IMG/VR virus record: IMGVR_UViG_3300030419_006251
Coordinates: 64,001-128,000 of that record
Source: a virus
Lineage: Duplodnaviria > Caudoviricetes
DNA length: 64,000 nucleotides
Reading direction: 5' to 3' (one strand)
The position numbers and the translations under genes are program-made. The notes beneath the pieces are model-generated. The model ran no database searches. It was given only the letters and a program-made list of their open reading frames with translations, and had not been told where the DNA came from. This document shows positions 1 through 64,000 of this stretch, one piece after another (the stretch's first letter is position 1; each line of letters opens with the position of its first letter).

Positions 1-1485
1 TTTTCCAGTGGCAGCAACTGCATCCACTACATCATAGACGCTGGTAGAGCCGCTAACGACTGCGAATGATCGAAACCTGGGAGGCCCAAATACGCCAAAA
101 GGTAGAAGCTCTGCTTGTGTGTTACCTCTGTCGACTTGCTCATTCATCTCAATGCGAATCAAGGAAGACATATTATCATATGTCCCATATTCTCTCATAA
201 CAAGCTTGTCAGAATCCCACTCCACATATCTATCACCGATTAACTTCGCGATATAATTGTCGCTGTCCGGATCCAAAGTACAGCTGCTATAAATCTCAGT
301 AGCAGTACCGGGAGTTTCTTTTGCTCCGAGAGGCCTCACCACGACATCAAAAGTACCATATGCATATTTATTAGGATGTGAAGCCCTCTTAATATTTTCA
401 ATAGAAACTTTATAATTATTCTGTAACCATTCACCATGATTCATACCAATAAATCTAAATAATTTTTGCTGGTCCAGTGCATTATATGAAGCGGCGGCGC
501 CGACATCTTGACTAATAAACCATCCGGTTCGGCCGTCTCGGAATGCTTCGCGGTGCTGTTGCCACTCGGCATTTGAATTACCTAGGCCGGCAACAAAGCC
601 GACCTGATCGCCAGCCGAAGAAGAAATAGCATAAACTAATTCGTCCAGAGACTGCTCAAAGGATTCGCCGAGCCAGTATGTTAGTCTATCGGCAGAACTA
701 TTGATGCTACCGTTTGTTCTGGTAGGATCTGTGTTAAATTGATTTCTAATATATCCATCAACGCCCGAATCGAAATGAAACTCTGCTTCTTTTACTGATT
801 GTCCGGCACTATTTCTGATAACTGCTTTAAATCTTGCAAAGTTAGTATCCATAGATTGAAACATTTGAGCAGAGCCAGAAGTCACAGTCGAACCATCCAC
901 TAGTGTACCAGTTAATTCAATCGATCCCTCAGTCAAGTACCACACTGCCGCGAGAGAGCCGGTATAGTGGTACGCCGTAACACCAGAAGTCGGTTGATTG
1001 GCGTCCGTTACTGAGGCCGAAGGGGCAATGAAGAGGCCAAATGCGCCGCCATTAGTCGCCTGGGCTGCAACATTAGTGTCGCCTGAAGAAACATGCGTCA
1101 CGGAAGTACCGGACGAATTCTTTGTATCCCAGCCGGCATAACCAGCAGTGGTTGCAGAGCCGTTCTGAGTGCCCATAAGCCTTACGATTGTGACCGGAGC
1201 AACGCCGGATTGCAGCCATGCTTCAGCAGCATATGCAGAATAGGTCGGACCACCGTGTGCGTCTCCTCGCCAACCATCGCGAGAAGAGCCGCCAGCATGA
1301 GGATCTCCAAAAAGTTCCGAAAACTCTTGATAGCTTGAAACTACAACCGGGCGCATACCTGGGCCCTGCTTAAATCGCCCGATAAGCGCTGGTCCCCTCT
1401 CTGGTCGTGTTGGGGTAAGTACAGACTGATCGATCTCCTTAAGAAAAATTCCTGGCGATACGAATCTATAACCTTTTACTGACAT
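1..1485 (-). CDS. gp18: Contractile tail sheath protein, 5' part (runs off the left edge; not in ORF track)
   Basis: Manual translation from ATG at 1485 gives MSVKGYRFVSPGIFLKEIDQSVLTPTRPERGPALIGRFKQGP...YQEFSELFGDP, the typical sheath N-terminus (SPGxxxxEID, GP...F.E.FG). The distal end reads ELLPFGVFGPPRF...VVDAVAATGK, in frame at position 1. GGAG lies upstream. Confidence 0.88.
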   Translation of the reverse strand, partial: MSVKGYRFVSPGIFLKEIDQSVLTPTRPERGPALIGRFKQGPGMRPVVVSSYQEFSELFGDPHAGGSSRDGWRGDAHGGPTYSAYAAEAWLQSGVAPVTIVRLMGTQNGSATTAGYAGWDTKNSSGTSVTHVSSGDTNVAAQATNGGAFGLFIAPSASVTDANQPTSGVTAYHYTGSLAAVWYLTEGSIELTGTLVDGSTVTSGSAQMFQSMDTNFARFKAVIRNSAGQSVKEAEFHFDSGVDGYIRNQFNTDPTRTNGSINSSADRLTYWLGESFEQSLDELVYAISSSAGDQVGFVAGLGNSNAEWQQHREAFRDGRTGWFISQDVGAAASYNALDQQKLFRFIGMNHGEWLQNNYKVSIENIKRASHPNKYAYGTFDVVVRPLGAKETPGTATEIYSSCTLDPDSDNYIAKLIGDRYVEWDSDKLVMREYGTYDNMSSLIRIEMNEQVDRGNTQAELLPFGVFGPPRFRSFAVVSGSTSVYDVVDAVAATGK

Positions 1486-1545
1486 TCCGTGTTTAACTCC
1501 TTAATAAATTATTTAGTTGTGCTTGATACACTATTTTATCGTTAG

Positions 1546-1553
1546 TAAATAGT
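1546..1553 (-). promoter_or_regulatory. ACTATTTA candidate late-promoter motif upstream of tail sheath
   Basis: Exact copy of the recurring ACTAWTTA motif, intergenic, 61 nt upstream of the sheath ATG. Confidence 0.5.
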
Positions 1554-1596
1554 TGATAAAAAGTTGAAAATCCAAAATTACTGTTTAATACCGAAA

Positions 1597-2457
1597 TTAA
1601 AACTCTCTATAATCTTTGTCTCTATCTAAATAGGGATTAATATCACCCAAAGCCGTTCTTTCTCTTGAAATCTTTACCTCTACGGCATTCTCTCTTACAA
1701 CAATTTTTGGACGATCGTCGTTTTCTTCAGAACCCATTATGTATCCTTGAACTTTTACTGCTAACGAGGCCTCATAAAGTTTTTCCGACTCTCCAACATC
1801 TGATATGTTTCCGCCGATAGAGTAGTCTACATCAAGAAAAGCTTCGTAAGTGTGCCCATCCGCAGATATTATAAAAGAATTGATTGAAGAGCTATCTGGA
1901 TGATTTATAAATGTTGCTATAATTTGGTTGGCCTGTTGTTGGTAGTCCGTTTTAATAACAATGTTGTAATTAATGTTTAAATATACTGGTACGGGCACTG
2001 TAATGGTTTCATACACGACTGCCGGATTGGTCGTCTTGTCTACCGTGGAGGGGTATCGATTTACTCTCTCGTTGGCATTGTTTGATGTCTTGGCTTGACT
2101 TATTCTGCGACTAATTTGTCTTGTTCCTCCACGAACTGATCTCAAGTCTGTCCCGCTTTCATTGACATTGCTGGGGAGTGCTGCATAATGGCCTCCTTTA
2201 TCGATAGGATCCTTCACAATAGAAGCGCGCTCAATTGATATTAAAGGTAGCTTAAGTACACCATTCGAATCTCGCAAATCTTTATCATTTTTAATATGAA
2301 AGTTTCTTTCAGCGGACAACCATATGACCGGCACTTTTTTCCAACCTTTATTTGTGTCTGTATGTATATTCATGCCTTCTTTAAGCCAATTAAAGAACGC
2401 TCGATCGATGGTTTCAATCGTTGATGGCATTAATTCATACTCTCTCATTTTAGACAT
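1597..2457 (-). CDS. Tail terminator / neck completion protein (gp15-like)
   Basis: Sits between the gp14-like gene and the sheath, as in T4 order (13-14-15...18). VPVIW...ER and LPLISIER motifs. SD GGAGG upstream. Confidence 0.6.
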   Translation of the reverse strand: MSKMREYELMPSTIETIDRAFFNWLKEGMNIHTDTNKGWKKVPVIWLSAERNFHIKNDKDLRDSNGVLKLPLISIERASIVKDPIDKGGHYAALPSNVNESGTDLRSVRGGTRQISRRISQAKTSNNANERVNRYPSTVDKTTNPAVVYETITVPVPVYLNINYNIVIKTDYQQQANQIIATFINHPDSSSINSFIISADGHTYEAFLDVDYSIGGNISDVGESEKLYEASLAVKVQGYIMGSEENDDRPKIVVRENAVEVKISRERTALGDINPYLDRDKDYREF

Positions 2458-2468
2458 ATGTTATCCTC

Positions 2469-2957
2469 CTACGATGCATCAAATATTCCCTCTCTAGCTC
2501 TTACACCTCTTGCGACGATCGCTGTTTTGTGGTCAATTTGGCCAAACATCTGATCGGGCTCTGATAACGAGACAATTTCATAATAAATCTTACCATATAA
2601 AACAAAGTCTCCTTCTCGTACATATAAATCCTGGTCTTCGGTTAACCTTCTTTTGTGAAAATAGACGGTTATAGCGGATTCTTTATCTAAACCAATATTG
2701 CCTGTACTCGTGCTTATTCCTTCCCAGTCAACTCTGGCATAAACGCGTATAGGGGGCAAGAAAGTCTTCTGAATCGCCTCTCCGTATATGTCGTGATAGT
2801 TTGTTCTTTGAATATCTATTGGGTAATATAGTACTTGCTGGCCTGCGACTCGCTCGATTAACTCATCATTAACTTGCTTGACAAGATCTCTCTCTTTTTT
2901 ACCAGCAAAGAGCGGTGAAGGGGGCTGTTCGGGTTGTTTCCATTTGTTTCCTGCCAC
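2469..2957 (-). CDS. gp14: Head closure / neck protein (gp14-like)
   Basis: LVKQVNDELIE...GQQVLYYP, PIRVYA, REGDFV.Y....YEI pattern. GTG start. Follows the gp13-like gene. Confidence 0.7.
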   Translation of the reverse strand: MAGNKWKQPEQPPSPLFAGKKERDLVKQVNDELIERVAGQQVLYYPIDIQRTNYHDIYGEAIQKTFLPPIRVYARVDWEGISTSTGNIGLDKESAITVYFHKRRLTEDQDLYVREGDFVLYGKIYYEIVSLSEPDQMFGQIDHKTAIVARGVRAREGIFDAS

Positions 2958-2969
2958 TTATATATCCCC

Positions 2970-4241
2970 CTATCCTACGATTATCGGCAGAGGTACCTTC
3001 TCTTGTATAGACCTTGCCGTATCGGCCACGCCGGCATCTTTTTCCATAAGTCTGGCATATGTCAATTCGTCCAATGTACTCTTCAACTCTTCTCTGAGTT
3101 TATCTTGTTCTTCTCTAGCTTCCACTATTAAGGTCGATCCATTTAAGGTTATATCTGAGCCTGGAATTGGAAGTGCTGCAAATTTGCTGCGAACTTGCCC
3201 TAAGATCTCCTTTGTTAAGGCCAGTGCAAATCGACGGATCCATTGTTTACCAATTGCATTGATATTCTTATAAGGAATATTTTCAAACGGAAGCGTATTC
3301 ATGTTGTTAATACCCTGTGTGCCGCTTTGTTTGTTATTGTCCTCTTCCCACGGGTTTTCGTCTATAGTAAATTGAAACCATATTTTCGTAGGGCTAACAG
3401 AAGAGGGCTTAGGGTATATTCTAATTCTATTATCTTTAAGTTCATATGAGTAGTGAGAAACTCTTGTCCAAATATTATCTTCAAACTGCATTGCTTGAAG
3501 TTTATTATGCCAAGCAGGAATTAACTCGAAGGTTGAATCATCGGCATACATACCATAAGAAGACATGTTCCCAACAGTGTTGATTCCTCCATAATACCCA
3601 AAGAATCTCCACATCGCGTGAGGAGTTTTAAAGAACACTTTCTTGATACGGATCTTTTTGCCCGGGCGAGCGACTTTATCAGTATATTCTTCACCAGTTG
3701 CTTCTGCGACCAATTGCTGCAAGTCATAATCCTGTTGGCCCTCGGCTGTGGCAAATGACGCTGAATATTCAGTCCTATCGCCTCCGACGCCGGCTCGTTG
3801 CGCAAACCCATCCGAGACTCTTCGCTCATATGCAAAGGTATATTTAGGATATTTTAGGGCAACGGCTCTGTCGGTAGCGTTGGAGCCAGAAAGTGGGTCT
3901 GAGGCTACTAACCTTCCTAAATAATCAAAACTACCTGTGGCCGAACCAAGATAATCAGACAACACATTTTTAGATTGATGTATGTTTATTATATAAGAGT
4001 ACTCAAGTACTGCTTCTTCATATGCAGCGTAAACATTTCCTGCAGTTAACTCAATATCTAGAATATCGCCGCCGAGTTTTTTATATGTATAGGATACCTG
4101 CGCAGATGCACCGTCCAAAAAATCAGATGAGTTAGAATAAACTCCATATGGAAGCGATCCGGAAACAAGGTTCCGGCTTCCAGTCGACGGTAACACTACA
4201 GCGCTCAGTTGACTTACTGGAGTAAGCGTGGGGTGTGACAT
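2970..4241 (-). CDS. gp13: Head-tail adaptor / neck protein (gp13-like)
   Basis: C-terminal KQWIRRFALALTKEILGQVRSKF..IPG..ITLNG..L..EA.EE...L.EEL is characteristic of gp13-type adaptors. SD AGGAGG upstream. Confidence 0.75.
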   Translation of the reverse strand: MSHPTLTPVSQLSAVVLPSTGSRNLVSGSLPYGVYSNSSDFLDGASAQVSYTYKKLGGDILDIELTAGNVYAAYEEAVLEYSYIINIHQSKNVLSDYLGSATGSFDYLGRLVASDPLSGSNATDRAVALKYPKYTFAYERRVSDGFAQRAGVGGDRTEYSASFATAEGQQDYDLQQLVAEATGEEYTDKVARPGKKIRIKKVFFKTPHAMWRFFGYYGGINTVGNMSSYGMYADDSTFELIPAWHNKLQAMQFEDNIWTRVSHYSYELKDNRIRIYPKPSSVSPTKIWFQFTIDENPWEEDNNKQSGTQGINNMNTLPFENIPYKNINAIGKQWIRRFALALTKEILGQVRSKFAALPIPGSDITLNGSTLIVEAREEQDKLREELKSTLDELTYARLMEKDAGVADTARSIQEKVPLPIIVG

Positions 4242-4260
4242 ACATAGATCCTCCTGTGTC

Positions 4261-4268
4261 TAAATAGT
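4261..4268 (-). promoter_or_regulatory. ACTATTTA candidate late promoter for the neck genes
   Basis: Motif 20 nt upstream of the gp13-like ATG, with the SD between them. Confidence 0.55.
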
Positions 4269-4304
4269 TAGACGAAGGACAAACCGGCACTTATAAAAGT
4301 ATAA

Positions 4305-4586
4305 TTATTGTTTCGTTGTTTTTTTGGTTGTTCTGGGTTTTCTAGTTGCCGTTTTACGATTAGTTGACTTTCTTGCTGGTCTCGCTTTCGTTGTCTTTTT
4401 CGTTGTATTAGTTTTTGTGGTTTTTTTGGCTGTCTTTTCCTGTGCTGTCTTTACAGTTTTCTCAACCTCTTTTGCGACCTTCTCCACTTGTTCTGATAAA
4501 GCTTCTGTTCGCTTGAGTGTGTCCAGCCATGCACCGCGTTTAGCGTTGAATTTGTTACTTCTTAAAGTTCGTCTTTTTTTGCCCAT
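4305..4586 (-). CDS. Small Lys/Thr/Arg-rich basic protein (histone-H1-tail-like composition)
   Basis: C-terminal half is KTAKKTTKTNTTKKTTKARPARKSTNRKTATRKPRTTKKTTK. SD AGGAGG and an ACTAATTA motif at 4607-4614 lie upstream. Confidence 0.7.
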   Translation of the reverse strand: MGKKRRTLRSNKFNAKRGAWLDTLKRTEALSEQVEKVAKEVEKTVKTAQEKTAKKTTKTNTTKKTTKARPARKSTNRKTATRKPRTTKKTTKQ

Positions 4587-4606
4587 TGTGGCCTCCTGTG
4601 TTGTAA

Positions 4607-4614
4607 TAATTAGT
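4607..4614 (-). promoter_or_regulatory. ACTAATTA candidate late promoter
   Basis: Directly after the terminator U-tract and 21 nt upstream of the ATG at 4586. Confidence 0.55.
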
Positions 4615-4618
4615 TCAT

Positions 4619-4657
4619 AAAAAAGAAAAAACCCCTAACCACATGGTTAGGGGTTTT
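4619..4657 (-). terminator. Intrinsic (rho-independent) terminator
   Basis: Minus strand AAAACCCCTAACC-ATGT-GGTTAGGGGTTTT is a perfect 13-bp stem followed by TCTTTTTT, just after the stop at 4684. Confidence 0.9.
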
Positions 4658-4683
4658 ATAATCGATTAATTAAAGTTTAATTA

Positions 4684-5286
4684 TCAAACATCCACTGGGG
4701 CTTGGCCGAGCCACTTGACATAAACTCCCACTTTGGGACTTCCCGTCATAGAACTCAAGTCTTCCTTAGCAGTTACATGTAGGTATGTTGCAGCGGTGCC
4801 CCTCTCTACATAAGCTAAAGTTCCCATAGTGATTCCTTTTCCTAAAACTCCTGCGGTCGCGTCGAGATCACAGTCATTATCTGGTACCGAAACATTGCCA
4901 GACACATCTTCGCCTACGATTTCAGTGCCAGCGGAAGCCGCATCATCTGCAATAGCAGCGCTATGTACTTCCAAAGCCACTAGTCCATGGTTAGATGTAG
5001 CTAACTCAACAGGAATTAATGCCGCTTCAATGATGACAGCTTGTGCCGGCAGATAAACCGAACATGATGCAGCCACATCATCATCATCGGCTGTCGATAC
5101 GGATACCACTTCATAATACTCGTGAATACCATACCCTGTACCTGCTTGTGACGAAACCGATCGTTGAACTCCATTTCCAGTATCTGCGACTTGAACAATA
5201 TTTGTTCCCGCTCCAAAAGAGATCTCTCTCTTTAAGTTTTCCAATAATGCCTCTATTCGCGCGAGGCCCACTCTTTTTGTTCCCAT
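4684..5286 (-). CDS. Hypothetical virion protein just downstream of MCP (possible capsid decoration protein)
   Basis: Start moved to MGTKRVGLARIEALLENLKRE at 5286 because AAGGAGGG lies about 10 nt upstream. The rest looks beta-rich. Function inferred from position only. Confidence 0.6.
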   Translation of the reverse strand: MGTKRVGLARIEALLENLKREISFGAGTNIVQVADTGNGVQRSVSSQAGTGYGIHEYYEVVSVSTADDDDVAASCSVYLPAQAVIIEAALIPVELATSNHGLVALEVHSAAIADDAASAGTEIVGEDVSGNVSVPDNDCDLDATAGVLGKGITMGTLAYVERGTAATYLHVTAKEDLSSMTGSPKVGVYVKWLGQAPVDV

Positions 5287-5316
5287 AGTTAAAAACCCTC
5301 CTTTTATAATCATGTT

Positions 5317-5365
5317 CCTGTATCGACCTATTTCAACGATACTAGGAGGCAGCTCAAGTCTGCCC
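5317..5365 (-). promoter_or_regulatory. Tandem-hairpin structured leader upstream of the 5286 gene
   Basis: GGGCAG-ACUUGAG-CUGCCU is directly followed by CCU(A)GUAUCG-11 nt-CGAUACAGG, ending about 15 nt before the SD. Confidence 0.4.
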
Positions 5366-5410
5366 GATAACTTGGTATGAATCTTGTTGATTCGGTTATA
5401 ACTAGTTCTA

Positions 5411-5445
5411 TAAAAATGAAAGCCCCCACCAAATGGTGGAGGCTT
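5411..5445 (-). terminator. Intrinsic terminator after major capsid gene
   Basis: AAGCCUCCACC-AUUU-GGUGGGGGCUU is an 11-bp stem with one G-U pair, followed by UCAUUUUUA, about 25 nt after the MCP stop. Confidence 0.82.
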
Positions 5446-5469
5446 AGCATTATTATTACGCTACTAGAT

Positions 5470-7374
5470 TTAGCTAGTTGCGCCGGCTTCACCGAGGAGA
5501 CCGCGAACGATAACCAGACCGTACATATCCGGACGGACCATCTTCTTACCGTAGCGCGTCATGACGCCCTTACGGGGTACGAAGTCTTCCGTTCCGAAGA
5601 TTGTAGGTGTGGTCTGCAGCGGCACATAAGGTGCGTATACATACCCACTCTCAAGGAAGCTGTTACCGCGGCGGCCGACGAGGACCACATTACGGGGGAA
5701 GTATGGGTCAACCCAAACATCCCACTTCTTGGAGATAGAGCCAGCGTTAACTGCTCCGACGGTACCCTTATCGGCATCAGCGGTGATGTTAGCGCGGAAA
5801 CCACTTGTGAACTCAAGGATATTAGCAACTTCGGGGCCTACGACCAAGAAGTTAGCTCCACCCCGCAGAGTTTTGCGGTGGATCTGTGCAGACACATCGT
5901 TGATAGTCTCAACAAGAGTCTCATACCACTCGCTAACCGTACCGGTGAAGTCGGGTGCAGCAGAGCTAGCTCCGATTTCAACGCCGGTTTCGCGATTGAG
6001 GAACATACCCGGGGAACGAGCCCAGTAATATGTACCAGCGGTAGCGCCTCTAATAAGGTCGTTAACGATCTCGCGGTCAATCTCAAGAGCAATCTGCTCA
6101 GAGAGAATGCCAGTAAGCTCGACTTCGGCATCAAGGTTGTGATAGGCATTAAGATCCTGTCCCAACTCTGGTGTCCACTTAGCCTTGAGCTTCTTGGTGA
6201 TCGCGGTGATCGCAGACGAATCGACCTTGATGTCAATCTCGGGGATTCCCGGATCATTCTCAAGACCCCAAACATCGGCACCAACAACGGCTCCGAGTGC
6301 TCTCTCGCCAACATTATCGAGATTATCGATGATTGGATAAGAGAACGACTTACCACTGCCACCAGCAACTGCGGCTGTGTCGTTGTTTTCGATCAGCGAG
6401 GCGGCGATTGTTGCAGCGGTGGTGGATCCAACAGCCTGCCAAACCATGATGACAGACGAGGCGCCTTCTTCACCAATCTTGTTGTCGATGTCCATAGAAC
6501 GAATTCCGCCCAAGTCCGAATCCTGACCCACAATATGAGTCAAACGACGAACGAGACGACACTCGCTTCTATCAACATCAGATTCACAACCAGTGGCGCC
6601 AGTACCATCAGGCTTAGAACCAGTAGCTTCGATTGCAACCAAGTTATCAAGGTTGAGGCGAGAACCGCTAGCATGCAACCACTGACCAGAACCAGAAGCT
6701 GCGGTGATAACAACGACCGAACCAGAAAGATCTGGGTCGAAACGAACCAGCTTATCTGCTGTGAGTGTTGTGGATCCACCATGATATCCACTAAATGTGA
6801 ACTCATATGAGGATCCGCCGGCGGTCTTAAGACCATCGCCGATAGTACCCTGCCACACAACATCAAGCTCAAGCTGAGTCGAACCGGTTGGAGACGAGTA
6901 GCCATTGTTCATGGAATAGAATCCGGCTTCCGCGTAAGATCCTGTGAGGCTAACGCCACCCATGATTTCCTGACCAACCTTACCGCCGCCGAAGAGGGAA
7001 GCGTCACCGTCAGAACTACCACGAGGGGAGGTTCCGGGAGTGAACTGGAAGTCTAGGAAGAAGATGAGGCCCGAGGGCAAGCTCATCGGCTGAACAGAAA
7101 CGAGATCGTTGGCAATTAAGCCTCCGAAAACGCGGCGCACGATGGGGAATGCAACAGATGCAAAACCCTCGACATCTCCACCAGCCATGGTAGATGCCTC
7201 GCGCAAAAGCTCCTTAGCTTGGTTTTCAAGCAAACGAGCCATGTTAGAACGAGTGTTATCGCTAGAAAGTCCTTCTAAAAGGCCGGTGCGTTCCCACTTA
7301 GAGAGAAGAGCGCTACCTTCCTTACCGAGATCCCTACTAACAATACCTTCGGTTAGTTTTTTTAAAACAGACAT
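5470..7374 (-). CDS. gp23: Major capsid protein (T4 gp23 family)
   Basis: Diagnostic motifs: FPIVRRVF, LIANDLVSVQPM..P.GLIF.L, KKLKAKWTPELGQDLNAYHNLDAE.ELT.ILSEQI.LEIDRE, YAPYVPL, F.PRKGVMTRY. Confidence 0.97.
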   Translation of the reverse strand: MSVLKKLTEGIVSRDLGKEGSALLSKWERTGLLEGLSSDNTRSNMARLLENQAKELLREASTMAGGDVEGFASVAFPIVRRVFGGLIANDLVSVQPMSLPSGLIFFLDFQFTPGTSPRGSSDGDASLFGGGKVGQEIMGGVSLTGSYAEAGFYSMNNGYSSPTGSTQLELDVVWQGTIGDGLKTAGGSSYEFTFSGYHGGSTTLTADKLVRFDPDLSGSVVVITAASGSGQWLHASGSRLNLDNLVAIEATGSKPDGTGATGCESDVDRSECRLVRRLTHIVGQDSDLGGIRSMDIDNKIGEEGASSVIMVWQAVGSTTAATIAASLIENNDTAAVAGGSGKSFSYPIIDNLDNVGERALGAVVGADVWGLENDPGIPEIDIKVDSSAITAITKKLKAKWTPELGQDLNAYHNLDAEVELTGILSEQIALEIDREIVNDLIRGATAGTYYWARSPGMFLNRETGVEIGASSAAPDFTGTVSEWYETLVETINDVSAQIHRKTLRGGANFLVVGPEVANILEFTSGFRANITADADKGTVGAVNAGSISKKWDVWVDPYFPRNVVLVGRRGNSFLESGYVYAPYVPLQTTPTIFGTEDFVPRKGVMTRYGKKMVRPDMYGLVIVRGLLGEAGATS

Positions 7375-7419
7375 TTATATTTTTTCTCCTTTTTGTATTG
7401 TTTTAGTTTTCACTTTGTG

Positions 7420-8661
7420 CTATTTTAGACCGGCAAGAGCTTTCATCCTATCATATGCTTGCACATCACGGGGTTTCTTTTCTTGTCGTCTGGGAAGTAG
7501 AAGAGAACGATCTCTACTAACTGCTTCGCGAAGTGATTGTGGCTTTTTCTTGCTGGTAGTACCAGCAGTCGAGCCCACAGCGCTTTGAAGTGTTTCGTAA
7601 ATCACTTTTGCTTCTTCTACAGAACCGCACTGTGTGATCGCGTCGACAATTTTATTTCTTTGTCGCTCATTCAGCGAGGGATCGCTTAATACACGGTTCG
7701 TATAAAGTAGTCTAGCATTCGAAAGATTGGCATTTGTTAAATGCTCTTGCATTTTCACTAGTGCCTTCTTAAATTGACCACTTTGGTGTTTGTAATAATT
7801 GACTTCAGTCTGAAGTCTCTTAATTGATTCGTTGACTTCTTCAGATTTTTCCTGCTGTTCTGCTACAGCCATTTCGGCTTGAACAATATCTTCCGCTTCT
7901 TGCATAGCGCCTGTTGGTGTAGTTCTACCACCTAAGCCACTATCCGGAGCGCTGAGATTTGCTCTAATTTCCTCGGCTATTTGTGTAACAAGTTCATCAG
8001 GTATCATCATTTCAGAATCAACTGCTTCTTGTAGTTTTTCAGTACTTAAGTTAAGTACCATATCATCTTTAATTTTATAATCTCTTGTATTTTCCATCAT
8101 TGGTTGTGGAGGGCCGCCACGACCGCCGGGAGCCATCGGGCTCAAACCGGGAGGAAGCGCAGGCGGACCGGGGGGCATGCCGGGCATGCCGGGTGGGCCA
8201 GGAGGTGGCGGAGCCATTCCCATGCCTGCACCTTGCGCCTGTTGCGCCTCAAGTGCTTGCTCTTCTGCATCCACTCGGGCGGCTAATTCATTAAAATCTA
8301 TCTCTACCTCTTGGCCTTCGTCTGGACATGGGCATAAAGGCACATTATCTGCATACGCTAGTGGCGCCACGGGGACATCTGCCATGGCAGCCGGATCTGG
8401 CGGAGGCGTGCCACCGGGGCCCGGGGGCATTCCAGGGGGCATTCCAGGGGGCATTCCCGGAGGACCGCCGGCCATCATAGGGTCCATCATAGGATCGGGC
8501 TCAGGTGGCATGCCAGGAGGCATCCCCTGCTCCAACAAAGACTCTACAGCCTTCTTAACTTCTGGTGCGTACTTTTCTATAATTGATTGTTCGGCACTCT
8601 TAACTGCTGCTTCTCTCAAAGCTGTAGCATCAATAATTGCTTGTTCAAGCAATGTAGACAT
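7420..8661 (-). CDS. Prohead core / scaffolding protein (gp22-like) with Pro-Met-Gly-rich segments
   Basis: Immediately upstream of MCP. Coiled-coil C-half with NLSNARLLYTNRVL...LNERQ...IV.AI...S.EE.K.IYETL and a terminal RMKALAGL motif. Confidence 0.8.
   Translation of the reverse strand: MSTLLEQAIIDATALREAAVKSAEQSIIEKYAPEVKKAVESLLEQGMPPGMPPEPDPMMDPMMAGGPPGMPPGMPPGMPPGPGGTPPPDPAAMADVPVAPLAYADNVPLCPCPDEGQEVEIDFNELAARVDAEEQALEAQQAQGAGMGMAPPPPGPPGMPGMPPGPPALPPGLSPMAPGGRGGPPQPMMENTRDYKIKDDMVLNLSTEKLQEAVDSEMMIPDELVTQIAEEIRANLSAPDSGLGGRTTPTGAMQEAEDIVQAEMAVAEQQEKSEEVNESIKRLQTEVNYYKHQSGQFKKALVKMQEHLTNANLSNARLLYTNRVLSDPSLNERQRNKIVDAITQCGSVEEAKVIYETLQSAVGSTAGTTSKKKPQSLREAVSRDRSLLLPRRQEKKPRDVQAYDRMKALAGLK
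8423..8458. repeat. 12-bp tandem repeat x3 (GGGGGCATTCCA), encodes GMPP repeats on the minus strand
   Basis: Read directly from the sequence. The third copy differs at its last base. Confidence 0.9.
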
Positions 8662-8719
8662 GTTTTTTTCTCCCGGAATATGTTTATTGCAATAAAGTAT
8701 AATTACTTTTAATCAAAAA

Positions 8720-8727
8720 TAAATAGT
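8720..8727 (-). promoter_or_regulatory. ACTATTTA candidate late promoter for scaffold-MCP
   Basis: Intergenic motif 59 nt upstream of the scaffold ATG. Confidence 0.5.
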
Positions 8728-8762
8728 ATCTCATCTAAGTAAATGCCGATTTTTGATAAGAA

Positions 8763-9908
8763 TTACCTCAAGCCGGCACCTTCGATATCAGAGGTGATAC
8801 ATCTGAGGGCTGCAGTAAAGCCTGTGACTGCCGGATCCAGCGTGGTCCAGGACGATCCGTTGGTGCTATAAGCTACTTGACCGCCGCCGCCGCAAAGAAC
8901 AATAGTGCTGTGATCTGTCGCGATTGAATATATAACATTTGAGCCCCAATCTTCGTCGGTTCCAGTCCACACATTTGTCCAGTTTGTCCCATCCGCACTG
9001 CGCATTAACCTTCCATTGGCGCCGCCGACGATAAATTCGTTAATAGAGCCGGCCGCGAAGACAGCAGAATTCAAATGGTTAGAGCCGCTTTGAGAACTAG
9101 TGCGTTCTGTCCAGTTGACTCCATCATCAGTGCTAGTGGCAAGCTTGTTACCATCCATCACGGCTAACCAAGTGCCGTTGTCAGACTTATATACAATATC
9201 GCGGATTCCTTTGCCGCTGACGACTACGCCCCGATCGGTCCAGTTAACCCCATTATCACTAGTGGTCCAGATGCGATCTTTCAGGCTGAGCAGCCAAACA
9301 TTCGATGTACCACCTTTATGCGCGATACAATACTGGCCAGTGTTAACTGTATTGTCGAGTTCAACAACGGTCCAGTTTGCGCCGCCGTCAGTTGATCTAA
9401 TAAGGCCTTCATAGTTCTGCGGATCTTCGCCGGTTGCGCCCATGAGGTTCGCCATCATCCAGACACCATTTCCATAAGCTGTGGATCTGCCAAAATCTGC
9501 ACCTCTGGGACTTAGACTTGCGCCTGTTGAGCCGATATCAAGACTGAGATTTGGTGTTGTCCAGTTATTAGAATCTGTTAAATCATCGGCAGTGTTTGCA
9601 TATGACATATTAACGCTATTAGTCTTGTTGTTGAACATTATACGCTGATTTCCAGAATTATCTTGCCCAATAGCCGTGCTAACAGCCACAACAGAACCGA
9701 CATCGACGAGTTCAGACCATCCGCCTGAAGCGTTGGCTGTGGTTGTACGAAAGATTTTCCCACCAGAAGAGCCAATATACCATGCGGTGGCCACCGAAGA
9801 AGAGCCCGTCTCCAGACCTATAACTTCGTCCACATTACTCTTCGTGACTCCATTAATCTTTTTTACATCGTCATCTTCAACACCAAGTATTTTATCCCAT
9901 TCCGCCAT
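8763..9908 (-). CDS. Asp-box (BNR-repeat) beta-propeller protein, probable virion adhesin
   Basis: Repeated S/T-x-D-x-G-x-x-W motifs: RSTDGGANW, TTSDNGVNW, TSTDDGVNW, RSADGTNW, YSTNGSSW. Confidence 0.75.
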   Translation of the reverse strand: MAEWDKILGVEDDDVKKINGVTKSNVDEVIGLETGSSSVATAWYIGSSGGKIFRTTTANASGGWSELVDVGSVVAVSTAIGQDNSGNQRIMFNNKTNSVNMSYANTADDLTDSNNWTTPNLSLDIGSTGASLSPRGADFGRSTAYGNGVWMMANLMGATGEDPQNYEGLIRSTDGGANWTVVELDNTVNTGQYCIAHKGGTSNVWLLSLKDRIWTTSDNGVNWTDRGVVVSGKGIRDIVYKSDNGTWLAVMDGNKLATSTDDGVNWTERTSSQSGSNHLNSAVFAAGSINEFIVGGANGRLMRSADGTNWTNVWTGTDEDWGSNVIYSIATDHSTIVLCGGGGQVAYSTNGSSWTTLDPAVTGFTAALRCITSDIEGAGLR

Positions 9909-9918
9909 ACTATGTTCC

Positions 9919-12900
9919 TTAGTCTACCTCGACCCAAGTTCTATCTGGATTAAAGTAAATCAATACATCGCCACCATCATCATCAATCGCATAGCCTACA
10001 ACTCTGACGAAATCGCTCGAACCAGAAGGGGCAGTAAAGTCAAAGTGTCCTGCGGTTGTAGACACATAAACCGGTAGTCCATCAACTGCTCCGGAGCCTG
10101 GAGTGTTAAGGATCTCTGTGCTTGGAATTCTCACATATCCCTCAATCAAAACACCCACTGAGCGTGCAGAGCCTAATCCAACTCCAAGAAGTTGCGATGC
10201 ACCAGTGGCTACGGCATCCGCGTCGGTGGAATCCCAAGTACCATCAGTGTGTAGGAAGTATAGTTGGCCAACTGTGAGACTATCGTCTGCTCCGGGCGAG
10301 TATTTCAAGATCTGGCCACCACCTTGCCCATCAGACATCTGGTTTTCGAAGGTTATTGTGTGGAAGTCTTGCGCAACACTAAGTGCAGTCTTTGGAGCGT
10401 CTACATTCACACCCAAACGGCCCACAGAATCGAGTACCATTTTTTGTGAGGCTGTTGCTGAGTTTCCGGTTCTAAAAGATAACGATGTTGCGTTGCTGGA
10501 GCTAGAGAAGTCGCCTTCTGCTACAGCTGCAATACCTGCGGCGACCAAAACAGCATCAGTGCCGGCGCCTTCGTCTGGGGCTTGGAAAGAAATTTGCCCA
10601 AGAAGGTCTCCATTGGCAATATCGTTGTCGCCAGTTTGGAAGGTTAAAGTAGGAAAGCTGTCATCAGCTGTATTATTGTGTTTGAGAATGAGGCCCACAT
10701 TATGAACATGGGTTAGCTGTATTTCTTCATTCGCCCCGAAGCTAAGAGTCGCTCCATCAGTCAATATCCCCACATCGCCATCAGATTCTATTGCCACCTT
10801 TGTGGTTGCTGCTTCTGATGCTCCAGTCATAAATTGTAGAGTAGTGGCATTGTTGTCGGCAGCAAAGTTTCCTTCGGACACAGCCTGGATGGCCGCGGCT
10901 ACAAGAATTGCATCTGTGCCGGTGCCTTCGTCCGGTGCCTGGAATGCAATCCTGCCCAAAACATCGTCTGCTGCGATGTCCGTATCACCGGTTTGAAGTG
11001 TAAAAGTTGGATATTTATCGTCGGCGGTGGCGTCATGCTTCAGGATTAAGCCAGTGTCAGCGACATGAGTTAGTTTAATCTCGTTATCGTCGCCGAAAGA
11101 AATGTTGGCTCCGTCTGCCAGAAACAGGTCGCTCCACTGAAGTGAAGAAGTACCCAAATAGGCACCGTCTTGGGCATCAGGAGTGATACCGACAGCCACT
11201 TTAACAGTCGTATCGTCGTCTAACCTTAAAGTTTCGGTACCATCATACTGTTTGAATATAATGTCTTTCGCATCGACCTTGTTCTGAATTACAACATCAC
11301 TTGAAGAATTAAAGATTCGCAACATTTCTGTGCCGTCGTCTTCGTAAATGATTCCTGAAGCAGCTGTGCCTGCATCGAGGGTGATTCCGCCTGCAGATTC
11401 AATATTGATCGAGTCGACTGCTGTGCCGTCGGACACGATGTCTAAGTCGCCATCTGCGTTAGAACCAATATATAGCCCAGAGTCCCTAAACTGTAAGCGC
11501 ATAGCAGCGTTAAGCAGCAATGCAGTATCAGCGACATGAGTTAGTGTGACATCACTATCAGCACCAAATTTTATGATAGATCCGTCAGATTTAAGAGATA
11601 AATTATCTCCAACTTCGACATGCCCACCATCGGTAAAGCGAATCACTTCTGTTCCGTCATACTGCTTGAACAAAAAGTCATCACCATTAACTTTAAGTTG
11701 CATAACGACCGCGCCGCCCACTCCATCCATATCAAGCGTCAACTGCGATGTGCCGCCATCTTGGAAGTCGATATCGCCAGTGGCAGAATCCAAAGTAATT
11801 GCGCCATCGGAATCAAGCGTTATTGGGTTCGCCGCAATGGTTAATCCAGTTGTACCATCATGAGTAAATGTGGCGTCCTTGCCGGCGCCCAACCCAAGCA
11901 CAGCACTATCTGTTAACAAATATACATCATTACCTATAATGGCGTCTTTTGCAACGCTTAGGCCACCATCAGTTTGTAAAGAGCCGTCGGTGGTGCTAGT
12001 TGCGTCTGTAGCATCATCTGTAATAATTCTGCCAGAAACAGTCAATAAACCAGCGGAAGAAAGGCTCATTTTTTCGGCTGCGGCTTCTGAAGCTCCCGTC
12101 ATAAACTCTAATCTTGTAGCGTTGCTTGACGAGGAATGATCGCCCTCTGCCACCGCTTGAATTGCAGCAGAAACGAGAACAGCGTCTGTTCCTGTTCCTT
12201 CGTCTGGAGCTTGGAATGCAATCTTACCGATGACATCGTTTGCTGCCATGTCGGTTTCACCAGTTGCCAGCGTAAGCACGATTGGCTTGTCATCGGCGGT
12301 GGCCGTATGTTTGAGCGTCAAGCCAGTATCTGCGACATGCGTTAGTGTAATTTCGTTATCGTCTCCAAAAGAAATAACCGCGGCGTCGGCCAAGAACAGA
12401 TCGCTCCACTGTAGTGATGAGGTACCTAAATAGGCGCCATCTTGAACATCTGGAGTGATGCCCACGGCCACTTTAACTGTTGTATCGTCGTCAATACGAA
12501 GAGCTTCAGTACCGTCATATTGCTGGAATATTATATCTTTTGCATCTTGGAGGGGCTTTATGACAACATCACCACTGCTATTGGCAATATTTAGCTTATT
12601 TCCCACTAAGCCTAAAGAAGCATTATCTTCAATACGAATCACTTCTGTACCATCATATTGAGAGAAGACCATATCGTCTGAATCAACGGCTGGTTTCATA
12701 ATAACTTCGCCGGCTGTGCCGTCTAGATCAAATGCGATTTGATCGGTACCGCCATCTTGAAGTTTGATGTCTCCAGTTGTTGAGTTGAGATGTAGCTCGC
12801 CGGTTGAATCAATCGAAATTGGCGTTGCTGCGATTGTAAGGCCGGTTGTGCCATCGTGAGTCAAAGTGGCATCATTTCCAGCACCCATATTAATAACACA

Positions 12901-15447
12901 CGAGTCTGATGTTAGCGAAAGATCATCACCAACTGTAAGATCTGTAGCTACTTTAACTGTTGTATCGTCGTCAAGCCTGAGAGTTTCAGTGCCGTCGTAT
13001 TGCTGGAATACAATGTCTTTCGCATCAACCTTATTTTGGATTAGAACATCGCCTGAATCATTGTGGATTCGTAACATTTCTGTCCCATCATCTTCGTAAA
13101 TGATTCCCGAGCCGGCTGTACCTGCGTCGAGAGTAATTCCACCTGCAGATTCAATATTGATCGAATCAACGGCAGTACCATCAGATACAATGTCCAAGTC
13201 GCCGTCCGCGTTTGAATAAATGTAAAGGCCACTATCTCTAAAGTTTAATTTATTGCCGCCATTAACTACAATCGATGATTCGCTACCATCCATAACCATG
13301 AAAGTGATATCTGTGGTGTTATCTGTTCCTTTGAAAACGATATCACTATTGCCTTCGGCAGCATCAATTGTAATATTGCCCTCGGTTGTCGTAATAACGA
13401 CTGCGGCGTCACCGGCGCTAATATCGTCTGCTGCGGTCGAGCCGCCGCCGCTCGAACCCGCTGCTGCCCACGAAAGCACACCCGAACCATTGGTTGTAAG
13501 TTGTTGTCCGTTCGAACCATCTGCTGTCGGCAGTGTATATGTAATATCTCCAGATTGAGCACCAACCTTAAAGGCTGTATAGTTAGTACCATCGTCACTG
13601 TCTTCGTAAATTCTTAACTCGCCCGAGCCGGCGCTTCCATTTGCAATTGCAACATAGCCGCCATCATTGACTTCGAGAATTGTCCTACCGTCATATTGGT
13701 TGAACTTAAGGTCCTTCGCATCTGTTAGGGCTTGAAAAACCGCGTCACCAGAGCTATTTGCAATTTTTACATAATCTGTAGTATCGTCTTTGAAAGCAAC
13801 ATGGCCACCATCAGCATTAAGGAAAATGTTACCAGCAACATCAAGAGTAAGATCCCCGGACGAAAGGTCTATTTCTGTTCCGTCAATTGTAATGTTGTCT
13901 ACAACAATTCCAGCGTTTGAGGTAATTGCTCCACCAGAAGTAATCGTGCTTGTTGTGGTAATGGTATCTACGAAAGCATCTTTCCAGCGAACACCAGTTG
14001 TCCCTAAGTCAACATCGCTGTCGGTTTGTGGCCCAAAAACTCCGTCGGCAACATAAACTTGTTCTGCGTTTGCGGCATAAAAATGAATTTCATCCGCAGT
14101 TTCAAAATCGATTTTGGTCTGATCATCCTCGCCAATTTTAATGTCCTCCGCAAGCAGGGAAGTAATTGTCGTTTGAGCAGCGCTAATTGCTAAATCAATC
14201 GTGTTATCACCATCTTGATATGTCGCAGTTAAGCCAGTCTCTGTGTTGCTGGAAAACATTGCGCCGGCAGTGTCAGCAATCACTTCTGCTAAAGCTGTCC
14301 CATCTACCGTAATTGCATCGGCTTCGAGGGTGCCATCAATATCAGCGTTTCCGCTAATATCAAGAGTTGCCGCATCAAGCTCGCCGGCGATAGTAACATT
14401 GCCAGAACTGTCCACAGTCAACCGATCGGTATTTCCGCCGGCATCGATGCGCAATTTGTCGGTGCTGTGGTCATAGTAAAGCATTCCCGACGCGGCTGCG
14501 GCGTTATCGCCAAACTCAATGAGAGCGATATTGTTGGCCGAGCCTACGAACTGCAGCGCAGGCCGTGCATCATCTTCAATGATGATTGGCGCGTTGCTTG
14601 AATAGGTGCCGCCACTTGAGGAGTCTCGCTTCGCGTGTATTTCGGCTTCAGCTTGCTCTGTGCCTGCACCTATGCGTTCGACCGATAAGTTAGCAGGCGT
14701 AAACGACAGGTCGCCAGTAGAAGCGCCCGTTGCCGTGGTAGTCGCCAGCACAAACTCGTCGCGCGACTCGTCCCAGAGGATCGCTGCATTGTTCCCGGTT
14801 GAGCCGCGCTCAATAATAATGCCACTATCAGCGCCAGTGCTGGCGCCAGTCGCCAACTCAATCAGTCTATCTTCTATTACCGTATTTGTTGTAGAAAGAG
14901 TTGTTGTTGTGCCGTTGACTGTAAGGTTTCCTGCGACAGTGACATTTTGGGAACTATCTATAAGTAAGGCGTCGGTACCAGCCGTTCTAATCGCCATGCC
15001 TCTGGAGCCATGATCATACTTAATATAAGATTCGTCTGGATCGCTAGAATCTGGGAAGTATAACCCGACGACATGAATCGAGCCTCCCAATATAGATATG
15101 CCGGCGTTGCCGTCGCTCTCAACTACCAATTCGTCTGCTTTTGCATCAATACTTGTAATGCCGCTGTCTGCGGTCTTAACATGGAGTTTACCTAATGGTG
15201 TAGATTCTCCAATTCCTACTCTATCAGCGGATGCATCAACAACAAGCATGTTATCATCAGCCAATCCTTTGACTACAAAATCATAACTACTGCCATCTGT
15301 ATTTAATGTAGTGGGGCCATATACATTAAGTGTGCTGGAGCCAGAAACCGTCAAAGATCCCGTAACTGCAGTGTCTCCGTAAATCGTCAAAGAGCCCGTA
15401 ACTTGGGCGCCTGCAGACGATGATAAGTGTGATGAATATACAGGCAT
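9919..15447 (-). CDS. 1842-aa fibre-like virion protein with multiple internal repeats
   Basis: D/G/T/A-rich beta-strand repeats. Recurrent QYDGTE.(I/L)R, LTHVADT.L and FQAPDEG.GTDA.LV.A.I.AV.EG modules, and LG....(R/Q)W motifs typical of trimeric fibres. Confidence 0.75.
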   Translation of the reverse strand: MPVYSSHLSSSAGAQVTGSLTIYGDTAVTGSLTVSGSSTLNVYGPTTLNTDGSSYDFVVKGLADDNMLVVDASADRVGIGESTPLGKLHVKTADSGITSIDAKADELVVESDGNAGISILGGSIHVVGLYFPDSSDPDESYIKYDHGSRGMAIRTAGTDALLIDSSQNVTVAGNLTVNGTTTTLSTTNTVIEDRLIELATGASTGADSGIIIERGSTGNNAAILWDESRDEFVLATTTATGASTGDLSFTPANLSVERIGAGTEQAEAEIHAKRDSSSGGTYSSNAPIIIEDDARPALQFVGSANNIALIEFGDNAAAASGMLYYDHSTDKLRIDAGGNTDRLTVDSSGNVTIAGELDAATLDISGNADIDGTLEADAITVDGTALAEVIADTAGAMFSSNTETGLTATYQDGDNTIDLAISAAQTTITSLLAEDIKIGEDDQTKIDFETADEIHFYAANAEQVYVADGVFGPQTDSDVDLGTTGVRWKDAFVDTITTTSTITSGGAITSNAGIVVDNITIDGTEIDLSSGDLTLDVAGNIFLNADGGHVAFKDDTTDYVKIANSSGDAVFQALTDAKDLKFNQYDGRTILEVNDGGYVAIANGSAGSGELRIYEDSDDGTNYTAFKVGAQSGDITYTLPTADGSNGQQLTTNGSGVLSWAAAGSSGGGSTAADDISAGDAAVVITTTEGNITIDAAEGNSDIVFKGTDNTTDITFMVMDGSESSIVVNGGNKLNFRDSGLYIYSNADGDLDIVSDGTAVDSINIESAGGITLDAGTAGSGIIYEDDGTEMLRIHNDSGDVLIQNKVDAKDIVFQQYDGTETLRLDDDTTVKVATDLTVGDDLSLTSDSCVINMGAGNDATLTHDGTTGLTIAATPISIDSTGELHLNSTTGDIKLQDGGTDQIAFDLDGTAGEVIMKPAVDSDDMVFSQYDGTEVIRIEDNASLGLVGNKLNIANSSGDVVIKPLQDAKDIIFQQYDGTEALRIDDDTTVKVAVGITPDVQDGAYLGTSSLQWSDLFLADAAVISFGDDNEITLTHVADTGLTLKHTATADDKPIVLTLATGETDMAANDVIGKIAFQAPDEGTGTDAVLVSAAIQAVAEGDHSSSSNATRLEFMTGASEAAAEKMSLSSAGLLTVSGRIITDDATDATSTTDGSLQTDGGLSVAKDAIIGNDVYLLTDSAVLGLGAGKDATFTHDGTTGLTIAANPITLDSDGAITLDSATGDIDFQDGGTSQLTLDMDGVGGAVVMQLKVNGDDFLFKQYDGTEVIRFTDGGHVEVGDNLSLKSDGSIIKFGADSDVTLTHVADTALLLNAAMRLQFRDSGLYIGSNADGDLDIVSDGTAVDSINIESAGGITLDAGTAASGIIYEDDGTEMLRIFNSSSDVVIQNKVDAKDIIFKQYDGTETLRLDDDTTVKVAVGITPDAQDGAYLGTSSLQWSDLFLADGANISFGDDNEIKLTHVADTGLILKHDATADDKYPTFTLQTGDTDIAADDVLGRIAFQAPDEGTGTDAILVAAAIQAVSEGNFAADNNATTLQFMTGASEAATTKVAIESDGDVGILTDGATLSFGANEEIQLTHVHNVGLILKHNNTADDSFPTLTFQTGDNDIANGDLLGQISFQAPDEGAGTDAVLVAAGIAAVAEGDFSSSSNATSLSFRTGNSATASQKMVLDSVGRLGVNVDAPKTALSVAQDFHTITFENQMSDGQGGGQILKYSPGADDSLTVGQLYFLHTDGTWDSTDADAVATGASQLLGVGLGSARSVGVLIEGYVRIPSTEILNTPGSGAVDGLPVYVSTTAGHFDFTAPSGSSDFVRVVGYAIDDDGGDVLIYFNPDRTWVEVD

Positions 15448-15740
15448 TAGTCTTCTACCTCCTCAAGAACAAATTTATACTTCTTGCCGGTTTTGTTGTT
15501 CGTTATTGATAAATAGTCTTCTTCCTCAACTATTGACCAGCTACCACGATCATTTTCTAAGTGCAAATCTCCTGTATGAAAGTTGTTGACATATATATGA
15601 TCCCATCGCCTCTCGTCGTCGCCCAGATCGCAAGAAGTACCAGTTGCTGGCACTAGAGAATTGCGCATAATCTTGATATTATCTTTGCCCGTAGGGCGGA
15701 TACCTTCTGCGTCATCAGCGTACTTTATTCGTCTAGCCAT
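15447..15740 (-). CDS. Small fibre-associated protein, paralogous to the C-terminus of the 348-aa neighbour
   Basis: HTGDLHLENDRGSWSIVEEEDYL...GKKYKFVLEEV matches YTGDLHLKNDRGDWTIIEEADYL...GKRYKIMMEEI. TAATG stop/start coupling on both sides. Confidence 0.75.
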   Translation of the reverse strand: MARRIKYADDAEGIRPTGKDNIKIMRNSLVPATGTSCDLGDDERRWDHIYVNNFHTGDLHLENDRGSWSIVEEEDYLSITNNKTGKKYKFVLEEVED

Positions 15741-16786
15741 TAGTCGTCGATTTCCTCCATCATAATTTTATACCTTTTGCCGTTAGCATTATTCGTCAAA
15801 GTTAGGTAGTCTGCTTCCTCGATAATTGTCCAGTCGCCACGATCATTTTTGAGATGAAGGTCGCCTGTATATAAGTTGGCCCAACGCTTACTAGCTGAGC
15901 CGAGATTTCTGGTATTGTCAGCATTTGGCAATATGTTTCCATCTGACACAACATCGGAGCCTCCCGGGTCTAAAGTAATATCTCCAGACTCTGCCGATGC
16001 AATTGTCAAGGCACTATCAGAAGCCACAGCTAGCGTTGCATAGCTATTAGAATCATAAGAAAGCTTAAGTTGTGTGCCTGTATCTAGTATTTCAAGTTGC
16101 GCATCAGGATCCGAGAGGCCTCCGGAGTTACTACCAATTCCAACCTTGCTATCTGACTTTATGTGTATCGCATCATGGCCGTTCGTTCTAATAGCCATTG
16201 CATCTGTACCGTGATCATATTTCACATAAGCGTGATCTGTGTCGCTTGCATTTGGAAAATAGAGGCCGGCGGTATGTATCGAGCCAGCCAAGAGGGAAAT
16301 GCCAGTATTTGTGCTGTTTTCAACAACCAAATCATCACCAATAGCATCTATACTACTGATGCTACTAGCCGCGGTTCTCACATGCACTGTGGCCGACGGA
16401 GTAAAAACCGCTACAGGGCCGGCGGCAACCTTTCCATAGAACTGGTGTGTATCGCCAGAACTATCACCAAACTTTGTATCTCCATCTACTTCAATTGATG
16501 AGACATCTTTAATATAATAATTGGTAGCATAAATTGAGCCCGTTACAGAAACATCGCCAACGATATGAACCTTGTGATCTGAGTGTGGAAGGCCGCGGCC
16601 GACATCCATATCGCCGACGCCATCCCATGTTGTTAGGCCGATGCCAATATTGTTTGAAGCAGTAGAATAAACAAAGTATTGACTACCACTTAAAGCGTTA
16701 CAGTCGGTCCGAAACTGGACAGAGCCCGTAGGCCCACCAACGCTGTTTAAATAATCTAAATAAGTATAAGCCCAACCGCTTGGCAT
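15740..16786 (-). CDS. 348-aa fibre/spike-like virion protein
   Basis: GGP.GSVQF, FGDSSGDTHQF.G, VGIG...PDAQLEI and NLGSASKRWANLY are fibre-type motifs. Confidence 0.7.
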   Translation of the reverse strand: MPSGWAYTYLDYLNSVGGPTGSVQFRTDCNALSGSQYFVYSTASNNIGIGLTTWDGVGDMDVGRGLPHSDHKVHIVGDVSVTGSIYATNYYIKDVSSIEVDGDTKFGDSSGDTHQFYGKVAAGPVAVFTPSATVHVRTAASSISSIDAIGDDLVVENSTNTGISLLAGSIHTAGLYFPNASDTDHAYVKYDHGTDAMAIRTNGHDAIHIKSDSKVGIGSNSGGLSDPDAQLEILDTGTQLKLSYDSNSYATLAVASDSALTIASAESGDITLDPGGSDVVSDGNILPNADNTRNLGSASKRWANLYTGDLHLKNDRGDWTIIEEADYLTLTNNANGKRYKIMMEEIDD

Positions 16787-16808
16787 TTTTACATATCTCC
16801 TTTGCTAG

Positions 16809-16816
16809 TAAATAGT
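16809..16816 (-). promoter_or_regulatory. ACTATTTA candidate late promoter (second copy, ACTAATTA, at 16853-16860)
   Basis: 23 nt upstream of the ATG at 16786. Confidence 0.5.
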
Positions 16817-16855
16817 GTCGACATCACTAAGTAGCATCAAGAAGCACCAAGTTAA

Positions 16856-19800
16856 TTAGTCTAATCCATAATATTCAATGTAAATAAGCAGTGTACCCGA
16901 AGTCGCATCCGTACCACCATTGCTAGTGCCAGCATTGCAAACATACGGATACACATCAGCAGTGGTCATGAACGACGGAGTATCATTAATATAGCTTTCT
17001 TTTGCTGCAGTCAAATCAATGTCAACGGCTGACCCAACATTGGTCGAAGATCTTGTATTAGCTGCGCCGGCGCCAAGAGCCTCTTGTGAGGTGCTTGTTG
17101 CATTATAGTCGGCGGCGCGACCGTCACCGACATCGAAACGAATTTGAACATTATGAGTGCCAAGATTACTAGCTGTTTTAACTATTGCGACAACTCTAGT
17201 TACAACTGAATCTTGTGGAATTTTTTGACCAAATTGGACACTAACAGTGTTGTCGGTAGCGTTTGCATGTCGAACATCAACTTCTTCATATAATACGACT
17301 CGGCCTGGGGCTGCCGGATCACCATGATTAATTACATCTTTAAAGTTAGCATCAGATGTAACGGTGAGATCTCCCGATATAGTTGTGAGAGATTGCGCAC
17401 CATTACCAATAGTTACATCGACTTCATCTTCCTCGGAGCCATCCGAAACGACAATACCATTATTTATCTCTCCGTCGTGCGAGGCGACCCTCAAAATAAG
17501 ACGACCTCCCTCGGAACCATTGGACGCATCTGCGACTTGGCCAACAATCGAAGCGAACTCAATGTTATCCTGTGCATCATCATCGCCATAGAATAAAATT
17601 GATCCGATAATATCGTTGTCTGCGCCGGCGGCGCCCTTGTCTTTAACGAACTGAAGTCTTGCGCCATTTGTGTCATTTGTAGTATTTTTGATGATGACCA
17701 GCGGATCAAGCGAATTAGCAGACTCAAAGGTTACTGTGTCGCCCTGAGTCTTAAGATCTCCCGCCACGGTTGTGAGAGAAGTGGTAGTATTACCCAACCA
17801 CACATCAACTTCATCTTCTGCATCTCCATCCTGAATTGTCAGGCCAGATTGCATTTCGCCATCATGGGTCGCGATCCTAAGTGCAATCTTACCACCTTCA
17901 GCGCCATCGTCTGATTCCGCAATCTCGGCTGTAATTCCAACAAATTGTGTATTATTGTTTCCTTCATCCTCGCCATAGAATGTAATCTGACCAAGTACCT
18001 CGCCATCCTCTGTGTCTGCCGCATCTTTAAGGAATTGCAACTCACTAGAAGATGTCTTGGTTGTGTGAGTCGTTTTTAAGGTGAGAACGGGCTTACCGTC
18101 CGCGGAATCTGCAATTGTCACGGCTGGACCGTCGACGGTCACAGCAGTTGATGCATTTAAATCAATTGTTGGTGATGTAACATCTAACAAGGTGCCGGCG
18201 TTAATATCAAGCGTGCCATCAGCTGATGCAAAAATTTCTTCGCCGCCGCCAACATCATGAAATTTAAGCTTAGTTGTCAATAAAAGAGCTAACTCATCTT
18301 GAGACGCATCATAAAGCACGCCTTCATTAGTAGTGGCGCTGAAGAACCTGACATCAACGCCCGTGTCGTCAACACCAAAAGTAGCATTACCGTTAAATTG
18401 TGTGGCACCCGCAAAGGTGGCTAATTTGTCGGCGTCTAATGTTAACACTAAAGACTCAGTTGTTCCATCGGTAGTGTAAAATTGCAAGTCTGCATCGTTA
18501 TTTGATGCATCCCAAGCATCTCTAGCAATTGCTTGGATTCTTGCTCCTATGGATATAGTGCTGTTAGCATCTTCGGCTCCTGCAAACTCAATCACTCCGA
18601 GTCTATGGTTATCGGCCATAACCGCGCCGTCGTCAGCGGCCAACCTTAAATAGCCGCCCTCTGTTGCGCTGGTGGCTGTAGTGTCTGTTATGGTAACGCC
18701 GGGCGTATCAATTGTAACCGCAGTAGAAGCGTTAACATCAACGGTTGGTGCAGTCATATCAAGAGTTGCCCCTGCATTGACCTCCAGGTGGCCATCAGAA
18801 ATTGCAACAATGTTTTCACCGCCGGCCGCATCATGAAATGAAAGCTTTGAGTCTGCCGCTAATACCAATTCATCGGCCGATTCGTCCCAAAGCAAGAAAT
18901 GGCTGGCGGATGCACCAAAAAGTTTAACATCATAACCAGTGTCATCGACACCGACAGTGAGTGTTCCATCTAGTTGGACATTTCCGTCAATATCAACAGC
19001 ATCAAGGTTAGTTGTGCCGTCAACATCAATATCGCCGGCGAGGTCAATATCGCCCGGTATTGTGACAATAGAGCTTGAGCCGTTTCCGATCGTAACATCC
19101 ACCTCATCTTCAGCAGAGCCATCGGTTATAACAAGACCGTTATTTATCTCTCCATCGTGTGAAGCAACTTGAAGCGCCAACAACCCACCTTCTTGCCCAT
19201 CGGTAGCTACAGATATCTGAGTTGCGATACGACCAAACAAAACCTGATCTTGGTTTGCATCGTCAGCATAGAATTCAATCATTCCTGCAACATCATTATT
19301 TGCGCCGGCGGCGCCCTTGTCTTTAACAAATCTGAGGCGCGCGCCGTTTGCGTCATTTGTGGTATTCTTAATAATAACTACTGGATCGTTGGCATTTGCA
19401 GACGCCATTGTAACAGTGTCTGTATTGAGCTTAATGTCTGTGCCGGCGAATAGTTCCAAAACATTGTCAGCAGAAGCGTGTATATATTCGCCTCCAGACG
19501 CATCATTGAAGGAAAGCTTGGTAGAAGAAGCGAGAAGCAATTCATCTCCAGACATATCCCAATGTACATATTTTCCAGACGACTCGCCAAAGAACTTGAA
19601 ATCAACACCATGGTTATCGGCACCACCAATCAAGATGCCCTCGGTCTCGCCATCTGCATCCCACTGGATACCCACATGTGCGGCTGTGCCGGCCGTATAG
19701 AGGTAAGCGTCTAATCCGCTGCCTGCGGCGGAGCCAATTTTAAGAGCACCGGTTGAAGTAATCGCACCGACTCCTAAAGTTCCCAAGCCGCTCACATTGT

Positions 19801-20209
19801 TACTATCATCAACAGTAATACCAGAACCTTGAGCGGTTTGACCGCCGGTTCCATTGGTCCGCATAAGTCGATTATCGTTGCTGCCTAAGCCAGAAAGACT
19901 ACCTGCAACGCCGGCTAAAGAACCATCAGAAGTGATCTGAACATCTTGGCCCGTATCATCTGTAAAGTAAAGGTTGTTAGGGGCGTCTGATTTAACCCAC
20001 AGCTGGCCGTAAGCGGCGCTATCACTGTCGGCGTTAGCTTGTTCTTTTATTGTGAGTGTACCTTCGACAGTCAACTTAGTCTTAGGACTAGTCGTTCCAA
20101 TGCCAACTTTATCATTGGTAGCGTCAACAGAAACTGTTCCGCTATCGACTTCTAAGTCAGTTACAACACTTGGTGAAGGACTGAATCCTCCGCTATTAAA
20201 TCCGCCCAT
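16856..20209 (-). CDS. 1117-aa fibre-like virion protein with threefold internal repeats
   Basis: KVGIGTTSPKTKLTVEG near the N-terminus. Repeated DP.VIIKNTTND.NGARL.FVKDKGAAGA and DD.GVD..FF...W/YD.S.DEL modules. Confidence 0.72.
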   Translation of the reverse strand: MGGFNSGGFSPSPSVVTDLEVDSGTVSVDATNDKVGIGTTSPKTKLTVEGTLTIKEQANADSDSAAYGQLWVKSDAPNNLYFTDDTGQDVQITSDGSLAGVAGSLSGLGSNDNRLMRTNGTGGQTAQGSGITVDDSNNVSGLGTLGVGAITSTGALKIGSAAGSGLDAYLYTAGTAAHVGIQWDADGETEGILIGGADNHGVDFKFFGESSGKYVHWDMSGDELLLASSTKLSFNDASGGEYIHASADNVLELFAGTDIKLNTDTVTMASANANDPVVIIKNTTNDANGARLRFVKDKGAAGANNDVAGMIEFYADDANQDQVLFGRIATQISVATDGQEGGLLALQVASHDGEINNGLVITDGSAEDEVDVTIGNGSSSIVTIPGDIDLAGDIDVDGTTNLDAVDIDGNVQLDGTLTVGVDDTGYDVKLFGASASHFLLWDESADELVLAADSKLSFHDAAGGENIVAISDGHLEVNAGATLDMTAPTVDVNASTAVTIDTPGVTITDTTATSATEGGYLRLAADDGAVMADNHRLGVIEFAGAEDANSTISIGARIQAIARDAWDASNNDADLQFYTTDGTTESLVLTLDADKLATFAGATQFNGNATFGVDDTGVDVRFFSATTNEGVLYDASQDELALLLTTKLKFHDVGGGEEIFASADGTLDINAGTLLDVTSPTIDLNASTAVTVDGPAVTIADSADGKPVLTLKTTHTTKTSSSELQFLKDAADTEDGEVLGQITFYGEDEGNNNTQFVGITAEIAESDDGAEGGKIALRIATHDGEMQSGLTIQDGDAEDEVDVWLGNTTTSLTTVAGDLKTQGDTVTFESANSLDPLVIIKNTTNDTNGARLQFVKDKGAAGADNDIIGSILFYGDDDAQDNIEFASIVGQVADASNGSEGGRLILRVASHDGEINNGIVVSDGSEEDEVDVTIGNGAQSLTTISGDLTVTSDANFKDVINHGDPAAPGRVVLYEEVDVRHANATDNTVSVQFGQKIPQDSVVTRVVAIVKTASNLGTHNVQIRFDVGDGRAADYNATSTSQEALGAGAANTRSSTNVGSAVDIDLTAAKESYINDTPSFMTTADVYPYVCNAGTSNGGTDATSGTLLIYIEYYGLD

Positions 20210-20221
20210 CTATAATGCTCC

Positions 20222-20650
20222 TTATCTCCAGCCCATATCTTCGTTGATACCCGAACCGCTTAGCTCGTACATCTTATTAGCCGGAATTTGAGTTAATTCG
20301 GCGAACAGCGTATATGTCGCGCCAGCACTGCCGTGATTGGTAATGTAAATTTCAGAACACTTCACATTCATGGTCATAGAATCCTTGTTAGCCGGCAAAG
20401 CAATATAGTGATAATTCTGTAGCGTGGTTGTATCTGTTTTCGCGTCCGCAAAGTGTACCCTTAACTCATTGGCACTAGTGTTGATAATGGTTATAGATTT
20501 TGTAACCATTGGAAACTCAATTTTATCCTGCCATGCGTTTGATGCGCCAGAGGCTTCCATTCCTGCCGAACCGGTGATATAGGGTGTGCCCGCGGCCTGA
20601 TAAGAGCCTACATTGTGTAGTCCAACGCCGTATGATTGCCAATTTGCCAT
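20222..20650 (-). CDS. Hypothetical virion-associated protein
   Basis: Compact ORF with SD AAGGAG and an ACTAATTA motif at 20684-20691. Beta-rich (FPMVTKSITIIN, LRVHF). First gene of the fibre block. Confidence 0.65.
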   Translation of the reverse strand: MANWQSYGVGLHNVGSYQAAGTPYITGSAGMEASGASNAWQDKIEFPMVTKSITIINTSANELRVHFADAKTDTTTLQNYHYIALPANKDSMTMNVKCSEIYITNHGSAGATYTLFAELTQIPANKMYELSGSGINEDMGWR

Positions 20651-20667
20651 TTATATAACTCCTTAAT

Positions 20668-20889
20668 TTACCTTTTGCTTCTATAATTAGTTCTTTTCTT
20701 GCGTTTTAATCTCTCGATTGTTCTTTTTCTTTCATTTTGTTTTCTTCTTTTAGCATTGGATGGCTTTTCGTAATACCTGCGTCTTCTAACCTCTTGCACT
20801 ATGCCTGCTTTCTTAGTTTTTTTTATAAACCTTCTTATCATTTTTTCAGGAGTATCATTTCTCCTCGGTTTTACATTTACATTCGCCAT
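20668..20889 (-). CDS. rpsU: Phage-encoded 30S ribosomal protein bS21
   Basis: 73-aa basic protein with the bS21 pattern V.V....E.MIRRF.KK..KAGI..EVRRR.YYEKPS..KRRK. Confidence 0.92.
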   Translation of the reverse strand: MANVNVKPRRNDTPEKMIRRFIKKTKKAGIVQEVRRRRYYEKPSNAKRRKQNERKRTIERLKRKKRTNYRSKR

Positions 20890-20891
20890 AT

Positions 20892-21350
20892 TTACACCAA
20901 TTTACTCCAATTTTTTGAGGCACCAAAGAAAGCGCCGATGTCTACACCGGAATCTCCAGGGTCTACGCCCGCCAAAGCTCCCGGAGCGCTTGGGCCGGCA
21001 TCCGGAGAGCCGGCTCTTTTAAGGGGCTCTGTTCCTTCAAACAGGTCGACACCATTATAGGCGTCTTTTCCAACAGCGCTGGACATCTGATGTCTAGATT
21101 CCATAATCTTTCTTCTTCTTTCGCGATCTGCCTCGGCAGCGGCTCGAAGTTGTTCTTTTTCTGTAGGCGTATTTCTCGCTTGTGGGGCGCGCGATTCCAC
21201 TATGGGAGTAACGCCAGCAGAATGCACTCCGACCATTACCTCAGTTACGATTCCAGACAAAACACCTTCTTCTAGAATAACCTCTTTTATACACTCTTTA
21301 ATCAGTGGTCTCAATATTTTTTTTAAATCTTGATTATTCATTTTAGTCAC
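20892..21350 (-). CDS. Hypothetical protein (head module)
   Basis: Overlaps the protease stop and abuts bS21. N-terminal LKKILRPLIKECIKE resembles the leader of the MKITK family. Confidence 0.7.
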   Translation of the reverse strand: MTKMNNQDLKKILRPLIKECIKEVILEEGVLSGIVTEVMVGVHSAGVTPIVESRAPQARNTPTEKEQLRAAAEADRERRRKIMESRHQMSSAVGKDAYNGVDLFEGTEPLKRAGSPDAGPSAPGALAGVDPGDSGVDIGAFFGASKNWSKLV

Positions 21351-21957
21351 TCAATATATCATTTAAAATACGATTTATTCTATCTGATTTTGTAAAAACA
21401 TTTGATAAATTTAAATTCTTTGCTTCTTTAATCATATAGGCTTCGTTTGTCGACGGTTCAGATACCATATCAAAACAGATAAGTTGAAAATCATCTTCGA
21501 CAATTGTCTTTCCCTTGCTTTCAGTCACAGAGCCCAAACCTCTAGAAGAAATTCCGAGTTTAACCCCTGCTTTTACCAATTCTTGCAATATCTTACCAGA
21601 TGGAGTATCTAAACATTTAATTTTACCCATAACTGCGTTCGGATTATCTTTGTCCCACCATACCTCAGTAACTAAGTGAGAAGCATTTTTGAGATTTATA
21701 ACTTGTTCGTCTGGATGATCTAATTCGCCCAGTGCACGACTTTCATCAATAAGTTTTTGATAGTTTTTCATTTCCCTTTCTAATATGTGTTTAGGATACA
21801 CTCGGCCATTGCCGTTTTTAGCCTCGGCTTCTTGTAGTTTTCCAGATAATATTACTCCGCCGCCAACGACAAACTCTTTTTCGGACTCAGTTAATAAGTC
21901 CGGGCAAGAGCCTCCATCGCAAAGCTCATAAAATTCTCTTAATAATTTTTTGCTCAT
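21343..21957 (-). CDS. gp21: Prohead core protease (T4 gp21 family)
   Basis: KNGNGRVYP..IL.RE, ALGELDHP, NASH, GISSRGLGSV and DF.LICFD.VSEPST..AY motifs. Confidence 0.95.
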   Translation of the reverse strand: MSKKLLREFYELCDGGSCPDLLTESEKEFVVGGGVILSGKLQEAEAKNGNGRVYPKHILEREMKNYQKLIDESRALGELDHPDEQVINLKNASHLVTEVWWDKDNPNAVMGKIKCLDTPSGKILQELVKAGVKLGISSRGLGSVTESKGKTIVEDDFQLICFDMVSEPSTNEAYMIKEAKNLNLSNVFTKSDRINRILNDILSD

Positions 21958-21987
21958 GTCGTGTACCTCTTAATATTAGTTTAAACT

Positions 21988-22006
21988 ATGCGGGCGCTAC
22001 CCGCAC
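21988..22006 (-). other. GC-rich hairpin between the 22-aa peptide and the prohead protease
   Basis: GUGCGGG-UAGCG-CCCGCAU, a 7-bp stem starting 3 nt after the peptide stop. The U-tract is weak, so it is not clearly a terminator. Confidence 0.5.
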
Positions 22007-22009
22007 GAT

Positions 22010-22078
22010 TTAGGAACCCTTGCAACAGTGCCTAACTGGCTGTAACATCCACTTTGCTGTCCAAATGTTAGTGCTCAT
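22010..22078 (-). CDS. 22-aa peptide MSTNIWTAKWMLQPVRHCCKGS (below ORF-track threshold)
   Basis: ATG with GGAG 8 nt upstream. Overlaps the upstream stop by 11 nt and fills the gap. TAA at 22010-22012. Confidence 0.6.
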   Translation of the reverse strand: MSTNIWTAKWMLQPVRHCCKGS

Positions 22079-22385
22079 TGTCATTACTCCTTGTGTGCTG
22101 TATTTTTAAGCCGCAATCTCCCACAATCATATTGAGTACATACGATGTTCCGGAAGCTAACCACCCTAAAATAAATAAATTGGCAATTGTATACTCAAAT
22201 GTAAATAGTTCTGTGTATTTGTTTATTCCAAACAAAAATGCCCCAACCCAGAAACCCAGGCACATGGGGCAACGAAACAATTCTCCCAACTTTCCGGCGG
22301 CCGGTCTCACGGCATCAAATATAGTGCCATATACTAATATTTGCGTTAAGCCATATGCCGTTAAAACAAACCACAATAAATCCAC
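22068..22385 (-). CDS. Small membrane protein with CPxC motif (DUF1360-like)
   Basis: Three hydrophobic segments around ELFRCPMCLGFWVG, resembling the DUF1360 CPxCxxxW signature. Confidence 0.6.
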   Translation of the reverse strand: MDLLWFVLTAYGLTQILVYGTIFDAVRPAAGKLGELFRCPMCLGFWVGAFLFGINKYTELFTFEYTIANLFILGWLASGTSYVLNMIVGDCGLKIQHTRSNDNEH

Positions 22386-22387
22386 AT

Positions 22388-22957
22388 TTACACCCGATAC
22401 ATATCATAGATCCCATAAGGACCGCGGATCCAGCCCGGGCGGAGAGAGCCTTTCGTTTCTTCATGTGGCACCTCTCCAAGTTCTGTCGAATCTTCTTCGT
22501 CAGGATCCAAAAGTTTTTTCTCTTCTTTTTCGAAATAAGCCTTTTCTGCTTGAAAGTACGGACGCTCATCTTCGATAAATTTTCCAATTTGAAATATTGC
22601 TGCCTGGATTGGACTCAGGCCCTCAAATGCCGATTTATGTATTGTCGCTTCAAAAGAGCCGTACACATTTCCACCTTTAATACTATCAAATTCAATTATA
22701 CCTTTTTTGGCCAAATGTTTAAATAGATGATTTTGCGTATCATAAACCTCATCTGTAATTAAGTCTTTAGGAAGAGCAACAATTTTTAATGGTTCAGGTA
22801 TGACAACTATATCAATATCGTCATGGTCAAAAATCATAACACTTCCGTCTACGCCTTTGCGCAGATTCATACTCATGCTGATCTGTGGTTGGCCTGGAGC
22901 AACTCTTTTTTGTTCGTCGTCTGTTTGCGGATCTGTTATCGTTACATCTATAGACAT
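22388..22957 (-). CDS. Hypothetical protein (head module)
   Basis: Coupled to both neighbours. Acidic C-terminus. No family recognised. Confidence 0.7.
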   Translation of the reverse strand: MSIDVTITDPQTDDEQKRVAPGQPQISMSMNLRKGVDGSVMIFDHDDIDIVVIPEPLKIVALPKDLITDEVYDTQNHLFKHLAKKGIIEFDSIKGGNVYGSFEATIHKSAFEGLSPIQAAIFQIGKFIEDERPYFQAEKAYFEKEEKKLLDPDEEDSTELGEVPHEETKGSLRPGWIRGPYGIYDMYRV

Positions 22958-23802
22958 TAGCTTTTAATCTCATTTATAAGAGTTTGCATCTTCAATATCT
23001 TTTTTAGTGCCCTTTCGTCAATTGGATGCTCTTTAAACTCATTTATCATATTTTCCACTTCTTTAACAGAGTCTTTCATAGATCCTGTAAATAGGTCTTC
23101 ATTTTTTGAAGTACTTTCTTGCAAGGTCTTCTGAATCCTGCTAAGTTCGTCTCCGACAAATATCTTTAAACCCACTCCATTGTCTGCGAATGACATAATA
23201 TAATTGCTCAATAACTTCTTTTGTTCCGACAATAAAGAATTATTATATTTGTTATTAAATTTTTGTGTGAAAGTCTTATACACAAGATTGTCGATTTGTA
23301 CAATTTTTTCTGGGGCTTGTTCTGTTGCTAACTCATTGACCAATCTTTCTATTAATTCTTTTTCTAGTAGAACACGCTTTTTCGTGGTTGTGTCTTGATT
23401 GAAAATTTGTGCAATAGTGGCCAAATTTTTATATCCCGGAACAAAGTTCGAGAACACATTTTTTGAAAGGCGTCTGTTAATTAAACCAATAAGAGCGGTT
23501 TGTTCATTAAAAAGTCTTTTTTGATCAACATTTTTGTTTCGATCGCTTTTGATTTCAAATATTAATTTTTCTGCCGTGTATGGATCTAAGCCCGAGGTTT
23601 CATTTAGCGACTTATAAAACCCAAGATCTTTATTTAGATCTGTGCCGCTTGAAAAACAAACCGACAATAATTCTATAATACTATTTTTGCGTTTATGATT
23701 CTCGCTCAGTATTGCTTTAGTAAGCTCGACCATCAAAGCTTCATATAAAAATGCAGTATTTCTTTTTTTATTGTGTCTCTTCTTCGTCGTTTTTGTCGTC
23801 AT
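22957..23802 (-). CDS. Hypothetical helical protein downstream of portal
   Basis: N-terminal RHNKKRNTAFLYEAL. Overlaps the portal 3' end by 35 nt. Confidence 0.7.
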   Translation of the reverse strand: MTTKTTKKRHNKKRNTAFLYEALMVELTKAILSENHKRKNSIIELLSVCFSSGTDLNKDLGFYKSLNETSGLDPYTAEKLIFEIKSDRNKNVDQKRLFNEQTALIGLINRRLSKNVFSNFVPGYKNLATIAQIFNQDTTTKKRVLLEKELIERLVNELATEQAPEKIVQIDNLVYKTFTQKFNNKYNNSLLSEQKKLLSNYIMSFADNGVGLKIFVGDELSRIQKTLQESTSKNEDLFTGSMKDSVKEVENMINEFKEHPIDERALKKILKMQTLINEIKS

Positions 23803-25735
23803 TATTGCGCTCCATATCTTCGATAAGTAGTTTTAAATCATTGTTGATTTGAAAAAGTTGTCTCTCTTCTCTAATATAATTAGTATTGTCTCCTTCATAA
23901 ATCCCGTTTCCTGCCTTTGTTAAATCGGAAAGGCCTGGATATATATTTCTTCTTGCAGCAGAGGCAACCTCTCTACCATATAGCGAATTTAAATGTTTAT
24001 TCATTCCGCTTCGCTGGTCAACATTTACGGGATAGTATGTGCTGCCATCTGTGTATACCGTTGGCTCATCTCTACTACCCGGCGGTGGTCCTTCAGGGGG
24101 AGGCTCAGCCAACAGAGCGGATTCTTCCTCCGGCGGCATTTCTTCTTCTGGTGGGGGACCCCCTTCTTCGCCTTCCACGGGCGGTCCTCCTGGAGGTACT
24201 AATCCCTCCTCTTCGGCGATATCCATAGCATCAGCTTCCGCCTCCACCGAGCCAGCCTGTACCACTGCTTCAGCCTCAACTTCAAGAGAGGCTTCGAATT
24301 TCTTGTCATAATACATTTCACGCTGATTTCTAAGGAATTCCTCATTGTCCAGATTAAATAAATTTTGTGATATCCATCTTCTACTAAAAAAGCCCTCAGT
24401 GGCGGAGGCCGCAACATCAAACTTTGTTTTCCAGTGCTCTAATTCTTGCAGTTCCGCAATTTTCGATGGGTTGTTCAAAACGATACTAAATGACAACAAA
24501 TCGTCTCCTCGAAAGCCTAAAGTAAAAAGATGTACAATTCCTATTTTTTCAAGCTCCGATACAAGCACTCTTTGTAATCTCTGAATGGTTCTGGCAAACC
24601 TGATATCTTTTTGTGCTAGCGTTGTCTTGTCTTCTCCTCCGCCATCGTCAGCCATGCTGGAGAGATATGAGGGAGGAATCTTAAGTGCAGAAAACAGTTT
24701 ATCTCTGAGATATTTAATATCGTCGATGTCTCCAGTATAAGTGCCTCCTGGTAAATTTTCAATTTTCGAAGATGTTCCTCCGCGTACAGGAATGAAATAA
24801 TCTTCTTCGACGCTCATCGGATTATAGCGTAAATCGACGCGGCCATTATCTGGATCGATTACTTGATTTCGCTTCATTTGCGTCATAACTTTCTGCATGT
24901 ATTGTTCGACATCTTCAGGCGGTATATTTCCGACATCAATATAAAATACTCTTCGCTCTGGGGATCTTACAATGCGATATGCCATGACCGCATCCTCCAA
25001 CATCGTTAGCTGTCTCCAAATTCTTCTTGCAGGCTCTAAAATAGAAGTGCCATAAGGGGCATACTTGTCGTTACCTAGAATACGAAAGTGGCCAATTTGC
25101 CAATTTTCAAAAGTTAATCCTCCCGAGTTCCACTGAAATTGTACATAATTCGGATTTGAATCGTCTTCTCCTTCCAGCCTTTCTACTTCGTTCGGAGGTA
25201 GTCCAATGACCGATTTGATACCATGCTCTTCATCAATATCCATATACAAGAAGAAATCTCCATACTTGCACATCGTGCGACACCAGCCAAACAGATTATG
25301 TTCAACATTCATAACATTGTTATAAAGATTAAATAGAATAATTTTTATCTCCTCGTTGGGACATATGACCTTTAACATTGGGGATAAGGCGCTTGAAGTT
25401 GTCATTTCATCAGCATATATATCCATAGCAGAAGCAATTTCAGGGGTATATTCCATCTGATCAAAATCGGAATATCGATGTTGACGATTTTGGTTCGCCA
25501 TTAAGTCAGCTTCTAACGAAGCAAACGGATTATTATCTGCTTTTTTAAACTGCTTGCCGCTAGCAGATTTAAACTTAAACTTGTCTAGATGTCGCCGACG
25601 GTAACGACGGATGTTCTGTGTCCTATAGTTAACAATGGGCCCAGAAAATAACCTAGTTAATCTTTTAAAAAGTTCTGAGTTTTCATTTCTAGGGTTACTA
25701 ACTCTGCGATTTCTTGCTCTTGTTCTTTTTGCCAT
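23768..25735 (-). CDS. gp20: Portal protein (T4 gp20 family) with acidic Pro-rich C-terminal extension
   Basis: PEIASAMDIYADE, CKYGDFFLY, QLTMLEDAVMAYRI.R.PERRVFYIDVGN.P....EQY, EDYFIPVRGG...IE.LPGG, DI.Y.RDKLF.ALKIP.S.L. Confidence 0.96.
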   Translation of the reverse strand: MAKRTRARNRRVSNPRNENSELFKRLTRLFSGPIVNYRTQNIRRYRRRHLDKFKFKSASGKQFKKADNNPFASLEADLMANQNRQHRYSDFDQMEYTPEIASAMDIYADEMTTSSALSPMLKVICPNEEIKIILFNLYNNVMNVEHNLFGWCRTMCKYGDFFLYMDIDEEHGIKSVIGLPPNEVERLEGEDDSNPNYVQFQWNSGGLTFENWQIGHFRILGNDKYAPYGTSILEPARRIWRQLTMLEDAVMAYRIVRSPERRVFYIDVGNIPPEDVEQYMQKVMTQMKRNQVIDPDNGRVDLRYNPMSVEEDYFIPVRGGTSSKIENLPGGTYTGDIDDIKYLRDKLFSALKIPPSYLSSMADDGGGEDKTTLAQKDIRFARTIQRLQRVLVSELEKIGIVHLFTLGFRGDDLLSFSIVLNNPSKIAELQELEHWKTKFDVAASATEGFFSRRWISQNLFNLDNEEFLRNQREMYYDKKFEASLEVEAEAVVQAGSVEAEADAMDIAEEEGLVPPGGPPVEGEEGGPPPEEEMPPEEESALLAEPPPEGPPPGSRDEPTVYTDGSTYYPVNVDQRSGMNKHLNSLYGREVASAARRNIYPGLSDLTKAGNGIYEGDNTNYIREERQLFQINNDLKLLIEDMERNNDDKNDEEETQ

Positions 25736-25738
25736 TTA

Positions 25739-27325
25739 TTAACCTTTATATAACCATTTATATTGTTCGTAGTCTTTTTTTGCGTTATCAAACCTATCTA
25801 AATCTTCTTCTCTCTTATAACCTTCCATCCCTTTGATAGTTGTATTAATGGTTGTATTTGATACAAGCATAGAATTCAATAAAGCTTTTTTATATTCTAC
25901 ATCCCTTTTATTAACTTGTAAAGCCGTATCTCTAACCCAACAACCGATTGCCAACGCCATAATTAAATCATCATTATATCCCCTCATAGCTTGTGGCTTT
26001 CCGTTATACCAAATAAATGTGGTTATCTCCTTAAATGTTCTCTGCGAATAAATAGTAATTAGTTTGTTTCTTATGAACTCTTCAAATTTTGCTACAATAA
26101 TTGGTCTAGTTTTTGTAGAGGTCGTAAACCCTGGAACTGAGTTTGTCATTGACTCAGCCTGATATTGTTCTACAAACTCGTGAGAACTCTTTATTGAAAA
26201 ATACAAATTTGAGTATTCTAGATCGATCAATTTTTCCAGTACCGATATTCCAACGCCCACATTCTCTACTATTAACAAGCATTTTCCGTATTCTGATCCG
26301 GCCTGATATAATATCCTAGAATACATATCTAAGCTGGGCTTACCTTGGTACTCCGCTACTACTTCCATGGTTTCCAGTTTAATGACATGAAATGTCGAGT
26401 TGTCTGCTCCGTCACCTCTCGCAACATCAGCTACTAACAGATATGTGCTCTCGGCCTGATATTTCTCCCATATCCAAAAATTTCTATCAAATCCCGTTCT
26501 GTACACAGGGTCTTTAGTTATTGTGTCCATCCACGCAATGTCGTCTGGATGTATTACAGTTTCACCAGAAGTGTTGAAGTTACATTGAAGTTCTTGCGCA
26601 ATTTCTCTAGAGGACATATTTTTGGTTTCGCGCTCAAACCATGCCTGATCACGATCCGGATGTACATCCCATGGTAAATTTACTGGATGAAATTCGTTTT
26701 CTTCAAGCTCTGCTTCAGAGTATATTTTGTGAAACCAATTACCAACACCATTTGGTGTAGAGAGCGCAATACAACGACCACCAGTAGATAGTGTAGGATA
26801 AAGGCCGGCCCATAATTCTTCTAAGCCCTCAACATGCGCAGCCTCGTCAATTACCAATAATGAAAGAGCTTCGGAACGGCCAGCATCACCAGAAGTTGAG
26901 GATGCCTTGATTTGAGAGCCGTTAGAAAGCTCAAACGAAGTCCTATTGTCAATTGAAATATCAGCGATCTGGAGCCATTCAGGCATTCTCTTAATGATTG
27001 CCTTAACCTTTTTAACCAAGTTAGATGCCGTTCCGAATTTTGTAGCTACAACAAGAATATTTTTGTCGCGATGAAACATCATAAGCCACGCAACATAGCC
27101 AGCTGTAATAGTGGATATTCCAAGCTGACGGGCTTTTAGTATAACCGTAAATCGATGATCATTATAGCTTTTTAAGAGATCCGACTGAAAGTCGTATGTC
27201 CGAAATGGAATTAAGCCTTTTTGCGGATGAGAGATTCTGGCGTAATTGTTCAAGAAGTAACTGGAGTCTTTGCCACATTTAACAATCTCTTTCAAAACTT
27301 CTTCTTTTGAAAGTCTATATGTCAT
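25739..27325 (-). CDS. gp17: Terminase large subunit (T4 gp17 family)
   Basis: Q-motif region (YDFQ), Walker A ILKARQLGIS, Walker B LLVIDEAAHV, coupling motif STPNG, nuclease ADVARGDGADNS and terminal NDDLIMA. Confidence 0.96.
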   Translation of the reverse strand: MTYRLSKEEVLKEIVKCGKDSSYFLNNYARISHPQKGLIPFRTYDFQSDLLKSYNDHRFTVILKARQLGISTITAGYVAWLMMFHRDKNILVVATKFGTASNLVKKVKAIIKRMPEWLQIADISIDNRTSFELSNGSQIKASSTSGDAGRSEALSLLVIDEAAHVEGLEELWAGLYPTLSTGGRCIALSTPNGVGNWFHKIYSEAELEENEFHPVNLPWDVHPDRDQAWFERETKNMSSREIAQELQCNFNTSGETVIHPDDIAWMDTITKDPVYRTGFDRNFWIWEKYQAESTYLLVADVARGDGADNSTFHVIKLETMEVVAEYQGKPSLDMYSRILYQAGSEYGKCLLIVENVGVGISVLEKLIDLEYSNLYFSIKSSHEFVEQYQAESMTNSVPGFTTSTKTRPIIVAKFEEFIRNKLITIYSQRTFKEITTFIWYNGKPQAMRGYNDDLIMALAIGCWVRDTALQVNKRDVEYKKALLNSMLVSNTTINTTIKGMEGYKREEDLDRFDNAKKDYEQYKWLYKG

Positions 27326-27346
27326 CTTATGTTCTCAAAAGCTTTG

Positions 27347-27535
27347 CTATTTACCTTTACGCTCGTGAAGCTCGGCCATAACTTCTGCTCTGAGTTCCTT
27401 TAAATCTCTAATTGCTTCCATGGCGGACTTTCTCACTCTACGGCCGGCCGAAGCGTTACCTTTATCAAACTTTTCTGCGTCTCTAACCGCCAAAGAAAGT
27501 TCGCTAAGAATTTCCTGTAATCTTTCCAATACCAT
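27347..27535 (-). CDS. Histone H1-like nucleoid protein (Hc1 N-terminal domain family)
   Basis: DAEKFDKGNASAGRRVRK....I....KELR matches the Hc1/bacterial 'histone H1' signature (D..K...GN.AAG.R.RK). SD AGGAG. Confidence 0.78.
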   Translation of the reverse strand: MVLERLQEILSELSLAVRDAEKFDKGNASAGRRVRKSAMEAIRDLKELRAEVMAELHERKGK

Positions 27536-27536
27536 C

Positions 27537-28115
27537 TTACTTCTCCTTTCTAGTTACATTCTTTGGCTTTTTAGTGTTGGGATACTTGTCTTTGCCAATT
27601 GCCAAAAACTTCTTGATTGCCGCGTCCAGCCTTTCTTCGGAGGAAGAGCCCTCTTCATAATTAGGATCCCGCTCGACATCCGATAAGCCGCCAATTTTAT
27701 AATATCTAAAGGCCTGAACCCAAGCTCTAACGCGAGAAGTGCTTTGCACATCTACCTGAACTTCCGCATCGGGGCTTAGCGTTAGTGAGTTTCCAGTTAC
27801 TTTTTTGTACTCTTTCTTAAGAAATTTAGCAATATCGTTAATCATATCTTCTATATTAGATTCAAATTTGCTGTCGTGAATATCTTTAATTTTAATCTCA
27901 CCATGATAATGAATGCAAAGTAATGGGCCTTGAAACTTAATGCGAAAGCCGTCTAATACTCTAGAATCCAAGATCGGGTCGCCCTCTTCTCTCTTGAGGC
28001 CAACTTTGTGTTCTTCTCCATCGAGAGAGTACTTTTTATCGTGGGCGCCGTCATAAGAGTTTGCAGCTGCCTGCGCGATTCCTCTAATAATGTCTAATGT
28101 ATTTGATTTTGCCAT
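27537..28115 (-). CDS. Hypothetical protein upstream of Hc1 and terminase
   Basis: Compact ORF with AAGGA upstream, coupled to the Hc1 gene. No family recognised. Confidence 0.7.
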   Translation of the reverse strand: MAKSNTLDIIRGIAQAAANSYDGAHDKKYSLDGEEHKVGLKREEGDPILDSRVLDGFRIKFQGPLLCIHYHGEIKIKDIHDSKFESNIEDMINDIAKFLKKEYKKVTGNSLTLSPDAEVQVDVQSTSRVRAWVQAFRYYKIGGLSDVERDPNYEEGSSSEERLDAAIKKFLAIGKDKYPNTKKPKNVTRKEK

Positions 28116-28131
28116 TTATTTGTTTCCTTGC

Positions 28132-28233
28132 TTATTTTTTACAATCACAACTGTCACATCCACAACAGCCGCAACAGCAACAACAGTGTTTGTCATTCAA
28201 TAAGTTTACTAATCTGTGTAATACTTTTTTCAT
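28132..28233 (-). CDS. 33-aa cysteine-rich, metallothionein-like peptide (not in ORF track)
   Basis: Manual translation: MKKVLHRLVNLLNDKHCCCCCGCCGCDSCDCKK*. AAGGA upstream and ACTAATTA 21 nt upstream. Fills an otherwise empty gap of about 180 nt. Confidence 0.72.
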   Translation of the reverse strand: MKKVLHRLVNLLNDKHCCCCCGCCGCDSCDCKK

Positions 28234-28253
28234 TTTGTTTGCTTTCCTTATTA

Positions 28254-28261
28254 TAATTAGT
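28254..28261 (-). promoter_or_regulatory. ACTAATTA candidate late promoter heading the peptide-Hc1-terminase-portal unit
   Basis: 21 nt upstream of the ATG at 28233. Confidence 0.55.
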
Positions 28262-28297
28262 TACTTGTTTGTCTCTTCGACAATTCTTTTTCCTTCT

Positions 28298-28669
28298 TTA
28301 TGGGAACATCGCCTTCACATATTGAAACACTTCCATCTTTGCTCGCTCAAATTCCTCTTTATCTTCACCAAAGTATCCTGATGCGAACCACTGATCGACA
28401 TCCTCAACTAAAATTCTATCATATTCCCACATCTTGCCGAGGCCGGTCGCTTTGTTCGCTTCCTCCATCATTTCGTACAAAGGTTCAGACAAAGGGCTTT
28501 TCCAACTAGCTCTAACTCTATCAGACATGCCCTCGCTTATCGACTTTCCGCTTCTTGTATGGTTGCCTGGGGTTGTATATTCAACCAACGCATCAATGGC
28601 ATTAGACATGCTTGCAAGTATATTTATTGCCTCTTGAATTTGCTTTTGTTTATTATTTTTATTGCTCAT
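28298..28669 (-). CDS. Hypothetical protein
   Basis: Start moved to MSNKNNKQ at 28669 (GGAG 6 nt upstream, 11-nt overlap with the upstream stop). Confidence 0.55.
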   Translation of the reverse strand: MSNKNNKQKQIQEAINILASMSNAIDALVEYTTPGNHTRSGKSISEGMSDRVRASWKSPLSEPLYEMMEEANKATGLGKMWEYDRILVEDVDQWFASGYFGEDKEEFERAKMEVFQYVKAMFP

Positions 28670-29051
28670 TTTTATCTCCTGGGCGCCATCCGGATTCCCA
28701 TCGAGTCTCCCGATCTTCAACATACTGTACATAACACTTGAAGCAACAATCGTACTTATTCATATAAACATCATCTTTGCTACTAAAAGAGTATACAGCA
28801 CATGTAGGGCATGTACGATTACTATCTTTATTAAGTAGATTTTTCGATATCAAAAAACCACTTAATTCAATCTTCTCAATTTTTTTCTGTAGCAGGTCTG
28901 TCTTTTCTTGCAGCTTCTTTATCTGCTCTTTATATTCTTCCTCTTTTTCTTTTGTCCATAAGTTCTTAGGATTTTGTACTGCTTCTGGGCCGTACTTATC
29001 TGATATTGCCTTTTCAAGATTCGCTATATAATTTAAATCTTTTTTTCCCAT
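28659..29051 (-). CDS. Hypothetical protein with CxxC...CCxxC putative zinc site
   Basis: Start moved to MGKKDLNY at 29051 (TAATG coupling). Contains CPTC...YDCCFKCY...RW.SGWRP. Confidence 0.65.
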   Translation of the reverse strand: MGKKDLNYIANLEKAISDKYGPEAVQNPKNLWTKEKEEEYKEQIKKLQEKTDLLQKKIEKIELSGFLISKNLLNKDSNRTCPTCAVYSFSSKDDVYMNKYDCCFKCYVQYVEDRETRWESGWRPGDKNEQ

Positions 29052-29512
29052 TATCGTTGAATTTCCTGCGATGCGAACAAAACGCCCAAAGTAAGTCCGA
29101 TGCCAGTTACAATGCCGCCAGCTAGCCACCAATGATTATTTCTATTTGGTTGTTCTAAAGCCATGTCGCGATATGTGTCTATTTCTTGCTGTTTAATATC
29201 CATCAAAAGATCGTGTCTTTCCGTCAAAGAATCATAGCTAACTTGTAACATATCAAGCTGAAGTTGATATCTGGCTTCTGTCTTATTAATCTCAAATTCT
29301 ACTCGCAAATCACACTCAGACATGCTAAATTGACTTTCCGCAATCAATGTGGCAGTTGCGGCCGGATTAAATAAAGTCCCATCGAAAGGAGCCGGATCTC
29401 CTTCTTCAACATGTGTATATTGTGGTGCCTCATCTGCATATGCAATTGGTGCTGCTATTAAATTAGTTGAAATTATGAGAGTAAAAATCTTATTCCACAT
29501 ATTCAAATCCAA
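29051..29512 (-). CDS. Exported coiled-coil protein with C-terminal TM anchor (spanin-like?)
   Basis: Signal-peptide-like MWNKIFTLIISTNLIAAPIAYA|DE (start may be 29500), a coiled coil, and C-terminal WWLAGGIVTGIGLTLGVLFAS. Confidence 0.55.
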   Translation of the reverse strand: MDLNMWNKIFTLIISTNLIAAPIAYADEAPQYTHVEEGDPAPFDGTLFNPAATATLIAESQFSMSECDLRVEFEINKTEARYQLQLDMLQVSYDSLTERHDLLMDIKQQEIDTYRDMALEQPNRNNHWWLAGGIVTGIGLTLGVLFASQEIQR

Positions 29513-29906
29513 ACTCCTCTTTTAAAGCCTCGTTAAGGCTCTCTTTGTTGCCGGCGTGAGAATCTACAAGCTCCTTAATGCGCGCCCGTTTTTCGAAAGT
29601 AAGTTTGTCTCTCTCGTTTTGATATCGAACCTCTATAGAGTCCATTACTTTCTGGTATTGTTCGACAGCCTCTGCTTTTCTCTGCTGTTCTTCTGCATGT
29701 GTTTTATTTATCGCTTCGATTTCGTCTTCGTAACTTTTTCTAGTAGTTTCAAGTACCTTAAGCATGGCCTTTGCATTTTTTCTAGAAACAAACCAAATTA
29801 CTATCGTCCATATGACGAGTGCTACAATTTTCCAATGATGTTTGGACCATACCCAAGCCTTCTTAACAAAAAGCTTGGTGGCCTCCCAAGTTAACCAACT
29901 CATCAT
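29490..29906 (-). CDS. N-terminally anchored coiled-coil membrane protein (i-spanin-like)
   Basis: TM segment WKIVALVIWTIVIWFV followed by a long charged coiled coil. Directly after the holin-like gene. Confidence 0.55.
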   Translation of the reverse strand: MMSWLTWEATKLFVKKAWVWSKHHWKIVALVIWTIVIWFVSRKNAKAMLKVLETTRKSYEDEIEAINKTHAEEQQRKAEAVEQYQKVMDSIEVRYQNERDKLTFEKRARIKELVDSHAGNKESLNEALKEEFGFEYVE

Positions 29907-30103
29907 TATTCTCCAGAATCGCCAAATCGATAAGCTTTCATTACATCTACAACACTTTGGCCTGCAATGTATACTACAGCGATCATGCCCCAGGTTTCAG
30001 AATCCAAATCAGACCACATCATTAAACCAGTTGCAGTCAAAAATGTAAATAGCTTACGAGAGACGGCTTTTTCTAAAATTCGATCAAGAGTACCTTTTCT
30101 CAT
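29906..30103 (-). CDS. Putative two-TM holin
   Basis: 65 aa: SRKLFTFLTATGLMMWS-short loop-WGMIAVVYIAGQSVVD. ACTAATTA 20 nt upstream. Confidence 0.6.
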   Translation of the reverse strand: MRKGTLDRILEKAVSRKLFTFLTATGLMMWSDLDSETWGMIAVVYIAGQSVVDVMKAYRFGDSGE

Positions 30104-30122
30104 TACAAATTCCTCCTGACCT

Positions 30123-30130
30123 TAATTAGT
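30123..30130 (-). promoter_or_regulatory. ACTAATTA candidate late promoter for the membrane/lysis cluster
   Basis: 20 nt upstream of the ATG at 30103, with SD AGGAGG between them. Confidence 0.55.
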
Positions 30131-30394
30131 TTATTTTTCTGTTTGAAGGCTAGAATTTAAATATTTTTGAAATGTTTGTGTGAAAAACTTGTGAAATCTC
30201 TTGTTACTCCAGCGTTTAAGTCCTTGCTGCTCTTTAAACCAGTTCATAAATTCTTCACTCATTTCAACATTAACAGTGCCAGAGCCATCCTCGTTCTCTT
30301 TCACGCCAACAATCTTTACTTTAAAATTGCCGGCATCAATGTGTTTCTTCACCTCCATTATGTCTCTTAAGCTCAACTTTTTAATATCGGACAT
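30131..30394 (-). CDS. Hypothetical protein
   Basis: Start moved to MSDIKK at 30394 (AAGGAGGG upstream). Overlaps the SbcDC stop. Confidence 0.6.
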   Translation of the reverse strand: MSDIKKLSLRDIMEVKKHIDAGNFKVKIVGVKENEDGSGTVNVEMSEEFMNWFKEQQGLKRWSNKRFHKFFTQTFQKYLNSSLQTEK

Positions 30395-33300
30395 GTGCAA
30401 AACCCTCCTTTTTATCAATATTAATAATTATATCTGCGTTGTCTTTTAGTGTATCCATGTGCGATATTAACAATACAGTCTTATAATAGCTTTTAATCAT
30501 ATCCAAGATTCTAATAAACCCTTCCATGTTTTCTGCGTCTAACGCGGTGCCGGGCTCGTCTAAAATAAATAGATCTCCCTTTGGTAAATTAGACACAGAC
30601 AATAAAGCTATTCGAATTGCCATAGATGCAATGGTTTTTTCTGCTCCGGAGCCCATTTCAATCGGTCTCGGATCATGTTTTGGGTGTTTGATAAAAATAT
30701 TTAACTTCTTACCATCATCTTCAAAATATACATCAAAATTAACAATGTTTGCTAGTGTTTTAGCAATTTCTTCGTTAATGATTGGAAGTTTTCGCTTAAT
30801 AATATCGTAAGCAATTCCATTTGAATGCATGCAGCGCATATAAAGATCAAAAGCCGAATATTCATCGTGTAAATTGTGGTATTCCTGCTTTTGTTCTTCT
30901 AAGTTTCGCAACTTTTGCTCTAGAGAACCGTGTTCTACATACAATGTAGTTAAATTGTCTTCACACTCAACCTTTTCAGAAGCCAAAGTAGCAATTGTTG
31001 CCTTCATTTTGTTTGATTTGGCGATTAAAGATTCTAAATTATCTATTGCTTTCTTATTTTTATCATATTCAACTACCTTTTCGCGCAAATCAACTAAATT
31101 ATTTGACACCTTTTCCAAAGAATTGGTATTTCGCTCAATAGATAAGTTTAATTCCGCAATCTTAGTAGTGACCTCTGTTCGTTTCTTTAAAATATTATTA
31201 TATTTTTCTATATGCCCGAAGACAACTTCAGGATTCAATTTATTTAGCGCCGCTGTGGTGTTTTTTTGCTCGGCAGCTACTTGTGAACGGGACGCAACAG
31301 CAACATTGGCATCTCTAATAAACTTGCATTTCGGAAAGGAATCACCGCAAGGAATTCCATCTAACAATTTTGCCTTTTTATCCGCATTTTCTATCTCTTT
31401 TTCCAAGTTAGTGATGTTGTTCTTTAGAAGAACAATCTCTTCTTTCTGCAGTTCCAGTTCTTCGATATCCATGCTGTCTATAAAGTTTGCGATTTTCTCA
31501 AAAAGCTCTGTTCGTATCTTAAGATCTTGTCTTTCTTCGACAATCTTAGACTGTAGCGACATCTGTTGTGCTTCTAATTTTCGTATCTCGTTTTTTGTCT
31601 TTACGATATCAATCACTTCAACAGGAATTGAGCCAATTTTAGCTTGAATTTTTGATAATTTCTCGTCAACTTTATTAATCGATGTTTGGTGTGCTTCGCA
31701 TTTGTTCTTGTATTGTGTGATATTGTCTTCACTTTCACACAACTCGATTGTCGCGGCTGCGATCTCTTCATCAAACTCCTTATCTTGCAATCTTCTTAGG
31801 GCGCCCCTCAAATCACTGGCGTCTTCTTTCGCTAGCTTATACTTTTTCTCGAAGATTTCTAAATCCAAAAATTTCGCTAAAATTTCCTTGCGGCGAGTTG
31901 AACCTTCATTGATAAATGTTAAGGAGTCAAGCTGACTCGCCATCGAAGATAGTAAAAAATCATCTAAAGTTCCAAACTTTTTACGAATGTTTTTATCTGT
32001 TTCTATTCTGCTAAGACCATTTAAGCTCTGTGTTGCTCCCACTGCCTGATCGGTACATTCAAAGTTGACATCAGTTTTAGCTTCTAGCGTTTCTTCACCT
32101 TTTAACCTCTTGACATACTTTTCTGATATTCGACTAATCTTATAGGACTTTTCACCAATGGAGATATCAATTTCTCCCATGCACGATTGTCTATTTTGAT
32201 TAATAACATTAAGGTTTTTGCGTTCATTTTTAGAAGTCGAGTTAAACATAGTGTAGAGAATAGAATCAATAATACTACTCTTTCCGCTATAATTCTTGCC
32301 GAAGATTCCAACAACACCGTTAAGTTTAGAAAAGTCAATTATATTGCCTTTTCCGTAATTAAACAGGTTGTCCCACTTTACCGAATTCAACTTCCAATTA
32401 ACATTTCTGCTAACTTCTTCCTCCTGTTCCGCTAACTGATTATATTTGCCATTTAGCGATAATACGCGCTCCATAAGAGCTTCGCCAACCTCATAATCCT
32501 TCAAATACTCACGCATTAGTTTTTCTTGTACGGCAGTATCACGAAGATTTTCTTTAACAATTGTGTTTGTTAAAGAATCCACGCTTCCTCGCTGTCCAGA
32601 AGCCCTATTTAAAAATGTGATAGCTTCGGGGCGGAAGCGATGCTTTGCAATGTCAACGGCGCGCCTCATGCGAGCTAGAGGAAGGTTATTGTTCGAAACA
32701 AGCCTTAATCGAGCCCCCTTGGGAATCTTTGTACCCTTTGGAAGCCGGCCTTTTGGAGTTAGCTCGATAGTAACAAATGGCTTTGGATTTTTAAAAGCAA
32801 CATGCTCACATGTGAAATTATCTTTATCTTGAATGTCCCACAATAACAGGCCCTTGTCATTCGTTTCGCCATGATTTTGCTGAATTGTGCTTCCGGGGTA
32901 CCGAATTCGACCTTCTCGGTCTAAAGCCTGATTTGTTTTGTGAATATCGCCCAAAAAAGCAAAATCAAACTGTTTGAAAATAGAGACATTATGTTCTCCA
33001 TGTTCCATAACCCATCCAATATCGGTCTTAACTCCGGAAATTGAGCCATGATATAGCGCAATATTGATCTTATCTGGATCTGATGGTTCACACCAATTAT
33101 CTTCATCAAAAACAGATAATACATTTAAACAGAATTTGCCATTTAAATCAGTCTCGCCAGAATTCTTCAATAAATATAAGTCTGGTAGACTGAGTGCTTC
33201 CACAATTGGCGTTAATGCATCTTGTCTACTGCTATTTTTAAGATTACCATCGTGATTTCCCAAGATAATATATGTTGGCGCGATAGCTGCTAAATTACGA

Positions 33301-33491
33301 AAAAACTCCGAGCACATTTCGACAAATTCTGGCGAGATCTGTGTCTTTGTATGAGCAATATCTCCGCAATGAACAATATAATCTACCTTTTCTTCTTTTA
33401 GTTTCTCATATAGTTGTTCAAAAATTACGCGATATTCGTAATGGTATTTTAAATTTTTTATGTGCGTATCCGCAATGTGCGCGAACTTCAA
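30381..33491 (-). CDS. Fused Mre11/SbcD nuclease - Rad50/SbcC ATPase (gp47-gp46-like) recombination protein
   Basis: N-terminal phosphoesterase motifs ADTH, GDIAH, GNHD, LYHG, GDIH. Then Walker A GKNYSGKS, a long coiled coil, signature MGSGAEK, Walker B FILDEP and H-loop LISH, all in one uninterrupted frame. Confidence 0.93.
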   Translation of the reverse strand: MKFAHIADTHIKNLKYHYEYRVIFEQLYEKLKEEKVDYIVHCGDIAHTKTQISPEFVEMCSEFFRNLAAIAPTYIILGNHDGNLKNSSRQDALTPIVEALSLPDLYLLKNSGETDLNGKFCLNVLSVFDEDNWCEPSDPDKINIALYHGSISGVKTDIGWVMEHGEHNVSIFKQFDFAFLGDIHKTNQALDREGRIRYPGSTIQQNHGETNDKGLLLWDIQDKDNFTCEHVAFKNPKPFVTIELTPKGRLPKGTKIPKGARLRLVSNNNLPLARMRRAVDIAKHRFRPEAITFLNRASGQRGSVDSLTNTIVKENLRDTAVQEKLMREYLKDYEVGEALMERVLSLNGKYNQLAEQEEEVSRNVNWKLNSVKWDNLFNYGKGNIIDFSKLNGVVGIFGKNYSGKSSIIDSILYTMFNSTSKNERKNLNVINQNRQSCMGEIDISIGEKSYKISRISEKYVKRLKGEETLEAKTDVNFECTDQAVGATQSLNGLSRIETDKNIRKKFGTLDDFLLSSMASQLDSLTFINEGSTRRKEILAKFLDLEIFEKKYKLAKEDASDLRGALRRLQDKEFDEEIAAATIELCESEDNITQYKNKCEAHQTSINKVDEKLSKIQAKIGSIPVEVIDIVKTKNEIRKLEAQQMSLQSKIVEERQDLKIRTELFEKIANFIDSMDIEELELQKEEIVLLKNNITNLEKEIENADKKAKLLDGIPCGDSFPKCKFIRDANVAVASRSQVAAEQKNTTAALNKLNPEVVFGHIEKYNNILKKRTEVTTKIAELNLSIERNTNSLEKVSNNLVDLREKVVEYDKNKKAIDNLESLIAKSNKMKATIATLASEKVECEDNLTTLYVEHGSLEQKLRNLEEQKQEYHNLHDEYSAFDLYMRCMHSNGIAYDIIKRKLPIINEEIAKTLANIVNFDVYFEDDGKKLNIFIKHPKHDPRPIEMGSGAEKTIASMAIRIALLSVSNLPKGDLFILDEPGTALDAENMEGFIRILDMIKSYYKTVLLISHMDTLKDNADIIINIDKKEGFAHVRY

Positions 33492-33501
33492 GTGTCACCC
33501 C

Positions 33502-33711
33502 TTAGTATACTGGATGATCCCAATGATCCCAGTTGTTGGTCTTTTGGCGAAGCTCTTTTTCTCTCTGACGCTGATATTCTCTGACCTCGCTCTTAAGCTT
33601 GTTTCGGTCTTCCATCATAAATCCAGAGAATATTCCAAACAAATACACTGCTGCATAGCTACAAATTAACGCAAACAGCAAGCTTGGATGCATTGTCTCA
33701 ATAGTATTCAA
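33502..33711 (-). CDS. Small membrane protein, hypothetical
   Basis: TTG start with AAGGTG upstream (an ATG 6 codons later is an alternative). One TM segment and a charged tail. First gene after a sigma70-type promoter. Confidence 0.55.
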   Translation of the reverse strand: MNTIETMHPSLLFALICSYAAVYLFGIFSGFMMEDRNKLKSEVREYQRQREKELRQKTNNWDHWDHPVY

Positions 33712-33727
33712 ACTTCACCTTATATCA

Positions 33728-33756
33728 AATGTAACACATGTGGTAAAATCTGTCAA
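33728..33756 (-). promoter_or_regulatory. Sigma70-type promoter TTGACA-17-TACATT with extended -10 TG
   Basis: Perfect -35, 17-nt spacer, TGn directly before TACATT. Intergenic and upstream of the SbcDC unit. Confidence 0.75.
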
Positions 33757-33764
33757 GACTTTTC

Positions 33765-34079
33765 TTATATGTATATCCCTAGTTTGTGCATCATCTGATG
33801 CATCGCTTCCCAAACAGATTCAGGCAAATGTCCGGCTTCGTGAGCTTCTACTACAAGATGATAAGCATCTTGGTATTGCTCTCTTTCTGCGCGAGTGAGT
33901 TCTACTTCTAATTGTTCTTTGATCGTCAGTTTGTCAAGCTCTTCTGCTACAAGCTGCTTAAGTTCAAAGCCTTTTACTTTAATTTTCGCTTCGTTCTTTT
34001 CCTTTTCTTCCCAATCGTTAGCCATTTCAGGCTCGTTGGCATGCATCCATCTTCTTTGTTTTTCAGATTTGAATGGCAT
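33765..34079 (-). CDS. Hypothetical protein (MPFKSEKQRR N-terminus plus internal MKITK-like motif)
   Basis: MPFKSEKQRRWMHANEPE followed by KIKVKGFELKQLVAEEL. Confidence 0.65.
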   Translation of the reverse strand: MPFKSEKQRRWMHANEPEMANDWEEKEKNEAKIKVKGFELKQLVAEELDKLTIKEQLEVELTRAEREQYQDAYHLVVEAHEAGHLPESVWEAMHQMMHKLGIYI

Positions 34080-34765
34080 TATTTATCAAGCCCTTTTCCG
34101 CCCGTAGTTCCATCGAGAAGGGCCTGCAACTGCCCTAGGGCGCCCTCTGCATCTCCTTGCTTCAGCTTGCGCACAGCCTCCTCTACGGTCGATCTAAGCA
34201 CATCTTCGTAGGAAGGTTCTCCCATACTGGGATCATGTATAATGTCTTGACCACCAAGCTGGGCCATGGCGCTTTGACCTTGTTCTGTTAAATAATAAAG
34301 CTCTTCAGAAATAATACTTGAAAGCGATTGTTTTGTGAATTTGACTTTTCTATGCTCTCCAAGTCCAATTGCTACCGGCTGAGAAGGCATCAGTTCATAT
34401 TCCAGAAAGCTTCGGACAGAGTTAAGATAATCGGAGGCTTTCGTTAATTTAGACTGGACCCATGCTTGTAATTCGTCGTCCTCACTCACCAATCCTTTGA
34501 GCATACCGGCATTTTGCATAATCTGCTGTAGTTGTGATAAGGCCATTCTTCCTTCGTGATCATGATGATCATCAGACATAGACATATCGCCGCTTCCAGC
34601 ATATGAGGGGTGCTGTACTGCCGGTCCGTGTCCCATTGAGCCGTGTCCCATGTCCGGCATCATTTCTACATGACCTTGCATTGACATGTCGCCGCAGCCA
34701 CCCTCGGCTAATCTTGCTTTTTCTTCAGCAATAAGCTGTTTAAGTTGTGTTTTTGTGATTTTCAT
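34079..34765 (-). CDS. MKITK-family protein with His/Met-rich segment
   Basis: MKITKTQLKQLIAEE leader, GHVEMMPDMGHGSMGHG...DDHHDHEG segment and a second leader-like KVKFTKQSLSSIISEEL. Confidence 0.7.
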   Translation of the reverse strand: MKITKTQLKQLIAEEKARLAEGGCGDMSMQGHVEMMPDMGHGSMGHGPAVQHPSYAGSGDMSMSDDHHDHEGRMALSQLQQIMQNAGMLKGLVSEDDELQAWVQSKLTKASDYLNSVRSFLEYELMPSQPVAIGLGEHRKVKFTKQSLSSIISEELYYLTEQGQSAMAQLGGQDIIHDPSMGEPSYEDVLRSTVEEAVRKLKQGDAEGALGQLQALLDGTTGGKGLDK

Positions 34766-34768
34766 TTT

Positions 34769-35032
34769 CTATTCCCCTAATCCGTAATCTCGGCAAGGTT
34801 CGGCATGTCGTCTACCCACAAGCTTACCGCCCATTGCTTCATCAGCGGCCCTTAACGCGTCTTCGGCTTCCTGCGGCCAGTAGTTTTTCATTTTTTGACA
34901 ATCTTCGCCTGCCTCTATGAAAGCCTTCCTCTTTGCTTCCATCAGCTTGTGATAGTCGGAAGGGGGCGGTGCCATCGTTTTTTCAAGCTCTTCCTTGATA
35001 ATCTGCCTGAGTTGTGATTTTGTGATTTTCAT
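34769..35032 (-). CDS. MKITK-family small protein
   Basis: MKITKSQLRQIIKEEL leader, coupled to its neighbours. Confidence 0.7.
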   Translation of the reverse strand: MKITKSQLRQIIKEELEKTMAPPPSDYHKLMEAKRKAFIEAGEDCQKMKNYWPQEAEDALRAADEAMGGKLVGRRHAEPCRDYGLGE

Positions 35033-36477
35033 TTTCTATGAGTCCCATAAGGTTTTAGAGCAACATCTCTCATTCTTTTAAAAGGATCTTGGGATTCTTT
35101 CATTTTTTTGCTGGGGCCGGTTTGACTTTCATACAAATCTCGCCTTGGTGGAGCGCTTGCGCCTCCAGGAGGCCGGTTATGGACTGGATGGCCACCGGGG
35201 GGCGGTTGATATCCGTCATAATAATTCTGACTAGGGTCAGTGGAAGACAGGCCCCAAACCATAGGTGAAGTTTGGCCTTTGGGTACGCGCTGGTGAAATT
35301 CCACGCGGTTTCCAACTTGAGTGGGAATGATGGCCGATCTGTATCCCCCGCCGGCCGGAACATCGTCAATATGAATACAACCTCCCGGACGGTCGGCGCA
35401 ATGGGCAGGTGCGTCCGGCCGGACTGGCTCGGACTCAGATGCCGCTGACAATCTGGCCATACAATCCATCATACTCTCTCCGGGCATGTTGTCATCCGGA
35501 CACCTGAAGCCCGGGCCATTCTCATTGATTATCTGCATAATCGCTTCCACAATCTCGTCTGATGTGGGCTCGACTTGCTCACTGACCCATCTCCCGGTTG
35601 CCTTGTTTGCAACATCTGATCGCTCAAACTTGCCAGCTTTTGTATTTGGACCATGCTCTTGATTCTTTTTGCCTCGATTCTTTTTGGCGCCCATATCTGT
35701 GGCCTGGTTTGCAATGTCTGCTCGATCTATCTTACCAGCCTTTGTATTTGGGCCGTGACCTTTGGTGTTCTTATTTTTCTTTTGCGGAGCGCCTAAATCT
35801 TTAACCTGATTTGCGATATCTGTTCGGTCCATCTTGCCGGCCTTCGCACTAGGTCCATTTCTTTTGCTCGCTTCGCCTAATAAGCTTATAAATTCTTGTT
35901 TAATGATCTTATTTAACGATCCATATGATCCATAGTATCCGTCGCCTACAGGAGCAGGAACATGCCTTCTCTCATAGAGATCTCGCTTAGCGCCGGATAC
36001 ACTAGTCGTCTTCGCCCCTTTCAGGCCTAGGCCTTCAAGTTCTTTTCTACTTCCATAGTAACCTCTAACCATATCATCGTATAAGTCTTGCGCCGGGCTT
36101 TCACCGCGTGTGGCGCCACTTGTCCAGTCCTTGTCGCCGTAGCGAGAATCATCGAAGAACATGAGTTCATAGTTAAACCCCTCGGGATTCAATTCATGAA
36201 ATCTTTCGACAGCCTGTCGGGGAGAAAACTCTCCTTCATGGCCGGCCGGTATATAGGTTCGTTCGCCGCCCGGAAATGGCATGTCAACCCAGGGCAGATC
36301 AGGCATAAGATTCCACAAAGGACCATATACTTGCTGATCGAAGGTGTTAACCGGATCCGCTTGTTGTTGGGCCGGATCCGCTTGTTGTTGGGCCGGATCC
36401 GCTTCTTGTTGTTCGTTCAGAAAATATCTTGCGTTTATTCCCTTCTTGTTTTTTGTTGGTTTGCCCCATCTACTCAT
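35029..36477 (-). CDS. 482-aa low-complexity repeat-containing hypothetical protein
   Basis: QQ(Q/E)ADP x3, a ~34-aa basic repeat GP..KAGK..R.D.AN x3, and a Pro/Gly-rich tail. Confidence 0.7.
   Translation of the reverse strand: MSRWGKPTKNKKGINARYFLNEQQEADPAQQQADPAQQQADPVNTFDQQVYGPLWNLMPDLPWVDMPFPGGERTYIPAGHEGEFSPRQAVERFHELNPEGFNYELMFFDDSRYGDKDWTSGATRGESPAQDLYDDMVRGYYGSRKELEGLGLKGAKTTSVSGAKRDLYERRHVPAPVGDGYYGSYGSLNKIIKQEFISLLGEASKRNGPSAKAGKMDRTDIANQVKDLGAPQKKNKNTKGHGPNTKAGKIDRADIANQATDMGAKKNRGKKNQEHGPNTKAGKFERSDVANKATGRWVSEQVEPTSDEIVEAIMQIINENGPGFRCPDDNMPGESMMDCMARLSAASESEPVRPDAPAHCADRPGGCIHIDDVPAGGGYRSAIIPTQVGNRVEFHQRVPKGQTSPMVWGLSSTDPSQNYYDGYQPPPGGHPVHNRPPGGASAPPRRDLYESQTGPSKKMKESQDPFKRMRDVALKPYGTHRK
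36351..36413. repeat. 21-bp tandem repeat x3 (CCGGATCCGCTTGTTGTTGGG)
   Basis: Two identical copies and one slightly degenerate copy. Encodes QQQADPA on the minus strand. Confidence 0.92.
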
Positions 36478-36821
36478 CAGTATTGTTCTCCTTGTTCAAA
36501 ATCGCGAAATTCATCTTCTATTATAGTAGGTAAATCTACAAAACTAGGCAAATTCAAGCCTTCAATAAAGTTGCTAGCTGCAGAATCAATAACATCTGCA
36601 ACTTCTTTATACGCTGATTCTTTATTGAAAGATGGGTGCTCTTTATATTCGTCAATTACTGCAAAAGATAGATCTCGCATTGCTTGCTGCAACTTTTCAA
36701 TTAAGTCATCGTACCCGCGATTCATGTCTTCTGGGTAGTAGTCATCGGCCGGCGGCTCATTCTGCTCTCTTAGCAATTCTTCGCTTATGAGCTGTCGCAA
36801 CCTATTTATAGTTGTCTTCAC
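36477..36821 (-). CDS. MKITK-family acidic protein
   Basis: MKTTINRLRQLISEELL leader. GTG start with AAGGAG upstream and ACTATTTA at 36868-36875. Confidence 0.65.
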   Translation of the reverse strand: MKTTINRLRQLISEELLREQNEPPADDYYPEDMNRGYDDLIEKLQQAMRDLSFAVIDEYKEHPSFNKESAYKEVADVIDSAASNFIEGLNLPSFVDLPTIIEDEFRDFEQGEQY

Positions 36822-36840
36822 TGATATGACTCCTTTTATT

Positions 36841-37779
36841 TTAGATCTGCATTAATGCTTTCTTCAATAAATAGTCGCCTTGTGTGATAAAAGTTGCATT
36901 TTCTTTTCGTTCTTTAAACCTTTCCTTTGTCATTACCCCAACATCTTCATATCCTGTTGTATCAACTTTATATGTCTCAATCCCATATTTTAATAAAAGG
37001 TTAATAATTTTGGCCTCTTTTTTCTCTGCGTCGGCGTCGAGAGCTAAATAAACGGGCGTATCGTTTTTAACTATTTTATGAAAAAGCTTTGAGTTTTCGC
37101 GGAGCGTAGAACCAAGCAACGGAATTGCGTTTGGGCCTGCCTGTATTGCATCAAATATGCCCTCTGTAATGACCAAATCATCATCCCAATCAATATACAA
37201 CTCATTAAAGCAAATATCGCGAGAAACTGGTGGGTTTTTATACCTTTTTGGACTCTTGTTGTAAGATCTGGCGACAAAATAGTTAACATAACCCTCTTCA
37301 TTAAAACTGGGAATCACAATTCTTCCTGCATATGCTCCCTTTACACAATATCCGATCTTCCAGTGCAGAATATCTCTTTTAGAAATATCTCTTTTGGTTA
37401 AATACTTTAATGCCGAGAGAGCCGTAAACGGAGTTGAGCCATTGGCCAACGATTCAAATTCTTCCGGTAGCCTGATCTTCTGCTCTTGTTGCTTAACTTC
37501 ATCTTTTCCAAACAACACTCTGTCAAACTTGTTGATGTCGACTGTATTAGAAAGCTCGTCCCACCTCTGAAGCTGTTTATAATCTCCATATCGGCGTACA
37601 ATGCGGCGGATATCGCGGCCTGTTGTGTCGCAAACCCAGCATTTAAACACATTTTTCGCAAAATTAATAGACATTTTACGCTTTTCATGTTTGCAATACG
37701 GACAGAAAAATAGCACCTCATCATTTGATTTAAAGCTATTTCCTAAAATTTTAGTAATGATTTTGATTTTTTCATGCAT
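36841..37779 (-). CDS. dnaG: DNA primase (DnaG-like, zinc finger + TOPRIM)
   Basis: CPYC.H...S.N....FKCWVC zinc-binding domain, GRIVIP catalytic core, TOPRIM TEGIFDAI and LDAD motifs. Confidence 0.9.
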   Translation of the reverse strand: MHEKIKIITKILGNSFKSNDEVLFFCPYCKHEKRKMSINFAKNVFKCWVCDTTGRDIRRIVRRYGDYKQLQRWDELSNTVDINKFDRVLFGKDEVKQQEQKIRLPEEFESLANGSTPFTALSALKYLTKRDISKRDILHWKIGYCVKGAYAGRIVIPSFNEEGYVNYFVARSYNKSPKRYKNPPVSRDICFNELYIDWDDDLVITEGIFDAIQAGPNAIPLLGSTLRENSKLFHKIVKNDTPVYLALDADAEKKEAKIINLLLKYGIETYKVDTTGYEDVGVMTKERFKERKENATFITQGDYLLKKALMQI

Positions 37780-37785
37780 GCTATT

Positions 37786-37814
37786 AATATAGCCTTATTG
37801 GTGCGAATTGTCAA
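37786..37814 (-). promoter_or_regulatory. Sigma70-type promoter TTGACA-17-TATATT for primase (probably leaderless)
   Basis: Perfect -35 inside the resolvase 3' end, 17-nt spacer, 5/6 match at -10. The ATG begins 6 nt after the -10 and there is no SD. Confidence 0.72.
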
Positions 37815-38322
37815 GTCTAATTCCACCAAGCGCAACAATTACAGCATCAGCCCTATCATCTGTACCGGGTTGTGGATTTCCATGTCTAGTATATTCAAAT
37901 TTAAACTGATCTTTGTATTCGTCTTTGACCCATTCAATAATGATTTTTTTGGCATTTGTGCCGCGTGGGACTTTTATATTTAACTTAGATCTTGCAGAAC
38001 GAGGATTTACCATAGTTGGTTGCATGTCAAAAACTCTATAAGCAATATATGCACACATTCCATTAAATCTTTGCAGCTTTGCCATCGTTTGAGCGGTAGT
38101 TTTGCCGCCCTTGAACATCATAGCCGGTTGTTCAATATATACACTATATGGCACATACGCTTTTTCAATTTCGCGTAGGCGCTTTTCGAATTTGTTTGCG
38201 CGTTCTTCAAGGCTTATATTAGTTTTGAATTTAATCACTTCGCTTAATAGAATATTTTCATCTTTATCTAATACAGCGATACCAATCTTTGAAGAACTTA
38301 TATCAAGTCCTATTGTTTCCAT
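37795..38322 (-). CDS. ruvC: RuvC-like Holliday junction resolvase
   Basis: IGLDISS..IG (catalytic Asp), YIEQP (Glu) and DDRADA (Asp pair), the RNase H-fold resolvase pattern. Confidence 0.82.
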   Translation of the reverse strand: METIGLDISSSKIGIAVLDKDENILLSEVIKFKTNISLEERANKFEKRLREIEKAYVPYSVYIEQPAMMFKGGKTTAQTMAKLQRFNGMCAYIAYRVFDMQPTMVNPRSARSKLNIKVPRGTNAKKIIIEWVKDEYKDQFKFEYTRHGNPQPGTDDRADAVIVALGGIRLDNSHQ

Positions 38323-39522
38323 CTAAAAATCTAATTTTAATTTAAAAGTATACTCTTGATCTTCTTTCTTTTTAACAGGTGTGGCTAGGTTTGCAACGCC
38401 AATCAAATTTTTGTCTTCATCATATATACCAATTTTTGTTATGTATGTCTGTCTTTCGAAATTTGACTCTTCATAATCATAATAAGAAGAAGATACCGTA
38501 TTTTTTATCAACATATCTGGGCTTTCCTGAAATTGATATGAACTGGTAGTTGGGTTGAGAGAACCCGTTTGTCCATATACTAAAAATGTTGGATTATTTG
38601 AATAGTTTAACTCTCCTACCTCGGCATGTGCCAACATAGTCAACACTGGAGTGTATGTTGTTCCGCTAAAATGTAGATCATAACTTGCGCTGATAATTGG
38701 AGGGTTTGCCCCTGCGGCAGATACTCCATCATTTGCGCCGGTACCCCAAAAAATCCACGACGATTTCTTCAAATTAGTAGAATCATCGATGTAATCTCTT
38801 TCTATTGTTGAGTCGTTCTCTATGGTCCAGGCACCGGTTAAGACTAAGAACCCTTCACTATAAAGTACTACGCCGGCGACGGATGCAGATCCTGGGGAAC
38901 CCACCGGACCGACTTGAATCAGTTCACCATTTTTGTTTTCATCTCGTAGTTCCCCAATAAGTGTACCAGTCATATAATATTTTAAACTTACTGAGCCTTT
39001 TTGTATAGCTGAACCATAAAAAATAGACGGTATGCTGATTAAGGAAAGATCTTGTGTATCCTTGTCTCCATAGCTAGATGAGTACTGATAATGTGGACTC
39101 AACGGTCTATAGTGATTTAGTGTGTTTTTCAACGCCTTAATATGCTTACGCGCGGTGTCAACAATATAATCCCTTCTTATACTAGCAGAGAGGGGATAGT
39201 CTCCAGAAATAGTGTCGCCATAGCCAAAATCGCTGTTAAAAGAGGTCGTAGATACCGTCTTAAATGCGCTCAAAGAACCATCTTTTGTTATAAAAGGATA
39301 TATTATCCCAGTATCAGAAGTGGTGCGATCTACATTAAGTTCGTATAAACTAATGGTACCGGGGCCCTGAGCGCTGTTTGGCGTAAAATCAGTAAACGCG
39401 CCAGAAATCGGTATTTCTTTATTATAATATATGCTCCCACTGTGTATAAAGAATTCACATGATGGGTGTGCCTTTATAACATTTCGAAATATATCATTTT
39501 GTTTGAATTTGTAAATCGGCAT
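38323..39522 (-). CDS. Virion structural protein (baseplate/tail-collar-like C-terminus)
   Basis: C-terminal YITKIGIYDEDKNLIGVANLATPVKK...FKLKLDF, paralogous to the adjacent gene. Confidence 0.65.
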   Translation of the reverse strand: MPIYKFKQNDIFRNVIKAHPSCEFFIHSGSIYYNKEIPISGAFTDFTPNSAQGPGTISLYELNVDRTTSDTGIIYPFITKDGSLSAFKTVSTTSFNSDFGYGDTISGDYPLSASIRRDYIVDTARKHIKALKNTLNHYRPLSPHYQYSSSYGDKDTQDLSLISIPSIFYGSAIQKGSVSLKYYMTGTLIGELRDENKNGELIQVGPVGSPGSASVAGVVLYSEGFLVLTGAWTIENDSTIERDYIDDSTNLKKSSWIFWGTGANDGVSAAGANPPIISASYDLHFSGTTYTPVLTMLAHAEVGELNYSNNPTFLVYGQTGSLNPTTSSYQFQESPDMLIKNTVSSSYYDYEESNFERQTYITKIGIYDEDKNLIGVANLATPVKKKEDQEYTFKLKLDF

Positions 39523-39529
39523 CTCATTT

Positions 39530-39537
39530 TAATTAGT
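39530..39537 (-). promoter_or_regulatory. ACTAATTA candidate late promoter
   Basis: Intergenic, 8 nt upstream of the ATG at 39522. Confidence 0.45.
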
Positions 39538-39555
39538 ATATGTTTAAAGATCCGA

Positions 39556-40716
39556 TTAGTAATCTAATCTAACGCGTAGTGTTAATTCTGTTGTCGGATC
39601 TTTCTTAAGGGGTTCCGACAATTTTGCAACAGCCAACAATTCATTATCTGCAGAGTATAGTCCAACGGTAGTAATGAAGGACACCGGAGCGTCGGATCTG
39701 GTATTTTTTACTCTAATCGCACTAGAACTCATGTATGTCGGGTTGGCACTATAATTGAAATCATTGTGATTGACCCTACAGAAGTAGATTGTAGAGTTGA
39801 GTTCCGTAGTGTTGTTAAATTGTAGGTTATATATCCTTCTTCTAAAACTATCTGCGGCGCCGGAGATTTGTGATGCTGTCAACTGTTGCCACGAACTCAT
39901 CTTGCCCTGTCCGTCTGCTGCGCCATGCGGATCCATGATCACTGTGCTTGTGTTATTGAAATGATAGGTGCCGCTATAATTTCCCGAATCAGAGAGCAGA
40001 CCTCCATCATCATCTGAATTAAACACAGAAGCTGAAATTACTGCAATACCTGCCTGGTAATATAAAAGGCCGCATTTAACATTTTCAGCCTTAAGTGCAC
40101 TACCTTGCGAGTTGACAGCTTCAAGAATGCCATACTCGCCAGCGGGAGAATTAACACGGAAATCGTTAGAAGCAGATGCATCATGAATTCGAATTCTCTT
40201 ACTAGTAAACGGATCCGTATGGCCCGCGTCACCCGGGGTTACTCCCAGTTCCAACTCAAATGTACCTTTCTTGATCTCATCTTTAACGAGCAGTCTAGAC
40301 AAATTAACGAAATAACACGCATCAATTTTTGTTCCGCCGGCGAGAATATCGCCGTCTTCATCAAATCGTTGAATTGACCCGCTATGATCGTATCCCATAA
40401 GCACTTGAGCCATTTGGTTATAAACATTAACCTTTTTGCCATTTTGTGTATTTGTGGATGCAGAAAGAGTTGTACCAGATGTGTATCCGGGAGCCTGCGT
40501 AGAATATCCACATGTAATGTCGAAGATGTGGTTTGCGGAAGAACTCAAATAAGGATAATCATATGTGCTTTGGAACATAGCATGTGCATAATTTTTAATA
40601 TTATTCTCATCATAAGTTCCAGAAACTATTGTACCCGTTATAGGAATTGCCTCATGTAATAGTGTCCGAGTCGACACCACATCGTTATTTGTTAAAGTCT
40701 TATATGTTGTAGCCAT
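39556..40716 (-). CDS. Virion structural protein (baseplate/tail-collar-like C-terminus)
   Basis: C-terminal FITTVGLYSADNELLAVAKLSEPLKKDPTTELTLRVRLDY. Shares FNYS.NPT and G...Y..G..V motifs with the 38323 gene. Confidence 0.68.
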   Translation of the reverse strand: MATTYKTLTNNDVVSTRTLLHEAIPITGTIVSGTYDENNIKNYAHAMFQSTYDYPYLSSSANHIFDITCGYSTQAPGYTSGTTLSASTNTQNGKKVNVYNQMAQVLMGYDHSGSIQRFDEDGDILAGGTKIDACYFVNLSRLLVKDEIKKGTFELELGVTPGDAGHTDPFTSKRIRIHDASASNDFRVNSPAGEYGILEAVNSQGSALKAENVKCGLLYYQAGIAVISASVFNSDDDGGLLSDSGNYSGTYHFNNTSTVIMDPHGAADGQGKMSSWQQLTASQISGAADSFRRRIYNLQFNNTTELNSTIYFCRVNHNDFNYSANPTYMSSSAIRVKNTRSDAPVSFITTVGLYSADNELLAVAKLSEPLKKDPTTELTLRVRLDY

Positions 40717-40730
40717 TTAATTTTTTCCTG

Positions 40731-41669
40731 TTAGCCCACTAGTTTAATAAATCTTACAGGCACATCAATAGAATATCCTGTTGTTGCACCTTGAACTCTT
40801 ACAGTAGAGTCAATATAATATACTTCTGATGTCGTAGCACCGTCAGCTTGGAGCATATTTGTGGTGCTACCCAACCTTGTAAACAAATAATTGCTTGTAT
40901 TAAGCTCCAAAGATGCTTGGAGCCTGAACTCAAGTTTTGTACCGCGCGGGCCGGCGATAGTTTCCGTTGAGGTTTCTGTAGTTCTTTCTGTGTTTTCCGT
41001 AACAAACTCAAGATCTGTTCCCAGACTTAAATAATATGACGCGATGTTATCATCGTCAACAAACGATACCGTTGCAATATTGTCGTTTATAGATCTAAAA
41101 TTTCCAAATCTATTATCTATCTGGAGCATGTACTGAGTTTCGACTAAATCTGCGTCCAATGCTTGAACTGGTGAAATAATTGGGTTTCCACTTGAATCTT
41201 TAGCATCGATGCCTTGATCGATCCTAATATGATAGGGACTGTTGCGAGAAGCTCCATATACCAAACCATCAATTCGGTATGAACCTCCAGTGAAAGCCTT
41301 TTCTGTTGCCGAATCGACTGCGATTAGATATGTCCCTGCTGAATTCTGCGCAGTATTAGAAATAAGAGTATTCAATTTTAACATTGGCATATAAAGCAAA
41401 TCATTTCTAGAAATTGAAATTAAGTGCGACTTCATAGAAGATGCGTTGTTAGTAAAAGCTTCAAGCACCGGAGTTTGTAGAATTTCTAAATCATAATATG
41501 CCGAACCACTGGCGTGAGTTTTGTTATAATTTTCGTAGTTTATTTCGTCATCGCCAAGTGCAAATTTTACAATTTTAAACGATCCGTCTGCTCGGGCTAG
41601 CCTCATTCTCCCAGTATCAGTTAAAACTGCGTCGAGGACGATATCGCCCGAATTATCTAAAAATGCCAT
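40731..41669 (-). CDS. Virion structural protein (tail-collar-like N-terminus)
   Basis: N-terminal LDAVLTDTGRMRLA...FKIVKFALGDDEINY. SD AGGAG and ACTAATTA at 41691-41698. Confidence 0.65.
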   Translation of the reverse strand: MAFLDNSGDIVLDAVLTDTGRMRLARADGSFKIVKFALGDDEINYENYNKTHASGSAYYDLEILQTPVLEAFTNNASSMKSHLISISRNDLLYMPMLKLNTLISNTAQNSAGTYLIAVDSATEKAFTGGSYRIDGLVYGASRNSPYHIRIDQGIDAKDSSGNPIISPVQALDADLVETQYMLQIDNRFGNFRSINDNIATVSFVDDDNIASYYLSLGTDLEFVTENTERTTETSTETIAGPRGTKLEFRLQASLELNTSNYLFTRLGSTTNMLQADGATTSEVYYIDSTVRVQGATTGYSIDVPVRFIKLVG

Positions 41670-41690
41670 TTTATAGTGTCTCCTGTTAAA

Positions 41691-41698
41691 TAATTAGT
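41691..41698 (-). promoter_or_regulatory. ACTAATTA candidate late promoter
   Basis: 22 nt upstream of the ATG at 41669. Confidence 0.55.
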
Positions 41699-41744
41699 AT
41701 TTTAGTTTATAAATGTCTTATTTTTTTAAATTCAAATTGCATCA

Positions 41745-44330
41745 CTACAAAAGATCTAACAAATCTTCGGAATCCATTTCTTTATGTCTTTTGCGCTGAT
41801 AAAACATTCTCGATGGCTGTGCGACCACATCGGTCGATGAATCTCTAAATGCTTCCTTATTTATATAGTCGCTCTCTGTAGTTATGTGTTTGTGAATAAA
41901 GCTTATATTTAAATCTATTTTTCGGCCAGATTGCCGCGAAGTTAAACGAATCTTAAATCTTTTATTCCATATAGGGCTTTCTTGGAATCCTAATTGAATA
42001 TTTCCGTTAGCAGAATTGGCACTGTCGGCGATTTCCCCATATTCGTTCACCAAACCAGACTTCTCCGCATTGACAAAAACTTGTGCCAAATTAGGAAGAA
42101 TATGTATGTGTTTTTTCATTTTTTTACTGTCTGTTTTTGGAATTTCTGGTTCGAAGTCAATAACTTTAATCATTGGATATACCATACCAGCATCATCGAC
42201 AAGCTCAACCTCATATACTGCAGACGGATATGATATATGACCATGCACATCTATTGATCTAAAAATATAATAATACTTTATATTTGGAGAAAGGTGTTCT
42301 ACATAAGAGGCTGTCGATGCTTTCTGTATTGTCTCCTCTGATACATCAGTATACACTGAAGCTCTTTTGGCGTCTTTAAAGTCTTGGTACGATTTTGGTC
42401 GAGTTGTAATTCTAAATACCTCAAAAACTGAGGCTGGATCGTCACTGCTAAAATTAATTGGATTTCCCGGTAACACCTTTTGTGCTATCCTCAGTCGCTC
42501 ATAATGCTCACGCTCCTCTTCATTAAAGAAGATTGGATGCAGTTCGTACTCTCCGACATTTCCATTGAAATTAAACAGCAATCGATTGTTAATTGCACGG
42601 TAAGGTATAATATCGATATCTGGGGCGACGGGTGGCGAGTCAATAATTCTTTCTTTTTCTGCAAATATAGGCACCTCTATAACTTTCATAGAGGGTCTTG
42701 TATTAACCACAAAACTGGCCAAATAATCCGTAGTATCGTCAACGGTATTATATTGGCTGCCAATTTCGATGTTGCTATATCCGTATTCTGTGCCGAGCAC
42801 TAACTGATAAGCGGTTATAACATATGTGTATTCAGTATCGTATTTAACCTGGGTGTCAAACAAGCTCATTACTTCAACTTGGTTTGAATTGCATGTATAA
42901 AATACCTGGATTGGCTGCCCTGTAGGATCTCCTAGAAATTTTTGAATCTTATACATCAAAGTTTCCGAATGACTTAGGCTGCCCTTCAGTATATCACTAA
43001 AAGAGCGTGTATAATTTTTTATAAATTTGCGAACTTTGCTTTGAAAAACCATATCATGTACTTGCTGCAGATATTGACTTCTAATTGTTCCATGATTATC
43101 AGCGTCATTGGCATCTGAGCCAATTGTTATCGACATATCAGATAAAGTTTCGGAAATATTTTGTTCGTTGTTATAATAATTCTCCCACCATTCAATAAAG
43201 TCAAACATGGCTCTTTCTTTAGTTTTGAACTTTGTTTTGGTCGCATAAGAATCTTCTAACTCGACATTTCTCTTAATCATCATTTTGTTTTGCGCTTCAG
43301 TTAATTTGACCTTATTGTGAGCTTTGGTCACATCCTTGTGCATAACATAGTTCATAAACGAAGTGCTAAGATTTGTTTCTCTCAATATTTCCGCTATATA
43401 GGTAGAGTAATCTGTCAAAAACTCAATATTGGTATACATGGGGAAAATATAGCTTTTTTCATTATATTCTGCTATGTTTTCTATCATATGATTTGAGAAA
43501 GACATCGTTGACATTTGTCTTTTTAATTTTTTAATTCTTTTTGATGCTCTGCGCGTGGTGCGAGCGTAGTTTTTACCATAATTTTTAAGATATTTATCAA
43601 ATGGCTGTTCTTCTATGTTGCCGTGATCTAGCGGTTTTGTGCGCTTTTTTAATATTTGACCAGCAGACATGGTGTCGCTCTTGTCTAATCCGATCAGTCC
43701 GTCAAGAGAATTATTATTTATTGTCTTGCCTGAGCTTCTTTCATTAACCTCTTTTTCTTTTAACGCATATAAACTTGGCAACAGCTGCTCTGGGATTTTC
43801 TTTTCCCTTATTTCTTCTTCGTAACCTTCGATATAGAAATTGTATTCTGGCTTTATATTCGCAGTGTTTGTTTTTTGATCAACATTCATCAGCTTTAACT
43901 CTTTCTCAGAATATGGTAATTCAATTTTAAACGCGTGATCATAATAAACAGCGTATTCCTTATTCGCATCAATTTCGGCGTCTGCCTCTAAATTTGGATA
44001 AAATATATTTTTTATGAAGGACTCCCACTCTGTTGCAGGGTCGGTCATTTGTGCAATTCGTTCTTTATTTGCTTTTAATATAACTTTTTGCTCGAATTCA
44101 TAAAATTCTATTTTTTCATTTAATCTGGGCTGTGTGTTAAATACTATTTCAAATGGCGCGCCGGCGGATTCGAGGCTTTCCCCTATTTCTGACTTGTTGT
44201 CTTTCTTTAGTATTTCAAAATTTCTTCTCTCTTCTCGGGTCCAAAACTTTTTTGCCTTTTGGCGCAATGGATCTGCGGAACTTTTAAAATTTGTCGCATC
44301 GATAACTATTTTTGTTTTACTTAATGGCAT
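41745..44330 (-). CDS. Large hypothetical virion protein (baseplate region)
   Basis: 861-aa ORF in the structural run, TAATG-coupled. Fn3-like YYY.FRSIDVHGHISYPS.VY.VEL near the C-terminus. Confidence 0.65.
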   Translation of the reverse strand: MPLSKTKIVIDATNFKSSADPLRQKAKKFWTREERRNFEILKKDNKSEIGESLESAGAPFEIVFNTQPRLNEKIEFYEFEQKVILKANKERIAQMTDPATEWESFIKNIFYPNLEADAEIDANKEYAVYYDHAFKIELPYSEKELKLMNVDQKTNTANIKPEYNFYIEGYEEEIREKKIPEQLLPSLYALKEKEVNERSSGKTINNNSLDGLIGLDKSDTMSAGQILKKRTKPLDHGNIEEQPFDKYLKNYGKNYARTTRRASKRIKKLKRQMSTMSFSNHMIENIAEYNEKSYIFPMYTNIEFLTDYSTYIAEILRETNLSTSFMNYVMHKDVTKAHNKVKLTEAQNKMMIKRNVELEDSYATKTKFKTKERAMFDFIEWWENYYNNEQNISETLSDMSITIGSDANDADNHGTIRSQYLQQVHDMVFQSKVRKFIKNYTRSFSDILKGSLSHSETLMYKIQKFLGDPTGQPIQVFYTCNSNQVEVMSLFDTQVKYDTEYTYVITAYQLVLGTEYGYSNIEIGSQYNTVDDTTDYLASFVVNTRPSMKVIEVPIFAEKERIIDSPPVAPDIDIIPYRAINNRLLFNFNGNVGEYELHPIFFNEEEREHYERLRIAQKVLPGNPINFSSDDPASVFEVFRITTRPKSYQDFKDAKRASVYTDVSEETIQKASTASYVEHLSPNIKYYYIFRSIDVHGHISYPSAVYEVELVDDAGMVYPMIKVIDFEPEIPKTDSKKMKKHIHILPNLAQVFVNAEKSGLVNEYGEIADSANSANGNIQLGFQESPIWNKRFKIRLTSRQSGRKIDLNISFIHKHITTESDYINKEAFRDSSTDVVAQPSRMFYQRKRHKEMDSEDLLDLL

Positions 44331-47300
44331 TAATATGTATCTCCAGATCCTCGGTTGTTCATTGAGCTTCGTCGGCGACGAGTTCGTCGGCGGCTAGTAT
44401 TTTGTGTTTCGACAGTTTCACTATCCGAACTTTTGACAGAAGAGCGCTTCTTAAACCCAAACTGTTCTCTAATAAAAATATTAGAAGATATTCTTTCTGA
44501 GGATATCGTTTCAGTGCCGATATCTTTCCTGACCTGTTCTGTGATCTTTACCTTGCCTGAATTCAAACTTCTCCTGTATGTGTTAAAACTAAATGGAGAA
44601 CTTCTAGTTGTCTTTGTAATCTCTTGTTCAGTTGGCTTAAGAAAGAAATATTCATTATAAGTTGGCATATCAAGTACTTCTCTATAAGATGCGTTAATTT
44701 CACTGTTGCTGTAGTTCTTTAGTCTGCATAACAATATCTGGCCTACAGATTCGTTATACAAATCATATGTTAAACTTGTCCACTGCGGCGCCTTGATCAG
44801 TACCGATCCGTCTTCCTTGAGTTGATACCCAGCAAAAACTTCTACAGATTTCAGAAGCTGAAGATTTAATCTTAGGACGCTTTCTATTTCTGCTCGTTGA
44901 GTCGGTTCGGTACTCGCGCGTTCTAACAAATTTACTATTGGACTATTCTGCACGAACAAAGACTTAAACTGATTGGGAAATGCCTGGAATTGGGCCGAAT
45001 CAATTGATTCCAGCACATTATAGGAATTAGATATATCAAACTTTTCTATTTGAAGACCCGCTGTTGTTTCAATATCTGCACTTATATTTGTTTTAAACGG
45101 ATTTTCATTCTTGACAAATGGATTGTTTACATTGTTTTTTATCGGAGAACTGATTATATTTAACACATTGTTGTTATTTTCAGCTATAGACAATTCAAAA
45201 TTAGCTGGTACAGATCCAAGATCTCCTTTTGTTAGGTTTTCAACATTAAGATCTTGTCTCACCATTAGATTTTCTTTACCCAAGTATGTTTTTACATTTT
45301 CGATGCGGCGCTGAACTGTCGTAGGAAACAACGCGGAGAAGCCAGTTATACTTTTTTCTGTGATGTCCGCAACAACGACATTCATTTTGCTAAATAAAGT
45401 TTTTGTATTGTCTTGAATCGTTGTAACAGATAAGCTCGGCGCCTGTGATGCTGCGCCGATAAGAGATATTTTTTCCGGCTCTGCATTGTATAATAATATT
45501 TTAGATTCCAACTCCATAAGAGTTAAGCTTTGTTTTTCAAAATCACAATCGCCAAGCATATTAAAAGCAGTTTTGCCAGCGATTTGTGCGGTTGCGGGAC
45601 ACAAAAATGCAAGTTCAGTATTTGATATCATATCATTTTGTATATAGGCTTTTCCGCCATGCGAAACAACAAGTTCTGCCGACTGATCTTCGCAAAAATA
45701 TTTTCTTGTTTCCTGCTTTGCGCGCGAAACATATGTTTTTCCATCAACCATATACAAGCCTTGCTCGGTCGGATTTTGCTCCTGCATCATCAAATAATCA
45801 TATCCTGTGTGTTTTGGCACATTTGAGTCAAATATCTCATCAAACATTTTATCAAGCTTAATTGTTCTTTTTCTGGCTCCAGATCTTCTCGAAGAAGAGC
45901 GGCCAGATATAGATATTGGAGCGCCTGTAACTGTATCAACCTTATAATATAAGTCGTCAATTAATTTTACTAACCTCAAAATGCTCTCTGGATTTCCGGT
46001 TTCGGTGCTCAGCATCTTATGCAGCATTTTAGATAATTTGTTAATATCGACACTATGGTTTCCTGCAGAAAAAATATCTAGTATTTCAAGATATTCTGCT
46101 ATTGGATTAACCCATGGTGCCATGCTTCTAGAATTAATCACATTCGTTGCGTGGGTGTGTGAGCCAGGTATTTTTTTCTTGGTTTTAGTATCGATGGCTT
46201 CTCCTATTTTGAACCCAGATACCATATGAAAATGATTATCTACTACACTTGTTTGTCCGGTACCCACAGAATCGACTAAAAAACTATGCTTATGATTTTT
46301 AACATTGCGTGGAGCTTTCTCTTTTGTTGCTCCAAGATATACAACCTTTGTTTCTCCTCTGATCTTGTTGTCTTTTGTGGCAGGATATTGAGAATTTTTA
46401 AAGTTTGTAAAAGTGCGAGTATATTTTTCATTTTTGCTATTATAATTTCTCTGTCCTGCGGTGCTGGATATTGCTTCGTTATAATATGTTTCTAATTGTT
46501 TCTTAGCGTTCAATAGGCGTCTGGATATTCCTAAGAGATAATCTCTAGTTCCATCTTCAACAGTTAGCTCAATTCCGTACCGATATACTCCATCTGTTGT
46601 TTTGGCAATGTCATGATCGGTGAAAGCAAAGTGTCGCACATTGCCGTCTAAATTTGGAAACACATTTACTTCGGTAAGAAACCCAGCATCTTCTAAGCCG
46701 GCTCTTATTATTTTATTTTTTTCTGTTTTCTCGACAGCTTGGCCAGTAGAAGTAATCCTTCTAGTATATGGGGATAGTGTCTTTCTTGCTCCAGAAGAAG
46801 AGTATACAACAGTCTTAATTGGTTCTGAATGTGTTATGAGTCCTAGTTCGCTTGTACCAAACGGCACCCGGCCATGGATGATATTTCCAAGCATATTTAA
46901 AGATTCAATATTTTCCACTCTTTGTCTAACAATTTTTGCCATAAGTATTTTACAAGAGTTTGAGATTTCTTCAACAACGGATAAATTCTTGTTTGTTAAT
47001 AATTTTCCAAACTCAGCATTATCTCTTAAAATTTTCTGGAAGTTTACCGCTATAGTGCCTCGAAATCGACCTTCGGCGTCTCTTGTGCCATATAATTCTG
47101 AAAAATATTCTTGCGTCTTTTTGACATCGACGACAGATCTTTCAAGCGTGGAAAGACTTAAATTTAGTAATTTATTTTCGATTATAGAAAATTCTATTTC
47201 TGCCCTTTCAAAATCTAAAGAATCTCTGAGATCTTGTATCTTAGTGTTCTGTACCACCACCCTTCTCAATACAGGGTGCGGCTTGTCAGTATGTTCGATA

Positions 47301-48241
47301 CCTGCCATAAAGCCGACACCTTCATGAAAATGTACCGGACCTAACCAAACTTTATTTTGAGGCGTATAATACACAAACGAATTTTTAGATACTTTAGAGC
47401 TGTTGACAACCAATTCTCCAGTTGTTGGTCCATGTTTTGTTTTTAGTTCAGCAGCTTCTAAGTTTCCAGTTCCACAGCCAAAATCAGCCGCTATCTGTTC
47501 TGAGTCGAGGAAGGCATGCGCAAAATAACTTAAATGTTCGGGATTTGATTTTGTATGGTAAAACGATGCCTCAAATCTAATATCATAAACTCTGTTGCCT
47601 TGTGAATCTTTGTAAGAAGTATATTGATTGATATCCGATAAAATTTCATTTTCAACAGAAATTATTACTTCATTCGCATATTTTTTAAATTTTGATTCTT
47701 TATAGCTTTCTGGAGTTATGTCATATTTTCCTGCTATGAATTCTTGGAATAAACTAGTTTTATGACTTTCAACAACCCTAATTTTTAGGTATTTTAAAAA
47801 CTCTGGATTGTCGTACCATGTTCCAACGCCAGATGAATCTAATATTTCTCTCAAGGTTATCTGCACTTTGACCAACAATCCTGCGGGTGTTGTTGTTTTT
47901 GTTAAATAATCTATACCTTTTGAAACGAACTCTACATTCCCAAATTCATCCACTAAAATATTCGCACCTTCAACATCATCAATGTGGGGGTTATTTTCTG
48001 GTATTATGTCGCCCCCGGTTGGTTCTAAAATAATTTTTGTAATTTGTACTATTGGAAGATTTGAATCGACAGCATTAAAGGAATCTGTATCTAAGTCAAA
48101 ATCTAAACTTTCGTCCCGAGCTTCAAATTCATAGTTGACCATCTCTTCAATACTGGCCGCTACACTATCTGCTAACGATTCAGTACTTTGGAATGCTGCG
48201 ATTGGGGCTATTGCTTCCGTTGTTTTTTTAATAATTGCCAT
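44330..48241 (-). CDS. Large hypothetical virion protein (baseplate region)
   Basis: 1303-aa ORF in the structural run. Contains a short H..H...HFH...HTH motif. No family recognised. Confidence 0.65.
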   Translation of the reverse strand: MAIIKKTTEAIAPIAAFQSTESLADSVAASIEEMVNYEFEARDESLDFDLDTDSFNAVDSNLPIVQITKIILEPTGGDIIPENNPHIDDVEGANILVDEFGNVEFVSKGIDYLTKTTTPAGLLVKVQITLREILDSSGVGTWYDNPEFLKYLKIRVVESHKTSLFQEFIAGKYDITPESYKESKFKKYANEVIISVENEILSDINQYTSYKDSQGNRVYDIRFEASFYHTKSNPEHLSYFAHAFLDSEQIAADFGCGTGNLEAAELKTKHGPTTGELVVNSSKVSKNSFVYYTPQNKVWLGPVHFHEGVGFMAGIEHTDKPHPVLRRVVVQNTKIQDLRDSLDFERAEIEFSIIENKLLNLSLSTLERSVVDVKKTQEYFSELYGTRDAEGRFRGTIAVNFQKILRDNAEFGKLLTNKNLSVVEEISNSCKILMAKIVRQRVENIESLNMLGNIIHGRVPFGTSELGLITHSEPIKTVVYSSSGARKTLSPYTRRITSTGQAVEKTEKNKIIRAGLEDAGFLTEVNVFPNLDGNVRHFAFTDHDIAKTTDGVYRYGIELTVEDGTRDYLLGISRRLLNAKKQLETYYNEAISSTAGQRNYNSKNEKYTRTFTNFKNSQYPATKDNKIRGETKVVYLGATKEKAPRNVKNHKHSFLVDSVGTGQTSVVDNHFHMVSGFKIGEAIDTKTKKKIPGSHTHATNVINSRSMAPWVNPIAEYLEILDIFSAGNHSVDINKLSKMLHKMLSTETGNPESILRLVKLIDDLYYKVDTVTGAPISISGRSSSRRSGARKRTIKLDKMFDEIFDSNVPKHTGYDYLMMQEQNPTEQGLYMVDGKTYVSRAKQETRKYFCEDQSAELVVSHGGKAYIQNDMISNTELAFLCPATAQIAGKTAFNMLGDCDFEKQSLTLMELESKILLYNAEPEKISLIGAASQAPSLSVTTIQDNTKTLFSKMNVVVADITEKSITGFSALFPTTVQRRIENVKTYLGKENLMVRQDLNVENLTKGDLGSVPANFELSIAENNNNVLNIISSPIKNNVNNPFVKNENPFKTNISADIETTAGLQIEKFDISNSYNVLESIDSAQFQAFPNQFKSLFVQNSPIVNLLERASTEPTQRAEIESVLRLNLQLLKSVEVFAGYQLKEDGSVLIKAPQWTSLTYDLYNESVGQILLCRLKNYSNSEINASYREVLDMPTYNEYFFLKPTEQEITKTTRSSPFSFNTYRRSLNSGKVKITEQVRKDIGTETISSERISSNIFIREQFGFKKRSSVKSSDSETVETQNTSRRRTRRRRSSMNNRGSGDTY

Positions 48242-48244
48242 TGT

Positions 48245-49285
48245 TTATTCACAAACCTCTTGATCATCCGTATTAAAGGCGGAAAAATCTTCTTCAGTTA
48301 TTCCTACGCCACCTTCCGGACACTCAAATCCTATCTCATCATACATCTCTTCGGCCCTATCTGCCGTTATAGCACTACACATTACATTTGTGTCTATTTC
48401 TTTGTCAACAAAAACATCGAAATAGTGTCCAATATAACTAGAATCCAAATCTAAATTCTGGTTATCTGCTGAATTCTCTTCATCCGGATCTAATAATATA
48501 TTATTTACAATTTTATACTTAGGTTTAACAAATGAAAGCGGAGTTAAATTATATTTTTTTCCAGGATTTGCAATACTTGGCGTTCTGTAATTTTTCACCT
48601 CTTCTTCTTCCATCAAGAAAACTTCAATATCAAAATTTTCATTTGAAAAATCAGTATTATTCTCAACAATTTCAAGTAATATATGTTTCTCTTTAACATT
48701 TAAACGACTTCCGTCCGGGAATGAACCTCCTAAGTCTATGCCAGCCGGGCCGCGGAGAGAGTATGATGGAGCGTCTTCGTCAAATGTAATGCTTGTTTCA
48801 TATACGATGTCGACATCTAACTGTGGTATTTTTAATGTCTGATGCGAGCCTGTCATATAATAAGAAGAGCCTGTCATCTCCCCTATTAGAAAATTAACCA
48901 AATAAGCTGGAGCTTTAGTTGAACCATAGGTGGTTGTTCCTAAAGGCGCCGAAGAAAACGAGTAATGTCGATCTTCAGTGTGTTGCGGATATGGCAAATC
49001 TTTTTCCCAATATTTTAAAACATTGGCGCTAGTAGTTAATTTTTTAATGTTTGTCTCTGCGCCGGCATAAATATGTTGTACTTTTAATGATGGAGTGTCT
49101 TCTTGAATTCTGCCCTCTGCTTCACTTTGTTTTTCAGAAAACTGTGCCCATTCCGAATTGTAAAGCACAGAATCATCAAAAAAAGCATAGTATGTTGGCT
49201 TAAATTTGCCTTTAGACAGCAAGTGTTTGCCATATTGAGTTAACTTAATTTGCAATACTTCTTCTTTTTTATTAAAAAATGACAT
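48245..49285 (-). CDS. Hypothetical virion protein (baseplate region)
   Basis: N-terminal IKLTQYGKHLLSKG.F...YYAFFDD.VLY, resembling the 40731 gene N-terminus. Confidence 0.65.
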   Translation of the reverse strand: MSFFNKKEEVLQIKLTQYGKHLLSKGKFKPTYYAFFDDSVLYNSEWAQFSEKQSEAEGRIQEDTPSLKVQHIYAGAETNIKKLTTSANVLKYWEKDLPYPQHTEDRHYSFSSAPLGTTTYGSTKAPAYLVNFLIGEMTGSSYYMTGSHQTLKIPQLDVDIVYETSITFDEDAPSYSLRGPAGIDLGGSFPDGSRLNVKEKHILLEIVENNTDFSNENFDIEVFLMEEEEVKNYRTPSIANPGKKYNLTPLSFVKPKYKIVNNILLDPDEENSADNQNLDLDSSYIGHYFDVFVDKEIDTNVMCSAITADRAEEMYDEIGFECPEGGVGITEEDFSAFNTDDQEVCE

Positions 49286-49288
49286 CTA

Positions 49289-52200
49289 TTAATCCTCAGT
49301 CTCCGGGAATCCTTCTAACAAATTTGTCAATCCTACTGAACTTGGATCAAGCTTGGCCCGCTCCATAAGACTAGTAGGATCTTCTCCATATTCTACAGTG
49401 GCATCAACCTTTGCCAATTCAACTAATGAAAAATAGTCATATGGCCAATTATAAGTATAATCCATTGGAACTAATTTAGAACTTGTAGAGTCTCTAACTG
49501 TCACATAGTTGCTAAGGACGCCTTCATAAGCAGTACGACTTTTACCAACAACTTTATCAAAATAATTTTTCTGAGCTTTCTGCTTCACCTTGAAAACCAT
49601 CCATTGCAGTTTGTTTTGTATTTTTTTACCGGTGACTTGTGCATCGTAACCCATAAATTCTGTTGCAAGAAGAGGGTGCGAAATTGTTGCGCTTTGATGT
49701 TCAAAGGTGCGACCAATGTCTGGCAAAACATTTTGCCAGATATCTGTTAAATCTTGCTGGCTTAGTATTACAGAAAATTCAAAAATATACATTGCAAATG
49801 GTTGTACATCCTTGTTGGTTAAAAAGTCCATTTTTGGAGGAAATACAAATTTATCCATTTTTTCAACCATGTCTATTATCGACTCACCCGGTACGAAATC
49901 TGCTCCTTCTCTTGGAGACTTTGGCGGATTACCCAACACTCGACTGTGCGCTTCATCTACTGTAGTTCTCGCTATTTCAAAAAAGTGTCTCTCACCATCT
50001 TTTTCAATAAATGGAACTGCAACGATAGCTTCGGATATTGTCTTACTTGATGCTGGTTTACCAAGCTTAACAGGACTTGTGTCAAACCCAACCAAGTCTG
50101 CCAATGAACCTATCGACTTCGCTTCATCATGAGATTTGGCGAGACCCATTCGTAAGAAGTTATATGGAACATCGACAACCTCTAAGAACACTCCTGTGTC
50201 ACTGTCTGTTGGGTATTCTCCATATTGATGCCACATGCCATATGCAGAAGACTCTTTGGCAAAAGATCTTCCAGTGCTTCCGGATTTCATAAAATTCAAT
50301 ATTGGTGTTTCAAATTTAGTTTGTATAACCCACGAAGTTAGATCAGATTGCGGATCGTCAGAAACCGTTATTGCTTGGCCCGTGATTGCGCTATATTCGG
50401 CACTTTTTTGTGTGGCCTTTTGCATTAAGTTAATTGATGCTGAAATTTGCATTGCATTTTCATCTATTAAGTCTCGTCCTTGAGGATATGGGTCAAAGAA
50501 ATTTTGTACTTTTGCAATAATATTATCATTACCATTTTTCAGTTCTTTGTCTTTAGCGTGGGCAGATCTATCTAAGTCTATCGGCCTAGACCAAGGCCAG
50601 TTTGGAACATGCTGATTGTGCTCCACTTGGCTTGTTCCGCCTAGACCAGAATTTATAGACGGATCTTGCTTTGCTTTTTGTCGCCCAGCGCGCGTGTACA
50701 TAATCTCTGTACCTTCCAATATTTCATCTAAAGTATATTTTGCCGAACCCTTCGAAGGGGTGAATTCTAGATATGCCCAGGCACCACCATCATAGTACGG
50801 TGGCGTATACGGCATATTAAAGCCAGCATTAGAGCCCCAAAAGCCTATTGTTGGAGGCCCGAAAGCAGATGGGCGACTATACATGTTAATCGTAGGCTCA
50901 GAAAGTGACCACGGATGAGGGACTGGATTGTCTGTGCCCAATCTCTCCATGTTAAACTGTCCATTTCTATAATGATACTCACTTCTAACGCTAGAACTTA
51001 ATCTGTTAAAGTTTTGGTCCTTATTTACACTTTTTCGTATTTTTACCAGGGCTCCAAATTTTCTGTCTGAAGTAATGTCCGCTTCAGTCACTTGGCCAAA
51101 AAGATCATGATTTTCTGGGAGTGACGCAATCGCGCTAAACCCTCCACCTTGTAAGAAAAACTCTGGTACTTCTGCGAAGAAATTGTTTGCCGCCATTCTA
51201 TACAGATCTGAACTCGGTGACGATACTGCAGCTGTCAAGGGTAAATATAGAGAACCCGACGGGTGTGGTTCCATATTTGTTACAGGCAGATCCAGAATAT
51301 ATTGTTGTGGATTTATGATGGCCTCGAAAGGAATTCTATGGTGGAATCTCGGCTCGGCAATATAGTAGCCACTAGCTGTATGATCATATGCTGCATTATA
51401 GGCCATGCCCGTACCACTACTGTTAGCGCTAGCTGCTTCGGCCGTATGCCCCCTGTTGACGCCCTTAATGACGGGATCTTTGTGTACTTTATAAGATCCC
51501 GTCATAATGGGGTAATCAACTGCGAGTCCGGACTTAATTGAGTTAAACATAATTCCCGGGGCGAAGAAGGGCCTCATATAAACAGACCACTCTGCGGCCT
51601 GGACGCGCTGGCCAGTTGTTCCGCCGGCAGGAGAAGTTGTTTGCCCAGAGGGGCCAATTGTTAGCGTTTTATCGATATTCGAATCTATTTGATACATATT
51701 CGGGCCGAACGATTGTGAAAACAGCGATGCTAACTGAGTTGTTCTTTGAGCAGGATAAAATCCATCATAAGGCAATAGTTTTAGATATGCTGAACACTTG
51801 AGTTCAATTTGGGTCGGCCCGCCAAATACTTCATGATCTGTATCGACAATATCGAATTTTTTCATAAAATCAGAATGACTATATACTTTATAAAAGTCTT
51901 CTAATCCAGAGTTATCATATGAAGAACCGGTTAATGAAAGCGATGCCGTATTTTCAGCTAAGAAATCACCTCCCTTTTGAAGCATATAGAAGGGAATGTG
52001 TTCGCTAATTTTAAATTCAGGAATAATTGAATATTCTTTACCCTTAAGTCGAAGATCCTCCGAAGCATATTCTTCATATGAATCATAAAATGGATACTTT
52101 CCTGATTGGGCTGGAACTTCCCAAGTTGTTTCTCCACCAAACACTTCCCAGCCATCATGTGTGCCGGCCTCTGTGTGTAAAAACCAGTCCAAAGAAGAGC

Positions 52201-55200
52201 CGCTCATTGTAAATTTTCGCGGTGCTGTGCCAACAGCGTTATAAGGGGCAACCACTGACATTCCGCGAACACCATAGCGCCACTGATCTGCTGAGCCGGT
52301 TGTTTCAATCGTGTGCCTTCTGTGGTATTGAGCGCCCGGGACTAGCTGATCATAATTGACTGCACTTCCATAATAGGTCTTTCCTCTTAACTGAACATGA
52401 TAATTTTGTAGTTCACCAGATCCAGAAGTCTTTAGGTTCGGATTTACTGCTGAGTTATTCCACTTGTCTTGCGCGGTGGGACTATCGGGCATATTGATGG
52501 GCCACATTTCATCCGGGCCAGTCTTGGATGGGCCCATATAGGCGCCATCATCGGTGGCATCTAGTGGCCATGTGCTATACAGATATTTGCTATCGATCGC
52601 CACACTGTCAAACTTGAAGCCGCCGTCGCTATCTGACTTAGGATAATTTTGTGAATTTTTAAAAGTGGTAATAGATTGAGGATGCACCACATATCGTTTA
52701 TTGGAAATTGGTGTAGTCACGCCGTCGTCGTTTAACCAATTGTCGGGACTAAAGGTTACTCCGCGTTCAGAACGGCGACTGTTCCAGCTAAATTGAAAAT
52801 TCTTACGAGTTCTTACTGTGTTCGAATAGCGATTAACTTCTTTTGGATAAACGCCCTCAGAATATGCTAAGTAATTAAAACTTACAGACGGAACCTTAGT
52901 TGCTCTAGTAAGTGCTTTTGTGTACTCTTCAACCATAGTACTATACATTGTAGGAATATTTTCCGTCAATCCTAATCTATTGTTAATTTCTTGATTTGAA
53001 TACATGCACATATTGTTTCTGTATGTGTGTTGCACTACCGTTCTACTATTAAGCACATGAGTCATAAAACGATTATATACGATAGGCGGCTCACTATAGG
53101 CTCTAAATCCGTTGCCGCGTGGTAGTCCTATAACATTCTTGCTACTTGTTGCTTCTACTATTGTACGCTCTATGGCGCCATCTACTATTGTTAAGGTATT
53201 GTTTTTCTTATGATGTAGGGCTACGGGGTGCTCTCCTCCGCGGATTTGTTTCCATGATGGCCAGCCATATGGACCCTGCCTGCTTAATAATATCGTATTG
53301 AACAGTGCGGCGTTACCTTCTGTTGAGGCAGGTATACCACCAGCAACAAATATATCATTTAAGTATCGTACAATCGAAGTATTTGTATTGCTAGCCGGAG
53401 AGCCTTCAGCGGACTCATAAGATGCCGGCTGAAATAGTGGCCATCCTAAATTATTATCAGAACCAGTGACGGGCTCATAAGTATGCAGATTTAGATTAAA
53501 TGGCGTATACACGAGACTTCCGGAATTTGTAGCGTTTAAGTTAAGACCAAATTTTCTTCCATAAGAACCGCCCCAACTTCCAACAGCGGAGCCAAAGCTG
53601 CTGCCAGTAACAAATTTGATTGCCGGAACATAAGCAGATCCAGTTCTTTCCGAAGCTTCAACAAAGGGTTGGGCCGGCACTTTTCCAGAAGGATGCAGGT
53701 GATGCCATATGGCGTGGCCGTTCGCATCAATAGCAGTTCCATGCAAATCTCTTTCACAAGAAGCCGACATCCACAAGTATTGAGCCCCTGCTCTCGGAAT
53801 TTCGTGAGTTATATACCAATTGTCATAATATGAGCTTGTTGGATAAGTGCAATGTTCTTTTACAACCGTTTCTCCGGGAAGCTGTTTGTTCGCAGTAGAT
53901 TGTTCATGTGAAACATTTAAAAAGGTGTCTGCAGCAAAATCTGATGAGGGCCACGAGTTTATTCTGCCTGCGGGTGGTGCCATATCCCAAAATCTATTTG
54001 TTAAGGTAGGTATACCTGTGCCATCAACTGCGTCATTATATGCACCATCAGGAGAAGAACCGTCGCCGAACCGGTACCACATCGCACATTTTCCAAACGA
54101 CGGATGATCTTCGAGATTAAACGGATTTGGATCGGAAGCAATAATCGTTACATCGTCTTGAGATAATTCATATGGCCATATAGAGCATTCATCCAAATAA
54201 CCGTACCAATAGTATATTGTATCAGTTCCGCACGGACTAGTTCTTCCAATATAACTATCACCAACAGGAGAGACAGGTACAGAATTTATCGGTACAGCCG
54301 TAACAGTAACAATGGTCTCCTTAGTTCCATCAATATATATATCTGGACCTTGAGGAGTTCCGTCAGTATTGATACGGAAACAATTGTGGGCTACGATCAC
54401 ATTACTCCACTGTCCCTCAGTAACCGCATTAGTAGATCTCCACTTTCCGCATGTAAAAGACCAAGTAACCTGTCCGCCGGCGGCATTTATTTGATTATCG
54501 TGATGTGGATTAGTATCTTGAGGCACAGATCTGGTTAAAAACGGTACTTCAACAACCACTTTATTATCTTGATCTAAATAAACATGCCTACTGGCGGTTA
54601 CAGTAAGCGAGTTGCCTGCTGCGTTATTTAAAGTTTGCGAGAGTACTCCAGAACCCAAAGAAAATATTCCTCTCTCACATTCGCCATCTTCTTCGCCTGT
54701 CAGTACATTGGGCCATGTCCAAATTGAAACGGACCATTCTGGCAGAAAAGCGTTTAAAGAAAAGGCGTTTACAGAACGCTGTCCTCTACGATCTTTGAGC
54801 TTTCCTGCTCCATAAGATCCGGCGAGGCCTCCGCTGCCTGGACCGGTGAGACGCGTATCATTCTGGGCTTCTCGGATTGTGCCGGCAGCAGGGGCCTCTC
54901 CCTGATTTTCAACATTGTTTTTTAAATTTCCGTCATCGTCGATATAATCGTTAAATTTAATTTGCAATTCATCAATTTTTCTACCAACTGAGGGGTTATC
55001 TTGTAAGCCGATAGTAACATAGCCTCTAAACACACAGTCTCCAGCGCCGCCAGCCTTTGTCCATTCTAAAGCTTTTCTATTAAAATCACTTTGAGAATAT
55101 ACACAGCTAGGATTTAAGCCATCAATGCGATATCCGGTATTTCTATTTGTTTTATGAAAGTTTGCTTTACCAGTATAATCAAGTGCGTTAACGCTAGCAG

Positions 55201-58200
55201 AACTAATATTTTCTGCGGCGGCTCCATTAGAAATGTTCATCTGATCGCTGTAATAGCCAAATTGCTTTGTATGGTTGGTTAGCAATTCTCTGACTCCATT
55301 TGGCCAGCGTCCCATTCCTCTTACTAACGAATTTCTATAGTTCATCGTATTATAAACAGAATATTGAGCTGTCTCTACATCTAAGCCGAAACCACCATCT
55401 TGATCACCAGCCTGTGATGGACCGCCGGGTGCTGAGAATCTTGACGCTATTACATGCTCGCTTCTACCTCTATCGTGTTTTAGAGTGCCACTAACATCAG
55501 AAACATACAGACATGAACCACTAACCAAAGTGATGCCTTCTGATTCGACAAGGGCCCTGTTGTTGGATTTTCTTCCATGCGCTTGTACGATTTCGTATTC
55601 GTTTTTATAATTACCCATTATCAATACAGAGCCTGTGGCTAATGTTTCTCCACCAATTTCAGTCGTATTTGGAGTATATTTAATATTTTGAATATTGAGT
55701 GGTCTCTTAGCAGAACAGTTTCTCAAATATATTGCTCTTGGTCTATCTATTGGCCTGAACCCGGATGCACATGTTCCCGGGCTTGGAGCGCCAAGAGGCG
55801 GGAATGGGTAGTCTGGACCAACCAAACCAAGCATTAGGGGGTCTGGAGAGTATGGAGAGGAATCCCCAGCCTCTGTAGACGATGGACCCGGAAGAAGCTT
55901 CCATGCTTCGGCTCTATTATTAAAATTATCTACGCCCGTATTTAAATCTATATGTCGATGTTGGCGACCTCCAACATGAGCAAAGGTGAATGGACCCTGC
56001 ATAGGTTCTTCGTTTCTTGAGCCGTAAGAATCAGCATGCAGATTTGTCACTGCGACATTTGAATGAAATGCTTCGTGTATCCGCTTTTGGAATGTACTCT
56101 TTACTGTTGTATAATACAGACTAAATGGCGCCACAAATTCGCCTTTCATAGTCGTTAAATAATCTGGAGGGTGTGCTCCGCCGTACCAAGGATCCTGTCC
56201 GTAATCTCTAAGCATTCTCGCTTTAAAATCATATCTATATTTGTTGTGTGGCCACTCGGAATCTAACCCATCTGTACATATTGGCTCGGCCCGGCCAGAA
56301 ACTCTCCTGGTGGGATCTGAGTCTGCAATATGTTTTGCCGACTTATTAACATAAATATCGTCAAACAACACCACATTAACAGGGAATCCAATATCATTAT
56401 TTTTTCCAAATGGATGAATTGCTGTTCTTGCTATATCTACTTTCTTAGTATCAACAAAGTTTGTACCTCCATGAATTTCTTTCGGTCGATCAAGATTAAG
56501 CCTATATGGTTTTGTAAATCTGCTGACAGCAAATGCAGAGCCGCTATAAGATGTGCCGTCTAATGTAGTCACTTTTCTGGATTCGTCGCGGTGGCGGCCC
56601 GTGATCTTTCTTATAGTCTCTCTATCGCTATCTACTTCAGAATCTCCTGATGTTGTGGCGTCGTCTCTTTCGGCGCGCTCATACCACCAAGGACAATTAG
56701 CTAACTGATTGGTTGTATCGGTAACTGGTGCGTGAGAATATTTCCAATTATATAGCAACTCGTTGATTCCGAAAAGGCCCGCTGTTGGCGGATCGGACTT
56801 CATTTCTATCGTTGGAAATTTATTCCAATATTTATTTCTCTCTAAAACATGGCTTTCAACTGTTGTTTGTAGGCCACGGGAAGTATCAGCAGAAGCAGGA
56901 ATTAATGCATATAACATTTCGTTAATACTATGATCAATCCATTTATAAAACTCTATGTACTTGTCTAAATCAGCTGTATTAGAGACTCTTTCAAAGAAAA
57001 GTTGGCGTAATTTTTCTAAAGATTTATATTCTTGTCGGTACCGATTAACTGGTGCACCGATTAAATTATTAAAATCAACAATCGTACCAAACATGTTTAA
57101 TATTTCTTCAGAAATTGTCTGGTACATGCTCTTTTCTATCGCAAAATAAAACTTTACAGGACGATGATCTCTAGTAAACAAATCGTCATCAGCAGTTCTA
57201 ATGCTAATCATATCGGAGCTATAAATTGTTTCTGGTAACTGCTGTTTTGCAGAATTGACATATCTTTTCTTAATTGCTTTTACTGAATCGGCTGGAAACT
57301 TATCTCCGCGAGCAGTGTGTTGTTTGTTTATTATATCGCCAAACCAACCGTAATCTGTAGATGTTGAAGAGCCAGAAGATGCATCGATCACAGTAAACTG
57401 ACCACTAGTGTCCGATGTTGATAATGTTTCAAAATCCCAGTTTAAAGCAAGAGTCTTGGCCTCTGGAACTCTTATGTTTTCCGTTTCCGAGTGTAATAAA
57501 GTTATATTTTTAGAGGGATTTTTAGTTCCATAGCTTTCAACATCTTTCGCGTGCGCCACGAAAACCGTATCATCGATATAAGTGGGCCAATATCTCACAG
57601 CACTAATTTCTACATCTGAATAGTTTAGCACGGCGCCAGTGAAATTAGTTCTATGGGCTCCAACGAATATTCGTTTGGAAGAGGACATAAAATTTTGTGC
57701 GGCTAATTCAGATAAAGACGCGGTTAATGAAAACTGGTTTTCCGTTGTGTCTAAAGTGTTATTAATTCCTCGGAATTCTAAGGTATAAGATTCGGAAGCT
57801 CCGCCAGTAAACGCAGTTGGCAAAGTGGCAACTGTACTAGAATTCCAGTTACTGTAGTTGCTAAAAGAGATTGTTGTATTGCCTGCCGCACCGTAGGTTC
57901 CTTGCGTTAATAAAACTTCGCCTGTGGCGCCGGCGCCGGCACTAGCAACAATGTCTAAGGTTGAATGTGCATTTATTTTTGCTATAAGATCAGTGGCTGT
58001 GCCTGCACCACCACCGCCCGATCCTGCGATATTATTAACTGCCGTGTTGCCTGAAACGACTCCATCCGCTTCATTATCTATTTCAAAGGTAGCGGATGTT
58101 CCTTCATAATCTACTATTGTAATAGTTGTTGTTTCAAGGGGCTTGTCGTTGAATACAAAAGTTGCGGTTGCAGCATGTTGTTTTCCAGTATAAATTCCGT

Positions 58201-60607
58201 CAGTAATTGGATAATTATCTGGTTTAATTCTAACCGCAAAGTTCCACTTTTCATTATCATAAACATCTTGGAATACGCTGCTTGTTAGCGTAGTTATCGG
58301 AGATTCAAGGCCAGAAACAGTTGTGGCTGAAGAAGTTAATTTAAAATAGCCGTGTGGTGATTCTTCTTCAGTTCTGACAAACAAAACATGGAAGTTAGCC
58401 GGATCGGGATTCTGAAAAGCGTAGCTGCTTGCATCCGATCCTACGGTGTGCATTCCGAATAGTGAAGATTCCGTGAATTCCGTTCTAAAATATCCGGGTT
58501 TATTTTTTTCTGGCTTTTTAGGAAAGAATACCTCTGTTTCCATTGTTGCGCCGAAATGTGCCTCTTTATCAATTGATTTCGAGCCACTAATATAACTAAC
58601 AGAATTTGTGTTGCCCGACTCAGCATATTGATATACTGTAGCTCCAAAAAGAGAGGTATCATTAAAGTTTGCATACCTCCTTACCTTTGCTTTTGCCTTG
58701 TAGTGGTCTTCGAGCTTGTATGTTACATTGTCTCCATAAAGGTTTAATTTAATTAATTCTTCATCGACTCCAAAACAGCGAATTAGATTTCTAAATGCCT
58801 TTTCAGTACCCTTCTCTTTATAAATATTGACAAGGTTGTTGTATATATTTCGGTATATTAAGTTTCTAGTATCGTGAAGTTCAAGCTCAAACTTTTTTGA
58901 TTCACTGCGAGATAGAATTTTAGCCAAGACATCGGCATTGGAGAATAGTTCTGAAGCTGGCATACCATAATGTTCTATCAACTTATTCGCGAACGGCAAA
59001 GGCTTTAAACTAGCAGATGGATAAATGTTGTCTTTTAGCCTGTTTATATTCGATATCTGCATGTGTAGCGTATCAAAATATGATGCCATAATTTGAACTA
59101 AGTTTTCTAGGTCTTGGGCGCCGCGTTTTTCTTGATATTCAAAAATCCAGGCCGGCATAGTGTTGTATATAAGATTGTTATTATTTTTATCCCAAGTCGA
59201 TCCGCTAGTTTTTAAATTATAAGTAAGATCGGATACAGACGGATGAATTGGATATATAATCGGATCTCTAAACTCGGTAGCCGATGCAGTCGATTCTACC
59301 ATTGCCGAGCCAGTTGCGCGCGCAGTAGAGCCAGGATAACCAATCCATACACCATTTGATATTCTACCGGAATAGTCTAGTACGGTCGAATCGTGTTCGG
59401 TGACGCCGGTTATTCCTTCGTTAAATTTGTAATAAACTCCTAAAGTCGTATTTGCTATATCGGTATTTGTTCCGCCACCAACCTGATGATTCCAATATCT
59501 TCCTACTTTCTTATGATCTCTTTCTGTTTTCCAAAATCTAAATTCATCTAGTGATGCAGATAACTTTCCAGCACCTTGTGTTAAGCTAACTCCAGACACT
59601 GGGCTCGCTCTTAGGGCGCCAATATTTGCGACTAAGGCTCCAGTTATTTCTAATATATTTGTACCTAACAGTTTCTCATCATCTAGTGTGCCGTTGACAT
59701 ATAGGCGAGTTCGTATCTTTGTGCCATCATTTTTAAAAGTAAACGCATAGTGTGCCCAATTTTGTAATGAGGACTTTGTTACGCCGGTGCCGACTGTAGT
59801 GTCTGTATACCCAGTAGAGCCAGAAAGACATGTAAGTCTAAATGGAGACGCCGAAGCACTAGAGTTTAATTCAATAAGAAGCCTACCATAATCGCCTGTG
59901 GCGACAGTATTTCCGTTCCATAAATCAAATACTACTTCTTTTACTGTCTTGCTGGCATCGAAGGCTGCTTTTTTTAACCAGAATTCTACAGTCACACCAT
60001 CATCTAATTTCGTTTTAAGGTTTGATTCTCTAGAACCCAGGCCGACTGCTCCACCAGATTTTGTTTCTAAATCACTGTTGGTCTCGTAATAGTTTGAACC
60101 AACTCCCGGCTTGTGCGTGTAAAACTTTTCTACTAAAGTCTTTGCTGAACCTGAATGTGGGCCGCCTTTAACTTGGACATATTCAATGTCGGATGGTAGT
60201 CCGTAGTTCGAAGTAATAGAGCCATTGAGGCTTCCCCAGCCATCAGTTGTCGAGCAAAGATTAATATATCCATTTGTTCTCGGATACATATTCTTGAAAA
60301 TATATAAATCTAATTGAGAAGACGATAATTCCCAATTAACTTTTTCTGCTAAAGTACCATCATAGGGGTATTGATCCTGAATTCTTGATATCGAATCCTC
60401 ATAGTATTTTTCAGCTGATCCGTATTTTGCAAAGTTGGATGCTGAAACAGGATGAAATCGTACATGTGTTAAAAACCTTTCTCTATCTTCGATTCGAGCA
60501 TCAACATAGCGTTCAGACTCAGTGTCCTCGCCATGTTTTTTTACGGATCTACTCGACAAAGGCTTTTGCGCCTTTTCTTTAATAAAAAGTTTTTTGATAT
60601 CACTCAT
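49289..60607 (-). CDS. 3772-aa giant baseplate/virion protein with two LamG (ConA-like) domains
   Basis: LamG-like set 1: VTVEFWLK...WAHYAFT...RLYVNG...LDEFRFW (~59500-60000). Set 2: WSVSIW...WSNVIV...IYIDG...GYLDECSIW (~54050-54750). Wedge-like KGTEKAFRNLIRCFG. Follows gp6-like genes. Confidence 0.78.
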   Translation of the reverse strand: MSDIKKLFIKEKAQKPLSSRSVKKHGEDTESERYVDARIEDRERFLTHVRFHPVSASNFAKYGSAEKYYEDSISRIQDQYPYDGTLAEKVNWELSSSQLDLYIFKNMYPRTNGYINLCSTTDGWGSLNGSITSNYGLPSDIEYVQVKGGPHSGSAKTLVEKFYTHKPGVGSNYYETNSDLETKSGGAVGLGSRESNLKTKLDDGVTVEFWLKKAAFDASKTVKEVVFDLWNGNTVATGDYGRLLIELNSSASASPFRLTCLSGSTGYTDTTVGTGVTKSSLQNWAHYAFTFKNDGTKIRTRLYVNGTLDDEKLLGTNILEITGALVANIGALRASPVSGVSLTQGAGKLSASLDEFRFWKTERDHKKVGRYWNHQVGGGTNTDIANTTLGVYYKFNEGITGVTEHDSTVLDYSGRISNGVWIGYPGSTARATGSAMVESTASATEFRDPIIYPIHPSVSDLTYNLKTSGSTWDKNNNNLIYNTMPAWIFEYQEKRGAQDLENLVQIMASYFDTLHMQISNINRLKDNIYPSASLKPLPFANKLIEHYGMPASELFSNADVLAKILSRSESKKFELELHDTRNLIYRNIYNNLVNIYKEKGTEKAFRNLIRCFGVDEELIKLNLYGDNVTYKLEDHYKAKAKVRRYANFNDTSLFGATVYQYAESGNTNSVSYISGSKSIDKEAHFGATMETEVFFPKKPEKNKPGYFRTEFTESSLFGMHTVGSDASSYAFQNPDPANFHVLFVRTEEESPHGYFKLTSSATTVSGLESPITTLTSSVFQDVYDNEKWNFAVRIKPDNYPITDGIYTGKQHAATATFVFNDKPLETTTITIVDYEGTSATFEIDNEADGVVSGNTAVNNIAGSGGGGAGTATDLIAKINAHSTLDIVASAGAGATGEVLLTQGTYGAAGNTTISFSNYSNWNSSTVATLPTAFTGGASESYTLEFRGINNTLDTTENQFSLTASLSELAAQNFMSSSKRIFVGAHRTNFTGAVLNYSDVEISAVRYWPTYIDDTVFVAHAKDVESYGTKNPSKNITLLHSETENIRVPEAKTLALNWDFETLSTSDTSGQFTVIDASSGSSTSTDYGWFGDIINKQHTARGDKFPADSVKAIKKRYVNSAKQQLPETIYSSDMISIRTADDDLFTRDHRPVKFYFAIEKSMYQTISEEILNMFGTIVDFNNLIGAPVNRYRQEYKSLEKLRQLFFERVSNTADLDKYIEFYKWIDHSINEMLYALIPASADTSRGLQTTVESHVLERNKYWNKFPTIEMKSDPPTAGLFGINELLYNWKYSHAPVTDTTNQLANCPWWYERAERDDATTSGDSEVDSDRETIRKITGRHRDESRKVTTLDGTSYSGSAFAVSRFTKPYRLNLDRPKEIHGGTNFVDTKKVDIARTAIHPFGKNNDIGFPVNVVLFDDIYVNKSAKHIADSDPTRRVSGRAEPICTDGLDSEWPHNKYRYDFKARMLRDYGQDPWYGGAHPPDYLTTMKGEFVAPFSLYYTTVKSTFQKRIHEAFHSNVAVTNLHADSYGSRNEEPMQGPFTFAHVGGRQHRHIDLNTGVDNFNNRAEAWKLLPGPSSTEAGDSSPYSPDPLMLGLVGPDYPFPPLGAPSPGTCASGFRPIDRPRAIYLRNCSAKRPLNIQNIKYTPNTTEIGGETLATGSVLIMGNYKNEYEIVQAHGRKSNNRALVESEGITLVSGSCLYVSDVSGTLKHDRGRSEHVIASRFSAPGGPSQAGDQDGGFGLDVETAQYSVYNTMNYRNSLVRGMGRWPNGVRELLTNHTKQFGYYSDQMNISNGAAAENISSASVNALDYTGKANFHKTNRNTGYRIDGLNPSCVYSQSDFNRKALEWTKAGGAGDCVFRGYVTIGLQDNPSVGRKIDELQIKFNDYIDDDGNLKNNVENQGEAPAAGTIREAQNDTRLTGPGSGGLAGSYGAGKLKDRRGQRSVNAFSLNAFLPEWSVSIWTWPNVLTGEEDGECERGIFSLGSGVLSQTLNNAAGNSLTVTASRHVYLDQDNKVVVEVPFLTRSVPQDTNPHHDNQINAAGGQVTWSFTCGKWRSTNAVTEGQWSNVIVAHNCFRINTDGTPQGPDIYIDGTKETIVTVTAVPINSVPVSPVGDSYIGRTSPCGTDTIYYWYGYLDECSIWPYELSQDDVTIIASDPNPFNLEDHPSFGKCAMWYRFGDGSSPDGAYNDAVDGTGIPTLTNRFWDMAPPAGRINSWPSSDFAADTFLNVSHEQSTANKQLPGETVVKEHCTYPTSSYYDNWYITHEIPRAGAQYLWMSASCERDLHGTAIDANGHAIWHHLHPSGKVPAQPFVEASERTGSAYVPAIKFVTGSSFGSAVGSWGGSYGRKFGLNLNATNSGSLVYTPFNLNLHTYEPVTGSDNNLGWPLFQPASYESAEGSPASNTNTSIVRYLNDIFVAGGIPASTEGNAALFNTILLSRQGPYGWPSWKQIRGGEHPVALHHKKNNTLTIVDGAIERTIVEATSSKNVIGLPRGNGFRAYSEPPIVYNRFMTHVLNSRTVVQHTYRNNMCMYSNQEINNRLGLTENIPTMYSTMVEEYTKALTRATKVPSVSFNYLAYSEGVYPKEVNRYSNTVRTRKNFQFSWNSRRSERGVTFSPDNWLNDDGVTTPISNKRYVVHPQSITTFKNSQNYPKSDSDGGFKFDSVAIDSKYLYSTWPLDATDDGAYMGPSKTGPDEMWPINMPDSPTAQDKWNNSAVNPNLKTSGSGELQNYHVQLRGKTYYGSAVNYDQLVPGAQYHRRHTIETTGSADQWRYGVRGMSVVAPYNAVGTAPRKFTMSGSSLDWFLHTEAGTHDGWEVFGGETTWEVPAQSGKYPFYDSYEEYASEDLRLKGKEYSIIPEFKISEHIPFYMLQKGGDFLAENTASLSLTGSSYDNSGLEDFYKVYSHSDFMKKFDIVDTDHEVFGGPTQIELKCSAYLKLLPYDGFYPAQRTTQLASLFSQSFGPNMYQIDSNIDKTLTIGPSGQTTSPAGGTTGQRVQAAEWSVYMRPFFAPGIMFNSIKSGLAVDYPIMTGSYKVHKDPVIKGVNRGHTAEAASANSSGTGMAYNAAYDHTASGYYIAEPRFHHRIPFEAIINPQQYILDLPVTNMEPHPSGSLYLPLTAAVSSPSSDLYRMAANNFFAEVPEFFLQGGGFSAIASLPENHDLFGQVTEADITSDRKFGALVKIRKSVNKDQNFNRLSSSVRSEYHYRNGQFNMERLGTDNPVPHPWSLSEPTINMYSRPSAFGPPTIGFWGSNAGFNMPYTPPYYDGGAWAYLEFTPSKGSAKYTLDEILEGTEIMYTRAGRQKAKQDPSINSGLGGTSQVEHNQHVPNWPWSRPIDLDRSAHAKDKELKNGNDNIIAKVQNFFDPYPQGRDLIDENAMQISASINLMQKATQKSAEYSAITGQAITVSDDPQSDLTSWVIQTKFETPILNFMKSGSTGRSFAKESSAYGMWHQYGEYPTDSDTGVFLEVVDVPYNFLRMGLAKSHDEAKSIGSLADLVGFDTSPVKLGKPASSKTISEAIVAVPFIEKDGERHFFEIARTTVDEAHSRVLGNPPKSPREGADFVPGESIIDMVEKMDKFVFPPKMDFLTNKDVQPFAMYIFEFSVILSQQDLTDIWQNVLPDIGRTFEHQSATISHPLLATEFMGYDAQVTGKKIQNKLQWMVFKVKQKAQKNYFDKVVGKSRTAYEGVLSNYVTVRDSTSSKLVPMDYTYNWPYDYFSLVELAKVDATVEYGEDPTSLMERAKLDPSSVGLTNLLEGFPETED

Positions 60608-60616
60608 AATGATTTA

Positions 60617-62542
60617 TTACTCTTCTACTCTAAACTTAATCTTGTCTGATAATTCAACCCAATCGCCAATAGAGCCATTGTAGTAGGCTAAGCGTATACC
60701 ATATGAATAGCCGGGCTCAAGCAACGACATATCTAAGTCGAAAAAACTTCCGGACGAATCATAGGACATTAAAGTGTGGGCAGTAGACCCGGTACCGTAT
60801 GAAATTGCATCAACCTTATCTACGACCCTATACACACTATATGAACCGCTCTCAATAATTTCACTATCAAGAGTTGCTATTGCTCTAGTATATATCGTAG
60901 GATCCCAATTTTTCTTACGAGCAAAAAATCTAAATCGAGCTTTTTCGTTAATGGAGTATGTCGATTTAATATTAAGGGGCGAAACAACATATTCTTGTGT
61001 TGGATCTGCTGTCCAAGCATACCCTTGATCGAATCTTTTAGGTTCAATAGCTGAACCTGTGTGAATTTGTTCGCGTCGATCTGCCGAAGAGGCGCCACCG
61101 GGATCTGCTCCTAAGAACCAAACATCAAATAGTGATTCTGTTAATTCTATAGAACTAGTGCATTGAAGCTGAACTTTATAAACTCCCGTGGAATCAACTG
61201 AGGCTGTGACGGCGTACACAGAACTCGGAGCAGCTGAATCGCCATCTTTAATTTGTAGAGCGGAGCCGGTCGGGCCGGCCGAGCCACTATATAGTGCGAC
61301 GGTAAGAGGGCTGTATGTAGCCATATTGGATGTTGAACCATACACTGCAGGAATTGCTTTAAGTTGGCCGCGAATATAGTTGTATAAATACAGATTATTA
61401 ATATTTTCAGAGTCGGCGAGCGAACTACTTAAGTAAAAACTGCCTCTATCATCTTTAACTGCTGAGTCCCAGCGGGCTTCAATAACGGGTCTCTTAAAGA
61501 AAAATTCAGTGCCACGAGCAAAAAATCTTTTTGTGTATGAAGAAGAAACAGCCGTTTCTGTATGTTCTGGTAATTTGAGCATCAATCCATAGTTTGTAAT
61601 ATCGCCGCCTAGCCATCCGACTTCAACAAGATCGGTTATGTCTATTTCTACATCTTCAATTCCTGTACCAAACGATGCAGTGTTTTGGCCGTATTTGCCA
61701 GTGAGAGAGAAGTCTCCACCTTCTGATGTCCATTCGGCCGCGCCATCGCCACCGGTGAAACTGCCGACAGTCAAGCCGGTACCCTCATCTGTATTAGTTT
61801 TGTTTCCAGCAATGCCGGGAGTGCCTTGTGTCACGGTGACAGTGGCATTAGTTGCGGCGGCTGAAAAACCTATAGAGGTACCGGCATTAATTCTAGCAAC
61901 AAGCTGCGCGGCAACTTCTGCTGCGGTAGTAGTGCCGACAAGACCAATTGTAACGGTGGTGCCGGGAGTATATGCAGTAGTGTTGCCACTAGTGCTTGTA
62001 CCTGTAGAAAGATTATATGTTGTCGTTGTGCCGTCAGAATCAGTTAGTGTAAAATCTTTGGTATCAACAATAGACGCTTCAGCAACAGCTGTAATAGTTG
62101 CCGTTGCAGCGGTACCGATCCCTGAAGAGCCCGATTTTGCAACCACCCAGTTTGCATATCCGTCATAATCGTAACCTTCCATGTCAAGGCCGCGGCCTTC
62201 ATCCCAATCGCTTGTAACAGGATATATATTCATGTAAAGGTTGTGCGGTACATTTTGAGAGTGTGCTGCATTGTATAATCTAAGATACCAACTGACGCTT
62301 CCAGAAGCAGGAATTGTTCCAGCTGTGCGATCTGATGCCATATTTGTCGTAGAAAACTTAATTAAAGATCTTGCCTTTTCTCGCGTTAAACCCGAAGATG
62401 CAGAAGCTTGTCCATATATAGAAAATACCTCTAAAATATCCGAGCCTCCCATATTAGAGCCGGTTCCCCGAGTAGACAAATCTTCTTTAAAAGAATCTGT
62501 TATCGTCGCATCTGAAATTGCCAAATATCTTTTAATAGCCAT
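60617..62542 (-). CDS. Baseplate-associated structural protein (641 aa)
   Basis: Directly downstream of the gp6-like wedge gene. DATIT...N.G..DILEVF, W.EG.G.D and F...P..EARWD motifs. Internal Thr/Gly/Ala-rich insert. Confidence 0.65.
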   Translation of the reverse strand: MAIKRYLAISDATITDSFKEDLSTRGTGSNMGGSDILEVFSIYGQASASSGLTREKARSLIKFSTTNMASDRTAGTIPASGSVSWYLRLYNAAHSQNVPHNLYMNIYPVTSDWDEGRGLDMEGYDYDGYANWVVAKSGSSGIGTAATATITAVAEASIVDTKDFTLTDSDGTTTTYNLSTGTSTSGNTTAYTPGTTVTIGLVGTTTAAEVAAQLVARINAGTSIGFSAAATNATVTVTQGTPGIAGNKTNTDEGTGLTVGSFTGGDGAAEWTSEGGDFSLTGKYGQNTASFGTGIEDVEIDITDLVEVGWLGGDITNYGLMLKLPEHTETAVSSSYTKRFFARGTEFFFKRPVIEARWDSAVKDDRGSFYLSSSLADSENINNLYLYNYIRGQLKAIPAVYGSTSNMATYSPLTVALYSGSAGPTGSALQIKDGDSAAPSSVYAVTASVDSTGVYKVQLQCTSSIELTESLFDVWFLGADPGGASSADRREQIHTGSAIEPKRFDQGYAWTADPTQEYVVSPLNIKSTYSINEKARFRFFARKKNWDPTIYTRAIATLDSEIIESGSYSVYRVVDKVDAISYGTGSTAHTLMSYDSSGSFFDLDMSLLEPGYSYGIRLAYYNGSIGDWVELSDKIKFRVEE

Positions 62543-63999
62543 TACTTAACGGTTCCTTCAATATCCATATTTGGGTATTTTAATTCTAATATTACATTAT
62601 CGGGTACTGCTATATATGTACCATCGGGCGCCCTCTGATCATCAAAATCAAATGTGGAGTTTGAATACAATGAGCCCTCTTTAGGTAAAATTTTAACACT
62701 CTTGACATCTAAAACTCCCTTGACACGATTTAATATTGTATATGCTTTAGAAATATATAATGGCTCTGCGATATCTAAAAGATTATTTCGGCCAGTATAT
62801 TGCCGTTTTAAGGCGCTCTGACAGCGTGATAAGACCGCGGTTTTATCCGCAGATGGATGAGCTTTAACTGAAAATGAGATTCCAAAATTCACAATTTTTG
62901 CATCGAGTATATCAATACTATCATTAATCATTCGATTGGTGTTCAGCCAGGCTTTTAAATTTTCTTTAGCAGTCATGGTCATGGCCGTTAAAGAACCATT
63001 TGCATTTTCACCGACCACATATAAATTTAAATTTCTTTTTAATGAATCCGGATCTCGAATGATGTTGCAGCGTTTAACAAATCCATATTTCGCCGGCATA
63101 GTATTAACTAAAGCGAGATAATCTTGTTTGGTAACTGCTCTATTCTGTGCTGCGAAATGGCCCAAGATTCTTCTTTTTAATTCAGTTGTTGTTGTTTCGG
63201 GAGTTCCGCCAGTTATTGGCTCATCATTAACAACTTCCAAAGAAGTTTGAACATCCTTTTTGTTTGCACCTGTTATCTTGTCCATGTTTCTAAAACGAAA
63301 TTTTGAATTTATCACAGAATTAATGCGACCTGCTGGAGCACTAGTTCTTCCCGGGGAATTCTGACGATATTTTATATTCAGTGTTGTGTTGACCGGACAT
63401 ATACCAAACTTGTCTGTATTTAGCATCTTCGAAGGATCAAATTCTCTGTCGGTGCTGAAGTCTTTTCCGTGCATATTTAAGGTAATGTTAAGCGGATCGT
63501 GTATACTCTTGGTGGTTAATTCAGAATCAGATCCGTATCCAAACTGCAGGAATAAAGAGTTGCCGGTTCTTTCCACAGTAAATCTTCTGGGGGCTATTAT
63601 TGGTTTTAAAACATTTACAACAACATCTTTATCACTATTTGTATTAATGATCGATTTATAAACCACATTTTGTGATAAGTGTTCAACTTCATAATATTCA
63701 TTGCCGTCTGAATCGGTAACAGAAATAATTTCTGATATTGCAGAATTTCCGACTCGAACTCTTTTAAACCTTTCAAATCCGGCAACCGCTACTTGTTTAA
63801 GACTATTTTGGCCGGAAACAACTTTACCCACAGTTTTGAGCGCATAGTGCGTTGGTACACCAGTATTAGCATTAACCTTACCCACGACCACTTCCACACT
63901 AGAGTTTGAAAAATCAACATCTTCTAATAAGCTAAAGGTTCCGCCGCCGGCAGATCCAAATATGCTAGATTTTTGTAATATTGGCAAATAATTTAAATC
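62542..63999 (-). CDS. gp6: Baseplate wedge protein (T4 gp6-like), 3' part; start lies beyond the right edge
   Basis: AQNRAVTKQDY...MPAKYG.VKR motif of gp6/baseplate-J family. The frame stays open to the window edge (DLNYLPILQK); the track's 'M' is an internal TTG. Confidence 0.85.
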   Translation of the reverse strand, partial: DLNYLPILQKSSIFGSAGGGTFSLLEDVDFSNSSVEVVVGKVNANTGVPTHYALKTVGKVVSGQNSLKQVAVAGFERFKRVRVGNSAISEIISVTDSDGNEYYEVEHLSQNVVYKSIINTNSDKDVVVNVLKPIIAPRRFTVERTGNSLFLQFGYGSDSELTTKSIHDPLNITLNMHGKDFSTDREFDPSKMLNTDKFGICPVNTTLNIKYRQNSPGRTSAPAGRINSVINSKFRFRNMDKITGANKKDVQTSLEVVNDEPITGGTPETTTTELKRRILGHFAAQNRAVTKQDYLALVNTMPAKYGFVKRCNIIRDPDSLKRNLNLYVVGENANGSLTAMTMTAKENLKAWLNTNRMINDSIDILDAKIVNFGISFSVKAHPSADKTAVLSRCQSALKRQYTGRNNLLDIAEPLYISKAYTILNRVKGVLDVKSVKILPKEGSLYSNSTFDFDDQRAPDGTYIAVPDNVILELKYPNMDIEGTVK

Positions 64000-64000
64000 A

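Follow-up and report, generated by a model that had tools for sequence, protein, structure and literature searches.

The locus considered here raises two questions, namely whether a very short, cysteine-rich open reading frame lying in a gap between phage genes is a real gene, and what its product would do. The window, the whole stretch of 64,000 nucleotides that was analyzed, is part of a 200,760-bp genome in which 172 of 178 genes (crude gene set) lie on the same strand as this micro-gene.

The micro-gene and its translation signals

The reading frame, the elements that surround it and the two adjacent genes are listed below.

28132..28233, minus strand: micro-protein coding sequence, 33 codons and TAA, defined by the reading frame and the invariant columns of 154 distinct homologues
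Micro-protein residues 1–16: N-terminal amphipathic segment with H6, R7, L8, N10, N13 and H16
Micro-protein residues 17–31: Cys10 domain, followed by the final two residues, KK
28242..28249, minus strand: Shine-Dalgarno-like AAGGAAAG of the micro-gene, AAGGA core 11 nt from the ATG
28123..28129, minus strand: second Shine-Dalgarno sequence, AAGGAAA, serving the downstream 192-residue gene (ATG at 28115), unpaired in the RNA fold
28298..28732, minus strand: 144-residue gene upstream of the micro-gene, which in relatives abuts the 192-residue gene directly
27537..28115, minus strand: 192-residue gene downstream of the micro-gene, no confident family, 516 relatives in IMG/VR

The original prediction described a 33-residue frame with ten cysteines in fifteen residues, and the minus-strand frame running from the ATG at 28233 to the TAA ending at 28132 is present exactly as described, encoding MKKVLHRLVNLLNDKHCCCCCGCCGCDSCDCKK. 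Cysteine occupies 10 of the 15 positions from residue 17 to residue 31 and is written with eight TGT and two TGC codons, a mixture that had been pointed out as incompatible with a pure microsatellite and that recurs across the family. The frame sits in a 182-nt gap between the 144-residue gene (28298–28732) and the 192-residue gene (27537–28115), all three being on the minus strand, and was overlooked by ORF calling because of its small size. The AAGGA element expected upstream was found as AAGGAAAG at 28249–28242, and the stop codon (28134–28132) is separated from the next ATG at 28115 by the expected 16 nt.

Homologues and sequence constraint

Degenerate DNA pattern scans of marine viral and metagenome contigs identified 154 distinct homologues of 28–51 residues. 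DNA patterns were used as a protein cluster search gave just 8 representatives, small ORFs being under-called and the family collapsing at 50% identity. The family consensus is MKxxLH[RK]LxNLFNxxH-CCCCCGCCxC followed by a tail. A scan anchored on the N-terminus and fixing a single cysteine gave 31 loci, all of which contained the full CCCCCGCC, while a scan anchored on the cysteine core gave 68 viral loci, along with at least 120 from metagenomes. Among these metagenome matches are 117 complete ORFs, every one of which has the N-terminus MKxxLH[RK]LxNLFNxxH. The two scans therefore converge on one and the same family.

Several residues that the core pattern left free are nearly invariant among the 154 distinct peptides, including H6 (153), N10 (150) and C26 (153). 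Each cysteine column is a mixture of TGT and TGC in a ratio of roughly 40:60, and all four glycine codons occur at Gly22, whereas columns C19–C26 are essentially without non-synonymous change (pN 0.004) over saturated synonymous sites. An SD-like motif precedes 57 of 59 distinct homologue contexts compared to 20% of random ATGs, and the homologues are tightly spaced to same-strand neighboring genes. Ten cysteines are found in 145 of the 154 peptides and the exact composition Cys10His2 in 134, across three tail layouts (CxxCxGxC, xxGCC and CCC). In L150 C26 is replaced by histidine, giving nine cysteines and three histidines, and L195, the sole member in which H6 is replaced by glutamine, carries eleven cysteines; 18 other variants have a combined Cys and His total of 11, 13 or 14. 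The ligand-swap argument for metal binding rests on two sequences, L150 and L195. The cysteine domains of all 154 peptides contain one aromatic residue overall, a tyrosine, with no phenylalanine or tryptophan. A C-terminal RRRGRPRK-type AT-hook is present in 15 of the 154 variants; this motif, a GRP core flanked by Arg/Lys, is absent from the window copy.

This substitution pattern demonstrates purifying selection on the predicted micro-peptide, with a conserved count of candidate ligands. On the same comparative evidence the micro-ORF is a genuine small gene, neither a chance ORF nor a microsatellite, because the 154 distinct homologues keep their residues over freely varying synonymous sites; the length of the frame alone would not be significant. 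A degenerate (TGT)n repeat or chance frame in an intergenic spacer might be suspected from the shortness of the ORF, from a cysteine run that is, in the DNA, a decayed trinucleotide repeat, and from the absence of the ORF in the closest relatives. This explanation can practically be dismissed, refuted by the retention of start codon, Shine-Dalgarno motif, length and amino acids under saturated synonymous change. The earlier proposal of a real gene missed by the ORF track was thus borne out by conservation.

The micro-protein had no match in Pfam (even at E <= 10), NCBIfam, PHROGs, PDB sequences or the ESM Atlas. Searches against cultured phages gave no match by megablast with the micro-gene region, or by tblastn with the micro-peptide, where the BLAST low-complexity filter may mask the cysteine run. 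A homologous-protein search with a 50-residue family member recovered that member alone. Literature searches on motif strings, polycysteine with phage and metallothionein with phage returned no description of the family and no characterized Cys-cluster or metallothionein-like phage peptide, in agreement with the earlier remark that no characterized phage metallothionein was known. Within Pfam, NCBIfam, PHROGs, PDB, the ESM Atlas and the literature, the micro-protein family is previously unannotated.

Insertion site and distribution

The site occupied by the micro-gene was aligned with that of related genomes, which revealed the following elements.

28125..28243, minus strand: inserted segment of ~119 nt comprising the micro-gene body and a duplicate RBS region, from the alignment, the translations of relatives and the syntenic site of G009
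28251..28261, minus strand: conserved box ACTAATTATAA, a putative late-promoter-like element that in relatives directly precedes the 192-residue gene

The boundaries of the insertion are ambiguous by a few nucleotides because each end carries a copy of AAGGA(A/T)AACAAA. A search of relatives for a Cys-rich ORF at the syntenic position had been proposed as a check, the lack of one to count as refutation, and none was found at the exact site in the closest relatives L002 and L003 (neighboring gene 87% identical at the amino acid level), in L004 and L005, or in G009 (TerL 80% identical), all of which lack the ~119-nt cassette there. Other members of this phage clade have the micro-gene at other sites, often in the interval between Rad50 and TerL, and it is therefore a relocating accessory cassette and not, as originally suggested, the fixed head of a terminase-portal unit. 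In the five relatives' genomes that were checked it is single-copy in every case and at differing places, and the TerL proteins of seven micro-gene-bearing genomes are 49–80% identical to that of the window. A search of 185,579 prokaryote species genomes gave two matches, both on ~100-kb MAG contigs; one of these contigs equals an IMG/VR viral contig in length, and the two carry near-identical copies of the gene. By alignment and distribution, the predicted cassette is shown to be an insertion in the window and the family to be clade-restricted. The flanks of the nearest homologues have no homology outside the ORF, so no donor or mobile-element boundary is definable. Contigs from four marine DNA runs were short fragments, none of which extended across the insertion site; some of these fragments contained other family members in other contexts.

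The box upstream of the micro-gene is invariant between the window, L002, L004 and L005 in the alignment upstream of the 192-residue gene. The original prediction described a late motif with the 21-nt spacing seen at major structural genes. The box itself is retained in relatives, but TAATTATAA is not enriched within the window (3 found, 1.65 expected) and the enriched form is a one-mismatch relative, ACTATTTA, which occurs in 8 regions upstream of genes compared to 0.59 expected.

Relatives were identified through the 192-residue gene, which is not itself a conserved micro-gene partner. In the window it is followed by packaging genes, and the micro-gene forms part of an operon-like run with the Hc1-like histone and the terminase. 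The earlier placement of terminase and portal genes downstream was confirmed, with an Hc1-like 62-residue protein, TerL and the portal found there.

27347..27535, minus strand: Hc1-like, histone H1-like DNA-binding protein of 62 residues (PF07432, E 3.1e-10), directly upstream of TerL
25739..27325, minus strand: large terminase subunit TerL, a context gene

Across the family, the micro-gene usually lies within arrays of small genes that share an N-terminus of ~15 residues (MKITKxQLxxIIKEE or MKLLLENWRKYLNE). It is often located among virion or late genes, such as the tail sheath (L164), the terminase and portal (the window) and the putative capsid-targeted protein arrays. At least seven copies adjoin the 5′ end of a phage tmRNA-like sequence, five viral and two metagenomic by motif, and three of these were confirmed by ARAGORN. 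A metal-handling system shared with a His/Met-rich protein had also been proposed, and no linkage was observed, as no His/Met-rich gene recurs beside the micro-gene in 185 loci.

Predicted structure and comparison with known systems

An AF2 model calculated with the family alignment contained a helix at residues 2–11 and was otherwise coil, with a mean pLDDT of 59; the amphipathic N-terminal helix of the original prediction is thus reproduced at low confidence. Such a model is not informative on a fold that would depend on metal. A predicted complex of two copies with four Zn gave a score of 0.03 against a mark of 0.42, which speaks neither for nor against zinc binding.

The window peptide has the composition of a metallothionein, with ten cysteines in 33 residues (30%) arranged as CCCCC, CC, CxC and CxxC. 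Like the bacterial metallothioneins SmtA/BmtA (PF02069) and MymT, the micro-protein is small, contains about 30% cysteine in CC, CxC and CxxC spacing, has a cysteine domain nearly devoid of aromatic residues and is encoded by a gene of a kind often missed in annotation. SmtA holds a Zn4Cys9His2 cluster in which histidine ligates alongside cysteine, and this ligand count is close to the Cys10His2 of the micro-protein. Unlike these proteins, the micro-protein has no detectable sequence similarity to them, is half the size, has a run of five cysteines and a separate, strongly conserved N-terminal helix, and is phage-encoded and relocating, with AT-hook fusion variants; its metal binding is putative. 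The metallothionein-likeness originally claimed therefore stands for the composition of the cysteine domain and the Cys10His2 count, but does not extend to a match with any metallothionein family. The run of five consecutive cysteines is atypical of known metallothioneins and more like streptolysin-S-type cores or acylation strings.

Short Cu/Zn metallothioneins are also found in fungi and plants, including the 25–26-residue CuMT of Neurospora and the N-terminal CCGGNCGCG blocks of plant types 1 and 2. These resemble the micro-protein in having a block of 15–25 residues rich in Cys, Gly, Ser, Asn and Lys, with comparable length and composition; they are not homologous and lack both its helix-plus-histidine module and its C5 run.

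The AT-hook is an HMGA-type DNA-binding motif with a GRP core, and in the micro-protein family it is a subfamily add-on (15/154) and not a defining feature. The N-termini of the neighboring MKITK and ENWRK families end in (I/L)xE, a sequence of the T4 gp21 cleavage type, and, like T4, the phage encodes an S77 prohead protease.

21343–21957, minus strand: prohead protease, PF03420 Peptidase_S77 (gp21-type), E 1.7e-28

The likeness to the T4 internal proteins, which carry capsid targeting sequences (review PMC9026906), lies in these neighboring arrays and not in the micro-protein, whose N-terminus has no (I/L)xE site and no conserved Glu and for which head packaging is putative. A comparison by hhalign of the micro-protein N-terminus with the MKITK N-terminal motif gave no similarity, so a targeting helix common to both is not supported. 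A tblastn search with an MKITK protein against cultured phages gave no match. The MKITK and ENWRK arrays may be the equivalent of the T4 internal proteins in a large uncultured phage clade.

Proposed metal binding and alternative explanations

The near-universal ten cysteines and two histidines point to an undescribed metal-binding micro-protein, and the conservation of the Cys10His2 count favors metal binding. The same cysteines could alternatively pair as five disulfides, within or between molecules, which might for instance cross-link or protect virion components or DNA outside the reducing cytoplasm, with no metal involved. An even and strongly fixed number of cysteines (10 in 145/154) is consistent with such a redox peptide, as are the frequent location among virion and late genes (the tail sheath of L164, the terminase and portal of the window and the putative capsid-targeted arrays) and one locus where the micro-gene lies between thioredoxin and a cysteine synthase-like gene. 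However, two invariant histidines and the single Cys-to-His replacement of L150 fit metal ligation better, five adjacent cysteines are ill-suited to intrachain disulfides, and the micro-peptide has no signal peptide and would thus be made in the reducing cytoplasm, which makes the disulfide explanation improbable. An Fe-S carrier or scaffold, whose cysteine tail would transiently hold [2Fe-2S] or [4Fe-4S] clusters destined for Fe-S enzymes of the phage or its host, is metal binding of a special kind with a different role, and seems rather improbable. Genes that fit this role are an IscA/HesB-like gene directly downstream in L329, IscU- and IscA-like genes 1.4–2 kb upstream in L214, and the cysteine synthase-like gene and thioredoxin that flank the micro-gene in L159, but these represent 3 of about 185 contexts, searches of the window genome for IscU (NifU_N) and IscA (Fe-S_biosyn) found none, and the micro-protein has no similarity to known Fe-S scaffolds.

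Two further explanations place the function in the precursor or in the act of translation. The layout of a leader-like segment followed by a Cys-rich core, with F-x-x-x-L at residues 4–8 in many members, resembles that of a RiPP precursor in which the N-terminal helix would be the leader and the poly-Cys core would be converted to thiazol(in)es or to thioether or sulfur cross-links, as in streptolysin-S-like TOMMs or radical-SAM peptides; the CCCCC run is reminiscent of the cores of SagA and ClosA. Maturation enzymes are missing from this picture, since YcaO (PF02624) is absent from the 200-kb genome of the window (positive controls working), no cyclodehydratase or dehydrogenase genes occur in the genome or nearby, and no maturase-like or enzyme gene recurs beside the peptide in about 185 contexts. 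The core is also invariant rather than hypervariable and is conserved more strongly than the ‘leader’, whereas typical RiPP families show the opposite, and one would not expect to see a Cys-to-His swap in a heterocyclised core; these points leave a RiPP highly improbable. The N-terminus, although leader-like in layout, has no detectable homology to known leaders in Pfam and NCBIfam. A cis-acting leader ORF, at whose cysteine codons ribosomes would pause under Cys-tRNA shortage and thereby adjust how strongly the next gene is translated, has a precedent in the leaderless polycysteine sORFs of mycobacteria, which work in cis upstream of Cys-metabolism genes by way of an RNA duplex that sequesters the RBS, their peptide not itself being the effector (Canestrari et al., bioRxiv 10.1101/834739). 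The micro-ORF is likewise short, with consecutive cysteine codons immediately 5′ of another gene; often the stop codon shares bases with the next start codon (ATGA) or falls within a few nucleotides of it, a cysteine synthase-like gene follows one copy, and the tmRNA-abutting copies (at least seven) would also suit such a role. Unlike in mycobacteria, the peptide sequence is under strong selection, with the non-Cys residues H6, L8, N10, N13, H16 and G22 invariant and the cysteine number fixed across tail layouts, some members gain a functional-looking AT-hook domain, and the downstream genes are heterogeneous. The RNA fold of 28085–28265 on the minus strand was no more stable than shuffled sequences (z = +1.65), without an RBS-sequestering structure, and left the downstream gene's own Shine-Dalgarno sequence unpaired. 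A cysteine-metabolism gene downstream was not found in the window, where the 192-residue gene and then packaging genes follow, and a cysteine synthase-like gene was found in 1 of about 185 loci; a leader ORF is accordingly very improbable. Neither a RiPP precursor, nor a Cys-sensing leader ORF, nor a linked metal-handling system is supported.

Proposed function

We hold with moderate confidence that the locus encodes a translated, trans-acting accessory micro-protein, an amphipathic helix joined to a metal-thiolate cluster domain, representing an unannotated family of a marine myovirus clade. The family would be specific to a clade of uncultured marine myoviruses with genomes of roughly 175–290 kb. 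An N-terminal amphipathic helix of 15 residues with an invariant polar face (H6, R/K7, N10, N13) is predicted to be followed by H16 and then by a 15–17-residue domain with ten cysteines, whose thiolates, probably together with two histidines (12 ligands), would wrap around a polynuclear metal-thiolate cluster, most probably of Zn(II) or Cu(I), an Fe-S cluster being also conceivable. Folding of the peptide would depend on this cluster, and the conserved face of the helix may then contact a conserved partner. Carrying its own RBS, the cassette relocates from one intergenic site to another within co-directional operons of hyperplastic regions; in the window its insertion has separated the promoter/RBS from the start of the 192-residue gene, just upstream of the Hc1-like, terminase and portal genes.

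Given the variants with an AT-hook, the micro-protein may act at or near DNA. Metal binding, the identity of the metal, proximity to DNA and the timing of expression are features that we infer from these patterns. A bolder reading, which we regard as unlikely, is that of a new class of phage metalloprotein, in which a ~3.5-kDa peptide with a polynuclear Zn/Cu (or Fe-S) thiolate cluster would act on or beside DNA, the AT-hook variants being tethered to the minor groove, and might be packaged or co-delivered with the genome, as for the putatively capsid-targeted proteins in whose gene arrays it lies; its role would be DNA protection, or the supply or stripping of metal at a conserved host or phage target.

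The micro-protein family is abundant in ocean viromes, with at least 154 distinct variants that include Tara Oceans contigs, and is among the most strongly constrained sequences of otherwise fast-diverging phage genomes. The micro-protein is small enough for chemical synthesis, so that both its metal chemistry and its targets are open to direct tests, and if it binds metal its conserved 12-ligand logic would make a compact natural scaffold for metal clusters. The case also illustrates a functional gene cassette of 100 nt that brings its own RBS and hops from one intergenic site to the next. Small phage proteins form a reservoir, for the most part unexplored, of functions that manipulate the host, and if the micro-protein is metal-binding, the handling of trace metals (Zn, Cu, Fe-S) would join the accessory functions of marine phages.

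The micro-gene and its surroundings in the source phage

The IMG/VR record is 200,760 bp long, is rated complete and has a GC content of 42%; in a crude gene set 172 of 178 genes are encoded on the minus strand. DNA of the window is present in marine and seawater metagenome runs. The large terminase (TerL) shares no more than 46% identity with that of any cultured phage, the top matches being Flavobacterium phage immuto and Microcystis phage Mel-JY01, and from this divergence the source is read as an uncultured, distantly T4-like marine myovirus. Three features of the window are considered first:

28233..28132 (-), micro-gene ORF, ATG to TAA, 33 codons, encoding MKKVLHRLVNLLNDKHCCCCCGCCGCDSCDCKK
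27347-27535 (-), Hc1-like histone H1-like protein, 62 aa (PF07432)
28659-29132 (-), Cys-rich protein of 125-157 aa, with homologues in the related loci L006-L012, L025 and L074

The micro-gene is contained in the 182-nt gap between the genes for a 144-aa protein (upstream) and a 192-aa protein (downstream). Ten of the 15 residues from 17 to 31 are Cys, encoded by eight TGT and two TGC codons. Upstream lies AAGGAAAG, with 11 nt from the AAGGA core to the ATG, and 16 nt separate the TAA from the ATG of the 192-aa gene. The length, Cys count, Shine-Dalgarno (SD) sequence, spacing to the next ATG and gap position of the original prediction were thus all borne out by the sequence.

The gene order 3' of the 192-aa gene on the same strand is Hc1-like protein, TerL and portal, with a T4 gp21-type prohead protease (PF03420) farther downstream. 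The Hc1-like gene, resembling chlamydial histone H1-like genes, is directly upstream of TerL, approximately where a small terminase subunit would be expected, and has homologues in the complete relative genome G009 and in contig L214. The protein at 28659-29132 (-) has the motifs C-P-x-C ... K(Y/F)(D/N)CC(F/Y)xCY(I/V)Q(Y/W)V and a C-terminal ERWxSGWRP, keeps its position upstream of the 192-aa gene in relatives and is probably zinc-binding. Outside the window, at 186-198 kb of the same genome, a cluster of near-identical sigma-70-like promoters (TCTTGACAT ... GCTATATTATA, with the RBS about 20 nt after) points to a region of early genes. The 8-mer ACTATTTA, which is enriched in front of other genes, may be the late-promoter core.

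A conserved family under purifying selection

A degenerate scan of IMG/VR for CCCCCGCCGC returned mostly repeats in other frames, together with four small ORFs sharing the micro-protein N-terminus. The N-terminal motif combined with three Cys gave 34 viral loci; with one fixed Cys it recovered 31 of those 34, all 31 containing the full CCCCCGCC. The Cys core alone (N-x-x-H-C5-G-C2) gave 68 viral loci, and at least 120 loci in metagenomes, where the N-terminus MKxxLH[RK]LxNLFNxxH was present in 117 of 117 complete ORFs among the matches listed. Since scans anchored in the N-terminus and in the core each brought the other half, the two halves of the peptide always co-occur. The family so far comprises at least 154 distinct peptides of 28-51 aa.

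Several residues that were not fixed by the searches are near-invariant (H6 153/154, L8 143/154, N10 150/154, C26 153/154), and C18-C24 and G22 were invariant in the N-terminus-anchored scan although free in the pattern. Each Cys column is a mixture of TGT and TGC at about 40:60, while all four codons are used for G22 and five each for R7 and L8. Columns C19-C26 gave a pN of 0.004, with essentially no non-synonymous change and saturated synonymous sites. Of 59 distinct homologue contexts, 57 have an SD-like motif ahead of the start, compared to 20% of random ATGs. Invariant residues, scrambled synonymous sites and SD motifs together mark a translated protein that strong purifying selection maintains. 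A microsatellite or DNA motif does not fit residue invariance over scrambled codons, and the conservation data rule out a chance ORF. The micro-protein had no match in Pfam, NCBIfam, PHROG, PDB or Atlas, sequence searches gave no match in cultured phages, and the literature searched for the motif held no description of it. The micro-gene is a genuine, conserved gene that lacks annotation.

Absence at the syntenic site and mobility

The 192-aa gene has 516 relatives in IMG/VR, and no Cys-rich small ORF was found upstream of it at the loci of 80 of them. In the closest relatives, L002/L003 (87% aa identity), L004 and L005, a short spacer comes after the upstream gene; it contains a conserved box ACTAATTATAA and a single RBS and leads into the 192-aa gene. 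Compared with these the window has about 119 extra nt, roughly 28125-28243, consisting of the micro-gene body and a second copy of the RBS region. In G009, with a TerL 80% identical, the ORF is absent from the syntenic site and the two flanking genes overlap. These relatives thus lack a Cys-rich ORF at the exact site, which on a literal reading counts against the original prediction. The micro-gene, originally viewed as heading the terminase-portal transcription unit, is instead a relocating accessory cassette and no fixed, syntenic head, its site varying among relatives.

Seven genomes of 175-290 kb that carry the micro-gene have TerL 49-80% identical to that of the window, with one core copy each in five of these seven checked. 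The distance to TerL varies (about 1 kb, 3.5 kb, 11.5 kb and >80 kb), and several copies share the Rad50-to-TerL interval with the window but have different flanking genes. No exact core match was found in five incomplete relatives, the nearest included, which marks the gene as accessory. In the nearest homologue, in contig L173, the first 78 ORF nucleotides are 86% identical to those of the window and nothing outside the ORF is shared, so that the movable unit is essentially the ORF with an RBS. In locus L189 two tandem copies lie about 100 nt apart, one of them degenerate, with a truncated N-terminus and the frame lost past CCCCCGCC.

Among one genome per species for 185,579 prokaryote species only two contigs matched, both of 100-116 kb and from MAGs: L173 (PBIO01000025.1, 'Halobacteriovorax sp.') and L214 (NHHP01000006.1, 'Ca. 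Pelagibacter sp. TMED166'). An IMG/VR viral contig equal in size to one of them (101,404 bp) carries a near-identical micro-gene copy, and both have an Hc1-like gene and arrays of the small-gene families MKITK and ENWRK alongside the micro-gene. Both are probably mis-binned phage DNA; alternatively, the Pelagibacter label could be a weak host hint.

Neighbouring genes

The micro-gene invariably lies within compact runs of same-strand genes (gaps of about -20 to +50 nt), and its stop codon commonly overlaps the following start codon (ATGA). At 34 of 65 viral loci, and at 71 of 117 metagenome loci among the matches listed, the gene after it opens with MK[IL]TKxQL[KR]xIIKEE (MKITK); at 13 more loci that gene opens with MKLLLENWRKYLNE. 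Members of the MKITK and ENWRK families have only the N-terminal ~15 aa in common, followed by unrelated sequence, and had no match in Pfam or PHROG. Two MKITK-type genes with this N-terminal motif lie in the window:

34772-35032 (-), MKITK-type small gene
34082-34765 (-), MKITK-type small gene, product His/Met-rich

MKITK arrays also occur in L097, L111, L112, L154, L166 and many other loci. The second family, MK(L/Q)LLENWR(K/Q)(Y/F)LNE, ends in LxE and occurs in the same arrays downstream of the micro-gene (L146, L163, L167, L172, L178, L182, L198, L200, L206). Both N-terminal motifs terminate in (I/L)xE, the cleavage type of T4 gp21, and the phage encodes an S77 prohead protease (PF03420). 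By analogy with T4, whose internal proteins carry capsid targeting sequences (PMC9026906), the MKITK/MKLLLENWRKYLNE-type proteins may be capsid-targeted internal proteins and the arrays a hypervariable repertoire of them. The micro-protein N-terminus has no such cleavage site and no profile similarity to the MKITK motif. The proposed metal-handling system linking the micro-protein to the His/Met-rich protein is not supported, since across 185 loci no His/Met-rich gene is a recurrent neighbour; the His/Met-rich protein is itself MKITK-type.

A gp61-like primase, tail sheath and Rad50 occur beside the micro-gene less often. A tmRNA 5' end lies 1-15 nt after the micro-gene stop at no fewer than seven loci by motif, three of them confirmed by ARAGORN; in the source phage that place is taken by another small ORF. 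The tags are ANNNNHFDSVRLAA, ANDNVAFDYALAA and similar.

G000:C1:167534-167869 (-), tmRNA of the source phage, outside the window
L153 5885-6194 (-), phage tmRNA
L189 242-593 (-), phage tmRNA
L199 302-611 (-), phage tmRNA

Thiol or Fe-S genes are occasional neighbours. At one locus (L159/L210 1-1432) the order in L210 is thioredoxin, micro-gene and a cysteine synthase-like gene (TIGR01136, E 3e-76, under the curated cut-off); an IscA/HesB-like gene is directly downstream in L329, and L214 has IscU- and IscA-like genes 1.4-2 kb upstream (one locus each).

Ligand pattern and proposed function

Exactly 10 Cys and 2 His are present in 134 of 154 variants, and this count is held although the last three Cys occur in three layouts (C-x2-C-x-G-x-C, C-x2-G-C-C and C-C-C). 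The sole member without C26 has His at that position and the sole member without H6 has gained an eleventh Cys, each retaining 12 potential ligands. These swaps favour Cys and His as ligands, but are no more than suggestive, given 18 further variants with 11, 13 or 14. An even Cys count would also suit a disulfide or redox peptide, but such a peptide accounts less well for the invariant His and the Cys-to-His swap.

Across the 154 variants aromatic residues are essentially absent from the Cys domain, where Gly, Ser, Asn, Lys and Asp abound; this composition is the hallmark of metallothioneins. The Zn4Cys9His2 cluster of SmtA is a close stoichiometric analogue of the Cys10His2 micro-protein. 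The original idea of a phage metallothionein is supported in part; the architecture resembles that of metallothioneins yet is distinctive. AF2 predicted an N-terminal helix (residues 2-11) with low confidence; the invariant H6, N10 and N13 would lie on one face of it, which suggests a specific contact surface.

A C-terminal AT-hook of the RRRGRPRK type is appended in 15 of 154 variants. Such an extension makes sense only if the product acts in trans, and it points to a site of action close to DNA. The micro-gene of the window is co-oriented with the Hc1-like DNA-binding protein and the packaging genes. The gene after the AT-hook variant in L158 and L301 encodes a 284-aa protein (the L158 ORF starts MENIVGLGTAGCNIAEKF) with an N-terminus resembling a tubulin/FtsZ-type GTP-binding motif; other AT-hook variants have a conserved MKLNTTENLSEGDRRAIVEHF gene after them and a primase before.

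Leader ORFs that sense Cys are described in mycobacteria (Canestrari et al., 10.1101/834739), and the micro-gene could similarly act on its downstream gene. This is disfavoured by the invariance of non-Cys residues, the fixed Cys number, the added domains of some members and the heterogeneous downstream genes; in the window there is also no RBS-sequestering structure (fold z-score +1.65, downstream SD unpaired). The N-terminal "leader" and poly-Cys "core" resemble a RiPP precursor, but a search of the genome found no YcaO, no maturase-like gene recurs beside the micro-gene, and the "core" is conserved more than the "leader", whereas typical RiPP families show the opposite.

The fixed Cys10His2 set, ligand swaps, composition, helix face and AT-hooks argue instead that the product acts as a peptide with Cys and His as ligands. 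The favoured reading is a metal-thiolate-cluster micro-protein, most likely binding Zn or Cu(I) and possibly an Fe-S cluster; its metal binding, metal, timing and target are inferences. Such a micro-protein would act near DNA or in head assembly and packaging.

Follow-up and report, generated by a model that had tools for sequence, protein, structure and literature searches.

Why do neighbouring phage genes encode proteins that begin with nearly the same peptide and are otherwise unrelated? The question was raised by an array in a 64,000-nt stretch of DNA (the window; positions 64,001 to 128,000 of the IMG/VR record IMGVR_UViG_3300030419_006251) from an uncultured marine T4-like phage with a genome of 200,760 bp. 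On the minus strand between 33765 and 36821, five translationally coupled genes are flanked by a primase gene and an SbcCD fusion. An earlier note on this DNA proposed that the common start (the leader) is a capsid-targeting tag removed by a protease; the sequences it quoted were present on the minus strand where it had placed them. The leader is canonical on two genes and divergent on one, and two or three further copies are internal. The array and its candidate transcription signals are as follows.

37786..37814, minus strand: sigma-70-like promoter TTGACA-17-TATATT, ahead of the primase gene, 11/12 matches
36868..36875, minus strand: ACTATTTA, candidate late-promoter motif, 47 nt before the first array gene, within the 3' end of the primase gene
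36477..36821, minus strand: 114-aa protein, pI 4.2, diverged leader MKTTINRLRQLISEEL coded at 36774-36821
35029..36477, minus strand: 482-aa mosaic protein without N-terminal leader, internal SLNKIIKQEF at 35890-35928
34769..35032, minus strand: 87-aa protein, canonical leader MKITKSQLRQIIKEEL coded at 34985-35032, leader HMM E = 1.6e-12
34079..34765, minus strand: 228-aa protein, canonical leader MKITKTQLKQLIAEEK (34718-34765), leader HMM E = 1.9e-8
33765..34079, minus strand: 104-aa protein with a MPFKSEKQRRWM module, an internal leader copy KIKVKGFELKQLVAEE (33939-33989) and cargo
33728..33756, minus strand: sigma-70-like promoter TTGACA-17-TACATT with TG, just past the array, ahead of the SbcCD unit

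The 114-aa ORF has a GTG start codon and a Shine-Dalgarno site (AAGGAG). Its homologues carry the leader variants MKLTKTHITKIIQEEL or MNLTNKQLIKLIRESL at the same aligned position, and its start is therefore taken as a diverged leader. The 482-aa protein also contains three GPxxKAGKxxRxDxAN modules and an ADPAQQQ x3 repeat; a homologue (P0023) has both termini in common with it and two clearer internal LNQIIREEL motifs. Orthologues of the 87-aa protein (63-71% identity) occupy the same slot between primase and SbcCD, and its AF2 model (mean pLDDT 73) comprised a leader helix at residues 5-19, a loop and then a helical body. The 228-aa protein bears an internal leader copy, KVKFTKQSLSSIISEEL, at 34298-34348 (HMM E = 4.2). 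Its residues 71-139 form a WVQSKLTKAxDYL-type domain that is common to large TerL-adjacent proteins of the phages immuto, S-SM2 and HTVC008M and also occurs in a leader ORF of a relative (L084). The C-terminal cargo of the 104-aa protein matched a protein of a relative (L114, E = 1.5e-11), where the cargo directly follows an N-terminal leader, which indicates that the 104-aa gene is a fusion. We also observed similar DNA around the starts of the neighbouring 87-aa and 228-aa genes.

The leader HMM was built from unrelated metagenomic copies; a first version, made from pattern-selected copies only, was too narrow for good scores on diverged copies. When the full 200,760-bp genome was scored in all six frames, the five best stretches were the five array copies, including the 114-aa start (E = 0.26) and two internal copies (E = 1.6-4.2). 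The internal copies listed by the earlier note were thereby borne out for KVKFTKQSLSSIISEEL and KIKVKGFELKQLVAEE, whereas SLNKIIKQE in the 482-aa protein was not significant by itself. Its description of a tandem set of unrelated proteins with a common leader agrees with our comparison of the post-leader parts within the array, which showed no significant mutual similarity (best pairwise E = 0.05). The five proteins gave nothing significant against Pfam and PHROGs, and a tblastn search of 50,697 phage records with the 87-aa protein gave no match. The ESM Atlas look-up of the 228-aa protein and of a 152-aa protein (described below) returned unnamed viral clusters only.

The leader defines a very large family restricted to viruses, as the HMM check suggested in the earlier note revealed. 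A profile of 30 positions (E <= 0.001) matched 8,896 protein clusters (50% identity) among 1.84 billion proteins. The strict leader DNA pattern occurred in at least 120 IMG/VR loci, and among the matches listed, 108 of the 120 leader-bearing loci were syntenic relatives of this phage. The single match in 185,579 cellular genomes was a binned jumbo-phage contig of 305 kb, on which at least 11 leader genes stand in tandem and an S77 (T4-type) head protease is also encoded; the NCLDV capsid family was not found on this contig, yet the control of that search also gave nothing. The cultured phages immuto, S-SM2, HTVC008M and Mel-JY01 have neither the DNA pattern nor the exact leader. In immuto, a 74-aa protein ahead of the protease starts with MKKSQIVKAVQEVLEE, and gp191 with MKKSQLRQIIKEALD. 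The leader is limited to a single phage lineage with its relatives, and the TerL of this lineage is ~33% identical to those of cyanophage T4-likes, placing it distant from T4. Literature searches with leader strings and for Mel-JY01 found no publication, and none of the immuto publications listed concerned virion proteomics according to title and abstract. A search for sequencing runs containing this DNA gave marine DNA metagenomes and no RNA run.

The consensus, MKITKxQLKQIIKEEL, spans 16 residues. Position 1 was Met in 339 of 366 HMM hits (loci among the matches listed), most others being GTG or TTG starts; the leader is overwhelmingly N-terminal. In 335 N-termini picked by residues 1-8 only (loci among the matches listed), the best-kept free positions were Ile12 (326/335) and Glu14 (328/335), residue 13 was variable, and [ILVM]-x-E stood at residues 12-14 in 328 cases. 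Conservation collapses past residue 16. The leader heads thousands of unrelated cargo families, its T4-type cleavage motif has a fixed place, and in-frame fusions carrying 2-4 complete leaders exist. For the loci among the matches listed, 161 cargo sequences fell into 125 clusters and 229 into 175 clusters, a Pfam match was obtained for 2/71 cargo, and the median total length of the leader proteins was 107 aa. The cargo among these matches comprises ~90 residues and is helical, mostly acidic (median pI 4.9) and not Cys/Ser/Thr-rich.

Four head genes of the window bear on the proposed role of the leader.

21343..21957, minus strand: T4 gp21-type prohead protease (Peptidase_S77), N-terminus MSKKLLRE; PF03420 E = 1.7e-28, phrog_207 E = 2e-51
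20892..21350, minus strand: conserved 152-aa protein, start LKKILRPLIKE, directly downstream of the protease
7420..8661, minus strand: 413-aa acidic, helical, Pro-rich protein, scaffold candidate upstream of the major capsid protein (MCP) gene, nine [IL]xE sites
5470..7374, minus strand: MCP, Gp23 family, N-terminus MSVLKKLTE; PF07068 E = 2e-57

In T4, gp21 cleaves after L/I-X-E (PMC9026906), and the gp23 propeptide has 65 residues (PMC5694885). BLASTP aligned the T4 gp23 site FLTE65 with LLRE59 of the MCP here, the next residue being A, and the MCP propeptide is predicted to be cut after LRE59. The earlier note had pointed to leader-like starts in head genes. The three starts exist and are kept in relatives (the protease LL(R/T)E in 22 of them), but the likeness of the protease and MCP starts amounts only to an (L/I)-x-E near the N-terminus. 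The N-terminus of the 152-aa protein comes closer to the leader; in relatives it reads MKKSELKQLIKPLVKECIxEVLLEE, is rich in (I/L)-x-E and occurs in leader-like form in two lineages. The similarity to the leader is modest, with alignment scores of 26-37 against 34 for the best of 4,300 shuffles. Comparison of the 152-aa family with T4 gp22, gp67 and gp68 by hhalign gave probabilities below 5%, with no detectable homology. The [IL]xE motif is enriched 2.2- to 3.6-fold in the 152-aa protein, the protease, a 281-aa protein and the MCP, with the 152-aa protein at 3.6-fold over expectation. An S77 protease was present on 6/10 non-syntenic leader contigs, and the remaining four are fragments; since the leader is limited to one lineage and its kin, this co-occurrence is phylogenetically confounded and not an independent association. 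The predicted complex of the 87-aa protein and the 413-aa scaffold candidate scored 0.00, which is not evidence either way.

Leader genes lie in the syntenic head and packaging region in 108/120 loci among the matches listed. In some relatives they fall between portal and protease, where T4 has its genes 67 and 68. Arrays occupy many hyper-variable slots, both across the head/packaging module and between replication genes. The motif that the earlier note had seen ahead of the array was recovered as the strand-specific ACTATTTA mentioned above, and the same sequence lies 59 nt upstream of the 413-aa gene. ACTAWTTA was counted 35 times on the coding strand and twice on the other, is enriched upstream of structural genes, and precedes an array in the same layout in a relative (L129). 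We infer its 'late' character solely from the genes downstream of it; the leader genes may be expressed late from ACTAWTTA. No convincing terminator was found between the primase promoter and the array, so early read-through into the array is possible.

The cargo specifically avoids (I/L)-x-E. The observed/expected ratio of [IL]xE was 0.82 in cargo (175 clusters) vs 1.22 in controls (423 clusters), and the bootstrap difference, cargo minus control, ranged from -0.55 to -0.24. The mirror motif E.[IL] gave 1.32 in cargo vs 1.31 in controls, and [IL]x[DQK] gave 1.38 vs 1.19. The portal family, tried as a positive control for such avoidance, was not depleted (1.16). The motif-avoidance logic is used here without a positive control.

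The best reading of the leader, to which we give roughly an even chance, is a T4-like capsid-targeting tag that is cleaved by the head protease. The leader would be a portable N-terminal amphipathic-helix tag for unrelated small proteins of a marine far-T4-like clade. It would direct its carrier proteins into the assembling prohead core. There, cleavage after Ile12-x-Glu14 by the gp21-type (S77) protease would free the mature protein inside the head. We take internal copies, such as those of the 228-aa and 104-aa proteins, as products of in-frame fusion between adjacent leader genes, which the protease might resolve like a polyprotein. A modular N-terminal tag tied to a T4-type head protease, as the earlier note had it, fits every indirect test that was run; the mostly acidic cargo, in contrast to the basic T4 internal proteins, speaks against it.

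The nearest precedent is the T4 capsid-targeting sequence (CTS). As cited in later papers, the CTS MKTYQEFIAE on IPI, IPII and IPIII, as well as the short Alt and gp24 propeptides, is removed by gp21 after L/I-X-E (Mullaney and Black 1996, via PMC9026906, PMC3012670, PMC8442874), and the CTS is the sole conserved part of the diverse T-even internal proteins (PMC3012670). The leader is likewise a short N-terminal tag on unrelated proteins, ending in hydrophobic-x-Glu, in a genome that also encodes a gp21-family (S77) protease and an MCP with a conserved propeptide site; its cargo is also very diverse, with fast turnover. Direct reading of the leader against MKTYQEFIAE gave no homology, only M, K and the hydrophobic-x-E pattern being matched, and the tag has 16 residues here vs 10 in T4. 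T4 internal proteins are basic, whereas the cargo here is mostly acidic. Moreover, with at least 8,896 clusters the present family exceeds that of T4 by orders of magnitude and, unlike it, includes polyprotein-like fusions with 2-4 tags. The variable internal-protein loci of T-even phages are cited as holding novel ORFs that retain a CTS-like start (refs 23 and 69 in PMC3012670 and PMC9026906). They resemble the hyper-variable slots described above, with small ORFs having nothing but the leader in common, except that here the slots are many and lie in the head/packaging module and between replication genes.

More distant parallels exist. In encapsulins, cargo-loading peptides are usually C-terminal and uncleaved and serve a cellular nanocompartment; they too are short conserved peptides that bring diverse cargo into an HK97-fold shell, but have no sequence relation to the leader. 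Head and ejection proteins of phiKZ, 201phi2-1 and SPN3US have long propeptides that gp21-like proteases cut after S/A-x-E (PMC5694885). There, a diverged gp21-type protease also handles many head-internal proteins, and the SPN3US paralogues gp53 and gp54 have identical N-termini; however, those propeptides are mostly >100 residues long and paralogue-specific, in contrast to one 16-mer on unrelated proteins here.

The tag might enter the prohead core and be cleaved, with its proteins serving as disposable fillers of the core or scaffold, which would be degraded or expelled ahead of DNA packaging. We consider this unlikely, although the position of relatives' leader genes at that of T4 genes 67 and 68 is what one would expect of fillers, the leader-like 152-aa protein is dense with cleavage motifs, as in a degradable core protein, and the cargo is acidic, as are the T4 core proteins gp67 and gp22. 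The avoidance of [IL]xE by the cargo is the opposite of the expectation for degraded proteins, and of the 152-aa protein itself, and such extreme diversity and turnover suit a function in an arms race better than one as structural filler.

A generic docking or oligomerisation helix for a cytoplasmic hub (chaperone, polymerase or ribosome), uncleaved and with no capsid link, would account for the prediction of the leader as a free amphipathic helix, for the near invariance of all 16 residues, beyond what a protease site needs, and for the location of the present array between replication genes. It leaves unexplained the [IL]xE avoidance of the cargo, the preference of leader genes for the head/packaging module, the late-type motif and the similar N-terminus of the protein encoded next to the protease. 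Its probability is, in our judgement, low.

Association with the inner membrane, or export through a secretion route, by an amphipathic helix is highly improbable. The leader N-terminus is Lys-rich and amphipathic, and T4 proheads assemble on the membrane (PMC9026906). Nevertheless, in residues 6-16 I and L alternate with polar or charged residues, so the leader is without the hydrophobic core of 7-15 residues that follows the basic N-region of Sec/Tat signal peptides. A TM-like segment was found in 2/162 cargo sequences (loci among the matches listed), and internal copies in fusions would be useless as N-terminal export signals.

The repeated 45-nt start could also act as nucleic acid, i.e. 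as a cassette recombination site or translation-initiation enhancer. The similar DNA around the 87-aa and 228-aa gene starts, the hyper-variable slots and the A-rich leader codons would suit such a role. Within the leader, the choice among synonymous codons is free although the amino acids are fixed, so selection acts on the peptide rather than the DNA, and on these grounds we rejected an explanation at the nucleic-acid level, which we rate as very improbable indeed. Moreover, conservation upstream of leader genes is limited to the Shine-Dalgarno site, and internal in-frame copies preserve the peptide; cassette shuffling may be a side effect and not the selected function.

A RiPP-type leader, with a common enzyme modifying a variable core as in prochlorosins, would share the conserved leader, the hyper-variable remainder and the tandem arrays, but is hardly credible: in place of a short modifiable core with a dedicated enzyme nearby, the cargo is ~90 residues long, helical, acidic and not Cys/Ser/Thr-rich, Pfam shows no RiPP-associated family, and the arrays, being spread over many different slots, have no modifying enzyme as a constant neighbour.

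What a protease-cleaved capsid tag would deliver is more weakly inferred. We tentatively suggest that, once mature, the proteins are retained in the head and then injected as effectors directed at the host, for example against host defence; the effector delivery in the earlier note is likewise purely speculative. A clade-wide arsenal is a comparably doubtful extension: one 16-residue tag might load many thousands of small, mostly acidic protein families, some of them polyproteins, into the capsid, where the head protease would release them for co-injection with the DNA as takeover or anti-defence effectors. The whole would be anchored on the tag mimicking a conserved head-core protein at its N-terminus.

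Should the capsid-tag reading fail, the leader would still rank among the conserved peptide motifs that are most widespread in marine viromes, one without known function. Because a close variant of the tag occurs in a cultured phage, the Flavobacterium phage immuto, the idea is directly testable. If the leader is indeed a cleaved capsid tag, a single short peptide would account for both the existence and the placement of thousands of dark-matter gene families in an abundant group of uncultured marine phages, and leader genes would be candidate injected effectors and a natural place for anti-defence proteins. The capsid-targeting principle of T4 would then be ancient and expandable on a large scale, and, if the arsenal exists, this would be by far the largest known natural capsid cargo system.

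The phage had a T4-like head module, with TerL (phrog_2), portal (phrog_213), a gp21-type prohead protease and a Gp23-family capsid protein (MCP). By TerL, the closest cultured relatives were Flavobacterium phage immuto and Microcystis phage Mel-JY01 (44-46% identity), and Mel-JY01 had the gene order portal, small genes, protease, 155-aa gene and bS21 in common. The window covers bases 64001-128000 of an IMG/VR virus record of 200,760 bp, and nearly all its genes lay on the minus strand. Five of them formed a tightly packed array, with stop/start overlap or 1-3 nt spacing, and encoded proteins of 114, 482, 87, 228 and 104 aa.

Genes and sites of the window referred to in the text
36841-37779, DnaG-type primase, flanking the array on one side
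33765-36821, minus, five-gene leader array
30381-33491, fused SbcD-SbcC nuclease, flanking the array on the other side
22957-23802, 281-aa head-module protein
21343-21957, Peptidase_S77 (gp21-type) prohead protease
20892-21350, minus, 152-aa protein
5470-7374, Gp23-family capsid protein, with a scaffold-like 413-aa protein encoded upstream
39530-39537, 41691-41698, 16809-16816, 8720-8727 and 4261-4268, minus, examples of the ACTAWTTA motif

The earlier note had described the array products as unrelated proteins sharing an N-terminal leader, and this was confirmed. The 87-aa and 228-aa proteins started with MKITK(S/T)QL(R/K)Q(I/L)I(K/A)EE, and both of these canonical starts were recognised by an HMM built from metagenomic copies of the 16-residue leader (E = 1.6e-12 and 1.9e-8). 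In a six-frame translation of the whole genome, the five best stretches for this HMM were the five copies in the array. The 114-aa protein carried a diverged leader, MKTTINRLRQLISEEL, with a GTG start after an AAGGAG site; its homologues had other leader variants in the same position at their starts. Outside the leader, we found no similarity among the five proteins, and none of them matched Pfam or PHROG. Internal leader copies, also reported previously, were present once each in the 228-aa and 104-aa proteins and in weak form in the 482-aa protein, a homologue of which shared both termini and had two clearer internal LNQIIREEL motifs. In the 104-aa protein, the cargo (the part following a leader) after the internal copy matched a relative's protein in which it lay directly behind the N-terminal leader (E = 1.5e-11), which marks the internal copy as a fusion scar.

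The array cassette genes are compositionally distinct from the flanking replication genes (G+C of 0.478 at 34001-36000 vs 0.35-0.40). The 482-aa protein (35029-36477) contained three GP(N/S)xKAGKxxRxD(I/V)AN modules; its three copies of ADPAQQQ were encoded by a 21-bp tandem repeat (36351-36411). The same module occurred behind an HExxH metallopeptidase-like domain in the metagenomic proteins P0018, P0019 and P0021. Residues 71-139 of the 228-aa protein (34079-34765) formed a WVQ(S/A)K(L/I)TKAxDYL-type domain, which was a stand-alone leader cargo in relatives and was also found in 700-840-aa mosaic proteins adjoining TerL in immuto, cyanophage S-SM2 (T4-GC 119) and pelagiphage HTVC008M (domain proteins at 4381-6906 of the immuto stretch, L001, and 3683-5809 of L002).

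The leader was widespread among related phages. A strict back-translated DNA pattern matched at least 120 stretches in IMG/VR; the loci among the matches listed held 174 leader ORFs, often 2-5 in tandem, of which 162 were complete (median 107 aa, range 36-384 aa). Syntenic relatives of this phage accounted for 108 of the 120 loci among the matches listed, with TerL 65-70% and portal ~70% identical. Their leader genes occupied varying slots: between primase and SbcCD, between SbcCD and p138, among small genes upstream of TerL, between p192 and TerL, after the protease, and between the portal-proximal genes and the protease, where T4 has genes 67 and 68. Ten contigs among the matches listed lacked obvious synteny; six carried an S77 protease and the other four were fragments. 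Across 185,579 genomes of bacteria and archaea, the same pattern matched once, on the 305-kb contig NHDW01000006.1 of the MAG 'Methylococcaceae bacterium TMED69' (L134, 2734-7910; L135). This contig, with at least 11 consecutive MKIT(K/R)RQLRRIIKE genes and an S77 protease next to homologues of the 281-aa and 152-aa head-module proteins, as here, is most likely from a jumbo phage, mis-binned or host-associated. By these counts, the leader was confined to viruses. The earlier note had proposed counting leader hits and cargo diversity; a 30-position profile run against 1.84 billion proteins gave 8,896 representatives of 50%-identity clusters (E <= 0.001). A literature search found no paper carrying the motif. 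Outside the window, two further proteins (genome 173635-174423 and 182267-183307) began with leader-like but diverged sequences, MSKKLTRKQIESIIRRQL and MSRESKRRQQVEKIIREEL; each gene lay downstream of a ACTAATTA motif, and a 2273-aa protein was encoded between them.

In phage T4, gp21 cleaves after L/I-X-E, the kind of site that closes the 10-residue capsid targeting sequence (CTS) of the internal proteins; an Asp in the final CTS position prevents processing (PMC9026906). The CTS reads MKTYQEFIAE (PMC8442874), and the gp23 propeptide has 65 residues (PMC5694885). The T4 gp23 maturation site FLTE65 aligned in BLASTP with LLRE59, followed by A, of this MCP, so T4-type cleavage specificity was probably retained. 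The protease start MSKKLLRE, already noticed as resembling the leader, was conserved in 22 relatives; T4 gp21, for comparison, has LIE-9 near its own start. The 152-aa protein, encoded just downstream of the protease, started with MKKSELKQLIKPLVKECIxEVLLEE in relatives and with MAKVTKKVLKEIVKQCLVE in the binned jumbo phage. Its resemblance to the leader has a consistent position but is statistically modest (alignment scores of 26-37; best of 4,300 shuffles, 34). In the cultured immuto, a 74-aa protein ahead of the protease started with MKKSQIVKAVQEVLEE, and gp191 with MKKSQLRQIIKEALD. Two adjacent immuto genes just upstream of TerL (L001, 8006-9007 and 9007-9306) had the common N-terminal motif NF(N/D)L(R/K)xFLxENKLTxNxxxLKE, and may represent a second leader family of this phage.

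Cargo was diverse: 161 sequences from the listed IMG/VR loci fell into 125 clusters. Pfam matches were obtained for two of the 71 leader proteins scanned (alignment A1, IMG/VR loci); the only recognisable domains were a FliG C-terminal domain (PF01706, E = 1.8e-8) and DUF6321. Most cargo was acidic (median pI 4.9). The protease model predicts that proteins which have to survive amid an (I/L)-x-E protease in the head should avoid that tripeptide, and this prediction was put to a test. A rival reading makes the leader proteins disposable core filler, for which avoidance would not be expected.

Observed/expected motif ratios, one representative per cluster, with other ORFs of the same loci as controls
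[IL]xE: cargo 0.82 (175 clusters), other ORFs 1.22 (423 clusters)
E.[IL] (mirror): cargo 1.32 (175 clusters), other ORFs 1.31 (423 clusters)
[IL]x[DQK]: cargo 1.38 (175 clusters), other ORFs 1.19 (423 clusters)

For [IL]xE, bootstrapping put the difference between cargo and controls at -0.55 to -0.24, with zero reached in none of 4,000 resamples; for V-x-E, cargo did not differ from the controls. Ratios for [IL]xE scattered widely among single families, and the portal, meant as a positive control for avoidance, was not depleted (1.16). Relative to the composition expectation, the tripeptide was enriched 3.6x in the 152-aa protein, 2.4x in the protease and 2.2x in both the 281-aa protein and the MCP, which suggests that each is cut at several sites, like T4 core proteins.

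Among 335 distinct N-termini, selected by residues 1-8 only, the best-kept free positions were Ile12 (326/335) and Glu14 (328/335). Residue 13 was variable (K, R, Q, L, E, A). At residue 15, Glu predominated, with Ala or Ser as alternatives; residue 16 was hydrophobic, and conservation collapsed thereafter. The AF2 model of the 87-aa protein placed the leader in a helix (residues 5-19), followed by a loop and a helical body (mean pLDDT 73). The leader could instead be a cytoplasmic docking helix, or a membrane-targeting signal; membrane-like cargo was rare (2/162). A RiPP leader is a further rival. Met stood at leader position 1 in 339 of 366 HMM matches in the loci; the rest were mostly GTG/TTG starts, and about eight were truly internal. 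Proteins with 2-4 complete leaders were the top matches of a library-wide search, and each internal leader retained its preceding Met. Such tolerated fusions are what a cleavable tag would predict, and they are hard to square with a signal that works only at an N-terminus. A DNA-level element is disfavoured, since synonymous codons varied freely at every leader position and a Shine-Dalgarno site was the sole conserved upstream feature, which places selection on the peptide.

The ACTAWTTA 8-mer occurred in 35 copies on the coding strand vs two on the other, typically 8-70 nt upstream of structural genes, including fibre-like genes, the scaffold candidate and the 281-aa, 399-aa and 312-aa genes. 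One copy lay 47 nt upstream of the array, within the primase gene's 3' end; the earlier observation of a motif ahead of the array stood, but its lateness is our inference, and this candidate late promoter is unlike T4 TATAAATA. The primase and SbcCD genes each had a near-consensus sigma-70-type promoter. We found no terminator between the primase gene and the array, so early read-through is possible. In one relative (L129), the layout was the same: promoter, primase, embedded ACTATTTA, four leader genes, SbcCD, a second motif and one more leader gene. The motif was found within 120 nt upstream of 10 of the relatives' 162 leader ORFs among the matches listed, vs ~2.5 expected. At one end of the genome (190-198 kb, beyond the window), near-identical sigma-70-like sites, TTGAC(T/A)-N17-(G)CTATATT, clustered ahead of small genes; members of this family also preceded primase and SbcCD (window 37786-37814 and 33728-33756). 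Probably they serve as early promoters, and they speak for a host that uses canonical -35/-10 promoters.

By our reading, the leader system would work like the T4 CTS with gp21 processing. It differs from the T4 system in its acidic cargo, its thousands of families and its polyprotein forms. The proposal of a capsid-targeting, protease-cleaved tag held in part: the S77 protease, the fixed I-x-E and the [IL]xE-poor cargo speak for it, whereas the 16-residue leader is not homologous to the 10-residue T4 CTS and the portal control was not depleted. We consider prohead targeting with cleavage an even prospect. The leader loci can be likened to the variable loci for internal proteins in T-even phages. 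More tentatively, the mature leader proteins might be kept in the head and injected as effectors.
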